Shown: positions 1 to 49,177, counted from the first letter of the stretch. The stretch is 49,177 nucleotides of DNA from Gammaproteobacteria bacterium (GCA_038135915.1 JAYPYM010000001.1:1-49177); one strand, 5' to 3'. Notes: a model not told the origin generated them from the letters alone. Program-made: numbers and translations.

Positions 1-824
1 CTATCAAAACCCACTTTACTGCATAGAGAATTTTGAAGTTCTGTGAACGTGCTTGAGTTGTTTAAAATAGGCTTGATGCTACTCCAAGCGCTATTACAGG
101 TTGTGGTCACTCCTCTCGCATTATCTGAATCATAATAGACAGTATAGTCATGATATAGTGCCATCTTCTCTAATTCAGCCATCCAGTCAGTAACATCTCT
201 TTTCAGAGACTGTTCACTCAATCCAGAGTCTGGGTTTGATAATGCTAGCGGGGAGCAATCAATAAAATAACGTCCTATTGATTTTGTGAGAAGGAAGTTT
301 TGAACATCAAAATGTTCTGAAGTCGCTCGATATATAAGATCAAATGCTAATCCACCCGCTTCTTTTTCATAGGGGTATGCAGATGCTGTATCAACCACAT
401 CTACAATTATTCTCTCAACTGTATTCAAAATACCGCTAACGAGAACTATGCCGACTGGTATGTCACCCACTTCCTGAAATCTGTTTTTTACGGGATCCGT
501 AACGATCAATGTACCTTTTGGTACCGTTAAACCCAAGTAAACCACGGCCCCAATAAGGATTGGTATAAAAACGGTATTAAGATTAACCTGGCCACCTATC
601 TGTCCACGTATATACAGAAAGATTACACCCGAAAATATGCCTAGAATTGCCATAACCCCAATGAGGGTAATGAACTGATTATCGCTAAATATTAAGGCGA
701 TTCTTTGAAACGCATCTCGCATCGCATCAAAACCACCATAGGTATAAAACTCCATAGTTTCAGCAAATACTGTCTCAGAGTGTAAATATATACAAATGAA
801 TGGTAGATAAATTAATTTACGCAT
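1..824 (-). CDS. traG: TraG (F-type mating-pair stabilisation/pilus assembly), N-terminal part, truncated by window edge
   Basis: Not in the ORF track because it runs off the window. My translation from ATG 824 reads MRKLIYLPFICIYLHSETVFAETMEFYTYGGFDAMRDAFQRIALIF... followed by several hydrophobic segments, like the TraG_N region. It starts 2 nt after the traH stop, fitting the traH-traG order. Confidence 0.75.
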   Translation of the reverse strand, partial: MRKLIYLPFICIYLHSETVFAETMEFYTYGGFDAMRDAFQRIALIFSDNQFITLIGVMAILGIFSGVIFLYIRGQIGGQVNLNTVFIPILIGAVVYLGLTVPKGTLIVTDPVKNRFQEVGDIPVGIVLVSGILNTVERIIVDVVDTASAYPYEKEAGGLAFDLIYRATSEHFDVQNFLLTKSIGRYFIDCSPLALSNPDSGLSEQSLKRDVTDWMAELEKMALYHDYTVYYDSDNARGVTTTCNSAWSSIKPILNNSSTFTELQNSLCSKVGFD

Positions 825-825
825 T

Positions 826-2229
826 CTAATTTCCTAGGTCGCCAAGCGTTTGCCTATATGCCGAGATTCTATCTTCCAAGACCTTTCTCGCTACATTCAA
901 ATTATTTGACAGTGTTGCTATATCTGAATCGAATTCAAGTCTTGATAGGTCTTGCATTTCTGAAATGTCATTCCTCATTACTCTAAGTTTGTCAAATGCT
1001 GATATAAGAACCCTGGCATTACATCGATGAGCGGGTAAATCATTACCATCTTCATCCCTACTTAGACCTGTAAGTTGGCTGGCTTCAATTGACTTGTCTA
1101 ATACATAATCTATGGTATTGTAGAAATCGGATGTTATCTTGTATGCATAGGCCGTTGCCAACGGCTCTACTAGAATACTTACAGAATGATCTTCTGTTCC
1201 AGATAAAACCCCTGATTTAAGCATATGAAAGACGGGTAAAGGTGATTGGTCAATGAAATCCTCTTCCGCGCTAGTTAGCGGACTCTCTTCATCATTTCCC
1301 TTCATCTTATCGATAATAGAGTTTAAGTTATTAATCACCCAGGTTCTGATACTTTGGGTATCATGCTCTCGGCATTCGCCATCTCTATTTCTTTCGAGCA
1401 CGGTACCCGCCATAAATTCATCGTATCCCTTTTCACTGTTCTCTTGACACCGATCTAAGGGCTCTACTGCAAAGGTCTTTACGTCCTCGTCGTAATGTAT
1501 TCTTATATCTCCAATAAACCCTCTGATTAATCCCTCATAATCCTCCATATTTAGCTCTTCTGCAGCATTTTGAACGAGTGAACCAGGCCTAAAATAGGCT
1601 CTGAATTCTGCTGGGCAACCATCTATTACTTCCGTGCCTACCACCTGGCTAGCGCCGTTATCAACATTAATTTTCCTTTGTGCTGCAGTAAAAAGGCTTT
1701 CCACGCCCTCTTTAAGATTCATTTCCGTGCTAACCCCAGACCAAATCTCCCCCATAGTTTCTTGGTCTGGCCCATTCATAATCGGTGCTACAAGTCTTTT
1801 TGCAAGACGGCAATCGTTTACTTGGATACTATTAAGCCCATTACTAATATCTTCAAGGTTATTCATAATTGTTTGGCATTGTTTGCAGAGCGTTCCCATT
1901 GCCATCTGAAAGGCTACAGCGGGTGCAACCTGAATGATGTTTTGAAATTTATCTACGAGATAGTCTTCGTTTAAAAATGATATCCCTCCTCCAAAAATAT
2001 CAATCCCACCACAACCAGCTTTGACTCTCGGCGGTTCAACAGTAAAAAGATTATCATTTGTATTTTTTAACCTCATTTGAAGAGCGCCACCAGAGATATA
2101 CCCCCTCTTTTGTCCTTCGAAGTAACTTGGCTGGGTTACGGTTTTCTGATCTAGCCAATCATCTGCCCAACCTGCATAGAGAAGGTCAGGAATAATGAAA
2201 CTTGTGAGCATAAATATTAGTATTTTCAT
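826..2229 (-). CDS. traH: TraH, F-type pilus assembly protein
   Basis: 467 aa with a signal peptide. The segment YFEGQKRGYISGGA...KAGCGGIDIFGGGISF...TLCKQCQ matches conserved TraH blocks as I recall them. Position is between traF and traG. Confidence 0.85.
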   Translation of the reverse strand: MKILIFMLTSFIIPDLLYAGWADDWLDQKTVTQPSYFEGQKRGYISGGALQMRLKNTNDNLFTVEPPRVKAGCGGIDIFGGGISFLNEDYLVDKFQNIIQVAPAVAFQMAMGTLCKQCQTIMNNLEDISNGLNSIQVNDCRLAKRLVAPIMNGPDQETMGEIWSGVSTEMNLKEGVESLFTAAQRKINVDNGASQVVGTEVIDGCPAEFRAYFRPGSLVQNAAEELNMEDYEGLIRGFIGDIRIHYDEDVKTFAVEPLDRCQENSEKGYDEFMAGTVLERNRDGECREHDTQSIRTWVINNLNSIIDKMKGNDEESPLTSAEEDFIDQSPLPVFHMLKSGVLSGTEDHSVSILVEPLATAYAYKITSDFYNTIDYVLDKSIEASQLTGLSRDEDGNDLPAHRCNARVLISAFDKLRVMRNDISEMQDLSRLEFDSDIATLSNNLNVARKVLEDRISAYRQTLGDLGN

Positions 2230-3026
2230 TAAAGATTTCCTGATAGTGGATCTTTGACACTCGTTTTCTGATAATCCATCAAATAAAACTGTTGGGGATC
2301 AATATCGCCCTTTATAAGTCCAATCGCTCTATATATCTGGGCATTAATCTGATCCAATGTTTGATACCCTACAGAAACAGGCATCCATTTATCTGATCCT
2401 CTCTGTATCATAATAATCATAGGGGTTGTTGTTACATTAAATCTAACGGCAGCTTTTGGTCTGTGATTAATATCTGCTTCTACTATTTCCCAGCCATGCT
2501 GGTCATTAAAATACCCCAGGGTTGCTCTTTGCAGGTCACAATATTGACACCCATTTTGGGTAAAAAATATTAAACCAAACTCATCTTGCCCATTAGATAT
2601 TTTTCGTTTTATTGATTCCATCCTTGTTTTTGTTTGGGCATTTATTGCAGGCGTTGATGATGGGTATTGGGCTCCTGTATTAAGATTTGGATTTTGCATA
2701 ACCACCATTCCATGTACATTAGTATACGCAAGCGCTTTTCTTCTAATTGCATCTCTAATTTTCATTTCATCCAAAACTGCTTCTGGCGTGAGCAACCACA
2801 CTGACTGATCTAAATATTCTAGCTGCAGTTTTTCCAAATCCTTAGGGTGCATCTCCATCATCGCCTCAAGAGGTGGCGCAGGTGGTAAAACCTCACGTTC
2901 TTTTTCATTCGCCAGTTTTTCTTTATCATCTTTATAGAACCAGTATCCAATAGCATTTTCATTATCTTCGAAGGCAAGAACGATTGAACTGAAGTTAATA
3001 AAAAATAATATTATTAAACCCTTCAT
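2229..3026 (-). CDS. traF: TraF/TrbB-like thioredoxin-fold pilus assembly protein with CxxC
   Basis: 265 aa with a signal peptide. The C-terminal thioredoxin-like region carries GCQYC. Its position immediately upstream of traH is as in F-like and SXT/R27-like systems. Confidence 0.75.
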   Translation of the reverse strand: MKGLIILFFINFSSIVLAFEDNENAIGYWFYKDDKEKLANEKEREVLPPAPPLEAMMEMHPKDLEKLQLEYLDQSVWLLTPEAVLDEMKIRDAIRRKALAYTNVHGMVVMQNPNLNTGAQYPSSTPAINAQTKTRMESIKRKISNGQDEFGLIFFTQNGCQYCDLQRATLGYFNDQHGWEIVEADINHRPKAAVRFNVTTTPMIIMIQRGSDKWMPVSVGYQTLDQINAQIYRAIGLIKGDIDPQQFYLMDYQKTSVKDPLSGNL

Positions 3027-3511
3027 AGAATTGGTCTCACCTTTTCTAGCTCTTCAATATTTATAAATCCGAAATAGCGGCTATCAAAGCTAGTATTATT
3101 TTCGCCTATAACATAGGCCATACTATTCGGTATCACGCCGTTATATTCATAGATGGTTAAAGGATTACCCTTCCCTGTTCTATCTTTTGCTTGTGCTATT
3201 GGCTCTCCATTACAGTAATGCAGATCTCCTCTAGTTGTCAGTTCATCCCCCTCAATACAAATAATCTTTTTTGTGAGAGCAAGCTTATTGTCTTTAGAAA
3301 CTCTACTAAAATACGGATGAACCTTATAGAAGGTTACATAATCGCCTTTTATTGGCGTATCCGTATTCTTAATAAATAATGAATAATTCAGTGAGTTACC
3401 TAAACTCACTACTATATTATCTTTTAGGTGATAAATCCCCAAGAGCACAGTTGCGAGAATAAAATACACTAAGACCGCTTTTTTATTTAACTGATCTAAC
3501 CTTATATCCAT
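3023..3511 (-). CDS. S26-family conjugative signal peptidase (TraF/TrhF-like)
   Basis: The motif GENNTSFDSRYFGFI resembles the S26 SxDSRYxG signature, and there is an N-terminal TM segment. I place the start at ATG 3511 (MDIRLDQ...) because GGAGGA lies 7 nt upstream. The ORF-track start at 3541 would overlap trbC by 26 nt. Confidence 0.7.
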   Translation of the reverse strand: MDIRLDQLNKKAVLVYFILATVLLGIYHLKDNIVVSLGNSLNYSLFIKNTDTPIKGDYVTFYKVHPYFSRVSKDNKLALTKKIICIEGDELTTRGDLHYCNGEPIAQAKDRTGKGNPLTIYEYNGVIPNSMAYVIGENNTSFDSRYFGFINIEELEKVRPIL

Positions 3512-3515
3512 ATTT

Positions 3516-4244
3516 CTATCCTCCGTACATAATCTCATCAAGAATTAACATAATGTCCTCTCTTCCTGTCTCTTTACCTAAAAGGTCGAGCATATAGGAA
3601 ATTGACGCATCACCTACAACAATCACCTCTTCACGCTTAAGATTGAGTAAATCTAGATTGCAATATTGCTCTAGGTAGTGACTCTGTGGTACATGCACTA
3701 AAGCTGGTACCTGATTCACGCTATACCTCTTAAATCGTAATGGATCAATTTCCACAGTAACTGGATACAGTTGACATTCTGGCCCTTTACATAACGGATT
3801 TACCTTAAGTATTTCGTTGATAAACATTAATGTTGGCTTCATATATGTCCCTGATTCTACAAATCCATTTATAACCATCGTGGCATTCTTAAATGCTGAA
3901 AGATCTCTAGCATAGTTTCTAAGTGTTCTTATTGGGATACTTTTAGATATAAACAGAATAAGTTTTCCTAGTTCATCATTTGCCTTCTTACCTGTTGTAT
4001 TTATTGCTATATCTGCGCCAGAAATAATCTGTTCTTTATACGCATCTACTTTATTCTTATAGGCCTTTGTCTTTGTATAGTTAACAATCTCTGAAACCTT
4101 TTTTTTGGTTTCTTCATCTACCTTAATCACCTCTATGTTACTTACTCTATTTGTTATATCCTCAGTAATAGGAATAATCTGAGATTCATCAGCATATAAA
4201 TTATGGCTGAGTAAAAACAACACGACGGCTTTAATAACTAACAC
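3516..4244 (-). CDS. trbC: TrbC, F-type pilin assembly protein
   Basis: 242 aa with a signal peptide. It contains an ISKSIP...MVINGF block typical of TrbC-like proteins and lies just after traU. Confidence 0.65.
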   Translation of the reverse strand: MLVIKAVVLFLLSHNLYADESQIIPITEDITNRVSNIEVIKVDEETKKKVSEIVNYTKTKAYKNKVDAYKEQIISGADIAINTTGKKANDELGKLILFISKSIPIRTLRNYARDLSAFKNATMVINGFVESGTYMKPTLMFINEILKVNPLCKGPECQLYPVTVEIDPLRFKRYSVNQVPALVHVPQSHYLEQYCNLDLLNLKREEVIVVGDASISYMLDLLGKETGREDIMLILDEIMYGG

Positions 4245-5220
4245 AGCATCTCACCTTTTTAAATAACATCCACGCAAAGTTATCCCCTCTGGTAGGAGGA
4301 TTTTTTAACTGCGACCAAAGCAGGCCTGTTCTTCCAATGACCTGGCAACTATTATCTCGGACTGGTTTAGCCAGTTGAAGTCTGTAATGTTGCTTTTTCC
4401 ATATAGGGGTAATTGTTGTACCACACTGGTTTACGGCGTTATCTCTTAATAATCCAGTTCGTCCCATAAAATAAATACCTCTTGCCGCAAGTCCTGCATT
4501 TGCCTGAACACTATCAATCACATCAATATTCCCGGAGAGTGGATATGCAGATCCCCATGAACCCATGCACCAAAAAAGATGATTTAGAGGTTTGCCCATC
4601 AAAGCCGCTGTACTATCAGCCATGCAGGCCAATTGCGCGGCTGTATTTCCGAACAGCACAGATTCTGGATTAATCACTAACGCAGCAATATCATTATTCC
4701 AAGTAGGGATTAGCTCAGTCGCCATTGCAACGTCAAATTCTGTTTTATCTATACAAGGCACATCTAAGAACATATCCATAATTGCCCAGACAGGAAACAT
4801 ATAGAAATGCATCTGTTGAAACAGGTGACTTGCACCAGATTTATTCTGTATGGTACCGGATAATCGGCCTGGCGTTGGATTAGATAATTGTTGTCCAAGC
4901 GCCATGAAACAATAAGGATCCTGTACAGTATCTATCACTCTAGACGGCTCCCAAAAAGATACACTTAAACCTACTCTTGGAATTACTCCATCATTACAGG
5001 TACATATTGGACTATCAATTTTATCCATCACATCTAGATTGTTATCTCCAAGTCCCGTGACCGGCGTCATATCTAAACCGGCGATTCTTATCGGGAAAAT
5101 GCATTTCCAAGAAACATCTGTGACTGGATTAAGAAAACCGGCATTACAGTTGCCAGCCAAAAGCACTCTGGGAAATGCTGCCAGCATAAATAGGAGTAAT
5201 ACGGAACGCTTAGTTCTCAT
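4231..5220 (-). CDS. traU: TraU, F-type pilus assembly protein
   Basis: 329 aa with a signal peptide. The N-terminal CNAGFLNPVTDVSWKCIFPIRIAG block and many conserved Cys are characteristic of TraU. Confidence 0.9.
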   Translation of the reverse strand: MRTKRSVLLLFMLAAFPRVLLAGNCNAGFLNPVTDVSWKCIFPIRIAGLDMTPVTGLGDNNLDVMDKIDSPICTCNDGVIPRVGLSVSFWEPSRVIDTVQDPYCFMALGQQLSNPTPGRLSGTIQNKSGASHLFQQMHFYMFPVWAIMDMFLDVPCIDKTEFDVAMATELIPTWNNDIAALVINPESVLFGNTAAQLACMADSTAALMGKPLNHLFWCMGSWGSAYPLSGNIDVIDSVQANAGLAARGIYFMGRTGLLRDNAVNQCGTTITPIWKKQHYRLQLAKPVRDNSCQVIGRTGLLWSQLKNPPTRGDNFAWMLFKKVRCCVSY

Positions 5221-5803
5221 AATCTAATCCAAACTCTCTAACTCGAAATTGATTTCCATCTCGGTCAACAATTGCAGGAATATTGACTAAACCAAAGGTA
5301 TCAATCATTTTTTGATCGAGTTCATATGCTTCCTGTTTAATTTTTTCAGAAATCCTATACGCAGATGCACCTGAAATCAGAATTGTATCGCCATTTTTTT
5401 GCTGTTCTTTAAACCACTCTAAGTGTTTTGGATGATCTGAAATCACCACAAACCGAAACTGCATCGGTGCATAATCAAGAACATTAAAGGCATACCCCTT
5501 GGAGTAAATAATATTATGATTTTCATCAACAATTTCTTTCTCTAGCGCGTAATGTGGAATTGTATAAATTTCTTTATCAATCTCGGCAAATGGTAAATGT
5601 ACGCCTTTTTTATTAGGTATTTTATCTACCATTTCTTTATAGTGATGTTGCCAGTCTATAGATGATGCTCGATCTTTCATTTCATCAATGGCTGAACGCT
5701 CTTCAATGGGGTAGGCTTTTCCTACAATGATCTCTTTTGCAATTGAGAGGTCACCTACTAAAGTAATTATGCAACATAAGCTAAATCGCTTGATGAAACT
5801 CAT
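5210..5803 (-). CDS. traW: TraW, F-type pilus assembly protein
   Basis: 197 aa with a signal peptide. It has a GKAYPIEERSAIDEMKDR block like the TraW N-terminus and sits directly upstream of traU. Confidence 0.7.
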   Translation of the reverse strand: MSFIKRFSLCCIITLVGDLSIAKEIIVGKAYPIEERSAIDEMKDRASSIDWQHHYKEMVDKIPNKKGVHLPFAEIDKEIYTIPHYALEKEIVDENHNIIYSKGYAFNVLDYAPMQFRFVVISDHPKHLEWFKEQQKNGDTILISGASAYRISEKIKQEAYELDQKMIDTFGLVNIPAIVDRDGNQFRVREFGLDYEN

Positions 5804-7010
5804 TGAGCTTTTCCTCTATCATTGCTTTCCTCTCTGATTCTGTATTTTTTCTAAGATCATCGTAGTAATCAGTAAAATTAATTCGTGAAAAGTCTAGGTA
5901 TTGGAACTGTTCAGGCGTAAAACCCCGGCAATCATTTGATGAGATATCATTAAATACCTCTAATTGCGACCTTCCCTGTTCATGAAGTATTCTTCCAAGC
6001 TTTGAATTAAAGCAGCAGTAGGATTCCGCTTTTTGTACGCACCCACTACCGAAAATACGCTTTTCACAAAAGATCCCTGTTTGGTAGCAATAGCCAGAGT
6101 TATTTAGTACAGAAGTCTCTGAATCCATTTGATTACAGTTATTTGCCAGATAATCAACCAACATTGTAATTGCAATAGTCGCTGCAATATTAGCTGGGCC
6201 AAATGTTTCAATTAGGGCATCACTTGCAAGCTTTCCTGCATCAGCAGCAGTTTGGCCAGCCCGATAAGCGTCAAAAGCTGTTTTCGCTGCAGCAAATGTA
6301 GCTTGTATAGCATGCAACCCAAGCCCAAGTTCAGTTGCACTCCCTACACTGTCCTGAAGAATGGTATCTGATTCGTTACAACAATTATTATATGCGGTAG
6401 ATAATCCTGGAGTTCTACATGACATAGTACGGCCTGAAAATAACATCACCTGATCCAGGCACTCTCCTTCCCCTGTCCGTTCTCCATCGTCCTTATATAT
6501 ACGATCATCTATCTCTGTTATTTCTTCAAAAATGGTATTACCTTCAAAACAAGCCGTCGCGGAACACTCGTAATTCCCTCCACCTATATCTAAACAAGGA
6601 CCTCCATCTTGAGTGGGGCAAATGGGTTCAGATGAGTCACATAAAGCAGTTTGCTTACAAGAACCAGTGCATTCGTCTTCATTTTGATAGGTTATTCCAG
6701 TAGTGGGACAATCATAAACCCATGTCCTCATTAGTGTATAACGGGCTTTACATGCTACCGGCTGTTCACAGCTACCAGCATTACAAATTAGATTGCCATC
6801 AAGTGGGCATGTATAGTTAACTTGGCATTCCACAGTATCAATGGGGCAAAGAGTCTTGTCGCCTAAAAGTTTACAAACAGCTATTTCATTGCTTTGTAGA
6901 TAATCTCCATCTCCATCCAAATCTTTGGCACATATTTGCTCTCCAAAGCATTCTGATGAAAATAAAAATAGGCTCATCATTATAAATCTGAGAGATTCCC
7001 TGACGTACAT
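5781..7010 (-). CDS. traN: TraN, mating-pair stabilisation protein (short form, C-terminal conserved Cys-rich domain)
   Basis: 409 aa with its own signal peptide (SLRFIMMSLFLFSSECFG). The C-terminal segment GYCYQTGIFCEKRIFGSGCVQKAESYCCFNSKLGRILHEQGRSQL...NDCRGFTPEQFQYLDFSRINFTDYY matches the conserved TraN C-terminal signature. Confidence 0.85.
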   Translation of the reverse strand: MYVRESLRFIMMSLFLFSSECFGEQICAKDLDGDGDYLQSNEIAVCKLLGDKTLCPIDTVECQVNYTCPLDGNLICNAGSCEQPVACKARYTLMRTWVYDCPTTGITYQNEDECTGSCKQTALCDSSEPICPTQDGGPCLDIGGGNYECSATACFEGNTIFEEITEIDDRIYKDDGERTGEGECLDQVMLFSGRTMSCRTPGLSTAYNNCCNESDTILQDSVGSATELGLGLHAIQATFAAAKTAFDAYRAGQTAADAGKLASDALIETFGPANIAATIAITMLVDYLANNCNQMDSETSVLNNSGYCYQTGIFCEKRIFGSGCVQKAESYCCFNSKLGRILHEQGRSQLEVFNDISSNDCRGFTPEQFQYLDFSRINFTDYYDDLRKNTESERKAMIEEKLNEFHQAI

Positions 7011-8980
7011 ATTTTGTCCATTGACCCTAATCTAATAGATTGCATTCTCGCTGTCGCTTCAGCAAAATCACTAATACATTGGCAATTAATAATAATTTCT
7101 TCTCCTTCACCTACAGGGCAGCTTGGTATCTCACCTTGTGTACAAGATAGATATCTGGTCTCTAAGCTAAGATGATCATTTCGAGCAAGCAATTCTGGTC
7201 CTAGCCCAGCCACTTCTACCGCTTCTCTGACTCGTCTTGTCTTGCAGGTTAATTCACATGCGGGTAAAACTGGAACATCTGGTAGTCTTAATGTATTACC
7301 TGTTTTCAGTTCAAAACTACCATGCTCATTCCTTACATAGTCATCATATCCAGTTTGATTTACTGAACCATCAACAGTAGCGTATCGCTGGGTGGCGTGA
7401 CTGAGATCAAATCTACTTTCATTCTCACACTGGTAAACACGCTTTATTTTCCACCATGGTCTAACCACATCGAAGCTACAAGTAGGCCCGGTAATTAGTT
7501 TTGGAATAGGTAAAGGTGTCACACCAGTAGGGTTGTAGTTAAAAAATGTCCTAACATCATCGATATACTCTTCTTTAAGCCTACATCCCGGATTTGATTC
7601 ATATGCCTCGCAAGTATTTGTAGTTACATCGGGTGCCAGCCCACATGATTCGTCTATGTATATCCTGCCGAACATAAAGGCCTCTCCAGCCCCTTGAACT
7701 CCTACCCTAAATCTAACAGTATGTTGGCCATAGCTATTAAGCATGTTCGTTATATTTATATCTACGGGAACATTTACCCAAGATTGCGAGCGTTCACATT
7801 GATATCCGGGTAAGTTATTTAAATCTAGCCATGTACCTGTTGGCCCAGTCCAGATTAGGGAGTCATCTACAATGAGTTGAAGGTGATCATCTAAATAAGC
7901 CCGCTCTATCACCGCATCTAGTATTCGCTCTGGTTTTTCAACCCAAAACTGAGCCATCTCTTCATAAAGTACACATTGCCCATCTCCAAGATAGTAGTTA
8001 TTTCCTATCTGCCCCAGAGAAAGTTGTAGGCACCCTTCTCCACATGAGGTAATAGAACCTTTGCCACCATCATAGAGAATTACCTGATCGGCGCTTACAT
8101 CCTCTACTTGCACATCTCTATTTTTTTCACAGCTGAATAGCTGATAATCAGATGCTTCTGCTATCTGGGAACTCATTAATAGTTGATGTACGCTATGGGT
8201 ATCAGCAGTGCTAGATGAATCAACCTCTATGTCTTCTGGTTTCGAAAAATATTTATATAAAGCTGGGTTCGGTTCTCCACCTATTAAGCATGACCCTTGT
8301 CGATTTCCAATGTATCGAATGTGGCTACCATCAACCTGAACGCTAGAGATCGCAATATCGGGCAGAATCTGTCCAATAGTGGAGTATATAGCACCGCCAA
8401 GATCTTCCATAATGCTTTTAATATTTCTAATCGCAAGGCCGTTACCACAAGAATTATTTATACAGTAACATCCGCCTAAAGAAGATAAGGCAGTTTGCTG
8501 AAGGCTTAGATATCCTTCATTTGAAGCGACCCACTGGAACGATTTACAATCGTTCCAGGTCCCTTCATTACAACTTATTATTCCGTTAGCACATATCCCG
8601 GATATCGGATTATCTTTGAACTCATGCAAATATTCGTATTCCTCATCTACATCCATATCTTGAAATAGTATGAAATTCTCTAGGTCACCTGAGTCCGTTG
8701 GTGTTGCCATTACTTCGAAAAGTGAATAATTTAGATCACAGGCAATCTGTGCATCAAATTTCTCGCCAGAATAGGTGCTCATTAACTGATTTGTCATGAG
8801 AGGATTGCTCATGTTATTTATGATCCCTTCTTTTGTTCCTATCATTTCCTTTAAGCTTGCATTAACAGTTGCTGCAAGCTCCTCTGGCGTTAATGCTTCA
8901 TCTGCACGTGTGTAATTCAATACAAATGTCATTAATACAATGAAGCAACTAAATACCGAGACACTTATAGATTGCCTCAA
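6980..8980 (-). CDS. Large secreted Cys-rich protein of unknown function (possible TraN partner or N-terminal-like module)
   Basis: 666 aa with a signal peptide ending ...NYTRADE and about 25 Cys in the mature part by my count. It lies inside the operon, overlapping the traC end by 32 nt and the traN start by 31 nt. I recognise no family motif. Confidence 0.6.
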   Translation of the reverse strand: MRQSISVSVFSCFIVLMTFVLNYTRADEALTPEELAATVNASLKEMIGTKEGIINNMSNPLMTNQLMSTYSGEKFDAQIACDLNYSLFEVMATPTDSGDLENFILFQDMDVDEEYEYLHEFKDNPISGICANGIISCNEGTWNDCKSFQWVASNEGYLSLQQTALSSLGGCYCINNSCGNGLAIRNIKSIMEDLGGAIYSTIGQILPDIAISSVQVDGSHIRYIGNRQGSCLIGGEPNPALYKYFSKPEDIEVDSSSTADTHSVHQLLMSSQIAEASDYQLFSCEKNRDVQVEDVSADQVILYDGGKGSITSCGEGCLQLSLGQIGNNYYLGDGQCVLYEEMAQFWVEKPERILDAVIERAYLDDHLQLIVDDSLIWTGPTGTWLDLNNLPGYQCERSQSWVNVPVDINITNMLNSYGQHTVRFRVGVQGAGEAFMFGRIYIDESCGLAPDVTTNTCEAYESNPGCRLKEEYIDDVRTFFNYNPTGVTPLPIPKLITGPTCSFDVVRPWWKIKRVYQCENESRFDLSHATQRYATVDGSVNQTGYDDYVRNEHGSFELKTGNTLRLPDVPVLPACELTCKTRRVREAVEVAGLGPELLARNDHLSLETRYLSCTQGEIPSCPVGEGEEIIINCQCISDFAEATARMQSIRLGSMDKICTSGNLSDL

Positions 8981-11396
8981 CTTTACCCATCCCTGAATTA
9001 ATCAATTGTTTAAAGCGCGTATAATCTTCTGACTCACTTGAATAAAGGGCACTTGAAAATGGATCTAGTATCAATCTACCAACGCCCTCACCAAAAGGGG
9101 TTTCCATGTATAATTCGGAATAATGTGGTTTAACTAGTTTAATTCGCTTCAGCATATCTAAAGCAAAGCCGGTTTGGGATATATTCCCCTGTTGAGATGC
9201 AGCGTCATAGTTTCTATTTTCTAGGTAGAATTTAAAAGGCGAGTTTTCGCTTATCACCTCACCTGCGGGGCCAAACTTGGGTAGATCGTTTGGGCTTTGT
9301 GTAACAATTCCAAAGCATCCTCCATACCTTCTCGCTCTCCTATACCCTTCTTCTATCATGCTCCCGATCCTGCTACCATCTTTAAAGTACTGCCATGCTT
9401 CTTCAAACATTACCAGCCTCTGCTTAGATCTATCGGATAGGTAAAGATCCTGTGTAACAGAATTCATGACCTGCAACATAATTACATTAAATAATTGAGG
9501 GTCGTTCTTTAGCCTTTCAAGTTCGAGTATGACAAAATCATCAGAGCTTATATCAAAGTCTGATGGTCCATTAAATATCCTTCCGTAATTACCCTTTGAG
9601 GTAAACTCTCCAATGTTATACCCCATCGATTTAGCAATAGATGTAAGGAAATCGAAAGGTTCGGCATCTATTTCTCCACACTTATCTGGATAGCTTGATA
9701 GATATTCATATACATGATCAACACCATAGATTCCATTATCTCTCTTCTTAGCAAATCTAATTGCCTCTTTAAGAAGGTTATACTCATTATCTGTAAGCTC
9801 TTTCTTTGAAATAGAATAAACCATCTCTCCTAGTGTATTTGCTGTCATTGCTGTATCCGCATTAGCATCTTCTTCATCTCTTCCAATCGAATGGAAAGGG
9901 TTGATGCAAATCTTGTCCTTACCAAAATCCATAAATCTACCGTTTTTAGTCGCGCAGAGTCGTTCATACCCGTATCCAATATCGGTTAACCTAATGAGGG
10001 ATCCGGTAGCATGATAATTATCTAATATAAATTGAAGAAGCTGTGTTTTCCCCTTTCCTGTTGGCGCACAGATTAAAATATTTTTACTACTTGCTCTTTT
10101 GTCATAAATGTCTAAACCAACGAGCTGACCTTTGTTACCAACAAATAAACACACTGGATTATCAAGAATCCCTCTGAAATCTGCTTGAGTCGGTAAAAAG
10201 CAGGCTGCTGCTTCTGGCGTCATATAAAAATGCCTATCTAGAACCTTGATATTATTTTCAGACGCATAAAGGCCTAGGGGAAGTGACGAAATTAACATCG
10301 GGGATTGAATAAATGTTTCACGCTGTGTTTCACAATCACAAGCGTCCCATACTGACGCCGCTCTTGACGCAGCATGATCTAGGCTAATTTTATCTTTACA
10401 AAACAACCATAAGGAAGGAATGATTCGAATAAATTTTTTATTTTTTTCTGACTCTGTTAGTGCCCAATAACACTCTTCCTGTCTTTTTCCTATTTTTATT
10501 GCAAACTTTCCTGGGCTCTTTTGCGCTATAATCCAGGATGCATTAGAGCTTATACTACTCGATTGGTCATCGAGCAAGACAGTTGCGTTCCAAACGAATG
10601 GACAGGGTATCTGCATTAGGTCTTCTTTTGAACCTTCATACCCCCCTGAAAATTTATTGGCATTAATAGGGTTGATTTTCTCATCCAGGATTTTTGGCGT
10701 CAGACAGGTCGCATATTGCTCTCCGAGAATGAGGTGATCTTTCATTACTTCAATTTTCGTACTAGCAGAAATGATTTGCTTATTTATTGGAACCGCATCA
10801 TTATAGGTTGTTTCATCATCTGTTCCACAAATAACCTTTCTTATATAATGAATAAGTTTTTCAGGCTTCATAGGTTTTGGATTAAAACCTATGCCGTTAA
10901 GTGTAGTGATAGTATTCGATAGCTCCTGATCTGTTAAAGGTTCTTTAACTTTTAGTGATACGATTAGTTTAAAATTTCGGACAACATTACCAAATATTTT
11001 ATCTAAACCATTTCTACCAGACAGGATATACCTGGCAAATCCATGTATCGTTTCTTTAGATATTTCATCTAACCTTGTTTTATTAGAAATATATTTCTCA
11101 ATAATGTCCTTATAATCGGGGTCTGCGTAGAGACTAAACTGTATCATGGCACCTTTTGTGTACTTTCTTTGAAGAAGCGCAGCAATAACTTCTATATTTT
11201 GCTCGTCTATAAATGCTTTAGGCTGACACTCCCAAATATAACCATATTCTTCACTATTTGTGATATATATTTTATTAACATCATCATAGGCAACGTAAGG
11301 CAAGAATTTTGAAAATGATTCTCTTCTGGCCATATTTTCAAAATCATCTACCTTCTCACCGCCATTTTTTCCTAAAAGCTTTTGAACAATACCCAT
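8949..11396 (-). CDS. traC: TraC, VirB4-family T4SS ATPase
   Basis: 815 aa with Walker A APTGKGKTQ and a Walker B-like LVMFEEAW. AAGGGA Shine-Dalgarno upstream of the ATG. Position after traV. Confidence 0.95.
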   Translation of the reverse strand: MGIVQKLLGKNGGEKVDDFENMARRESFSKFLPYVAYDDVNKIYITNSEEYGYIWECQPKAFIDEQNIEVIAALLQRKYTKGAMIQFSLYADPDYKDIIEKYISNKTRLDEISKETIHGFARYILSGRNGLDKIFGNVVRNFKLIVSLKVKEPLTDQELSNTITTLNGIGFNPKPMKPEKLIHYIRKVICGTDDETTYNDAVPINKQIISASTKIEVMKDHLILGEQYATCLTPKILDEKINPINANKFSGGYEGSKEDLMQIPCPFVWNATVLLDDQSSSISSNASWIIAQKSPGKFAIKIGKRQEECYWALTESEKNKKFIRIIPSLWLFCKDKISLDHAASRAASVWDACDCETQRETFIQSPMLISSLPLGLYASENNIKVLDRHFYMTPEAAACFLPTQADFRGILDNPVCLFVGNKGQLVGLDIYDKRASSKNILICAPTGKGKTQLLQFILDNYHATGSLIRLTDIGYGYERLCATKNGRFMDFGKDKICINPFHSIGRDEEDANADTAMTANTLGEMVYSISKKELTDNEYNLLKEAIRFAKKRDNGIYGVDHVYEYLSSYPDKCGEIDAEPFDFLTSIAKSMGYNIGEFTSKGNYGRIFNGPSDFDISSDDFVILELERLKNDPQLFNVIMLQVMNSVTQDLYLSDRSKQRLVMFEEAWQYFKDGSRIGSMIEEGYRRARRYGGCFGIVTQSPNDLPKFGPAGEVISENSPFKFYLENRNYDAASQQGNISQTGFALDMLKRIKLVKPHYSELYMETPFGEGVGRLILDPFSSALYSSESEDYTRFKQLINSGMGKVEAIYKCLGI

Positions 11397-11407
11397 CGAC
11401 TAATCCC

Positions 11408-11578
11408 TTAAAATTTGTAATCTTTATATCTATCAAGTAGAAGCTGGATAAACTGTGTTTTTCCTTTTCCAGTCTGCACGCAGGTTAATAGTTTTCTCCC
11501 CTCATCTTCATTATTGTGAGGTTTCCTTATATTCTTACTATGGCTATTATTTGCTTCTTTATCTTTTGAGCTATCCAT
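11408..11578 (-). CDS. 56-aa micro-ORF carrying a TraC-like P-loop fragment
   Basis: Below the ORF-track cutoff. My translation is MDSSKDKEANNSHSKNIRKPHNNEDEGRKLLTCVQTGKGKTQFIQLLLDRYKDYKF. The ATG is 12 nt after the traV stop with AAGGG upstream. Its C-terminal half aligns with the TraC Walker A region. Confidence 0.4.
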   Translation of the reverse strand: MDSSKDKEANNSHSKNIRKPHNNEDEGRKLLTCVQTGKGKTQFIQLLLDRYKDYKF

Positions 11579-11590
11579 AGGGAAACCCTT

Positions 11591-12103
11591 TTAATCTGTC
11601 AGATTTTCTTCGATTGGTGATAGACTTTTGTAGTTCGTTTTATTCCTTTTATCTGTTTCTCCCATAACCCATCTAGGTTGATCAATGAAATAATAAACAT
11701 ATCTGTCCATATAAAAGGGGGATCCCTCAGATTCTGTCTTGTACGACAAAACAAATGTTTTAGCTACCTTCGCTTGGTTGTATACGGGAGCCTGAGGTCT
11801 TTGAATTTTCTCTTTTAACTCTTTATAAACATTCTCTTTATACGATCTATACTCCGACACATGCGATTCTGGAGGTACCTCATTCACAGATGTCTTTTTT
11901 TTTGTATTTTTATCTCCTAGATAAATCTCCTGCCCAACGTCCTTCCCTGTTGTCGCATGTTCATATGCATCTGTAACATTTACACAACGTCCAAACTTTT
12001 TAGTATCACATGCAAAGTTCTCTTCGTAGGGTATTAACCATGCACATGACGGCAAATATAAAATACTTAAAAATATTATTATTAATTTAGCCATTTGACG
12101 CAT
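11591..12103 (-). CDS. traV: TraV, T4SS outer-membrane lipoprotein
   Basis: 170 aa with lipobox YLPSC. Size and position between traB and traC fit TraV. Confidence 0.7.
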   Translation of the reverse strand: MRQMAKLIIIFLSILYLPSCAWLIPYEENFACDTKKFGRCVNVTDAYEHATTGKDVGQEIYLGDKNTKKKTSVNEVPPESHVSEYRSYKENVYKELKEKIQRPQAPVYNQAKVAKTFVLSYKTESEGSPFYMDRYVYYFIDQPRWVMGETDKRNKTNYKSLSPIEENLTD

Positions 12104-13310
12104 ACCCCTCGATATCCTCTACAGTTATTTCAGCAACATCTGTAATTACGATAGTAACCTTTTTAGTGGGACCAATCTCTATTACAGGGCTTGTCTGTTC
12201 TATTAGGTCAATAAATATTTCTTTTATGTCTGATGAAGCTTCACTGATCCCTTGTCCTAAACCAGAACTAAATAGAGATCCGCTATCCTTTAAAGCCTCA
12301 ACAACTGCACCATCATCAATAACTGTTACTTTATTATTTGCTGCAATCGCTTTACCGGCCCCATCAATCATTCCAGCGGCAAATGCCCTGGCAATATTTT
12401 GTCCTGCTTTGTAAACGACTCTTCCTTTTAGACCTTTAGAACCATCTTCATCTACCATATAACCACTAATTTTTGAATTTATAATAGATGCACCATTATT
12501 TGCTGTGCAGTTTAAGCTAACTAAAAGACCATCCACCCTTTCTGAGGCTAAATATCCATGTCCATTAGCAATAATAAAGCACCCCTTTAAATTAGCCTTT
12601 ATGTGATTAGGCAATATTGCTGGCTTTTGTATTCTTAATAACATCGGCTGTGGACGTTTGTCTCCAGCTTGTACTGTGTCCGCTTTAATACCGGTTAAGA
12701 GTTGTGCTTCCATAAAGCCTGGGGAAAGCTTGAAGGTCTTTGCCTTTTTTTTTTCATAACCCTCTCGGTTGGTGCTCTTTCCAGAGACTCTTGTAATTCC
12801 ACCCACTAACTCCGGCTTAATCATTTCTCTTTCAATGTTTCGCACATGTGAACCAGTTTTATTCTCTCTATTTCGATTCCCGTAATCTCCATAATCTGGT
12901 GGCGGTGTTCCACCGACTGATTTTTCAACGTGAGCAATTGGCTTTTTAACCTGGACTACTTTGCTTTTTTCTTTTTCAATATTCTTAATGAGGTTTGTTA
13001 ATTGATTATACTGTGTATTGAGATCCTTTAATTTACGTTCCGTAACCTTGTTTTGCTCCTCTTGTGCTTCCTTATCCTTCTCTATTTTTGCTTTAATATC
13101 GTCTTCAAGTAGATTATCTCCAAGACTAATAAGTCGAGTTGGTTCTTTAGCTTCAGCTTTAATTTCATCAAGGTCTCGTGCGTAATAAAGTATGATACCA
13201 ACCAAAACAACTGACAGTACTAAAATAGATTTTACAGCCTTCTGTTTTTTGTGAGGCTCTAACCTATTCCAACCTTCTATAATCTCATCCTTGCTCATGG
13301 TGAACCCCAC
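12087..13310 (-). CDS. traB: TraB (VirB10-like) T4SS core protein
   Basis: 407 aa with an N-terminal TM segment, a coiled-coil/charged linker and a conserved C-terminal beta-rich domain. It lies after traK. Confidence 0.85.
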   Translation of the reverse strand: MGFTMSKDEIIEGWNRLEPHKKQKAVKSILVLSVVLVGIILYYARDLDEIKAEAKEPTRLISLGDNLLEDDIKAKIEKDKEAQEEQNKVTERKLKDLNTQYNQLTNLIKNIEKEKSKVVQVKKPIAHVEKSVGGTPPPDYGDYGNRNRENKTGSHVRNIEREMIKPELVGGITRVSGKSTNREGYEKKKAKTFKLSPGFMEAQLLTGIKADTVQAGDKRPQPMLLRIQKPAILPNHIKANLKGCFIIANGHGYLASERVDGLLVSLNCTANNGASIINSKISGYMVDEDGSKGLKGRVVYKAGQNIARAFAAGMIDGAGKAIAANNKVTVIDDGAVVEALKDSGSLFSSGLGQGISEASSDIKEIFIDLIEQTSPVIEIGPTKKVTIVITDVAEITVEDIEGYASNG

Positions 13311-14094
13311 TTATTATAATAACTCGCATTTGATCGCCCTTCGTGAGTTTAATGAAATGTTTTTCACTACCTGGATCATTTTGGTCATGATTAAACAGTG
13401 TTATAGCCATTATATTTTCACCGAATAGAGGGTCTATAAAAAATGCCTCTGTCAACTCCATATCTGAGAAGACATCAATCGTATATTCGTGAGCAACTAC
13501 CCCAGTACCTTCAGGCCTAACCTCTTTTCTAAGTACTATATTTGACCAGTTATAAATATAATGATTTGACCTAGTTATATCTGAGATCAGCAGTGGTTTA
13601 TCTATGCTTTTAACGCTAAACGTCTCAGGATACTGATCACTAATAACAGCCTTAGTAAGTGAGACAATCATCTCCTCTCGACTCATTCCATTAAAAAGAG
13701 AGATATTCTTTTTCACTTTATCGGTCACATAATTATTTAGATATACAATCTTTGCGTGTACCTGTTTCGGTACCGTTATGAGGGTATAAACCTGATCGGC
13801 GCAAACAATATGAATCTCGCCTCTCTCATTAATAAGCTGTTTTTGTGTTCCGAGCTGGATATGCTGATATTGAAGAAACACATTATTATCGATTACTTCA
13901 GCAATCATTCCCTTGTTTTGAGAATAAAATACATCTGCTACGTTTCCGCCATTACACACAATTCTATTGGTGCCTGAATTAGAAAATGTCACAGCGGTCG
14001 GCTTATCTGGATAAACTACCACCTCAGCGAATAAAATATTAGAAAGCGCAGATGTTGAAAGTGACAAGACAACCAGTATTAATATTTTTTTCAT
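13285..14094 (-). CDS. traK: TraK (VirB9-like) T4SS core protein
   Basis: 269 aa with a signal peptide. Position is between traE and traB. Confidence 0.8.
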   Translation of the reverse strand: MKKILILVVLSLSTSALSNILFAEVVVYPDKPTAVTFSNSGTNRIVCNGGNVADVFYSQNKGMIAEVIDNNVFLQYQHIQLGTQKQLINERGEIHIVCADQVYTLITVPKQVHAKIVYLNNYVTDKVKKNISLFNGMSREEMIVSLTKAVISDQYPETFSVKSIDKPLLISDITRSNHYIYNWSNIVLRKEVRPEGTGVVAHEYTIDVFSDMELTEAFFIDPLFGENIMAITLFNHDQNDPGSEKHFIKLTKGDQMRVIIISGVHHEQG

Positions 14095-14660
14095 ACCTCA
14101 TTCTCCTTTTCATTTATTGCGTCAATCCAAAATCTTCCGTCCTCTATGTGATAATCTATTGTTATAAGTTTTTTATCTGATCGTGTAATGTCACCGTTCA
14201 CTAATCTATGCCTAATGACATCAATTTCTATTCTTTCATCTGTTGCCTTTAATGGCTCTTCACCAACCCAAACCATTTGGTATGAGATTGAAGAATAATT
14301 CTTCACTTCCTTCTTTAGTCTTTCAAATTGATCCTGTGCTATAACGTAGGTTTTTGGAGACATTAATTGAAGCAATTCATCTAATTGGTTTTCAACCGTG
14401 CTCGCTGTGTAGTTGCCGATCATGCTTGTGATATATCTAGAAATCATTCTTATATATCCACTTTCTACTGATCTTTCCGATACTTCAAATGGCCCACCGT
14501 ATCCAACGGGCATAATTATTGTTTTTCTATCCTGCACAAGATGAAAATTGGCATATAGATTAAGAATAGAAAAAGAGGTAATTAACAAAAGGCAAAGTTT
14601 TAATACTCTATTTTCAGCAAAAAGATTAGAGGTCTTTTGTTTATAGATTTCTATATTCAT
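14091..14660 (-). CDS. traE: TraE (VirB5/8-position) pilus assembly protein
   Basis: 189 aa with a single N-terminal TM segment. Overlapping start/stop codons with traL and traK. Confidence 0.8.
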   Translation of the reverse strand: MNIEIYKQKTSNLFAENRVLKLCLLLITSFSILNLYANFHLVQDRKTIIMPVGYGGPFEVSERSVESGYIRMISRYITSMIGNYTASTVENQLDELLQLMSPKTYVIAQDQFERLKKEVKNYSSISYQMVWVGEEPLKATDERIEIDVIRHRLVNGDITRSDKKLITIDYHIEDGRFWIDAINEKENEV

Positions 14661-14926
14661 TCGAAAAATCTCTTTGAGAAGTAATTCGGGTAGCCTTTCA
14701 ATTGAAAAAAGCCGAGGCCATAGAGCGCGTGCCCTATAAAGCCTCTACTTTTCCCTCTTTTCATGAAAATAAATGCCCCAGGTATCACTACTAAAGAAAT
14801 CCAAGCCCACCCACCTATGGCGAGGCCGACAACGTATGACAGTATAATCATGAACATATCATGCGAATCGAACCATAGAAGCTGCATCGGGAGATGTAAG
14901 TATTGAGGGACTCGAATTTCTTTCAT
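14657..14926 (-). CDS. traL: TraL (VirB3-like) pilus assembly protein
   Basis: 89 aa. VPQYLHLPMQLLWFDSHDMFMIILSYVVGLAIGG matches the TraL pattern of xPxYLDxPxxxLxW plus a TM segment. Confidence 0.8.
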   Translation of the reverse strand: MKEIRVPQYLHLPMQLLWFDSHDMFMIILSYVVGLAIGGWAWISLVVIPGAFIFMKRGKSRGFIGHALYGLGFFQLKGYPNYFSKRFFE

Positions 14927-14936
14927 TTCATTTTAC

Positions 14937-15260
14937 CTAGATCAATGCTATTGACATGCCGAGGGTGCCCACTATCGTATCGGCTTGGCTTACTGCAGTA
15001 CCAGCAATAATTGCCAATACCGCTGGCATCCAATTTCTAAAAAGTTGAACGCCACCCCAAATAATGATTGCTATACCACCTACAAATCCAATCGGGCCGC
15101 CTAGAATCCCATTAACTACTGTATCGTAGATAGCATAACCAAGTGCGGTATCATCCGTAGGCGCTGTGAATGCAAATACAGCACCTGGCGCAAACATCAA
15201 CATTGAGGCTAACGCTGAAAGCGCAAGAGACACCTTTTTTCTTAGTGCTTGATTCCTCAT
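14937..15260 (-). CDS. traA: Propilin (TraA-like)
   Basis: 107 aa with a roughly 30-aa leader ending GAVFA, then two hydrophobic helices. It lies immediately upstream of traL, as in F. Confidence 0.65.
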   Translation of the reverse strand: MRNQALRKKVSLALSALASMLMFAPGAVFAFTAPTDDTALGYAIYDTVVNGILGGPIGFVGGIAIIIWGGVQLFRNWMPAVLAIIAGTAVSQADTIVGTLGMSIALI

Positions 15261-15262
15261 AA

Positions 15263-15997
15263 TTACTTTCCTCTTAGATAGTTCATTAGTTTCTCCCTTT
15301 GCATCCCCTTAACCAATTCATTATTGTTTTGCACCAAAATAAATGCAGGCGTGACCTCCACTCCAAATTTACCTACTATTTCAGAGTGTTTAATAAGTTG
15401 TTTCCTTCCCTCTTCGCAGTCTCTAAGGTCTTCATCCATAATCATTCCAAACATTACCTGATCTAATGCAGTCTGAGAGTCTTCACTACACATAATGTGA
15501 ATAGCTTTTTTTGCACTATTGCCATCTATACCTTTGACTGAAAAAATAACTTTTCTGGTAGGGCTGTATTTCTTAGATAAATAGTTCCAGTCTCTGCAAT
15601 AGGAACAATTTGGGTCGATGAACTCAATGATCTCTTTTGTATCTGGTGACGATATACCTGTTATTTTGAGGGCTGACCCAGTTTTAATTTCACTAGCCCT
15701 CCTGGCGAACTCTGCTTGTAGTGACTGCTGGGTTAGAGAAATGCCAGAGGAATTTAATATTTCGCCAAAGACAAGCAATTCACTTTTTGGGTAGTAATAA
15801 AGCACTCTGCTTCCTGTATAAACTTCGTAAAGATCATCAATAGGTGATTGGGATACATTGGTAATCGTTAGGTTTTGAAATGACATTTTCAATTTATCTT
15901 GTAGTTTTTTATTTAAACCATCACTTTCTGGGTAACCCACCAACGGGAAACCAAGCATGATGAAAAAATAGATCAGTCTTATAATGTATGTTTTCAT
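15263..15997 (-). CDS. dsbC: DsbC-like thiol:disulfide interchange protein
   Basis: 244 aa with a signal peptide and a thioredoxin-fold CSYC active site. It is the first gene of the tra structural operon. Confidence 0.8.
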   Translation of the reverse strand: MKTYIIRLIYFFIMLGFPLVGYPESDGLNKKLQDKLKMSFQNLTITNVSQSPIDDLYEVYTGSRVLYYYPKSELLVFGEILNSSGISLTQQSLQAEFARRASEIKTGSALKITGISSPDTKEIIEFIDPNCSYCRDWNYLSKKYSPTRKVIFSVKGIDGNSAKKAIHIMCSEDSQTALDQVMFGMIMDEDLRDCEEGRKQLIKHSEIVGKFGVEVTPAFILVQNNNELVKGMQREKLMNYLRGK

Positions 15998-16003
15998 ACA
16001 AAC

Positions 16004-16351
16004 CTATGCCGAAATAAAATGTTTTTTTTGATCGATCCTACTATCTTCTTCCGTCACCTTATACAACACAGTGTAAATAATTTCATTTTCACTCACTCTA
16101 TCTCTAATGGAAAGCTTTTTAAGCTTACATAAATGATTAGATTCAAACCAAAACGGTATAAAAATAGTTTTTGTAGGCAATTTTTCGTATTTATACCAGC
16201 CTATATCCTGCTTTTTGCGCAGTTCAAAGAAAATTTCCATGGCGTCACGAGTGTAATCTATTAACGAAATATCCTTCCTTCTTGTTATTCGTTTAATTGA
16301 TTTTCTCATTTCATTTGTTATCAAAATTTGCTTTAAACAAAGAGAAGACAT
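16004..16351 (-). CDS. Tandem ribbon-helix-helix-like small regulator (paralog 2)
   Basis: 115 aa. Two consecutive strand-helix-helix-like segments (QILITNEMRKSIKRI... and IFIPFWFESNHLCKLKKLSIRDRVSENEIIYTVL) share their architecture with the adjacent 107-aa protein. The call is based on pattern only. Confidence 0.5.
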   Translation of the reverse strand: MSSLCLKQILITNEMRKSIKRITRRKDISLIDYTRDAMEIFFELRKKQDIGWYKYEKLPTKTIFIPFWFESNHLCKLKKLSIRDRVSENEIIYTVLYKVTEEDSRIDQKKHFISA

Positions 16352-16432
16352 TAACCATTCCTTGTTTTTATGTATTCATACAAACTTTAATACCTTAATT
16401 AGCATAGCGCAAGAAATAATTACTTTTTTTCG

Positions 16433-16756
16433 CTACTCTTTTTCTTGTAGAAAATATGTGATTGCTGTAAATATTATTCTGTTAATAGACATTGAGTCCT
16501 GCTTTGATAGCTTCTTAACCATGGCAATAATGTTATCGTCTATCCACATAGTAATATATTTACTTGTTCCTTTAGGAGAAGCTAAATAATGGAAGTTCGC
16601 ATTATTTTTCTTCTCGCCCAAAAACCACAAAAGCATAGAATCGTATACCTCATTCATGGTCATTCCAGACTCTGATGCATAGTTTTTTAATTTTTGATGG
16701 CTTTCAACAGGCATAGGAACCTGCTGACACACTCGATCTGTATATTTGGTGGTCAT
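16433..16756 (-). CDS. Tandem ribbon-helix-helix-like small regulator (paralog 1; TraY-like architecture)
   Basis: 107 aa. The segments QQVPMPVESHQKLKNYASESGMTMNEVYDSMLLWFL and YITMWIDDNIIAMVKKLSKQDSMSINRIIFTAITYFL look like two RHH units in tandem. Confidence 0.55.
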   Translation of the reverse strand: MTTKYTDRVCQQVPMPVESHQKLKNYASESGMTMNEVYDSMLLWFLGEKKNNANFHYLASPKGTSKYITMWIDDNIIAMVKKLSKQDSMSINRIIFTAITYFLQEKE

Positions 16757-16760
16757 TTTT

Positions 16761-16790
16761 TGATCTTAAGGTGAAATTTGATGATCTTAA
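16761..16790 (-). promoter_or_regulatory. Two direct TGATCTTAA repeats (21-nt spacing) just upstream of the first RHH gene; candidate operator
   Basis: Exact 9-mers at 16761-16769 and 16782-16790, between the gene start (16756) and the upstream gene stop (16815). Confidence 0.4.
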
Positions 16791-16814
16791 TTCTATATAA
16801 GTATCAGTATTTCT

Positions 16815-17219
16815 TCAAGGAAGCTGAGCAAGATACTCTTTTAAGACTAGCGCCTCATCTTTGGATCTAATATATTCCTGTACTAGCTCCATTAAATCAC
16901 ATGAGTACATCTTCCTACACAACCATAACTCTATTTGATCAGCATCAATACTTGCTCCTGTATCAGGCATATCGTAAATCACATCCTCAAAAAAGGGCTC
17001 GTATAATTGATACGCCTCATCCTTCATTGTTTCTGGCAAATATTTGAACAGGACATTCAATGCTAGGTGCTTTCCTGCCACACCACTTTCCTTGCCCCAA
17101 CTCATTCCTATTCCAGATTCTATCCATAGTTTTTGTTCGATATTTACACAACGACGCTTATTCGCGTCTATCTCGCATTTTATTCCGGGATAATTGTCTT
17201 TACTTGATATATGTTTCAT
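16815..17219 (-). CDS. Hypothetical protein
   Basis: 134-aa ORF. The segment SGIGMSWGKESGVAGKHLALNVLFKYL resembles a small conserved phage/plasmid domain (DUF6166-like, from memory and unverified). Confidence 0.5.
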   Translation of the reverse strand: MKHISSKDNYPGIKCEIDANKRRCVNIEQKLWIESGIGMSWGKESGVAGKHLALNVLFKYLPETMKDEAYQLYEPFFEDVIYDMPDTGASIDADQIELWLCRKMYSCDLMELVQEYIRSKDEALVLKEYLAQLP

Positions 17220-17837
17220 CTTCCTTGTCCCTCTAAAAATACGAGTTTTTTTAAATAAGCTTTCTCAGATAAATTAACTACAGTAGAAGAAATAGTGCCC
17301 GTAAGTTTGTAGCTCGAATTTAGTAATTGCCATGAGTCGCGGGAATAGCTTTGTTTTCGGTCATAGAGTCGCGGTTTCAATCAAGACTTCTTGAAGTATG
17401 CGAACTCGGGTGCACTCCATATTTTGATTCCAGGTAGTAATAATTTTTTCTCCAGTCCTATCGTCTATTTCTTTAGTCTGCCGCTTCTCGTTCTGTTGAT
17501 AGAAAACATTTTAAGAACGTCACTTGAGTAATGAAGAAGCGACAAACACTTTTCTAAATCTCACAACCTTTGACCTTCCAACTCATTTAGTGCAGATATT
17601 AATGCACATTAAGGGCATTATCAATACACTTTTAACACTAAATAAATAGTATAAGCTCCAGTTAAAAGGCGTTTAAAATATAAAAAGTGGGAATATATGC
17701 AAACATGGTGAATGATTCGTGCATCCTTTGTGCATAGCAAATTCAGAAAGGAGTTTGCAAATATAGAATTTTTGCTAGATGTCTTGCACTATATAACTGT
17801 ATAATACGGCACACATTGGTCACATAACGAACAGAAA

Positions 17838-18488
17838 ATGGAAAAGATGAAACTCATAATTGCTGACGATCACCCTTATATAAGCAAAGGGGTAGAAAAC
17901 TCATTGGCTGAAAAAAATGATATAGAGGTAGTCGCAAACGTATTAAAACTAGAGCTTTTGCGTGATCAGATAGAATCGTTTGCCCCAGATATCGTGTTGT
18001 TGGATATATCATTCCAAAATAACAAAGAAAATGGATTGGATTTTTTAAAGGCAAATAAAGACTTACTATCCCAGTGTAAATTTATAGTTTTTAGCCAGCA
18101 CGATGATGTTTCTGTAATAAAGCATGCTTATTTATCGGGAGCTTCTTCATACCTGACTAAAACAGCAGGTACCGGCGAACTCTATCACACTATTAATAAA
18201 GTGTTTGAGGAAGGTACCTATATACCAGAACAATTGGCAGTCCCTTTAGCAAACATCTTTGTAAAAGATAACAAAGAGAATATTGAAGTCGAAAGCCTAT
18301 TAACGGAGAGAGAATATAAAGTATTTCTTTTGACTGCTAAAGGAAAAAACCGTAATGAAATTGCTGATGAGGCTAATATTGCCTTACGAACAGTGGCCAA
18401 TGATTTGGCATCGTGCAAAGCTAAGCTCAAAATAGAAAGACCAGCAGAGTTCACAATGTTAGCAATGCGGAAAGGGTTTATTAGTTAA
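17838..18488 (+). CDS. NarL/LuxR-family response regulator (REC + HTH)
   Basis: 216 aa with receiver motifs (IIADDH...VLLDISF) and a C-terminal LuxR-type HTH (LTEREYKVFLLTAKGKNRNEIADEANIALRTVANDL). Confidence 0.9.
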   Translation: MEKMKLIIADDHPYISKGVENSLAEKNDIEVVANVLKLELLRDQIESFAPDIVLLDISFQNNKENGLDFLKANKDLLSQCKFIVFSQHDDVSVIKHAYLSGASSYLTKTAGTGELYHTINKVFEEGTYIPEQLAVPLANIFVKDNKENIEVESLLTEREYKVFLLTAKGKNRNEIADEANIALRTVANDLASCKAKLKIERPAEFTMLAMRKGFIS

Positions 18489-18516
18489 AGAAGTCTAAAT
18501 TAAGCGGGGAAATAAA

Positions 18517-19182
18517 GTGGAAATTACAAAAGATCAAATCAATCGGGGTCAGGCCATATACACGCCAATTAATCTTTTTTTATATGATTTCGTAGTATTG
18601 AAGGTTTCCAATAGTTTTATTTGGAAATGTCCAACGAGAAAAATCAATAAGCTTTTTAAAGAAAATTTGACTAAAAACCATCTAGATGTAGGTGTTGGTA
18701 CAGGAACGCTTCTTATTGACAATATCACCGACAAAACTACCAGAATCGGATTGTTGGATATTAACAGCACTGTATTAGAGACCGCTAGTAATCGGCTGCG
18801 TAAAAAAGGCTTTACACCAGAAATAATTAAGGCCGATGTGTTTGAGGTTCCTACGCCAACAATGAAACCTTTTTCGTCGGTAAGTGCCAATTATCTCTTT
18901 CATTGTATTCCTGGAAGCCCTAAAGAAAAGGTTAATTCCTTCTTCAATTGTATAGCTCCACTAGTGGAAAAGAATGCAACTGTTTTTGGTTCTACGATCT
19001 GCTGTGATCTGGATCCAAGTAGGCCAGCAAAATTATTAATGAAAACCTATCAAGACAAAGGTATTTTTAATAATCAGGCTGATACTCTTGATGAGTTGAC
19101 TTCTGCATTATCAGAAAAATTAGATGACTTCTTCTGCGAGTCTATTGGTTCAGTTCTTTTATTTAGAGGTAAAATTTCATAA
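18517..19182 (+). CDS. Class I SAM-dependent methyltransferase
   Basis: 221 aa with a GTG start and GGGGA upstream. Motif I is LDVGVGTG. Confidence 0.75.
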   Translation: MEITKDQINRGQAIYTPINLFLYDFVVLKVSNSFIWKCPTRKINKLFKENLTKNHLDVGVGTGTLLIDNITDKTTRIGLLDINSTVLETASNRLRKKGFTPEIIKADVFEVPTPTMKPFSSVSANYLFHCIPGSPKEKVNSFFNCIAPLVEKNATVFGSTICCDLDPSRPAKLLMKTYQDKGIFNNQADTLDELTSALSEKLDDFFCESIGSVLLFRGKIS

Positions 19183-21560
19183 TGAGAGTAGCAGTATCAT
19201 TATTAACTATTTTAGTTTGCACGCCCTTAGAATTATTTGCACAGAAAGAGGTTCATGTTTTAGATGAGGTGATTGTTTCAACTAATAGAGTTGAGCAAAG
19301 TAAGCACGATGTAAATGGAACACTGCATGTTGTTGATGAAATCGAGCTAAAAGATTATGGGGTTTATGGGGTCGAGAAAATTTCAGAGGCGACGCCAAAT
19401 TTTTCAATTATAAGAACTGCACTATCAACCCAAATTTCAATGCGAGGTGTTGGCGGTGGAATTAGTCAAGGATTGGATCAATCTGTTGGTCTTTTCATTG
19501 ATGACATTACGGCATCTAAAGCACAGGCCTTTCGTTTCCCGCTATTTGATGTAAATAGAATAGAGCTGGCGCCAGGCGCACAATCAACTAATCAGGGTGT
19601 AAATACAATTGCAGGTTCTATACAGGTATATTCGAATAAACCTGAAGTTGGTGAGTTCGGTTCAGTATCCTATTCTTATGAATCCGCAAACGAAATGAAT
19701 GAGATAGCGGGATTTTATAATACAGGGACAGATAAGTTGCAGCAGAGAATAGCTTTTCGTTTGTCAAATTATTCTTCCTATATCGAAAATACACAAATAA
19801 ATGAGGATACATCAGATAGTTCTGCATTTCGCTATATTGCAGGGATTAATTTATCAGAAGCTTTGAATCTATCGATTAAGTTAGAAACTAATCAATTCAC
19901 AGAACATTTCAAATATGGAGAAATAACAAAAGATGAATCTAATTCGGTAGACCTAGGAACAAAGTATGGAATTGCCGCACTAGATGGAATCCCTTCAACA
20001 TTTAGCAATACTCTATTCTATGTTTTTGGACAGGATAGATTCGAAGATATCTACAACAACGAGAGACAAACCAATAACCCTGACCTAAGCGAAAACCAGC
20101 TTGATCAAGCAATGATAAAATTTTCTTTTGAAGGAGATCTAACTTGGGTTTCTAAGACGGGTTTTTATTCCTTAAATTATGATGAAAGGTGTGATTGTGA
20201 TTTCATTCCAACAGAGTTATCTCAATTAGATTTGTCTGATGAGTATGAGCAATTTAGTCAAGAGATAAGTTTTTCATCAAAAGGTTTTAGCAATAATGAA
20301 ACAGGGATACATGGTGGCTTGTATTATCATAATCTCAATCAAAAGTTTACTGAACAGATAAATATCAACTCGAGCAGTCTACTTGTTCCGATTGTTTCAA
20401 ACCTACTAGCTTCTGATCCAACGATCACCCCAGAGACTGCAAGTTTTCTAGCTGAGCAATTAGGGGAAACTGCATCTAGTCGAAGATTTAAACAGAAAAC
20501 AGACGTTACTTCTGCATATCTTGATGGGCGCTATGTATTTAATGACTCATTTTTCATATCTGGAAGTTTGAGGCGTACAATAACAGATAAAAGTGCAAGT
20601 AAGTCATTGAATGCAATTGATCTAAACACAGGGGATCCCCTTGCTAACGCTGTACCTAACCTTTACTTGAATATTTTTGGTATAGAAACAGAGCAGTCTA
20701 CTGGCCATAATAATGTGGGTTCTATAAAAGAAAATACCGATGACTACCGATTTGCTATAAATTATTTGCCTAAACCAAATATTAATTATTTTATGCAATA
20801 CAAGTTTGCCAATAAAGCTGGAGGTTTTGATCCGCTTTCAAATATTGAAGATTTTTTTGAATTTGATGGAGAAGAAGTCGATACATATGAGCTTGGCGTT
20901 AAATTAAAAAACAATGATTTATCATTATCTGGAGTACTTTTTTACTCTGATTTCAGTGGATTGCAAACCTCTCAGTTTGATGGTTCATCGGGCTTTACGA
21001 TTGGAAATATTGACCGTACTGTTTCGCAAGGGTTTGAACTAAATGCATCAAAGTTATTTGGAAATCTAAGAATAGATACATCGCTTTCGTATAATGATAT
21101 GGAATATCGAGACTTTAAGAATGGTAATTGTTATTTTGGACAAACTCCTGATGGAGAGGACAGAAACGGCGATGGATCCGCAGATTCCTGCGACTACTCT
21201 GGCAAGCAAGCACTGTTCACTCCCCGCTTTTCGGGATCATTAAAGGTTGCAAAAGAGGATTTAATAGAGGATTGGCTATTAAACTATGGATTTCAATCCA
21301 TCTATAATAGTAAAACAAATGTCCATAGTAATTACGACCCAGATGGAATTCAAAGTGCTTATTCAATAGAAAATATTTTCTTTAGCGCTATGCAAAATGA
21401 TTTAACGCTTCAATTAAATGTAAACAATATATTCGATAAAAAGGTGATCTATTATTCTGGTAACGCTCCGCTATCCACTATAATTGCACAGTCCAAGACG
21501 TTTAATTCAGTTCATAACAGCCCTCGCAGCGCTGTACTTTCCATTTCTTATGAGTTCTAG
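19182..21560 (+). CDS. TonB-dependent outer-membrane receptor
   Basis: 792 aa with a signal peptide, a plug-like N-terminus (LDEVIVSTNRVEQS), a long beta-barrel-like body and a terminal ...SISYEF. Its start overlaps the methyltransferase stop (TAATG). Confidence 0.85.
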   Translation: MRVAVSLLTILVCTPLELFAQKEVHVLDEVIVSTNRVEQSKHDVNGTLHVVDEIELKDYGVYGVEKISEATPNFSIIRTALSTQISMRGVGGGISQGLDQSVGLFIDDITASKAQAFRFPLFDVNRIELAPGAQSTNQGVNTIAGSIQVYSNKPEVGEFGSVSYSYESANEMNEIAGFYNTGTDKLQQRIAFRLSNYSSYIENTQINEDTSDSSAFRYIAGINLSEALNLSIKLETNQFTEHFKYGEITKDESNSVDLGTKYGIAALDGIPSTFSNTLFYVFGQDRFEDIYNNERQTNNPDLSENQLDQAMIKFSFEGDLTWVSKTGFYSLNYDERCDCDFIPTELSQLDLSDEYEQFSQEISFSSKGFSNNETGIHGGLYYHNLNQKFTEQININSSSLLVPIVSNLLASDPTITPETASFLAEQLGETASSRRFKQKTDVTSAYLDGRYVFNDSFFISGSLRRTITDKSASKSLNAIDLNTGDPLANAVPNLYLNIFGIETEQSTGHNNVGSIKENTDDYRFAINYLPKPNINYFMQYKFANKAGGFDPLSNIEDFFEFDGEEVDTYELGVKLKNNDLSLSGVLFYSDFSGLQTSQFDGSSGFTIGNIDRTVSQGFELNASKLFGNLRIDTSLSYNDMEYRDFKNGNCYFGQTPDGEDRNGDGSADSCDYSGKQALFTPRFSGSLKVAKEDLIEDWLLNYGFQSIYNSKTNVHSNYDPDGIQSAYSIENIFFSAMQNDLTLQLNVNNIFDKKVIYYSGNAPLSTIIAQSKTFNSVHNSPRSAVLSISYEF

Positions 21561-21566
21561 GTTCTT

Positions 21567-23489
21567 ATGAGTTACAAACTACTTCGCTGTTTGGTTGGAA
21601 TATGTTCTTTTTTTTTGGCAGGGTATTTATTCGCTGAGCCGAATTCGATTAGCTTAGATAGTGGATATGTACAGCTAACAGATATCAATGTCATGAGTTT
21701 TATCGATCAAAGCGGTGATTTAGATATTGAGTCAATTGATACCGAGATCGAGTTTAGTAAGCCAAGTTCAAGTAAATTAAACTTCGGTCAGCGTAGTGAT
21801 GTGGTTTGGTTGAAAATGAAAGTCGATCCACAAAATTATAATGAACCATCTTTTTTTCTATTCCAAAAATTCCAGTTTGTAGGGAAAATTGATCTCTTCT
21901 ACAAGGATTCTGAAGGCAATTTCATTAATATTGCATATGATAAAAAGGAAGGGATATCTAAACGTCCATTTCAATTACGCACCATAACTTTTGAAGTGCC
22001 AACACCAAAAGAGACAACTGATATTTACATTAGAGCTGATAGTGGTGGAAATCTACTGGTTCTAGATATGCATGTTGCAAGTAAAAAAGAGTTTATTGAA
22101 TACACATCAGAGGGGGAGTTTGGATTCGGTCTTTTCTATGGAGCGATTCTAATAATGTGTCTATACAATACTTTCTTATGGGTATCTACGAGGGAGAGCA
22201 TTTATGGTTACTATGTCTACTATGTGATCACTTTAATGCTAGTATTTATCTATCTTAATGGATATGCACACACGTTCTTCAACTTTCCCGCGATTTATGA
22301 AAGGTACTTCATAGTATTTTTAATTATTGTTTACCATGCAATGATTCTATTTACGCGAAAACTTTTGGATATAAAGTCTTCTCACCCTAAGCACGATAAA
22401 TATTATCTTGTATTACAAAATTCTATTTTGGCTATTTCTCTATTAGCATTTGTTTTTTTCCCGCAGTATATAAGTGCTAAAATTAGTGCGGCCTTAACAC
22501 CGATTATTATGGTTTCACTCATATACGCTGGTGTTATAAAAGCTCTACAAAGAGTTGTTTATGCCTATTATTTTCTGTTTGGTTGGGGTTTTATATTGGT
22601 ATCTGCTGTGGGCTCGGGTTTAATTACGGCAGGAATAATTCAAAAGAGTGCGCTAGTGTATAATGCATTACAACTCTCGGCGTTATGGGAGCTAACTATG
22701 TTTTCTCTCGCTGTTGCGAGAAAAAGTAAAGAGTATAAGGAGATGATGAATTCAGCTAAAAATATATCTCAAGAAAACCAACGTTTATCCGCTTATTACA
22801 ATAGCTTAATCGAGGATGAGCGGGCAGAAATCTCAAGACATCTTCATGATAGTGTCAGCAGTCATGCGGTTACTCTTAAACTATGGATAGATAATCTGAA
22901 GAACAGAGAAGTTAGTAATATGGCTATCTCTCAGGATGAGATTGTTTTTGCAGAAAAACAGGTCAATACAATATACGATAATGTAAGATCGGTTTCCAGA
23001 AGTTTACGACCTGAAAGCTTAGATGTTTTAGGTATTTCGTCAACCATCGAGATGCTTGTGAATGATAATAAGGTTGCTTATCCAGCTTGTGATATATCAT
23101 TATTTATTTCGGATGAGATTAATCGATTACCGAATGAGGTGGTAATAAATATTTACAGGATCGTACAAGAGGCATTGACGAATATCAATAAGCATGCAAA
23201 GGCAACCCTTGTGACTATATTAATTCAATCGTCAGATGATGAAATAACTATTCTCATTAGAGATAATGGTGTTGGTATTAAAGATTTAAGTAATGTGTCC
23301 GGTATTGGACTAATATCTATGAAGGCGCGGGCAAATCAGTTACATGGTACTTTTAATATTGATTCGGATCAATCTGAAGGTACTTCCATAACTGTCCGGT
23401 TCCCTGATCCAATTTCATTAGCAGCAACCTCAAGGGACAAGGTTGTTCCTGAGTCCAGAGAAACAGTTGCGGCCATAGAGAACGAATAA
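21567..23489 (+). CDS. 7TM-DISM-type sensor histidine kinase (HisKA_3 + HATPase)
   Basis: 640 aa with a signal peptide plus periplasmic domain and seven hydrophobic segments. H-box is EDERAEISRHLHDSV. N/G boxes are EALTNINKHAKA and DNGVGI...GIGLISM. Confidence 0.85.
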   Translation: MSYKLLRCLVGICSFFLAGYLFAEPNSISLDSGYVQLTDINVMSFIDQSGDLDIESIDTEIEFSKPSSSKLNFGQRSDVVWLKMKVDPQNYNEPSFFLFQKFQFVGKIDLFYKDSEGNFINIAYDKKEGISKRPFQLRTITFEVPTPKETTDIYIRADSGGNLLVLDMHVASKKEFIEYTSEGEFGFGLFYGAILIMCLYNTFLWVSTRESIYGYYVYYVITLMLVFIYLNGYAHTFFNFPAIYERYFIVFLIIVYHAMILFTRKLLDIKSSHPKHDKYYLVLQNSILAISLLAFVFFPQYISAKISAALTPIIMVSLIYAGVIKALQRVVYAYYFLFGWGFILVSAVGSGLITAGIIQKSALVYNALQLSALWELTMFSLAVARKSKEYKEMMNSAKNISQENQRLSAYYNSLIEDERAEISRHLHDSVSSHAVTLKLWIDNLKNREVSNMAISQDEIVFAEKQVNTIYDNVRSVSRSLRPESLDVLGISSTIEMLVNDNKVAYPACDISLFISDEINRLPNEVVINIYRIVQEALTNINKHAKATLVTILIQSSDDEITILIRDNGVGIKDLSNVSGIGLISMKARANQLHGTFNIDSDQSEGTSITVRFPDPISLAATSRDKVVPESRETVAAIENE

Positions 23490-23729
23490 AAGTCATACGA
23501 GTTAAGGTTTCTTAAAACTTTAGTTCAGTCAATGGCCTTTCTGTGAGAAAATCAATGTTTGAAGAGAGTCCATGGGCAATGGTGTAGAAGGCTCGGCTCG
23601 GCGCTTCCAATAATAATAATTGACCCACGGGGTGTAATCGAAAACTACCCTCCCGAGGAGAAGGTAGACCCGGTTTACTGGGAACACACTCCCCCAGGGG
23701 CTGTCTCCCTCAATGACTCAATTTTTCAT

Positions 23730-24770
23730 TTAATCATCATCTTTCTCTTGATGAGTGATCAATTTCAATTCTTTTTGAGCAATTCTCAAGTTCTCAACAG
23801 CAGAACGCAAGCTTTCAATTTCTTCAGAGCCTTCTGAATCATCTTCTGATTCTGGAGGGATACAATCCACCTCTCCGCCTTTTTTATGAAAATCAAGTAA
23901 TTTAGAAATAGCTTTATGCAAAGCTGACTCTTTCTCTCCGTCTTTGTTTTTTTTGATGCATTGGAGAGTTTTTTCTTTAATATGCTCTACAGATTTTTCA
24001 GTAATAGAATTAATCTGGCTTTCTATACCTTTTTCTATTTGATCATTAATTAGTCTCTTCTTCCTCAAATCCTCTCTACTAGACTGTAGCTCAGTGAGCT
24101 TTAGTGTTGTCCCAATTATTTCGTTGACAATACTAGTAATTATTTTTGCCACAGTAAGAGCTACCCCAAGCTCAATAATAATTGACCCTTTAGAAGCGCC
24201 TAACACTTGAACACTTTCTGGGGCATCGCCAACTGACATTGTAATTCCTCTTGCAATGTCGTGCCATGTAGAAGCCCAAGCCTTCCATTCTACTATGTTA
24301 GTAATTGACGCATCATCTTTAAATTCAACTCGTAGCAATGCGATGCCGTCCTCAATTTTTGTGTCTTCAAGCCCTTCAATTTTAATTCCACTAAACGCTT
24401 CCATTATTCTTTCCGAACGGCGAATTGCCTCATCTAATGCGTGCTTAGCTTTTGACACATCTTGAGTAGCTGTAGCCGAGTCAATCCCTGTTTTTGACTC
24501 TACTTTCTTCAGAAAGTTAACTCCATTTTTTCCTAGGTAACTAAGCGCACCCAAATTTTCAAGCATTCTAATTTGCGACATTGAAAGAGTATGTAAGCTC
24601 ATCCCTCTTAGAGATTTCTTTAACTTTGATAAATCCTCTTCTAATGGCTTTTGCTGGGGGTGTGATGAGTTGTGCTGCAATATACCGTAGACCAATTCAT
24701 ATTGGCTGACTACAGATCTTGCTTCTGATGTTATCCACTTCGATAGCTTTAACAGCTCTTCAATATTCAA
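23730..24770 (-). CDS. Hypothetical helical/coiled-coil protein with a central hydrophobic segment and acidic tail
   Basis: 346-aa ORF with a central GSIIIELGVALTVAKIITSIVNEIIG segment and a coiled-coil-like C-terminus ending in an acidic stretch. No family recognised. Confidence 0.6.
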   Translation of the reverse strand: MNIEELLKLSKWITSEARSVVSQYELVYGILQHNSSHPQQKPLEEDLSKLKKSLRGMSLHTLSMSQIRMLENLGALSYLGKNGVNFLKKVESKTGIDSATATQDVSKAKHALDEAIRRSERIMEAFSGIKIEGLEDTKIEDGIALLRVEFKDDASITNIVEWKAWASTWHDIARGITMSVGDAPESVQVLGASKGSIIIELGVALTVAKIITSIVNEIIGTTLKLTELQSSREDLRKKRLINDQIEKGIESQINSITEKSVEHIKEKTLQCIKKNKDGEKESALHKAISKLLDFHKKGGEVDCIPPESEDDSEGSEEIESLRSAVENLRIAQKELKLITHQEKDDD

Positions 24771-24826
24771 TGTAATCTCCCAAATTCATCTTTTTCTGTC
24801 ACCAAACTTTTAGCCTGATGATACCC

Positions 24827-24861
24827 AAAAAATAAAGGCGCATAGATTCAGTCTATGCGCC
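24827..24861 (-). terminator. Rho-independent terminator
   Basis: On the minus strand, GGCGCATAGA-CTGAA-TCTATGCGCC (perfect 10-bp stem) is followed by TTTATTTTTT, 9 nt after the micro-ORF stop. Confidence 0.8.
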
Positions 24862-24869
24862 CTACAGTG

Positions 24870-25019
24870 TTATTTCTTGTTACATCGCGTCAGAAAACAC
24901 CATGCTTTATACCCATACTCATGAGCATCAAGGATACGGCGACTATTTTTAACTCGACGAAAGCGGCAGTACACCCATTTGAAGCCAGGCGGTGCTGGTT
25001 TTGTTTGGATTTCTTGCAT
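24870..25019 (-). CDS. 49-aa basic Cys-containing micro-protein
   Basis: Below the ORF-track cutoff. My translation is MQEIQTKPAPPGFKWVYCRFRRVKNSRRILDAHEYGYKAWCFLTRCNKK. GGTGGAG lies about 8 nt upstream of the ATG and a strong terminator lies just downstream. Confidence 0.5.
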   Translation of the reverse strand: MQEIQTKPAPPGFKWVYCRFRRVKNSRRILDAHEYGYKAWCFLTRCNKK

Positions 25020-25136
25020 ATCTAATCTCCACCCGACAGAGGTAAGCGATCTGGCAGGCCTTGATTTTGAATTGGAAATCCACTAATCTATTTCTTGTGA
25101 CGGATTGAGAGAAGTGGGCTTACCATTTCCTTTAAT

Positions 25137-26243
25137 CTATAAAAAACCTGTCTTAATGGCAGGTTTTTTTATTTCATTCATAATTGATTCAAACGCATTA
25201 TTAACTAACTCATATTTTGTTGTTGCACTAGTTGCACCATAAAAAGAACTGTTTTTAAAGCCAGTCTTTATTGCCTGCAAAATACTAGAAATATTTTCTT
25301 CATCAATACTAATATTTTCAATTAATGTCTGACTAAAAACACTAGTAATGATCATCATTATGCTTGATTGAAATAGATGTGTTTTATTTTCTCCATATAT
25401 TTCCTTAGAAAATGGGTGCGAAATTCCTTCTTTTCTACAAAGCATTAAAAATTTCAAATATGCTTTAAAAAAGCTTTTTGCTTTCAAAATAAACTCTGAT
25501 ATTTCCTCTCCTTGGTCCATTTTTCTAGTTAAAGACATAATCTCATCAACATAATAGGGTGTTGCAATATGCTTTTGATTAAGTCCGTAGCAAAAAACAG
25601 AGAAGAGTGTGAATAAATCGGCATGAACCGTTTTGTCAGCATACCTTTTTTTAGCGATGTTAAAAATATCGCGATAAGTATCATCGGCTTTAAGCTCATC
25701 AACCAATTCAATTACCCAATCATTGAATTTTGAGCCAAACAATACATGTCTAATTTCTTGCTTAGACATAGGATTAGTACCTCTGTTATACCTCAAAAAG
25801 ATTTCAAGCTCTAAAGAAGGGTCATTCTGAACGTGTATGTAGTTTAGGTTCAAGCTTGTTTGTATCATTAGCTTGTTTTTAAAGGCTGGATCTAAATCTT
25901 CAAAGTATGAGCCATTCAACTCGCTCATTTTCTCTAGGCCCGTTAATTGAAAGTCTCCATTTACAAATCTGTGGATTGCCCTAAGGCGATGTTGACCATC
26001 AATCACATTTGAGACCGGAGGGTATACTTCTGTATCTGAAGCCAGATAAATCGTGGGTATAGGTATCCCCATTAATAGAGACTCTATGAGAAAGCTCTCA
26101 TCTTTTTTTGTAAACTTATATTCTCTTTGGTAGAAAGGCTTGAGTTTAATGCCGCCATTCCCCGCTTTACCTTGATCAATCTCATCGCACAACGTTTTGA
26201 TGCTAACACTGGATGAGTTGGATTGTACTTTTTGCTCTGACAC
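25137..26243 (-). CDS. DUF262 (ParB-like nuclease superfamily, GmrSD N-terminal type) protein without a recognisable HNH/DUF1524 half
   Basis: 368 aa. PFYQREYKF, VIDGQHRLRAI and FLRYNRGTNPMSKQEI match the three DUF262 signature blocks as I recall them. The C-terminal half is helical with no His-Me motif seen by eye. Confidence 0.75.
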   Translation of the reverse strand: MSEQKVQSNSSSVSIKTLCDEIDQGKAGNGGIKLKPFYQREYKFTKKDESFLIESLLMGIPIPTIYLASDTEVYPPVSNVIDGQHRLRAIHRFVNGDFQLTGLEKMSELNGSYFEDLDPAFKNKLMIQTSLNLNYIHVQNDPSLELEIFLRYNRGTNPMSKQEIRHVLFGSKFNDWVIELVDELKADDTYRDIFNIAKKRYADKTVHADLFTLFSVFCYGLNQKHIATPYYVDEIMSLTRKMDQGEEISEFILKAKSFFKAYLKFLMLCRKEGISHPFSKEIYGENKTHLFQSSIMMIITSVFSQTLIENISIDEENISSILQAIKTGFKNSSFYGATSATTKYELVNNAFESIMNEIKKPAIKTGFL

Positions 26244-26423
26244 AGAAATACCTTAGCTATTTTGGATGATTGATTATTACACCATAAGCAATAAAAGGCA
26301 ATACTAAACGTTTAGTTTTTTAAATTTAAAAAAGAAAAGACCTTTTCACGGTCACCTATCTGTACATTAAACAGGGGGTTTTTAGTGTATTTGATTAATT
26401 AAGGTGCAGATTTATCAGATAAA

Positions 26424-26454
26424 ATACTTTTAGTATCCTTAAACTAAAAGTATA
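26424..26454 (-). terminator. AT-rich perfect hairpin downstream of the repeat-protein gene (terminator or operator)
   Basis: ATACTTTTAGT-N9-ACTAAAAGTAT with 11-bp arms. On the minus strand it is followed by TTTATCTG. Confidence 0.4.
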
Positions 26455-26506
26455 AAAACACAATGTCTTTTTGATGCAAATTCTCCAGTAAATACAAAGC
26501 CGAGAG

Positions 26507-27517
26507 TTAAGCACTGGAAAACCTTCGATACTTTCCCGAGACTCCCAACCAATCGGCGTAACTAACCCACTCAGAATAGGCTTTCGAAGGATCGCTGGGA
26601 ATATCTGGTGGACATTCTCCTGATTGCGTGTAATTTATCCAATCTTGCTTGGTTTTGAGACCTAATCCCCGAGCAAAATCGCGTGCTAATTTAAAATCTC
26701 GATTAACTGTAATATCTCGATTTTTTCGATAACGTGGTACAGCGGATCCTTTGTTACCTAACCAATCTGGAAAACTAACCCACTTATTTTTATAAACTAT
26801 ATTTGGTGTCCGAGGAATATCATTTGGTAATCCACCGGATCTTGCCAGATCAAACCAATCGTCGACCGTTTTAAGATTCTGCTTTCTTGCCCAGTCCCGT
26901 GCTTCATTAAAGGTTCGGTAGGTTCTAGTTTTAGTGTCAACGTAGCCAGAGTTAAGCCAGTCACCCATACCTTTATACCCTTTATCTCGGTAAACGGAAT
27001 AAGGGTTCTTGGGAATATTGTTTGGTAGCCTGTTCTCTTTGATGTAAGCAATCCATTCCTTCTTGGTTTTCAAATTAAGTTTTTGCACAAATTTTTTAGC
27101 TTCTTCATATGGTAAGTAAGGCCCCCTGGATTTATTCATTAACCCGAGCCAATCATAATAATCTATCCAGCCCAGATCAGCATAAACCACCTCTGGACAG
27201 CTTGGAATATCATCTGGCTTTTCATCGGAGCTAGCATAGCCAGGCCAATCGGAAACTTTCTCTAGATTTAGTCTTCGGGTATACTTCCGAGCAGCATCAA
27301 ATTTTTTATACCGACCCTTTACTAAATGCCTGGTATCAGTAAGCCAATCTCGAAAACCATTCCACCCTTTATTTTTGTAGACTACCTCTGGAGTTCTTGG
27401 GATATAGGGCGGAAGTTTACCAGATTTACTGTATATTTTCCATTCAATGCTTGTTCTAAATTGGTGCTTTCGAGCGAAGGCACGAGCTTTTTTAAAAGGC
27501 CAAAATTGACTGCTCAT
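26507..27517 (-). CDS. Protein made of five tandem ~65-aa repeats (Fxx-A-R-x-x-A/V-R/Q...L-K-T...W...IP..P...Y...W.....DWLG)
   Basis: 336 aa. Five units each end in DWL(G/T/N), for example FNEARDWARKQNLKTVDDWFDLARSGGLPNDIPRTPNIVYKNKWVSFPDWLG. This resembles what databases label 'integrase repeat' proteins (from memory, unverified). Confidence 0.75.
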   Translation of the reverse strand: MSSQFWPFKKARAFARKHQFRTSIEWKIYSKSGKLPPYIPRTPEVVYKNKGWNGFRDWLTDTRHLVKGRYKKFDAARKYTRRLNLEKVSDWPGYASSDEKPDDIPSCPEVVYADLGWIDYYDWLGLMNKSRGPYLPYEEAKKFVQKLNLKTKKEWIAYIKENRLPNNIPKNPYSVYRDKGYKGMGDWLNSGYVDTKTRTYRTFNEARDWARKQNLKTVDDWFDLARSGGLPNDIPRTPNIVYKNKWVSFPDWLGNKGSAVPRYRKNRDITVNRDFKLARDFARGLGLKTKQDWINYTQSGECPPDIPSDPSKAYSEWVSYADWLGVSGKYRRFSSA

Positions 27518-27561
27518 TACTTCAAAACCATCTTCTCGGATGTTTAAATCAATTGAAAGAT

Positions 27562-28425
27562 TTAAATGGCGGTGACTTTTTTCAAAATGTCTGGTTTCAG
27601 CTCTATGAGCTTGTCAATAACTTCGTCCTCATTTTCTAGCATTTGATCATAAGACTTACCCGCTTTTCTAAGCTCAGTCAACGCCTTTTTAATAAGTGAT
27701 TTACTGGGTTTTTTTATTTCATAATCCTCGAGAAATTCTTTATCTGTAAGCTCATCCAAAAGAGTCTCATATGCATTCCATTCTTCATATTTATACTTGT
27801 CTTCTTCTTCAACTTTTTCTAAGTATTCATCTATAGTTTTTTCAGCCGCCTCACTTGTTAACCCTTTCTCAGGCTCGATACCGAAAAATTCAAAAAAGTC
27901 TTTTTGGTTAGGAGTCAACGGCCGGTTCTTCCAACGCGTTACGTTCTCTTGATTTTTGAATAAAAGAGCAATTTCATGTTTCGCCTGAGACTGCTTCAAA
28001 GATCTCGTAGGTATTTTAAAAAACTTTAGTATCTCTATTTCTTTATCATCAGGGTCATAGTGTAACCCAATCAAATCTGATGCTTGGCCTTTCAATATTG
28101 CCTTCTTGTCGACACCGACACCAAGTTCATCTAGTTTTTCTAACTGCCTCTGCGTAGCTTTATCAAAAAACCATTCCGGAAAAATATCACCTTGACCTGT
28201 TTCCACCTGCTTATCAGCTAACTCCCAGCGCTCCCGGAGCCATTCCTCATGAGATTGCTTTCTACTTGGCTTTTTCTGAGTACTGGAGAACGTTTTTTTA
28301 TTCGTGACTTCTTTAGAAGAGAGCACCTGCGATTTAGGCGGGGTGAAAGTCTTATTTGAAGATAGGAAAAGCTTTGAAAAAATGATAAGACCTAATGCTA
28401 TCCCGATCAGAATTAAATACTCCAT
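27562..28425 (-). CDS. Membrane-anchored hypothetical protein
   Basis: 287 aa with an N-terminal TM segment (LILIGIALGLIIF). Two similar motifs are present: ATQRQLEKLDELGVGVDKKAILKGQASDLIG and TPNQKDFFEFFGIEPEKGLTSEAAEKTIDEYL. Confidence 0.6.
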   Translation of the reverse strand: MEYLILIGIALGLIIFSKLFLSSNKTFTPPKSQVLSSKEVTNKKTFSSTQKKPSRKQSHEEWLRERWELADKQVETGQGDIFPEWFFDKATQRQLEKLDELGVGVDKKAILKGQASDLIGLHYDPDDKEIEILKFFKIPTRSLKQSQAKHEIALLFKNQENVTRWKNRPLTPNQKDFFEFFGIEPEKGLTSEAAEKTIDEYLEKVEEEDKYKYEEWNAYETLLDELTDKEFLEDYEIKKPSKSLIKKALTELRKAGKSYDQMLENEDEVIDKLIELKPDILKKVTAI

Positions 28426-28517
28426 GAAGTAGATCCTCTGTATGTGAAAGCCAATTTTAATCTAGAGTTAATTTTAGTCTATTCGCCTTGAATTAAATGC
28501 TTATAAAACGCTAGCTG

Positions 28518-29093
28518 CTAATCTACTGAACACGAGGGACCCATTTTTACGCCAACACTTTTAGGGTCAATACCCTTAATTCGATTAATTTCTTCGGTTA
28601 TTTCCCAGAATTGGCAAGCCAGTACGGATACATCTTGAGGTTGCGTGCGTCCATAAACCCTCATTATAAAATGACTCTGGTCATTTAATTCTTCGGCTAT
28701 CTGCAAATAGTCGATATCTATTATTATGTCCTGGTACCAATAACAGCTATTAGCAGAAATACACTTGACCTCAGAATCAATTGTCTGCACGTTGTATTTT
28801 TTACCATTACTCGTGAGTGCATATTTCGGATACATATTCGTTTCAGTTCGAACTATCGCATATACCTGAGAAGAAACAATTCCTTTTTTAGTAACAAAAG
28901 CTCGTATAAAGGATGGGTTTGGTCCAAAATTCTTAAAATCATTTCCCCAGCGACTTGATCTGATAGTCCACTCTTTTTTAAATTCATCATATTTAGACGT
29001 AGGGTGATTTGGAGGTAATAGAGTTGCGCAAGATACTAAATTAACAGTCAGGGCTAGAAATAAAAGTTTCTTTCCAAGATTACATAATTTCAT
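28518..29093 (-). CDS. Lipoprotein, unknown function
   Basis: 191 aa with a signal peptide and lipobox LVSC. Confidence 0.6.
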   Translation of the reverse strand: MKLCNLGKKLLFLALTVNLVSCATLLPPNHPTSKYDEFKKEWTIRSSRWGNDFKNFGPNPSFIRAFVTKKGIVSSQVYAIVRTETNMYPKYALTSNGKKYNVQTIDSEVKCISANSCYWYQDIIIDIDYLQIAEELNDQSHFIMRVYGRTQPQDVSVLACQFWEITEEINRIKGIDPKSVGVKMGPSCSVD

Positions 29094-29384
29094 TCGTTAA
29101 CTCCAGTAAGTATGATATCAAACTTATCTATATTTGCTTATAGCTTTAGCCTACGGACCTAGACCTATTTTAATATCAATCACAAAACCGATATTATAAA
29201 TCAATATCCGAGTAATCGAACCTTCTTTGGGATTCAACCTACCCTTTCCTATAACCCCGAGTGACTGCTTCAAGATTGTAAAATATACAGACTCCCAAGC
29301 AATTATTGTCTATTGGGAAGTAGGCTAATAAAAGGTCAATGCCCTCCCCTCCTCCATACTGCTGGCATAGGTTATAATTAGAGG

Positions 29385-29696
29385 ATGAATGACACATTCG
29401 TAAAATCAATTTCAAAGTATATTTCCTCTGGGTGGCAAGGGGCGCTGAACCCCTACCCTCTGCTACTTTTCACGTATCCATTAGTTTTGATTTCGTGCGC
29501 AATCATATTGACTGCAACGACCTTAACAAAAATTAAAATTCTAACCGTGCTGACCGGATTAGTGTTGGTTGTTCCAGCAATTGCGTGGTGCAATATCTCA
29601 TTATGGAGATGCTCAGAAAACACCCATCCCTTATCTTCGTTTATTATCAAGGCTGCTATAGTTGCAGTTGTAATAAAGATGACGATCTTTGGATAG
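29385..29696 (+). CDS. Possible small 3-TM membrane protein
   Basis: 103-aa ORF with three hydrophobic segments. TATAAT lies 9 nt upstream of the ATG (possibly leaderless) but there is no properly spaced SD. A competing antisense ORF is present. Confidence 0.3.
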   Translation: MNDTFVKSISKYISSGWQGALNPYPLLLFTYPLVLISCAIILTATTLTKIKILTVLTGLVLVVPAIAWCNISLWRCSENTHPLSSFIIKAAIVAVVIKMTIFG

Positions 29697-29874
29697 GAAA
29701 CCATCAGTTCGTTTCTAATCTATTTCCGTAATCGAAGGTCTTCGAACCAAATGCGTGTAGATGTTTGTTTAAATTTTTGACCCTTTTCGACTTAGGTTCA
29801 TCAAAAATTCTGTGTATCCTAGGCGGACTGAACTAATTTTTTGAATACATATTATCAATCGGCGTACACCAAAA

Positions 29875-30166
29875 TATAGCTAGCTATATTTGATACCAAG
29901 CTTTTTATAGCTAGCTATACATCTATAACTTGCCAAACGATAGATAGCTATACACTGTATTTTGTTGATTTTCTTACATTTAATGTTATAGCTAGCTATA
30001 CATTCTAATAGGCTTAAGTTGATAGCTAGCTACACGTCGAGAAATATATAGCTAGCTATCTAACGCTCCCAGGACATTCCCAATATTTACTTATCAATTT
30101 ATTTGTATAGCTAGCTATTTTAGTTATAATGTAGCTAGCTATACATTTACGCATATAGCTAGCTAT
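29875..30166. repeat. Array of eight 14-bp palindromes TATAGCTAGCTATA (plus one half-site) upstream of parA; candidate centromere/operator
   Basis: Boxes start at 29875, 29906, 29987, 30021 (variant), 30047, 30106, 30131 (variant) and 30154, with a half-site near 29943. Spacing is irregular, 23-59 bp. Confidence 0.8.
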
Positions 30167-30189
30167 CACAAGCATCCAAGGAGATTAAT

Positions 30190-30903
30190 ATGACAGTAAT
30201 CGTCTTTGCCTCTAGTAAAGGTGGCGCAGGTAAAACTACTGCCTGCAGGCTGCTCGCAGGTGAGTTTGCGAGACAAGGGAAAAAGAAAAATATTCAAATA
30301 TCACTGATTGATGCTGACCCCAACCAGCACAGCGCAAAGTGGGCAAAAATGGATGGTTGCCCATCAAACATCAATCTGATCCAAAACTCTAGCGAGGAGA
30401 GCATACTAGACGATATTGATGATGCAGAAGAGAGCAGTGCTTTTGTTCTTGTTGATTTGGAAGGAACAGCGAGTATGACAGTTGCTCATGCGATTAGCCG
30501 AGCGGATTTAGTCATTGCAATGAGTCAACCATCAGAAGATGATGAAGATGAACTAATCAAAACCATTAAGCTAATACGAAGGCAAGAAAAGGCTCTAGGA
30601 CGCCCCATTCCTCATTCGGTTTTAATATCTAGAACTAATGCAGCGTTTTTAACAAGAATGCATAAAGCCATACTAAATGACATGAAAGAAAATGACGTAG
30701 ATGTATTTGAATGTACGCTAAACGAGCGCGCAGCGTTTAAAGCAATTCGTACTTATGGTGGAATTGTTCACGATTTAGACCCAAAACAGGTTTCAGGGGT
30801 TAAAAACGCCTCTATTAATGTCGAAAAATTCGCCGAAGAAGTAAAAAGAAAATTAAAAGCAAATATGGTATCAAATGAAGAAAGGAGTCTTGCTCATGCC
30901 TAG
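30190..30903 (+). CDS. parA: ParA/Soj-family partition ATPase (short, type Ib-like)
   Basis: 237 aa with the deviant Walker A SSKGGAGKTT at the extreme N-terminus and no N-terminal HTH. AAGGAG SD upstream. Confidence 0.9.
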   Translation: MTVIVFASSKGGAGKTTACRLLAGEFARQGKKKNIQISLIDADPNQHSAKWAKMDGCPSNINLIQNSSEESILDDIDDAEESSAFVLVDLEGTASMTVAHAISRADLVIAMSQPSEDDEDELIKTIKLIRRQEKALGRPIPHSVLISRTNAAFLTRMHKAILNDMKENDVDVFECTLNERAAFKAIRTYGGIVHDLDPKQVSGVKNASINVEKFAEEVKRKLKANMVSNEERSLAHA

Positions 30904-31258
30904 CACCAGAGAAGTTAAACACTTCATAGACGACGATATAGATCTTGAAGACATAATCAGCAAACCAAAAACCAGAAAAAGATCCAGTGTAGAGCGTGAA
31001 TTAATAGAAGAGGCTGCTCATGTCTCAAATTTCCCGAGTAGAGAGCCTGTTAAGAAAAAAATTAGAAAAAAAAGTCCTTACATTAACCAGAAAAACATAA
31101 AAATGCGTTTTGGTATGTCTGAATTGCTCGCAGACCTCACAAAACACCTAGGATTTTCAAGCGATCAAGAAACAATCGAAGTTGCATTAGGAGCATTGAT
31201 TGACAAAAAAGGGCTCACTTCAATTAAGGAACAATATTTAAATCTAATAAATAGCTAG
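30896..31258 (+). CDS. Small centromere-binding protein (ParG-like, C-terminal RHH-like)
   Basis: Follows parA. I prefer ATG 30896 (AAGGAG 8 nt upstream) over the track start at 30875. It has a basic disordered N-terminus and the C-terminal segment KMRFGMSELLADLTKHLGFSSDQETIEVALGALI. Confidence 0.6.
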   Translation: MPSTREVKHFIDDDIDLEDIISKPKTRKRSSVERELIEEAAHVSNFPSREPVKKKIRKKSPYINQKNIKMRFGMSELLADLTKHLGFSSDQETIEVALGALIDKKGLTSIKEQYLNLINS

Positions 31259-31286
31259 CTATACAAATATGAATATAGCTAGCTAT
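31251..31286. repeat. Two further copies of the 14-bp palindrome between the partition genes and repA
   Basis: ATAGCTAGCTATA at 31251-31263 overlaps the stop codon of the ParG-like gene. TATAGCTAGCTAT is at 31274-31286. Confidence 0.8.
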
Positions 31287-31318
31287 CTGGATAATTATCT
31301 TAATTAAGGGAATTTCTT

Positions 31319-32281
31319 ATGGAAAAATCTGATAAAGTGGCTGAAATTGCCACCAAAAAGCAGAAAAGGATAATTGAAGCTGTAAGCCAGGTCGACAATG
31401 AAAATGACCCGTCTATTACATTTAGCCACTCTACAATGTGTCAAACATCTCTACCATTTAAAAATATGGGAGATGAAAGAAAGTGGGTTAGCAAAAATGG
31501 GCTTTCAGTAATCATGTTAGAAGCTGGTAGCGTCCTAGATCCTGAGAGGGATGACTTTATTCAGCTAGGTTTACCATACGGCACAAAACCTAGGTTGATT
31601 TTACTCTACCTTAACAGGCAAGCAATTTTAACGGGCAGTCCAGAGATAGAAGTAGAAAATAGTCTCAGCGCTTTCATAAAAAGAATAGGTATTGAAAGTG
31701 CACCTAATGGCAGAGTATATCGACAAGTTAAAGATCAACTAGCAAGGCTAGTAGCCAGTAAAATCTATATAGGTAATAGAAATGAAGATGGGGGAACTCA
31801 TACTCAAAAAAGAGATATCGTAAGTGATATCAATATATTTTTAAACCATGAAAAAGGGAAAAAAACGATCTGGCCAAAGACAATTCGCTTGTCTGATGAA
31901 TATTTCGAAGCCCTAAGCTCTCATGCTGTACCACTAGATGAGAGAGCGCTTTACCTTCTTAAAGATAGCGCCTTGGAGCTTGATCTGTATTCAATGCTTT
32001 CTGAAAGGTTGCATAGAATCAAAGACGATGGGAAAGGGCAATTTATACCGTGGAAAGACTTATATCAGCAGTATGGAGGAGGGTATACGAAGATAAATAA
32101 ATTTAGGCAAAACTTTTTAATGCATTTAAAAAATGTTTACGCCGTATATCCTTCAGCAAAAATAGAGCATGAAAAAACAGATAAAGGCATGCCAAAAGGC
32201 CTTAGGTTGTTACATTCACCACCTCCAATTCAAAAGAAAAACATCGTTAGTATCACAAATGCCAGCAACAATAATAATTAG
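31319..32281 (+). CDS. repA: Replication initiator RepA (RPA/PF10134-like, from memory)
   Basis: 320 aa. FSHSTMCQTSLPFK...GLPYGTKPRLILLYLNRQAILTGSPEIEVENSLSAFIKRIG matches the conserved N-terminal blocks of plasmid RepA proteins of this type. Iterons lie directly downstream. Confidence 0.8.
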   Translation: MEKSDKVAEIATKKQKRIIEAVSQVDNENDPSITFSHSTMCQTSLPFKNMGDERKWVSKNGLSVIMLEAGSVLDPERDDFIQLGLPYGTKPRLILLYLNRQAILTGSPEIEVENSLSAFIKRIGIESAPNGRVYRQVKDQLARLVASKIYIGNRNEDGGTHTQKRDIVSDINIFLNHEKGKKTIWPKTIRLSDEYFEALSSHAVPLDERALYLLKDSALELDLYSMLSERLHRIKDDGKGQFIPWKDLYQQYGGGYTKINKFRQNFLMHLKNVYAVYPSAKIEHEKTDKGMPKGLRLLHSPPPIQKKNIVSITNASNNNN

Positions 32282-32305
32282 TGGCAAACACCATAATTCA
32301 CTTTT

Positions 32306-32666
32306 ACGGGCAATCGGGTACAGTTTTCAATCAACAAAGAATGAGTTAACGGGCAATCAGGTACACTTTTACAGGCGATTAGCTGAGCATCAACAGGCGG
32401 TCGAGGAGACCTCAACGGGCAATCAGGTACACTTCAACGGGCAATCGGGTACACTTCAACGGGCAATCAGGTACACTTTCACGGGCGATCGGGTACAGCT
32501 GAAACTCCCATAGTTAGGTTTTTAAACAGATTTTTTTGTGGATAACTTATTTATTCACAGGCAATCAGGTACAGTTTTACGGGTGATCGGGTACACTTTT
32601 ACGGGCATTTAGGTACAGTTTCACGGGCGATCGGGTGCAGTTTCACGGGCAATCAGGTACACAAAC
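32306..32666 (+). repeat. oriV iterons: about 11 copies of 22-bp ACGGGCAATC(A/G)GGTACA(C/G)TTT(T/C)
   Basis: Direct repeats start at 32306, 32349 and (degenerate) 32371. A phased tandem set is at 32415/32437/32459/32481 and a second at 32557/32579/32601/32623/32645, each with exact 22-bp periodicity. Confidence 0.85.
32537..32545. promoter_or_regulatory. Perfect DnaA box (TGTGGATAA = TTATCCACA) between the two iteron arrays
   Basis: Exact 9-mer. An AT-rich TATAACTATATAACTATAA tract follows at about 32668-32690, and three TGTGGAC motifs follow at about 32765-32830. Confidence 0.6.
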
Positions 32667-33109
32667 CTATATAACTATATAACTATAATTTCTATACCCC
32701 TGTAGTTAGAGGCATAATAACGTTAATAACGTGGACTAATCGTGGAAGAGAATCTTACACCCATTGTGGACGATGCTTCGCAACGTATGGATTTACTGTG
32801 GACGACCGCTTCGCGGCGTGTGGACAAAGTGTTAACAGCAAAAAACGCTGTTAACACTGTGACACACACTATCGACCACAGCAAACCCACACTTCGACCA
32901 CAAGCACCGAAACCAACAACAAATTTTAATATTAATAAATTTTATATCTATTGAGCTGTAGGGCGCTTGTGAGCTGTTTTAGACAGAACCAATCAAATTC
33001 CTCCCAGGCTAAGATTAAAAGCCTTTAAAACCAATTCTAGGGGCTCTGAAAGCGTCTCTTATCCAAGATAGCCTCTGATTATTAAATAACGATAAAAGTT
33101 GATTAGATC

Positions 33110-33144
33110 TTGACTACACCTTAGAGATTTCCCATAATGGGAAA
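33110..33144 (+). promoter_or_regulatory. higBA promoter with overlapping palindromic operator
   Basis: TTGACT (33110-33115), a 17-nt spacer, then CATAAT (33133-33138). The palindrome TTTCCCAT-A-ATGGGAAA (33128-33144) overlaps the -10. Confidence 0.6.
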
Positions 33145-33155
33145 AAGGAGTGGCT

Positions 33156-33473
33156 ATGCGTATAATTTCTAGAGGTACCCTTAGAGATTTTTGGGAAAAG
33201 AAAACTTTCTCTGACTCAGAACAGCCTTTAAAAGCTTGGTTATCTGAAGCTCAGAAAGCTAAATGGAATAATCCTCAGGATATTAAAAAAAAATATAGAA
33301 ATGCTAGTTTTGTTGCCAACAACAGAGTTGTATTCAATATTAAGGGGAATGACTATCGACTAGTTACCCAAATACAGTACGCAGCAAAAATCGTTTGGAT
33401 TAAGTTCATTGGTACACACAAAGAGTACGATGAAATCAATGTAGAAACAATTGATATGAGTAGAGGTAGTTAA
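33156..33473 (+). CDS. higB: HigB-family type II toxin (RelE-fold mRNA interferase)
   Basis: MRIISRGTLRDFWEK...PLKAWLSEAQKAKWNNPQDIKKKY...VFNIKGNDYRLVTQIQY...IWIKFIGTHKEYD closely follows the HigB_toxin family pattern. I place the start at ATG 33156 (AAGGAG 5 nt upstream). Confidence 0.9.
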   Translation: MRIISRGTLRDFWEKKTFSDSEQPLKAWLSEAQKAKWNNPQDIKKKYRNASFVANNRVVFNIKGNDYRLVTQIQYAAKIVWIKFIGTHKEYDEINVETIDMSRGS

Positions 33474-33475
33474 TT

Positions 33476-33853
33476 ATGAATATCAAACCTATTCGAAACA
33501 AGAAAGATTATAACCATGCACTATCTATGATCGAAAAGCTTTGGGACGCCGAGAAAGGTACTGAGGATTTCGATCATTTAGAAATTCTTTCTACTCTCAT
33601 AGACAATTACGAAACCCAGACTATTCGAGTTGATCTTCCAGATCCAATTCAAGCGATTTTATTTCGTATGGACCAAGAAGGGTTAGAAGACAAAGATATG
33701 GTGGAGTATTTTGGGTCTAGAAGCAAAGTTAGTGAAGTTTTGAATTATAAAAGAGGCTTGAGCATCAATATGATTAGAAGATTACACGAAGGCTTAGGAA
33801 TTAGTCCTGATGTTCTAATACAAGAATATCAACTAAAAAATGATGTGGCTTGA
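33476..33853 (+). CDS. higA: HigA-type HTH antitoxin
   Basis: 125 aa starting 2 nt after the higB stop. It has an N-terminal KPIRNKKDYNHALSMIEKLWDAEKGTEDFDHLEILSTLIDNYE block and a C-terminal HTH. Confidence 0.8.
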   Translation: MNIKPIRNKKDYNHALSMIEKLWDAEKGTEDFDHLEILSTLIDNYETQTIRVDLPDPIQAILFRMDQEGLEDKDMVEYFGSRSKVSEVLNYKRGLSINMIRRLHEGLGISPDVLIQEYQLKNDVA

Positions 33854-33872
33854 TGATAAGAATCTTAAAATT

Positions 33873-33968
33873 AAATCAATATAATCCTTGATTAAACTAA
33901 CCGTGCGAGTATAATTATCCATGTTGGTTAGGCATTCCGCCGAGCCGCTACTCCAGAGGGAGAAAAAA
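33873..33968 (+). promoter_or_regulatory. Repeated promoter/5'-UTR module, copy 1
   Basis: TTGATT (33888-33893), a 16-nt spacer, then TATAAT (33910-33915), followed by the conserved leader ...GGCATTCCGCCGAGCCGCTACTCCAGAGGGAGA and the ATG. AATCAA-N8-TTGATT overlaps the -35. Confidence 0.7.
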
Positions 33969-34355
33969 ATGGAAGAACTAATCTATTCATACAGCAGAAA
34001 ACAAGCAATTGAAGATGGCTTTCTAGTTGATGTATCTGAAGTTGCAAAGGAGGCTGGTTTTTTACACCCAGTTGCTTTAACTCATGCGGCCTATGAATCT
34101 TGCGTGGCATGGAACGAGACTGACAGCGAGAGAAAAAGATTACACCAAGATGAAAGTGGTCGATTATGGGACGTTATTTATATGGCAAGATTCAATGCCA
34201 AGCGTTCTAAATCAAGTCAGTTTATTTACGATCTTTTTTGTGTCCCTAAAAACGGTAATGAAACTAGCCCTCAAAGGATACGGCTGAAAGCCGTTTGTGG
34301 CCCAGGTGATACATTAGAGCCCGTTATAACAATTATGCTTGAAGGAGAAGACTAG
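33969..34355 (+). CDS. Conserved plasmid/ICE hypothetical (DUF6573-like, from memory)
   Basis: I place the start at ATG 33969 (MEELIYSYSRKQAIEDGFLVDVSEVAKEAGF...GRLWDVIYMA...KAVCGPGDTLEPVITIMLEGED), directly behind the GGGAGA SD. The sequence pattern is familiar from ICE and plasmid backbones. Confidence 0.65.
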   Translation: MEELIYSYSRKQAIEDGFLVDVSEVAKEAGFLHPVALTHAAYESCVAWNETDSERKRLHQDESGRLWDVIYMARFNAKRSKSSQFIYDLFCVPKNGNETSPQRIRLKAVCGPGDTLEPVITIMLEGED

Positions 34356-34360
34356 GATAC

Positions 34361-34389
34361 AAGTCAGCCAGTTAATCACTGGCTGACTT
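34361..34389 (+). other. Perfect 12-bp GC-containing hairpin without U-tract
   Basis: AAGTCAGCCAGT-TAATC-ACTGGCTGACTT is followed by AAAAAAG, so it is not a canonical terminator on either strand. Confidence 0.6.
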
Positions 34390-34405
34390 AAAAAAGTTGA
34401 ATGAA

Positions 34406-34503
34406 AAATCAAGATAAACCTTGATTAAACTAACCGTGCGATTATAATTATTCATGTTGGTCAGGCATTCCGCCGAGCCGCTACTCCAAAGGGAGAATTT
34501 AAA
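34406..34503 (+). promoter_or_regulatory. Repeated promoter/5'-UTR module, copy 2
   Basis: Only a few mismatches to copy 1 over about 90 nt by eye. TTGATT (34421-34426), a 16-nt spacer, then TATAAT (34443-34448). AATCAAG-N6-CTTGATT overlaps the -35. Confidence 0.7.
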
Positions 34504-34995
34504 ATGAACATTCAAGACTCTGCTAGCGTATTGGGCTTAACCGGAAAAATTTCACCAGCTTCGGTTAAGCTTGCATACAAAAAAGCTTGCTCAAAGTACC
34601 ACCCCGATCGAAATCCTGCCGGAACTGAAATGATGAAAGTAGTCAATGCTGCGTATGTGGTTCTTAAAAACTTTTCCGGTGATATTGATGAAGCAGAAGA
34701 GGGCTATGGAGATGCCTTGAATGCTGCACTCAATTCTGTAGTAGGGCTACAAGGTGTAAAAGTTGAGGTTTGTGGTGTTTGGGTTTGGGTAACAGGAGAT
34801 ACTAAGAAGCATAAAGATGCTCTAGGGAAAAATGGAGCTGGCTTTCATTATGCAAGTAAAAAAAAGGCATGGTATTATCGTCCCGCTGATTGGTCGAGTA
34901 AAAGTCGTGGTAATTGGTCACTCGAAAAAATTAGGAGTGAGTATGGAAGTAAGGTTGAAACATCCAGATTTCAAAAAAAATTAAAATCAGCATAA
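34504..34995 (+). CDS. J-domain (DnaJ-like) protein with an unrelated C-terminal domain
   Basis: 163 aa. LAYKKACSKYHPDRNP contains the HPD tripeptide of J-domains. The C-terminal half (VEVCGVWVWVTGDTKKHKDALGKNGAGFHYASKKKAWYYRP) is not DnaJ-like. Confidence 0.85.
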   Translation: MNIQDSASVLGLTGKISPASVKLAYKKACSKYHPDRNPAGTEMMKVVNAAYVVLKNFSGDIDEAEEGYGDALNAALNSVVGLQGVKVEVCGVWVWVTGDTKKHKDALGKNGAGFHYASKKKAWYYRPADWSSKSRGNWSLEKIRSEYGSKVETSRFQKKLKSA

Positions 34996-35000
34996 GGAGA

Positions 35001-35020
35001 GCAGAGGGGAACCCCTCTGC
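35001..35020 (+). other. GC-rich hairpin after the J-domain gene
   Basis: GCAGAGGGG-AA-CCCCTCTGC is followed by CATTTCAAAAAA, so the U-tract is weak or absent. Confidence 0.5.
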
Positions 35021-35031
35021 CATTTCAAAAA

Positions 35032-35604
35032 ATGGATTTAAAAGAAAAAATTAAGAAGGTGGTATGTTTTCTACCGTTATGGCGTTTGGATACTCGTAGT
35101 GATAAATGCATTAAATTAATTGGTCCTGAGCGCAGTAAAATTACTGCTAGGAAAGACGGCGAACGAGTAATTTTTTATGCTTGCATACCAGAGTCAAAAA
35201 ATAGAGCATTTCGTTCATGGTCGAGCTTTGACCAGGCGAGGAAAAAAGATTTTAAACCCATGATCTCCTGCGCATTATGCAGAAATGAACAGGCTATCGC
35301 GTTAGACTTAGAAAGGCGCTTAATTAAAAACTATTTGAGGTTTTATAGGATTTCTAAGCAAGAGCTAGAGGCTCATAACAAAAAAGTTGATGAGTTAGAA
35401 CTAGTAGAAACATTAGCCGCTAGAATTCTTAAAGGATCTAAATCTCACCAAAGAGGAGAGGGACAAAGAAAAATTTACTTTGATTCAGGAAATGTGATGA
35501 TTAGTACGTTTGAAGGTGGATGCATGAGATTTGAGGTAAATCTCAATGAATACGATAAAGGATTGAAACTAGCGGCATATCTTAAAGAGAATGCCTTAAT
35601 TTAA
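35032..35604 (+). CDS. Hypothetical protein
   Basis: 190-aa ORF in the same orientation as its neighbours. No motif recognised. Confidence 0.55.
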   Translation: MDLKEKIKKVVCFLPLWRLDTRSDKCIKLIGPERSKITARKDGERVIFYACIPESKNRAFRSWSSFDQARKKDFKPMISCALCRNEQAIALDLERRLIKNYLRFYRISKQELEAHNKKVDELELVETLAARILKGSKSHQRGEGQRKIYFDSGNVMISTFEGGCMRFEVNLNEYDKGLKLAAYLKENALI

Positions 35605-35610
35605 GCAAAA

Positions 35611-35657
35611 GGCTTGATCTTCATAGCTCAAGCCGATACTCCAGAGGGAGAGAAAAA
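35611..35657 (+). promoter_or_regulatory. Partial third copy of the conserved leader
   Basis: The hairpin GGCTTGA-N10-TCAAGCC is followed by GATACTCCAGAGGGAGAGAAAAAATG. The last roughly 25 nt match copies 1 and 2. Confidence 0.55.
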
Positions 35658-35715
35658 ATGATTGTATTATTGATGCCTAACCTAGGTGAAATAGAGGGTC
35701 GTATACCAAAGCGTT

Positions 35716-36087
35716 ATGCGGTTAAAAAAGCTAGCAAAAAAAGAGGGGTTTGGAGAATACATTGCAAATCCTCAGAGGTTGGAAATATTGGAAGAGAGCG
35801 AGATAAGAGAGAAGAGATATCTATTAATCAAAGCCTTTAGTTATTTCATTGATGTACCGCCAACAGATTCGTCGAAAACTTTAGTCGATAAAGCTTTGGA
35901 GTACGGATATATTGATTCTAGAAAGGCTTTGAGTGGTAATCGACTAAAAACCTGGGCACAGCAGAAAAAAGCGCCTGAATGGGCGTGTAGATCCGCTGCT
36001 CGGTATCTGTCTGATTCAGGGTATCAGCCCGAAACAGATGCCGAGAAAAATCTGCTCGAATACTACAAAGGTTTAGATGATGAATGA
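35716..36087 (+). CDS. Hypothetical protein (start uncertain; see frameshift finding)
   Basis: The 123-aa ORF has protein-like composition but no well-spaced SD. The strong SD and leader feed ATG 35658 in a different frame (60-codon ORF 35658-35840). Confidence 0.45.
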   Translation: MRLKKLAKKEGFGEYIANPQRLEILEESEIREKRYLLIKAFSYFIDVPPTDSSKTLVDKALEYGYIDSRKALSGNRLKTWAQQKKAPEWACRSAARYLSDSGYQPETDAEKNLLEYYKGLDDE

Positions 36088-36301
36088 TAAAACAGGTGCT
36101 GGCCGTCCGAAAATTCATAAAACGAAAAAAGAGTTAGAATCAGCTCAGAAAAGCTGGAATAAAAAGTACAAAGCGAAGAAGATAAGAATTGATATGTTGG
36201 TTGATCCTGATATTCATGAGCGTTGGACGAGTTATTTAGAGAAAAATGATGTGAAAAGAGAGGAGGCTTTGAGTAATCTTTTGAAAAAATCCGGTTTTTG
36301 A
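36077..36301 (+). CDS. Small basic hypothetical protein
   Basis: 74-aa ORF whose start overlaps the previous stop (ATGATGAATGA). It is Lys-rich. Confidence 0.45.
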   Translation: MMNDKTGAGRPKIHKTKKELESAQKSWNKKYKAKKIRIDMLVDPDIHERWTSYLEKNDVKREEALSNLLKKSGF

Positions 36302-36329
36302 TCTGAAACTCCAATTAACAACTAATGGA

Positions 36330-36776
36330 TTAAAGCCTCCCAAGATTTTTTTTGACCTTTCTTGCGTAATTGATATAAATATCCTGCTTTCTAATCAAGG
36401 TCCGACTTGTATAGGCTCCGGCGTGATAAGCACCTACTGCAGTCCAAGAATAACCATACCTAGATATTTCCTGAGATAAGATCCATGATCCAGCTTTAAT
36501 GGATACACAGGGGTTCCAAAGAGACTCAGGGTCAATTCCAATTACCTGTAATTTGGGAAACCACCACGGGTTGATCTGCATTAAACCTCTATCCTTGGTA
36601 GCAATATTCTCAGCTTTAGGATTCATATTGCTTTCAGTTATGGCTATTGCTCTCAATAAATCAGGAGAAATTCTGAATTCCTTTCCATACAAATCAAAAC
36701 AATGATCGAAAGAAAATGCATATTGAGATTGATAGGCAATCAGAAAGGATATTAATGAGAATTTAACGGTTGACAT
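36330..36776 (-). CDS. Lytic transglycosylase (SLT domain; P19/VirB1/F-orf169-like)
   Basis: 148 aa with a signal peptide. AIAITESNMNPKA...GLMQIN...AYHAG are SLT catalytic-domain motifs. Confidence 0.85.
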   Translation of the reverse strand: MSTVKFSLISFLIAYQSQYAFSFDHCFDLYGKEFRISPDLLRAIAITESNMNPKAENIATKDRGLMQINPWWFPKLQVIGIDPESLWNPCVSIKAGSWILSQEISRYGYSWTAVGAYHAGAYTSRTLIRKQDIYINYARKVKKNLGRL

Positions 36777-36838
36777 TCATTAACCACACATTACTATTGT
36801 ATTAATTCATACAAACTATTGTAAGGGGCATAACAAAG

Positions 36839-37084
36839 ATGTCAATACTAAGGAAGATAGAGAAAAGCAACTTAACGTCACGTAAGTTTAACCTTGATAA
36901 AGATCTCTCCAAAAAAATTGATGATACTAAGAGAAAAGCTGAATCTCTAAACCTAGAATTTCCTATTGATAAAATTGTCGAGAAGGCAATTGAGAAAGCA
37001 GTGAAGCAAGCATCAAAAGAGTTCGAATCTTTTGAAAAAGATTCTCAGCAAGAGAGCGACGTGATACCAAAGGAAAGCGCATAA
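36839..37084 (+). CDS. Small RHH-like protein (possible relaxosome/oriT accessory factor)
   Basis: 81 aa. RKFNLDKDLSKKIDDTKRKAESLNLEFPIDKIVEKAIEKAV has a strand-helix-helix pattern. It lies adjacent to the oriT candidate. Confidence 0.45.
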   Translation: MSILRKIEKSNLTSRKFNLDKDLSKKIDDTKRKAESLNLEFPIDKIVEKAIEKAVKQASKEFESFEKDSQQESDVIPKESA

Positions 37085-37340
37085 TTCTTTTAAATTATTG
37101 CGCCAATATTTTAAAAGAATTGAACAGTGAGAACAAGGATACCCCACAAAGTGGGGCCCCATATTTGAGAATGAAAAATATACTATTTTTCAGCACACCC
37201 TATGCACCAAGCGTGCGGGAGTGGAAACGCCTAAACAGTGGTGCTTTAAAGAAAAATTAAAGCAAAAACCAAAATGGCCCAAAAATGGGCCACATCAATA
37301 AAATCAAAAGGTTATAAGGGAAAGGGAGAATTCTGAAAAA
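37083..37340 (-). promoter_or_regulatory. Candidate oriT
   Basis: Intergenic region upstream of the relaxase operon. It contains a 39-nt near-perfect hairpin (37083-37121), CCCCAC-AAA-GTGGGG (37142-37156), TGGCCC-N6-GGGCCA (37275-37292), and a minus-strand hairpin plus GGGTGT/GCTG motif (complement of 37191-37216) resembling MOBF nic regions. Confidence 0.5.
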
Positions 37341-37658
37341 ATGCAGAGGATAAAGATTTCAGTCGAAGATGGGCTGTTTGAAGCGTTACGCAACGAAGCA
37401 AAATCAAGAGGGCTCACTCTTAGTAATCTCACATCCGAGTACTTTTTTGAAGGAATTAAAGCTAGAAAAGAGAAAAATTCAACCTACAAGTTTGTCAAAA
37501 ATCAACTCTATTTTGACTACCTAAATGTTGAAATTAACATACAAATTTTGAAGCATTTATGTAAAGAAAGTGACTTCGATTCGCTCATGAATCGAGTCAG
37601 AAATGAAGCAAAGATTGGATGGGAAGAAAACAAAAAAGCGATAGAAAATAAGGAATAG
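37341..37658 (+). CDS. RHH-type relaxosome accessory protein (TraY/TrwA-position)
   Basis: 105 aa. The N-terminal MQRIKISVEDGLFEALRNEAKSRGLTLSNLTSEYFFEGI has an RHH pattern. It lies immediately upstream of the relaxase. Confidence 0.55.
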   Translation: MQRIKISVEDGLFEALRNEAKSRGLTLSNLTSEYFFEGIKARKEKNSTYKFVKNQLYFDYLNVEINIQILKHLCKESDFDSLMNRVRNEAKIGWEENKKAIENKE

Positions 37659-37674
37659 TTGAGAGGATTCAAGG

Positions 37675-40512
37675 ATGGTAGCAACAATAAAAGCAATTCA
37701 AAGCTCGAGCGGTGCCAGCAAATATTTCTCACGAGAGGACGATTATTACTCAAAAGATACGCTAGATGGCTCTTATAGCGAGTGGTTTGGAAATGGCGCT
37801 AAATCTCTTGAATTGGAAGGAAAAATTGATGGCTCAGACCTTAAGAATCTACTAGATGGCAAGGTGAGTGATGATCAGCTTGGGAAGAAAGTTGAAGATA
37901 AAATCGTACACTCACCAGGATGGGACGTAACCTTTCAAGCCCCAAAAAGTGTATCTATAGCTGCATTGGTCTTTGACGATAAGGTAGCATTTGATGCTCA
38001 TCAAAATGCAGTTAAGACAGCGTTAACCTACTTAGAAAAAGAAATTCTAAATACAAGAATAAAGACTGGTGGTGAGTTAGAGAAACATAAAACACAATCC
38101 CTAGTTGCTGCGCTATATACGCACGAAACATCTAGGGCTCAAGACGCCCACCTGCATACACATTCTCTCATTATGAATGCCACTCAAGATATGTCTGGCA
38201 AGTGGCGTAGTGTAGAAAGTAAGCCTATTTATCATGCACAAAAGAAGCTAGGAATGGTGTATAGAATGGATTTGGCACAGCGTCTCCAGAAAGAAGGTAG
38301 GGCTATAGTGGCAACAGGTAATGAGGCAGATTTTGAGCTGAAGTATATACCAAAAAACCTAATTGAAGATCATTCAAAAAGGTCTAAACAGATTGAAGAA
38401 AAGCTTGCAGAAATTTCACTAGATCGTAGCAATGCAACAGCTGCTCAGAAAGAAATCATTAATCTCGAGACTCGGGAAAAGAAAGAGAGGGTATCAAGAA
38501 AACAGTTAAGAGACAGATGGAAATCAGAAGCAAAAAAATATAATTTTGATTTAGAAAAATACTTAGATACATCAGAAAAGTTGTCAAATACAGAAATTAA
38601 TGAGCTTAAAACAACAACTTTGTCAGAAGTTATATCCTCTATTCAATCAATGAAATCACGATTTACGGAAGATGATATTGTCAAGAAAATGTCAATATTT
38701 GGTGTTGGTTTAGTTTCACTACCTGAGATACAAACCATGATTCAGCAGAATAACGAACTAATTCCTACAGAAACTAAGACTTTTGATGCACAAGGTAAGG
38801 CAAAAACTTTCGTGAAAGTTGCTGGTTATACGACGAAAGAAGCACAGGAAATAGAGAAAAGTGTGATACACAAGGAGTGGCTAGGTAGAGGTAAATTCAA
38901 AGATTTTTTTAGCGATAGGTCCGCTAAAAAAATCGTAAAAAAAGCAGAGAAAGTATCTAATGATAAGGGTTTTAATTGGACAGATTCTCAGAAAAAAGCG
39001 ACATTCCAACTGCTAACAAATAGAGATATGGTAGTTGGAATACAGGGGTATGCAGGGACGGCGAAGACCAACACAGTTGTTGCTACATTTGCCGCAGCAA
39101 TGGAAAGTAATGGTTATAAGGTTCGAGGGATGGCACCAACATCTAGTGCGGCAATTACATTAGAAAGTGCAGGCATAGAAAGTCCTGGTACTGTACACAG
39201 CTTCATTAATTCTGATGATAACTCTAAAGAAAAGGAGGTATGGATTGTCGATGAGGCATCGCTGCTAGGAGCCAAAATAATGGAAAAATTGATCTCAAAA
39301 GCTGAGAATTCTAAGGCTAGATTAGTACTGGTTGGTGATACAAAACAACATCAAAGTATTGAGTTTGGATCAATGTTTCAGTTGATGCAAGACTCAGGTA
39401 TGACGACCTATACACTAGATGAAATTGTCCGACAAAAAATGGAGGCTGAGCGAGAAAAAGTATATGGGGTCATCAAAGGTCAGTTGGGCAGTGTTTTAGA
39501 TAAAATGGATAAAGATCAACAGATTTTTGAGGATGAGCATGATGTAAATAGAGTTGGTTATATCGTAGATAAGTATGTCGGAATGGATGCTAATGATAGA
39601 GAAAATACACTAATTATTGACCCTTCTAGAGAAGGAAAACAGAAACTAACAGATGAAATTCAGGGGCGATTGGCAATAGAAAATAAGATTAAAAATCCAG
39701 TTGATACCACCAATCTAAAAGAAAAAGCTAAAGTTAGAAGCGGCGATGGATTTGAGTTAAATATTACCGATATTGATAAAAAATTCTCATTTGTCTATGA
39801 GAAAGGCGAGTGGGTTGTCTTTAACAGGCGACATAAAAGTAGAGGCGTGGAAAGGGGGGAATACTACAAAGTTATAGACTCAGATAGAGAAAGCGGCATT
39901 GTAAAAATACAGGATAATCAGGGTAAGATGATCTCATTTGAGCCGAAAAAATGGGGGCACAATAATAAGATATACCAGGAAGAAAAGATCCGTCTTTACG
40001 AAGGCGATTTGGTAAGTATTACGAAGAATAACCCGCAGGACAAGATATACAATGGCCTAAGCGGAAGAGTTGTAGAAACGAATGATAGTTACATAATATT
40101 TGAATCAAAAAAGGGAAAGCATAAGGTTAATTTTCATGAAATTGATAAGAAACACTTTGCTCTGAGTTATGTAAAAACTACAGTTAGCGCGCAAGGCGAT
40201 ACTAAACAAAATGCAATCTATCATATTGAATCAAACCGAGTAAATTTAACAAATAAGGCAGCATTCTACGTTGGATTATCTAGGGCAACGGACAGTACGA
40301 TTGTAGTTACAGATAACAAAGATAAAGCGCTGAAATCACTTAAACAGAATGATGGTTCTAATGAGTCTGCAATGAATAAAGATGACCTATCTAAATTCAA
40401 TAAAGAGCTATCAAGCACGATAAAGAATGAAATAAACGAAACAAAAAGGGCGGATAAAGAGATAATCAAAAACACTTACAGAGAGCATAAAGTGCCAGCT
40501 CTAAGTCTTTAA
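37675..40512 (+). CDS. traI: MOBF-family relaxase-helicase (TrwC/TraI)
   Basis: 945 aa. The N-terminus has ASKYFSREDDYY (catalytic Tyr region) and HETSRAQDAHLHTHSLIMN (3-His motif). The helicase part has GYAGTAKT, WIVDEASL and YVGLSRA. Confidence 0.9.
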   Translation: MVATIKAIQSSSGASKYFSREDDYYSKDTLDGSYSEWFGNGAKSLELEGKIDGSDLKNLLDGKVSDDQLGKKVEDKIVHSPGWDVTFQAPKSVSIAALVFDDKVAFDAHQNAVKTALTYLEKEILNTRIKTGGELEKHKTQSLVAALYTHETSRAQDAHLHTHSLIMNATQDMSGKWRSVESKPIYHAQKKLGMVYRMDLAQRLQKEGRAIVATGNEADFELKYIPKNLIEDHSKRSKQIEEKLAEISLDRSNATAAQKEIINLETREKKERVSRKQLRDRWKSEAKKYNFDLEKYLDTSEKLSNTEINELKTTTLSEVISSIQSMKSRFTEDDIVKKMSIFGVGLVSLPEIQTMIQQNNELIPTETKTFDAQGKAKTFVKVAGYTTKEAQEIEKSVIHKEWLGRGKFKDFFSDRSAKKIVKKAEKVSNDKGFNWTDSQKKATFQLLTNRDMVVGIQGYAGTAKTNTVVATFAAAMESNGYKVRGMAPTSSAAITLESAGIESPGTVHSFINSDDNSKEKEVWIVDEASLLGAKIMEKLISKAENSKARLVLVGDTKQHQSIEFGSMFQLMQDSGMTTYTLDEIVRQKMEAEREKVYGVIKGQLGSVLDKMDKDQQIFEDEHDVNRVGYIVDKYVGMDANDRENTLIIDPSREGKQKLTDEIQGRLAIENKIKNPVDTTNLKEKAKVRSGDGFELNITDIDKKFSFVYEKGEWVVFNRRHKSRGVERGEYYKVIDSDRESGIVKIQDNQGKMISFEPKKWGHNNKIYQEEKIRLYEGDLVSITKNNPQDKIYNGLSGRVVETNDSYIIFESKKGKHKVNFHEIDKKHFALSYVKTTVSAQGDTKQNAIYHIESNRVNLTNKAAFYVGLSRATDSTIVVTDNKDKALKSLKQNDGSNESAMNKDDLSKFNKELSSTIKNEINETKRADKEIIKNTYREHKVPALSL

Positions 40513-40525
40513 AAGGAGATGAAAA

Positions 40526-42379
40526 ATGAAATCAAGTGTGCTTGGAGATATTACGAGAGGAGGGCAGATATTCCTGCACTCAGTACGTATGGCAGTGCAG
40601 GTCATCAAATCATTTTCGATTGCAGTTTTTGCAATATCAATATTGTTTTTTTTATTCTACTTCTTCAATAAAACAGAGAATTATGATCGGTATTTGTTCG
40701 TGAAATGGGCTCAATCGTCATTCACATATCATGTGGTTAATAAGCCGGAAACTACTCTAAATTTTGAATATAGCGATGGTTCGGAAACCAAGGCTTCAGC
40801 AAGAACTATCGTAAGTAATCCTGGTATTTTGAAGAGTGTCAACCAAACTATTGATATAGCTTATAAAGGGTTAGCCAGGAGTATTATTCTTTTTTTAGTA
40901 TGTTTTGTAGCGATCTTTTTTTACGGATATAAGATAGGATATGACATAAGAAAGCCAAAGTTTTTGCGCGGAAATAAGAAGACAGATAAAAAGGGGCTGA
41001 TTCAATTACTCAGAAGAAAACGTGTAAAAAGCGACATAAGTATAGGTGATATGCCTCTGGTTAAAGACAGTGAAACATCTCACATTTTGATTTCAGGTGC
41101 GCCCGGAACTGGTAAGTCAACCGCGATTAAAGATCTCCTAAATCAGATTAGAAAAAGAGGGGATCGAGCGATTGTATATTCAAGCTCAGAAGAATTTGTT
41201 GAAAGCTTTTATGATGAAAAAAAAGATGTCTTGTTAAACCCAATGGACAAAAGGTGTCCAAAGTGGCATATCTGGGCTGAAGCTGAGACCAGCGCTGATT
41301 TCGACAACATGGCTGAATCCTTAATACCCGATACCCAGGGGGGATCGGACCCCTTTTGGAATAAGGCAGCGAGGACATTGTTTTCGTCTGTTGCAGCAAG
41401 AATGTTTACGTTAAAGCAGTTTATGATCGATCAGTTGTTGAAGGATCTGCTAACAACAAAATTAGAAACAGTAGCAAGGCTTATTGAAGGAACTGAAGCT
41501 GAAGCGATTGTTTCGGGTGATGTTGAAAAAGTCGCTCTCTCTGTCAGAGCGACTTTAGCAGCTTATATTAGATCACTGAAATATCTGAAGTTGACTGGTA
41601 AAGCATTTTCGATATCAGATTGGATCAAGAAAGATGATCATGATGGTTGGATATTCTTAGGAATACCAAAAAAGCAAATATCATCTTTAAGGCCACTTAT
41701 AACGCTCTGGTTAGATACAGCTGCAAGTGCAATCCTTTCCCTCAACAGAAAAAGGGATCGAAGGATTTGGATTATCGTTGATGAGCTGCCCACACTTAAT
41801 AAATTGCATAGCTTATCCATGCTGATGGCGGAAGGCAGAAAGTACGGAGCTTGCTGTGTAATTGGATTTCAGTCTTTTTCTCAGCTTGTCTCGATATATG
41901 GATTAAACGGTGCACAATCCATGGCTGGTTATTGTTCTACCTGGCTTCTGTTTAGAACAAATGAAGCTAGCTTTGCTGATTGGGCTTCCAAATCACTTGG
42001 TGCTACAGAATCACTTGAGGGAAATGAAGGTTACTCGTTAGGAGCTAACGAAATTCGAGATGGCGTCACATTGAGTTCAGATAGAAAAACAAGACAAATA
42101 GTTGTCCCCGGAGAACTCATAGCACTACCAGATTTAGCTGGCTTCTTAAAGCTTCCAGGATTTCCAGTAGCAGAGGTTGAGTTGAAATATCGACAGTTTA
42201 AACAGAAAGCAGAGGGATTCATACCAGACAACTTTGAAGATACGAGCATGAAAAAATTTGAAGACAATATTCAGGAAAATGTAGATGATGAAGAAGATGA
42301 GGTATTACCCAAAGAGAAAGAACGATCTGTAGATGAGAGAAAGAAAGAGCCTAAAACCCCTGAAATGATTCCAGCCTGA
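40526..42379 (+). CDS. traD: Type IV coupling protein TraD
   Basis: 617 aa with two N-terminal TM segments, Walker A GAPGTGKST, Walker B-like WIIVDELP and an acidic C-terminal tail. Confidence 0.9.
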   Translation: MKSSVLGDITRGGQIFLHSVRMAVQVIKSFSIAVFAISILFFLFYFFNKTENYDRYLFVKWAQSSFTYHVVNKPETTLNFEYSDGSETKASARTIVSNPGILKSVNQTIDIAYKGLARSIILFLVCFVAIFFYGYKIGYDIRKPKFLRGNKKTDKKGLIQLLRRKRVKSDISIGDMPLVKDSETSHILISGAPGTGKSTAIKDLLNQIRKRGDRAIVYSSSEEFVESFYDEKKDVLLNPMDKRCPKWHIWAEAETSADFDNMAESLIPDTQGGSDPFWNKAARTLFSSVAARMFTLKQFMIDQLLKDLLTTKLETVARLIEGTEAEAIVSGDVEKVALSVRATLAAYIRSLKYLKLTGKAFSISDWIKKDDHDGWIFLGIPKKQISSLRPLITLWLDTAASAILSLNRKRDRRIWIIVDELPTLNKLHSLSMLMAEGRKYGACCVIGFQSFSQLVSIYGLNGAQSMAGYCSTWLLFRTNEASFADWASKSLGATESLEGNEGYSLGANEIRDGVTLSSDRKTRQIVVPGELIALPDLAGFLKLPGFPVAEVELKYRQFKQKAEGFIPDNFEDTSMKKFEDNIQENVDDEEDEVLPKEKERSVDERKKEPKTPEMIPA

Positions 42380-42386
42380 GGAATAT

Positions 42387-42824
42387 ATGAAATCGCTAAT
42401 TTTAATTTCATTGTTAATGATTTTTCTTTTCCCCTATGGCGCATTTGCAGACAAAAATAACTACGGTAGTGTAGTTTTGGATAAAGTGACATCGATATAC
42501 GATGGAGATACCTTTCGAGCGAATATTAATAGCTGGCCAAGGTTAATAGGGGAACGTGTGCCGATAAGGGTTTCTGGAGTAGATACTCCTGAATTGAGAG
42601 GAAAGTGTGAGCAGGAAGTTAAGCTGGCAAGAATAGCAAAACAAAGAACGGTTCAGTTGATAAGGGAAGGTAAGTCGGTTGAGTTACACAGGATGCAGCG
42701 AGATAAATACTTTAGGATAGTGGCCGAGGTTCTCATAGATGGAAAATCCCTAGGGAATACATTGGTTTCGGAAGGATTGGCAAAGGTATATTTTGGTGGT
42801 AAGAAAAAATCATGGTGTGGTTAG
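42387..42824 (+). CDS. Secreted thermonuclease (SNase)-family nuclease
   Basis: 145 aa with a signal peptide. DGDTFRA...IRVSGVDTPE...RDKYFRIVAEV...G..L are SNase-fold motifs. Confidence 0.8.
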   Translation: MKSLILISLLMIFLFPYGAFADKNNYGSVVLDKVTSIYDGDTFRANINSWPRLIGERVPIRVSGVDTPELRGKCEQEVKLARIAKQRTVQLIREGKSVELHRMQRDKYFRIVAEVLIDGKSLGNTLVSEGLAKVYFGGKKKSWCG

Positions 42825-42874
42825 GGTAAAAAATAATGAATGGTGTTAGTTAAGTAGCTCAGTTTCAGGCATAT

Positions 42875-42917
42875 ATAAAAATATAAACAAAGCTGTGAGC
42901 CCATCATTCGGCTCACA
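42875..42917 (-). terminator. Terminator for the HU-like gene
   Basis: An 8-bp stem (TGTGAGCC...GGCTCACA) is followed on the minus strand by GCTTTGTTTATATTTTT. It lies between convergent genes. Confidence 0.6.
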
Positions 42918-42930
42918 TGAAGCACGGGTA

Positions 42931-43320
42931 TCATAAAGCCATATCTTTAAGCCTTTTTAACGGTCTAATTTTTACCGAGTTTGTTGCTGGCTTAGCCTTG
43001 AAGATGGTTTCTTCTCCGGTGAATGGATTAATCCCTTTTCTGGCCTTGGTAGCAGGCTTTTTTTGAACAAGGATTTTACACAAACCGGGTAGGGTAAATT
43101 CACCTACAGATTTTTTCTTGATGTGGCGTTCGATTAGGATACCCATCTCATCTAAGACGCTTTGCACCTGCTTTTTAGAGAGTTCTGTTTTTTCAGCAAG
43201 CTCGGCCATAATCTGTGTTTTGGTCATGGCTTCTTTAACGCCAGTGATTTTTCTAGCGACTGGCTTTGCAGCCTTAGCAGTAGTCTTTTTAGGAGCTTTC
43301 TTTTTAGCGGCCTTTGGCAT
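42931..43320 (-). CDS. HU/IHF-fold DNA-binding protein with Lys/Ala/Pro-rich N-terminal tail
   Basis: I place the start at ATG 43320 (GAGGGA 6 nt upstream), giving MPKAAKKKAPKKTTAKAAKPVARK followed by an HU fold (..ARKGINPFTGEETIFKAKPATNSVKIRPLKRLKD). Confidence 0.85.
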   Translation of the reverse strand: MPKAAKKKAPKKTTAKAAKPVARKITGVKEAMTKTQIMAELAEKTELSKKQVQSVLDEMGILIERHIKKKSVGEFTLPGLCKILVQKKPATKARKGINPFTGEETIFKAKPATNSVKIRPLKRLKDMAL

Positions 43321-43502
43321 ATGAATTCCCTCAAAATTAACAATATTGATATATCTCAAGCTAAATCTAGAACTAAAATCATATTAGTTTCAAGTTGAAT
43401 AAAGGTCTAGTGAAAAAAACTTTTCTAGGGTAGATTTTCAATCATTTGCACGATACAAATAACCAACAATGTCTATGACTTAACTCTGAAAAGGTAATCA
43501 AG

Positions 43503-43934
43503 ATGGAGAAGACATTTAACTTTGGTCAGTATGACTTGTCCTCCTTCTCCGGAAGGCTGAATGCAATTTTGGATTTTTCGGATGAATACCTACCCATTGA
43601 CAAAGGGAGGTCAAGGCAATTAGCGCTGGAATTTGGTTACAGCAAAGGTGCCGCTCGATTGTGGGTCTTGCACAATAAGCAACCCACACAAAAACAACTC
43701 AGGACAATCATTGAGGCATCCCTGTTGAAAGTTAAAACTAGCACCCCCGTCGATGCGGTGTTGAGTTGGGTAGTATTTGGGACTGAAACCTGCCCATTGA
43801 TAGAAGAGGGAGATAATTTAAAGCTACTCCCTGGGTATGAATGCCTGACTAATATTGTTCTTTCGAAACAACATGCAAAGATTGTAAAGCAATGGGCTCA
43901 GGAGGCAAAAGAACGTTGTGGCGTGGAAGTTTAA
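43503..43934 (+). CDS. Hypothetical protein, possible HTH
   Basis: 143-aa ORF. RSRQLALEFGYSKGAARLWV is HTH-like. Support is weak. Confidence 0.4.
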   Translation: MEKTFNFGQYDLSSFSGRLNAILDFSDEYLPIDKGRSRQLALEFGYSKGAARLWVLHNKQPTQKQLRTIIEASLLKVKTSTPVDAVLSWVVFGTETCPLIEEGDNLKLLPGYECLTNIVLSKQHAKIVKQWAQEAKERCGVEV

Positions 43935-44483
43935 TAGATGTTGGCTGTATGGGTCTGACGAAAAAGGCTGTATCTAGGTGTGGGGCCGGAGAGCTTAGAT
44001 ATTTGAGTGTCAATATAGGATCATGGCGAATTTAAGCCAAGTTTATAGTTTATTAATCCTATAAGTAGATCGTGAGTTATTGACATAGCCTGTAAACTAA
44101 CCATCGTAAATTAAGCCTTAAAAAATAGTAGTAAACGGCATTCTTCATTAGTATATCCACAGCTTTGTCCACCGAAATTGTGAAAAGGTAAAATGATATT
44201 ATTTTACCTTTTGGCGCTCTACAAAGATTTAATCGGAAAGGTGAAAATGTTACCCTAAGTACCTTAAATTTAGTTGTTTGTGGGTGTTCAGTGTAACAGG
44301 CCAGTCGTAAAAAAATTTGATAACGTCAAAGGTTTTGGTTTCTTGTTACCTGGGGTTGGTGGGCATAGCGGGTCAGGTCTTATCTTTAAGTGTCATAATG
44401 ATCACGCTTAAGCGTGAAGGAATCAGTAGAGCAGTGGGTCGCGCACATATTTTTGAGTTGAAACTCTTAGTGGTAAGAACAGT

Positions 44484-44870
44484 ATGCATATATTTCCATT
44501 AAAGATAATCTTTGTACTTACATTTGGCGCAATGCTAGCCGGTTGCTCTGTTAATAACCTAGGAATTCCAGCCGATCGAGTTGCTAAAATAAGACCAGGT
44601 TCGACTGCTTCAATGGTGCGGGATTCTCTTGGAGAACCTCAAAACCTACAGTTTTCAGGAAAACAAGAAGCATGGCAATATTGCCGAGACCGTGATCCAT
44701 GGAAAGGTGGGAAACATAGATACACCGTAGTATGGTTCGTAGATGGAAACGTTTCTGGCCTTACAACTTACAATCATTTTGAGTTTGGTATTATTGACTG
44801 TACTCTTAGTTTTAAAACAGTGAGCTGGGAAGATTCCCCTGACAAAGTTGTAGAAATCAGAGACAGATAA
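44484..44870 (+). CDS. Lipoprotein, BamE/SmpA-OmlA-like
   Basis: 128 aa with lipobox LAGC. IRPGSTASMVRDSLGEPQ resembles the SmpA/OmlA motif. Confidence 0.55.
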   Translation: MHIFPLKIIFVLTFGAMLAGCSVNNLGIPADRVAKIRPGSTASMVRDSLGEPQNLQFSGKQEAWQYCRDRDPWKGGKHRYTVVWFVDGNVSGLTTYNHFEFGIIDCTLSFKTVSWEDSPDKVVEIRDR

Positions 44871-44922
44871 ATAGGGTGGCTTAATGGGGCCCCGTCTTGG
44901 TATTCGCTATCTCCGAAAGGGT

Positions 44923-44959
44923 GTTCATCTTCAGCTTTTTCATATTTCGCTGAAGATGA
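44923..44959 (+). terminator. Hairpin terminator candidate
   Basis: TTCATCTTCAGC-N13-GCTGAAGATGAA with perfect 12-bp arms, followed by TTGGTTGG, about 50 nt after the lipoprotein stop. Confidence 0.5.
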
Positions 44960-45191
44960 ATTGGTTGGTGCATTGAAATTGTTTAGTAATGGATGTGGTT
45001 TCGGATTTATTCGGCCCGAACAAATAAAATAATGAGCATATACGAAAGAATCTTTTCTAGGAAAGTTAAAGAGGCATTGATTAAAAAGAAGATGACGAAG
45101 CTCGAGTTATGGGTGGTATGACAGAAGCGGACGAAAAAGGAACTTAAGATGTTATTACGATATCTTTTCTGGGTTGCTCAACTCTCCAACG

Positions 45192-46580
45192 TTAGACTTG
45201 CGTGCTCTTTACTCGAATTTCTTGGGTAATGACACGCCCCTCGTCATCATCACCGACCCACTTATCCAGTAGCTTTGCAGCGACAAGGTCGCCCGTTACG
45301 TTAATTGCAGTTCTGCACATATCCAGAATACGGTCAACACCCATGATTAATGCTATTCCAGTCGCTGGCACTCCAATACTTGTGAGCGTAATCGATAGAA
45401 TGACAATTCCAACACCTGGCGTAGCGGGGGAGCCAATTGATGCACCTACCGCCATGACCACCACCAGTGCCATACCACTTAACCCAATTTCAATATTAAA
45501 AACCTGGGCCAAAAAAACTGTTGCTACAGCTTGATAAAGTGCTGTGCCGTTCATATTGATGGTTGCACCTAAGGGAATGACAAATTGTGAGATTGAGGGT
45601 TTAACATGTAGCTTCTCTTCAGCTGTTTTTATGGAGAGAGGCATAACTGCTGCTGAGCTTGAAGTTGAAAATGCCAAGAGAACCACTTCCCTGATCGACC
45701 TTATGAAGGGTAACGGTGACTCCATAGTTAGCACGCTTACGAGGGTAATATAAATTGCAAACAGAATACCGAGACCAAGGAGGACGGTCAACACGTAGAT
45801 CGCCATTCCTAATAGGGCTTCTAACCCAATCTGGCTGGTAAGCCTTGCCATCAGTCCAAACACTGCAACAGGCGCTAACAACATCGCCCATTTCACGACG
45901 GTCATACAAACTTGCTGGAGGGAGCCTAATAAGTCCAGCATCGGTTTTGATTCCTTTACTGACATAGAAATCAAGGCAATACCGAAAATTATCGCAAATA
46001 TAACCACCTGTAGCATTTCTCCTTTGACCATTGCATCAAGTGGATTACCGGGGAGAAGCCCTATGAGTTTATTGGGTACATCTGATAAACTTGGTGTCGT
46101 TACTGAGCTTGTATCATAGGATTCCTGTGGTGCAACTTGAATTGATTCTGGCTGAAGAAACTTGCCTGGATCAATAAGGTTGGCAACACCGAGACCGATA
46201 ACTGCGGAGATTGCAGTAGTTGTTATGAAAAATAGCGCTGATACAATCCCTAAACGACGAAGCTGTTCAATGCTTTCACTAGCTGCTAGTCCCCGTATTA
46301 TAGAAGCGAAAACCAGGGGTATGACAATCATTTGAATCACTGCAAGGAATATTTGTCCCGGGAAAGCAAGCCAACTTCCGATAATAGTTGCAGAGGAGGG
46401 TGTCACCCAGCCTACTGAGGGGCCTATAATAATCCCGCAAAACATGCCAGCAAACATAGCGATTACAACTTTAAGCCAGAGGCGACCCTCAACAAGTCGA
46501 GACAGGCTGCTACTAAGATACTTCAGAGATGTTGGATTCAAAGCCTTTAGGGTTGACGCTAGCATGTTTTGGTTGTGCAT
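45192..46580 (-). CDS. Dicarboxylate/amino acid:cation symporter (DAACS/GltP family)
   Basis: 462 aa and polytopic. Conserved blocks such as SSSAAVMP, GATINMNGTALYQ and DRILDMCRTAINVTGD are typical of the sodium:dicarboxylate symporter family. Confidence 0.9.
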   Translation of the reverse strand: MHNQNMLASTLKALNPTSLKYLSSSLSRLVEGRLWLKVVIAMFAGMFCGIIIGPSVGWVTPSSATIIGSWLAFPGQIFLAVIQMIVIPLVFASIIRGLAASESIEQLRRLGIVSALFFITTTAISAVIGLGVANLIDPGKFLQPESIQVAPQESYDTSSVTTPSLSDVPNKLIGLLPGNPLDAMVKGEMLQVVIFAIIFGIALISMSVKESKPMLDLLGSLQQVCMTVVKWAMLLAPVAVFGLMARLTSQIGLEALLGMAIYVLTVLLGLGILFAIYITLVSVLTMESPLPFIRSIREVVLLAFSTSSSAAVMPLSIKTAEEKLHVKPSISQFVIPLGATINMNGTALYQAVATVFLAQVFNIEIGLSGMALVVVMAVGASIGSPATPGVGIVILSITLTSIGVPATGIALIMGVDRILDMCRTAINVTGDLVAAKLLDKWVGDDDEGRVITQEIRVKSTQV

Positions 46581-46638
46581 CTTTCAAGCCTGTTTTAGTT
46601 CTTTGCTCATACGTGATTGATTTCGAATGCAGTATTCA

Positions 46639-47466
46639 TCAATCTTCACTCCATAACTCAGCCAATAGCTTATCCACTGAAGCTAAGTTGATAAATGGTT
46701 TTTCATCCACTTTAGATAGGTTATTGGTACGAATAATTGCTTTTAATTTTTCGACATAATCAAATCTTTGAGCCGAATAATTCACAAGCCCATTTGCAAG
46801 CGAACTTGCCGTGATGTGTTTGTTATCACGCCTGAGATTTGCTCTAATTTCCCTCAACCGAATATAGCTTTGATGCCGATTAATGTTTCTAAAATAAGAG
46901 GCCACTGCTGATGAAACATGCTCGAATTTTTTGACTTCATGTTGTTCGCCATACCCTCGATTTATTGGTACCAGCCCACAACCCGATGTATAGCACCACT
47001 GCCCAAAATAATTGTTTGCCTCAACTGAAAAACGTGACGTTCCCCAGCCTGACTCTAGTGCAGCTTGTGCAATCACCAGTGAAGCAGGCAAAGAATCGAT
47101 ATGATTTGACACCTGTTCTGACCGTATTTGATCTATTGAGCAATCTTGATTTGAGAGGTATTGCTCACACATCTTGGATAACCAAATTCTATCGCTTTTA
47201 TCGATTCTCTGAGATTTATCACGCTTATTCAATAGTTCGAGAGCCTTATCTCTGACAGAATCGATGTAATCTATTTCAGCCGTGACAACAGGTAACATAA
47301 AGCTAATAAAAGCGGCCTTTCTCTGTTTGCCAGACTGGATATTCCTAAAGTCAACACTAGTGGTATTATCAGATACACGAACGGGATAATCTGAACCATC
47401 TGTACACCCCAGTGTCATCATAAAGGTGCTAATGAAAAAAGAAAGCCGTATTCTCTCGATGAGCAT
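46639..47466 (-). CDS. Bax-like glucosaminidase-domain lipoprotein
   Basis: 275 aa with lipobox LGC. AQAALESGWGTSRF...NNYFGQWC is the mannosyl-glycoprotein endo-beta-N-acetylglucosaminidase motif. Confidence 0.8.
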   Translation of the reverse strand: MLIERIRLSFFISTFMMTLGCTDGSDYPVRVSDNTTSVDFRNIQSGKQRKAAFISFMLPVVTAEIDYIDSVRDKALELLNKRDKSQRIDKSDRIWLSKMCEQYLSNQDCSIDQIRSEQVSNHIDSLPASLVIAQAALESGWGTSRFSVEANNYFGQWCYTSGCGLVPINRGYGEQHEVKKFEHVSSAVASYFRNINRHQSYIRLREIRANLRRDNKHITASSLANGLVNYSAQRFDYVEKLKAIIRTNNLSKVDEKPFINLASVDKLLAELWSED

Positions 47467-47513
47467 CTAGGTACACCAGTCATATAATTTCGTTCCAGTT
47501 AATCAATCAGCTC

Positions 47514-48149
47514 TTAAAGCGCCTCGGTTACTTGCTTATACTGATACTTTTGACCGCTAATACTGGCCTCATACATCAGTCCTCCTTTTCCCGCTGTTAG
47601 AATAGCCATCCCTTTATAATATCCCGTTTCTGCTTGTTCAGTTTTAGATGAATGTAACCCTGCTGAAGCACTGGCACCTGAAGAACCTGCTTTTAACTCG
47701 GCACTAGCGTTGACGGCGATTGCTGAGGCTCCGGCACCAAACTCGAAATTACCAGAAGTGAACTCTTTTAGAGCGCGCTCATCTTGTAGGAAAACGATTT
47801 GAGAGTAAGCTTGTGCACCCAGTTGAAATCCAACGGATAGTTGGGTCATGGTCATCTCCCCGATCATCTGCCCACCTTTGAAAACCCGACCTTTACCTCT
47901 GGCACCACCAATACCAATACCTGCTTTACCAATCGTTGGAAATACTGCATACGCATGTGCCGTCTCAAAAAATCTATTTGCTACACCAGAGTGCTTAAAG
48001 TCACTAATGGTTTTAAGAAATGAATCTCTTGCTGATTTTTGGGCTGTATTACTTTCAGCGAATACAGGTGATTGTGTCAGGAAAAAGATCACCGGCAAAA
48101 AGAGAGCATGGTTGATTATAGAACGTAAATGCTTATGTGTTTTGTACAT
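47514..48149 (-). CDS. SYLF (Ysc84/DUF500) lipid-binding domain protein
   Basis: 211 aa with a signal peptide. Gly-rich repeated blocks (GIGIGGARGKGRVF..., FQLGAQAYSQIVFL, FEFGAGASA) are typical of SYLF domains. Confidence 0.7.
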   Translation of the reverse strand: MYKTHKHLRSIINHALFLPVIFFLTQSPVFAESNTAQKSARDSFLKTISDFKHSGVANRFFETAHAYAVFPTIGKAGIGIGGARGKGRVFKGGQMIGEMTMTQLSVGFQLGAQAYSQIVFLQDERALKEFTSGNFEFGAGASAIAVNASAELKAGSSGASASAGLHSSKTEQAETGYYKGMAILTAGKGGLMYEASISGQKYQYKQVTEAL

Positions 48150-48234
48150 AATTCCCTCAATATTAGATAATTTTTAAATATCATTATTGCATCTTCACAG
48201 CAGCGACGACAAGATCACTGCTGTGAGGCAACTA

Positions 48235-49098
48235 TTATATGTTTGTCTTAATAATCACTTCCACCCTGCGATTCTCAGCACGACCCTCCTTATTGGTATT
48301 ACTGGCTACGGGTTGCTGCTCTCCGAATCCATCTGATTTAATTCGATCTGGGGATATGCCTCCGAATTCTCTCAAGAATTTTGCAACTTTGAATGCTCGC
48401 TCTTTTGAAAGTTGAAGGTTGACTTTATCGTGGCCAGTACTGTCTGTATGGCCGACGACCATAACAGTAGAGCCAGGATACTCGTCAATGGCCTTGGCTA
48501 TTTTCTGCAGGAGTGCAAAGTTACTTGAGTCAATTTCACTTTGTCCTGGTGCGAAGTTGAAACCCTGTGCTCTGATGATGACGTCCTCTAGCTGCAAGTA
48601 CACTCGCGCTTCCTTCTCTTCGAATAATTTTTGAACGAACTCGAGTTTTCTCCTTTTTTCCTCAGAGGTGCCCTCAAGATTGGCAATCTTTGCCTCAAAG
48701 GCACTTTTTTGCTGTTGTAGAGCGAGATGTAGCTTCTGTTGTGTATTAGCAAGCTCATCACTCAGCTGTTTGTTACTCGCTTTGCTGTCTGTTAGCTGAG
48801 CAAGGTTGTCACTAATGCTATTGGTGATTGAATTCACTACATGTTTGTTGGGCTTATGTAGAGGCAAGTCTAGGTTGAGTGGTTTAGCAACCTTACTCAA
48901 CTGACTTTGATACCAGAGAACGATATCCTCATGCCCAAAATCATTTGTTTCAAACTCTTTCACAACATCCGCAATATTTGTAGCCCGATTCACCAAGGAA
49001 ACTGCTTTGTCTACATGCTTCTGCGCCTGGATTTGCGCTGTCTTGTCATTGCTCAACAAGCGCTCCGCGATCCCCAGTTGTTCTTCTGCAAGCACCAT
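48235..49098 (-). CDS. OmpA-family (OmpA_C peptidoglycan-binding) protein with coiled-coil N-terminal region
   Basis: The C-terminus has VVGHTDSTGHDKVNLQLSKERAFKV...NRRVEV. No signal peptide is present at the annotated start, and an in-frame TGA lies 14 codons upstream. Confidence 0.8.
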   Translation of the reverse strand: MVLAEEQLGIAERLLSNDKTAQIQAQKHVDKAVSLVNRATNIADVVKEFETNDFGHEDIVLWYQSQLSKVAKPLNLDLPLHKPNKHVVNSITNSISDNLAQLTDSKASNKQLSDELANTQQKLHLALQQQKSAFEAKIANLEGTSEEKRRKLEFVQKLFEEKEARVYLQLEDVIIRAQGFNFAPGQSEIDSSNFALLQKIAKAIDEYPGSTVMVVGHTDSTGHDKVNLQLSKERAFKVAKFLREFGGISPDRIKSDGFGEQQPVASNTNKEGRAENRRVEVIIKTNI

Positions 49099-49177
49099 AG
49101 TTTTACCCGCATACTTGTGAACCCTTGATGTATAGCGTTTTCAATGTTGTAAATGGTGAACATGCCTATCGGGATTC

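Follow-up and report, generated by a model that had tools for sequence, protein, structure and literature searches.

The 49,177-nt stretch analysed here (the window; Gammaproteobacteria bacterium, GCA_038135915.1 JAYPYM010000001.1:1-49177) contains at 33873-36301 a set of small same-strand genes, g1 to g6, served by a repeated promoter-leader module. Other plasmids carry the module in front of different genes, and sequence comparison thus identifies it as a genuine shared control element. The explanation that we favor with moderate confidence is that the gene set represents a repressor-controlled regulon of double-stranded-DNA promoters, similar to the CUP/ArdK system, in which g6 likely acts as the autorepressor. 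Leading regions decide the survival of a plasmid during the first minutes after its arrival in a new host, and apart from the F, IncI, IncN and IncW groups little is known about how they are controlled. The window offers a testable pairing of a 9-nt box with a 74-aa protein, and it supplies a defined RNA leader for a set of genes, headed by one for a J-domain protein, that is widespread but unstudied.

The repeated module and its surroundings

The repeat finder identified a 92-nt direct repeat of 93% identity (33873-33964 versus 34406-34497), so that the two near-identical modules of about 90 nt described in the initial annotation were recovered. The edges of the module are sharp, as the 80 nt located 5' of both copies are just 59% alike and the downstream genes are unrelated. 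The promoter scan placed TTGATT, a 16-nt spacer and TATAAT in both full copies (33888-33915 and 34421-34448, matching 10 of the 12 consensus positions), and the overlapping inverted repeat AATCAA-N8-TTGATT has two sites in the window, only in the copies at 33873 and 34406, both as previously described. The 21-nt sequence AGCCGNTACTCCARAGGGAGA occurs three times on the plus strand (33943, 34476 and 35631), in comparison to an expectation of 0.00 in shuffled sequences even with up to three mismatches. Its third occurrence belongs to the final 21 to 27 nt of the module, which form partial copy 3, where the hairpin at 35611-35634 substitutes for the module's 5' hairpin; the earlier observation that the gene at 35658 keeps the end of the leader behind a different hairpin was thus reproduced. 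Each full copy is best read as a predicted ordinary double-stranded sigma-70 promoter, and copy 2 probably drives an operon extending from the J-domain gene to g6. The coordinates of all features are presented in Table 1.

Table 1. Features of the module, the gene set and the neighboring transfer region, with positions counted from the first nucleotide of the window
Feature	Position	Strand	Remarks
higB-higA toxin-antitoxin pair	33150-33853	+	own promoter and palindromic operator TTCCCATAATGGGAA; upstream of gene set
Module copy 1	33873-33964	+	5' of DUF6573 gene; 95 bits with covariance model R1
Copy 1 A-rich inverted repeat	33874-33893	+	
Copy 1 -35 TTGATT	33888-33893	+	promoter scan
Copy 1 spacer box CCGTGCGA	33901-33908	+	
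Copy 1 -10 TATAAT	33910-33915	+	promoter scan
Copy 1 predicted transcription start	~33921-33923	+	
Copy 1 5' hairpin	33925-33947	+	outer stem UGGUU/AGCCG, inner stem GGC/GCC
Copy 1 SD-sequestering hairpin	CUCC 33951-33954 / GGAG 33959-33962	+	
g1, DUF6573 protein, 128 aa	33969-34355	+	match 2.7e-25
12-bp hairpin between g1 and module copy 2	34361-34389	+	not followed by a T run
Module copy 2	34406-34497	+	5' of J-domain gene; 102 bits with R1
Copy 2 parts	-35 34421-34426; box 34434-34441; -10 34443-34448	+	
Copy 2 hairpins	5' hairpin 34458-34480; SD hairpin 34484-34487 / 34492-34495	+	
g2, J-domain protein, 163 aa	34504-34995	+	HPD motif; 1.2e-09
g3, 190 aa, no assigned function	35032-35604	+	conserved downstream partner of J gene
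Hairpin GGCUUGA...UCAAGCC	35611-35634	+	3' of stop codon of 190-aa gene; z = -2.2
Partial module copy 3	35631-35657	+	translation-initiation part only, AGCCGAUACUCCAGAGGGAGAGAAAAA; no promoter; fronts 35658 ORF
g4, small ORF, 60 aa	35658-35840	+	first 40 residues conserved in L014 (11960-12097)
g5, listed as 123 aa	35716-36087	+	only residues 26-118 conserved (L014 8282-8587)
g6, 74-aa basic protein	36077-36301	+	N-terminal GRP motif, helical C-terminal half
Lytic transglycosylase, SLT domain	36330-36776	-	between gene set and candidate oriT
Candidate oriT	37085-37340	-	256-nt gap, six predicted hairpins; fold z = -6.0
Ribbon-helix-helix accessory protein	37341-37658	+	relaxosome operon 37341-42379
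TrwC/MOBF relaxase-helicase	37675-40512	+	8.7e-79
TrwB-type coupling protein	40526-42379	+	relaxosome operon

All six same-strand ORFs are present as previously listed, two of them (35658-35840 and 35716-36087) overlapping in different frames. The comparison with a metagenomic plasmid, L014, suggests a genuine small gene for g4 and a later start than listed for g5, possibly at TTG 35788. A sequencing frameshift joining the two ORFs is unlikely, as L014 has a separate g4 homologue and carries its g5 homologue elsewhere. The 144-aa form of g1 starting at ATG 33921, given by public annotation, was rejected because homologues start with MEELIY and the SD precedes ATG 33969. The structure predicted for the DUF6573 protein is confident (pLDDT 93), it found no fold match in PDB at E <= 0.001, and no mention of DUF6573 was found in the literature. 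The hairpin that follows g1 possibly serves as transcript end or stabilizer for this gene. The C-terminal domain of the J-domain protein is conserved and has no assigned function, and in L014, L015/L016 and L017 the J gene is followed by a homologue of g3, with a weak partial match in L028. Homologues of the J protein were found on 2,127 PLSDB plasmids, mostly conjugative and including the IncX3 plasmid pABC218-NDM; the family is thus carried by more than 2,000 sequenced plasmids, IncX3 types among them. Searches of the six genes with PADLOC, PHROG and NCBIfam returned no function beyond the J domain, and the suggestion that the products are anti-defence candidates was not borne out by the family searches, in which no product matched any anti-defence or defence family.

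The gene set is located on the oriT-distal side of the TrwC/MOBF relaxase operon. Among possible nic sites, the repeated ACTATTGTA (36793 and 36815), which resembles a W-type nic motif on the plus strand, was rejected since its two copies fall on the -10 hexamers of the SLT and orf81 promoters, which are divergent. On the minus strand, the best nic candidate, judged by eye against the R388 and F nic regions, consists of GCAC-GCTTG-GTGC (37216-37204) followed by ATAGGGTGT, with nic putatively at 37195/37194. Transcription of the relaxase gene in MOBF plasmids proceeds away from oriT, and this gene is the last to enter (PMC3737333); judged by this arrangement, the gene set occupies the expected MOBF leading-region position. 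For the same reason the minus strand is likely the transferred strand and the template of the gene set, in accordance with the geometry proposed in the initial annotation; this orientation has been reported for leading-region genes (PMC11541004). Homologues of the gene set also adjoin oriT in other plasmids, with J-domain and DUF6573 homologues being the first genes beside MOBF relaxase operons (L015/L016 and L005). The homologous genes in L005 and L015 point away from oriT, so the cluster is not bound to the orientation that it has in the window.

Recurrence, leader fold and candidate regulator

Full modules or box promoters were found before other genes in the plasmids L014, L028 and L033/L035. 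In L014, which is unrelated to the window and whose J protein is only 61% identical to that of the window, full modules precede the J gene (9913-10003) and a 103-aa gene (11110-11195), a third promoter with the box inverted in its spacer (about 8579-8679) is followed by a 151-aa gene and the g6 homologue, and the short 3' piece fronts the g4 homologue, as it does in the window. Two box promoters were found in L028 and one, before higBA, in L033/L035. The module was shown to be conserved above the coding-sequence level in other plasmids, copy 2 of the window being 82% identical to copy A of L014, in comparison to 65% for the adjacent J gene and 48% for the upstream flank. Copies within one plasmid are 92% alike in comparison to 76% to 82% between plasmids. 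On three sites outside its build, the covariance model R1 scored 31.4, 30.0 and 25.5 bits (E = 9e-4, 2e-3 and 0.016). The gene order is g1, J, g3, g4, g5, g6 in the window and g5, x, g6, J, g3, y, z, g4, w in L014, and the modules front different genes in the two plasmids. Megablast of 33000-37700 against PLSDB gave no match, and sensitive blastn of the module gave chance fragments only. An exact leader pattern gave 3 matches in GTDB genomes, 4 in JGI metagenomes and 2 in IMG/VR, all of which were intra-coding and attributable to chance; the pattern is too strict, as L014 has GGCCG for AGCCG of the window.

The promoter core, TTGATT-N8-CCGTGCGA-N-TATAAT-N6-TGTTGGTY, was found, among the loci compared here, only in those also encoding a g6 homologue, and the -35 and -10 hexamers are kept in L014, L028 and L033. 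The G+C-rich box in the promoter spacer is the conserved operator candidate. Two other candidates were rejected: the upstream AATCAA/TTGATT inverted repeat as operator, which is specific to the window and not conserved in L014, L028 and L033, and HigA as regulator of the module, its palindrome being located at the higB promoter and unrelated to the module.

The box stands beside the -10 hexamer in four of the four g6-encoding lineages; no other plasmid locus compared has it there. One of these loci, L033, was reached through g6 alone and was later seen to carry the box, and in the window, L014 and L028 a box promoter precedes g6. Such a pattern points to g6 as a likely candidate autorepressor of the module. 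The co-occurrence could also come from shared descent and not from function, because the four g6 lineages are mutually closest and most of the loci are short fragments. IncX3, in which g6 was not found, shares the TGTTGGT start, so part of the module is older than its link with g6. The full HMMER search showed that the g6 family has 3 representatives among 1.8 billion proteins, and the word-indexed search returned only the query itself. No match to g6, and no recognizable DNA-binding family, was obtained with Pfam, NCBIfam and PDB sequences, and none of the six products had a match naming ArdK in Pfam, NCBIfam and PHROG. The AlphaFold model of g6, which is of low confidence (pLDDT 70), contains three helices and no ribbon-helix-helix strand.

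The leader consists of a 5' hairpin and a small hairpin, CUCC-ARAG-GGAG, which buries the ribosome-binding site. Covariation was analyzed with five sequences from three lineages, nearly all both-side changes coming from L028. The results showed that 98.3% of the cells pair in comparison to 27% to 53% when the partners were slid, and that there are 3 both-side pair changes in comparison to 0.6 in shuffles, with 1 of 500 shuffles reaching 3. These compensatory changes support both leader hairpins at the sequence level. In the fourth copy of L014, AUCC/GGAU replaces CUCC/GGAG, and the leaders of IncX3, L028 and L032 differ in sequence and share the same two-hairpin fold plan. Folding of whole leaders gave z-scores of only -0.6 to -2.2. 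No other piece is shared as widely as the SD hairpin, with three occurrences in the window, four in L014 and one in L017. Conservation and compensatory changes in the predicted fold back the occlusion of the SD by CUCC/GGAG that had been put forward at the start. The A(N)GGA site for a CsrA-type protein, put forward with it, failed, as the leaders of L028 and IncX3 lack the motif. CsrA regulation of the leader was accordingly rejected, with AGGGA located in the 3' arm of the stem rather than in the loop, and a coarse motif scan of the window found no CsrA-like ORF. The best matches of 32400-37700 to Rfam 15 were far below the gathering scores, and none was in the leaders in sense orientation. 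In copy 2 of the window, L014A, L028, IncX3 and L032, an upstream ORF runs up to the J start codon and ends there in ATGA; the spacers of the window and L014 are exactly one codon apart in length. The start positions of these ORFs vary, some being GTG or TTG, no ribosome site precedes them, and their peptides are not conserved; the ORF is missing in Vibrio, Shewanella and two of the three Legionella leaders.

Comparison with known systems and the proposed mechanism

The CUP/ArdK system of IncN plasmids consists of same-orientation operons in the leading/maintenance region, each under a conserved repeat which is both a promoter and the site for one plasmid-encoded, self-controlling repressor (PMC6289460, PMC5371602), and the CUP repeats also serve as recombination substrates (PMC5371602). 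The module had initially been taken for a shared, undescribed element; shared it is, as it recurs in other plasmids, but its logic is the same as that of CUP/ArdK, and by this analogy the module is another instance of a kind of element already described in IncN plasmids. The likeness is in layout and logic, with two full copies and one partial copy of the repeat on the plus strand at 33873-35657, beside oriT. The two differ in that g6 comes from its own tiny family, that the repeat of the window continues across a structured 5' leader as far as the ribosome-binding site and its 3' piece serves again by itself within an operon, and that a J-domain protein, DUF6573 and proteins of no assigned function take the place of the CUP cargo ArdA/ArdB.

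The Frpo/ssi elements of F and IncI1 share with the module the leading-region location, the transferred strand as template, and repeated promoter elements before several small operons (PMC11541004, PMC12672017); however, Frpo elements are large hairpins which rebuild -35 and -10 in single-stranded DNA, whereas the module resembles a normal duplex promoter. Another comparison is with the cluster of IncX3 and related plasmids annotated with a 'DnaJ domain-containing protein', whose J protein is homologous (46% identity) and whose geometry is the same, with a replication gene followed by the J gene, small same-strand ORFs, and a relaxase accessory gene and relaxase. It also follows the same leader plan (TATAAT, 5 nt, TGTTGGTT, a nested 5' hairpin and the SD in a stem), although its leader was not detected by R1 at E <= 1, it has neither the box nor g6, the locus examined has one leader copy, and its relaxase is MOBP while that of the window is MOBF. 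In KorA/KorB of IncP and ArdK/StbA/KorA of R388, one small repressor acts on operators in many promoters, which gives a burst upon entry and then shut-off. Their operators are short sites in comparison to the 90-nt promoter-to-ribosome-site unit of the window, and the two are likened by logic only.

According to the repressor-controlled reading, copy 1 would drive the DUF6573 gene, and copy 2 the operon of the J gene, g3, g4, g5 and g6. The transcript, starting from about TGTTGG, would fold the nested 5' hairpin and then the 4-bp hairpin over the ribosome-binding site, the former probably stabilizing the mRNA and the latter limiting or timing translation, and the last piece of the leader may also be used alone inside the operon, such as copy 3 before 35658. 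We infer that g6 binds the box and turns the promoters off. Entry into a new cell and second-strand synthesis would then yield repressor-free promoters and a burst of expression, which may be closed as g6, the final gene of the operon, accumulates. The J-domain protein would most plausibly recruit the host DnaK for an establishment step, for example the activation of an iteron-type Rep protein. A bolder version is possible but doubtful, namely that the module and g6 form a previously undescribed autoregulated establishment regulon, in which the structured leader and the overlapping upstream ORF time translation after entry, and the core cargo, the J protein with g3, is a new class of establishment factor commandeering the recipient DnaK. 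If the J protein helps establishment, it would be a new target against plasmid spread; if not, the gene set would be another case of a single promoter-leader cassette reused to co-regulate and shuffle early genes.

Competing explanations

With the transferred strand inferred to be the template, and the orientation being that of leading-region genes (PMC11541004), the module might act as a single-strand promoter of Frpo/ssi type, firing from the incoming strand before its complement is made. The folds make this highly improbable. The minus-strand fold of copy 1 has a z-score of -0.10, with -35 and -10 outside the stem, and the fold signal of copy 2 stems from the unrelated hairpin at 34361-34389. 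Screens for Frpo-type promoters use about -75 kcal/mol per 300 nt (PMC12672017), in comparison to about -16 kcal/mol for 300-nt windows at copy 1 and -34 to -40 kcal/mol at copy 2; no minus-strand 300-nt window in 29000-37400 reaches -75 kcal/mol, the best (-55) being in the replication origin. Since the fold of the module is unlike that of a single-strand promoter, the template-strand geometry comes with no sign of its actual use.

Control might instead be mainly post-transcriptional, with a minor role for the promoter and a buried ribosome site opened by translation of the upstream ORF, whose TGA overlaps the ATG, by a CsrA-like protein or by a small RNA. The wide sharing of the SD hairpin, its promoterless use before g4, and the five upstream ORFs ending at the J start codon would fit such control. 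We nevertheless consider it unlikely, given the inconsistent starts, missing ribosome sites, lack of conservation and patchy occurrence of these ORFs, the absence of A(N)GGA in L028 and IncX3 and of a CsrA-like ORF in the coarse scan, the weakness of a 4-bp stem along with the modest leader z-scores, and a search of both strands which found no sequence complementary to the leader elsewhere in the window. The modules could also be mainly recombination joints, short identical stretches at which homologous recombination would shuffle or duplicate small genes or exchange them among plasmids, with constitutive promoters and no dedicated regulator. The differences between the window and L014 in gene order and in the genes fronted by modules point in this direction, as do the 92% identity within a plasmid in comparison to 76% to 82% between plasmids, which gene conversion or recent copying would give, and the documented recombination of CUP repeats in IncN2 plasmids (PMC5371602). 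As the main role this is rather improbable, for it leaves unexplained the compensatory changes in the two hairpins, the conservation of the spacer box in either orientation and its co-occurrence with g6. The roles in recombination and in regulation are compatible with each other.

A repeated promoter and leader unit

Two of the six small plus-strand ORFs (g1 to g6), encoding a DUF6573 protein (g1) and a J-domain protein (g2), are each preceded by one copy of a 92-nt direct repeat with 93% identity between copies, and the last 21-27 nt of this module occur a third time ahead of g4, as the initial annotation had described; no copy, full or partial, is expected by chance. The similarity between the two full copies drops abruptly at either edge and the genes 3' of them are unrelated. 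A promoter scan found TTGATT, a 16-nt spacer and TATAAT in both. The upstream inverted repeat of the window, stressed in the same annotation, is not kept in the other lineages.

Recurrence of the module upstream of unrelated cargo had been put forward as a check, and it was found. Exact-pattern scans of large collections failed, and relatives were therefore reached through the encoded proteins. In L014, a metagenomic plasmid whose J protein is 61% identical to that of the window, the full promoter and leader occur twice, ahead of the J gene and of an unrelated 103-aa gene, and the short piece CUCCAAAGGGAG lies 5' of the g4 homologue. In L017, another plasmid locus, the short 3' piece precedes the J gene. 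R1, a covariance model of five copies, detected no further sites in the window and matched three sites outside its training set, at L014 8579-8679, L028 374-435 and L033 960-1054, with E-values of 9e-4 to 0.016. Window copy 2 and the L014 copy before the J gene share 82% identity, in comparison to 65% for the adjoining J gene and 48% for the upstream flank; because this non-coding unit is better conserved than its neighbouring gene, the sequence comparison indicates that the module is under selection.

Leader structure and a candidate regulator

The three leaders of the window adopt one predicted fold, consisting of a first hairpin, 3-4 free bases and CUCC-NNNN-GGAG holding the Shine-Dalgarno sequence, with unexceptional fold energies (z -0.6 to -2.2). 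In an alignment of five leaders, 98.3% of cells pair, in comparison to 27-53% when the partners are slid, and three pairs show changes on both sides, in comparison to 0.6 in shuffles, although the sample is small and most of these changes come from one lineage. The outer stem varies as UGGUU/AGCCG in copy 1, UGGUC/GGCCG in L014 and UGACC/GGUCA in L028, and the Shine-Dalgarno hairpin as CUCC/GGAG, AUCC/GGAU and CCAA/UUGG. The covariation thus favours the proposed occlusion of the ribosome site by CUCC/GGAG, and given the sample we regard the two-hairpin structure as supported, not proven. The leader matched no Rfam family. A 5'-terminal hairpin also starts the J genes of Legionella, Vibrio and the L032 locus. 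In the IncX3 leader, TATAAT is followed after 5 nt by TGTTGGTT, then by a nested hairpin whose sequence differs and by a stem holding the Shine-Dalgarno sequence.

In the window, in L014 (9960-10004) and in L021 (about 6954-7004), a short upstream ORF extends across the leader. Before J genes (window copy 2, L014, L028, IncX3 and L032) its TGA overlaps the ATG as ATGA, and before non-J genes (window copy 1 and the second L014 copy) it shares the reading frame of the main ORF. DUF6573 is given in a long 144-aa form in the window's public annotation.

The promoter core reads TTGATT-N8-(A)CCGTGCGA-N-TATAAT-N6-TGTTGGTY(A/G)GG, in which CCGTGCGA is a G+C-rich 8-mer conserved within the spacer in either orientation and looks like a protein-binding site. 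Given a near-consensus promoter with a spacer of 16 nt, a factor bound at this box should repress rather than activate. A candidate for such a factor is g6, the last ORF of the set, which has homologues in L014 and L028, both upstream of the J module, and only three relatives among 1.8 billion representatives in a full HMMER search. The box promoter lies upstream of g6 in the window, in L014 and in L028, which carries two box promoters and a J protein 63% identical to that of the window; in L014 this is a further promoter, situated ahead of a 151-aa gene and the g6 homologue, with the box inverted in the spacer; behind it come a 5' hairpin of its own and AUCC-AAAG-GGAU. In L033/L035, loci reached through the best g6 relative, the box promoter stands ahead of higBA. 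Among the 38 sources compared (37 loci and the window), CCGTGCGA beside a -10 hexamer was confined to the four g6 lineages, each of which has it, a co-occurrence to be read with the lineages being mutually related and many of the loci short. The position of g6 downstream of a box promoter would give negative autoregulation. The g6 product matched no DNA-binding family, and its structure model is of low confidence.

Known systems and probable order of entry

Among known systems, the CUP/ArdK regulon of IncN plasmids comes closest. In it, several operons of the same orientation lie in the leading or maintenance region, and each begins with a CUP repeat that holds a promoter together with a site for ArdK; the ArdK repressor controls its own gene, and CUP repeats recombine (PMC6289460, PMC5371602). 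The module set would work on the same plan, but differs in candidate regulator (g6), in cargo and probably in sequence, and its repeat, unlike CUP, runs through a structured leader, the 3' piece of which is reused alone. Of the undescribed shared control element proposed earlier, the shared element is real, with relatives in L014, L028 and L033, whereas its kind was already known. Its interest would rise if the g6-box pairing and an establishment role of the J-domain protein were confirmed. Other plasmids have different repeated elements of their own: L015 carries the ribosome-site hairpin CCTGAGTTATTAGGA ahead of three or more genes (about 9985, 11130 and 12345), L005 carries operator-like TGCAAATATTATT and GGTATAAT before two genes (5700-5745 and 6180-6235), and in the Legionella plasmids L020 (6947, 9169) and L022 (2950, 4430) the J gene and one further gene are each preceded by CATAAT/CATACT/TATACT-N5-TGTTCACTTAGGAACA. 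The repeated use of a promoter-leader unit seems a general trait of J/DUF6573 clusters.

No other non-coding stretch near the relaxase is as structured as the 256-nt gap before the ribbon-helix-helix gene (z = -6.0), and this gap holds minus-strand hairpin-plus-9-nt motifs which we take to resemble the R388 and F nic regions. As the relaxase of MOBF plasmids lies in the lagging region and is transcribed away from oriT (PMC3737333), this gap and the relaxase rule together suggest that the minus strand is probably the one transferred. The SLT gene would then enter first, followed by g6 back to g1, with the minus strand as their template. Comparative data agree with early entry of such genes: the J-g3 pair lies directly beside a MOBF relaxase operon in L015/L016, in L005 DUF6573 comes second from such an operon, J and DUF6573 adjoin on a Legionella fallonii MOBF plasmid, a cluster headed by a J gene on a Legionella antarctica plasmid includes an anti-restriction gene, and on IncX3 plasmids the J gene and seven small ORFs are directed at the relaxase genes, the run lying between replication and relaxase genes in the example examined. 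Gene orientation is not fixed, however, because the homologous genes in L005 and L015 point away from oriT. The module was also considered as a single-strand promoter of the Frpo type and rejected, since the folded minus strand leaves -35 and -10 unpaired (z = -0.10 around copy 1); no 300-nt minus-strand window between 29000 and 37400 reached the published threshold of -75 kcal/mol (PMC12672017). Without such a fold, module expression most likely waits for second-strand synthesis.

Gene products and the surrounding element

The DUF6573 model is confident (pLDDT 93) and no structural relative was found in the PDB; the family occurs within small-ORF runs on PromA-type (pSB102), Xanthomonas, Streptomyces and other plasmids. 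The J protein belongs to a large, well conserved family; its HPD motif is intact, and its C-terminal domain, also conserved, is common to a phage family of unknown function. Its nearest PLSDB relatives are on Legionella plasmids (~51% identity). Homologues occur on 2,127 PLSDB plasmids (1,026 Escherichia, 529 Klebsiella), 1,868 of them typed conjugative; in the IncX3 example the J gene heads seven small unnamed ORFs. The literature search found no functional study of this J-domain protein. Behind the J gene, the 190-aa g3 is present in four lineages, and a fifth gave a weak match to a fragment. The g4 and g5 ORFs overlap in different frames. In L014 the g4 homologue stands apart, overlapped at its 3' side by an unrelated ORF, and the g5 homologue is located elsewhere; on this ground g4 behaves like a small leader gene before varying partners. 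The anti-defence role suggested for these genes is unsupported, because none of the six products matches a defence or anti-defence family, and a survey of leading-region genes has no DnaJ in its main text and only a five-member DnaJ family in its supplement (PMC11541004). From what J domains do, the J protein may instead be a chaperone-recruiting establishment factor.

Coordinates of features in the window
Feature	Position	Strand	Remarks
F-type mating-pair apparatus	826-17219	minus	TraH, TraU, TraC, TrbI-like protein
Cargo block	17838-23489		LuxR-type response regulator, methyltransferase, TonB-dependent receptor, 7TMR-DISM histidine kinase
GmrSD_N-domain protein, 368 aa	25137-26243	minus	PADLOC NsnA model match, 2.2e-50
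RepA_C replication gene	31319-32281		ParA-type gene also in window
22-bp iteron arrays	32348-32661; 32730-32900		6.8 and 4.9 copies; downstream of repA
higBA	33150-33853		
Module copies 1 and 2	33873-33964; 34406-34497	plus	
Upstream ORFs in leaders	33921-33971; 34454-34507	plus	
Partial module copy	35631-35657	plus	
g4/g5	35658-36087	plus	
g6	36077-36301	plus	
SLT transglycosylase	36330-36776	minus	
Divergent promoters	36770-36845	both	SLT (minus), TTGACA-16-TACAAT; 81-aa ORF (plus), TTGACA-16-TACTAT
TrwC/MOBF relaxase	37675-40512		Neighbours: 81-aa ORF, ribbon-helix-helix gene, TrwB-type coupling protein, nuclease
Right end	45192-49098		G+C 0.42-0.44; sodium:dicarboxylate symporter, glucosaminidase, Ysc84-like and OmpA-family proteins

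The window is the entire public contig (49,177 bp, ~38% G+C), and no terminal overlap that would show it to be circular was found. A search of PLSDB gave no close DNA-level relative of the region, and no PLSDB plasmid matches the relaxase at more than 37% identity. Next to the iterons (consensus ACGGGCAATCAGGTACACTT), on their 3' side, come an AT-rich stretch and a large, imperfect palindrome with TGTGGAC repeats resembling DnaA boxes, and folding of the minus strand at 32640-33010 gives z = -6.1; this region probably serves as the replication origin and perhaps as a single-strand initiation site too. The GmrSD_N-domain protein is likely a defence gene carried by the element. The right end, where G+C is raised, may be a chromosomal flank of an integrated element or cargo. 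The divergent, near-consensus promoters of SLT and the 81-aa ORF share ACTATTGTA, a possible operator that is repeated (36793 and 36815).
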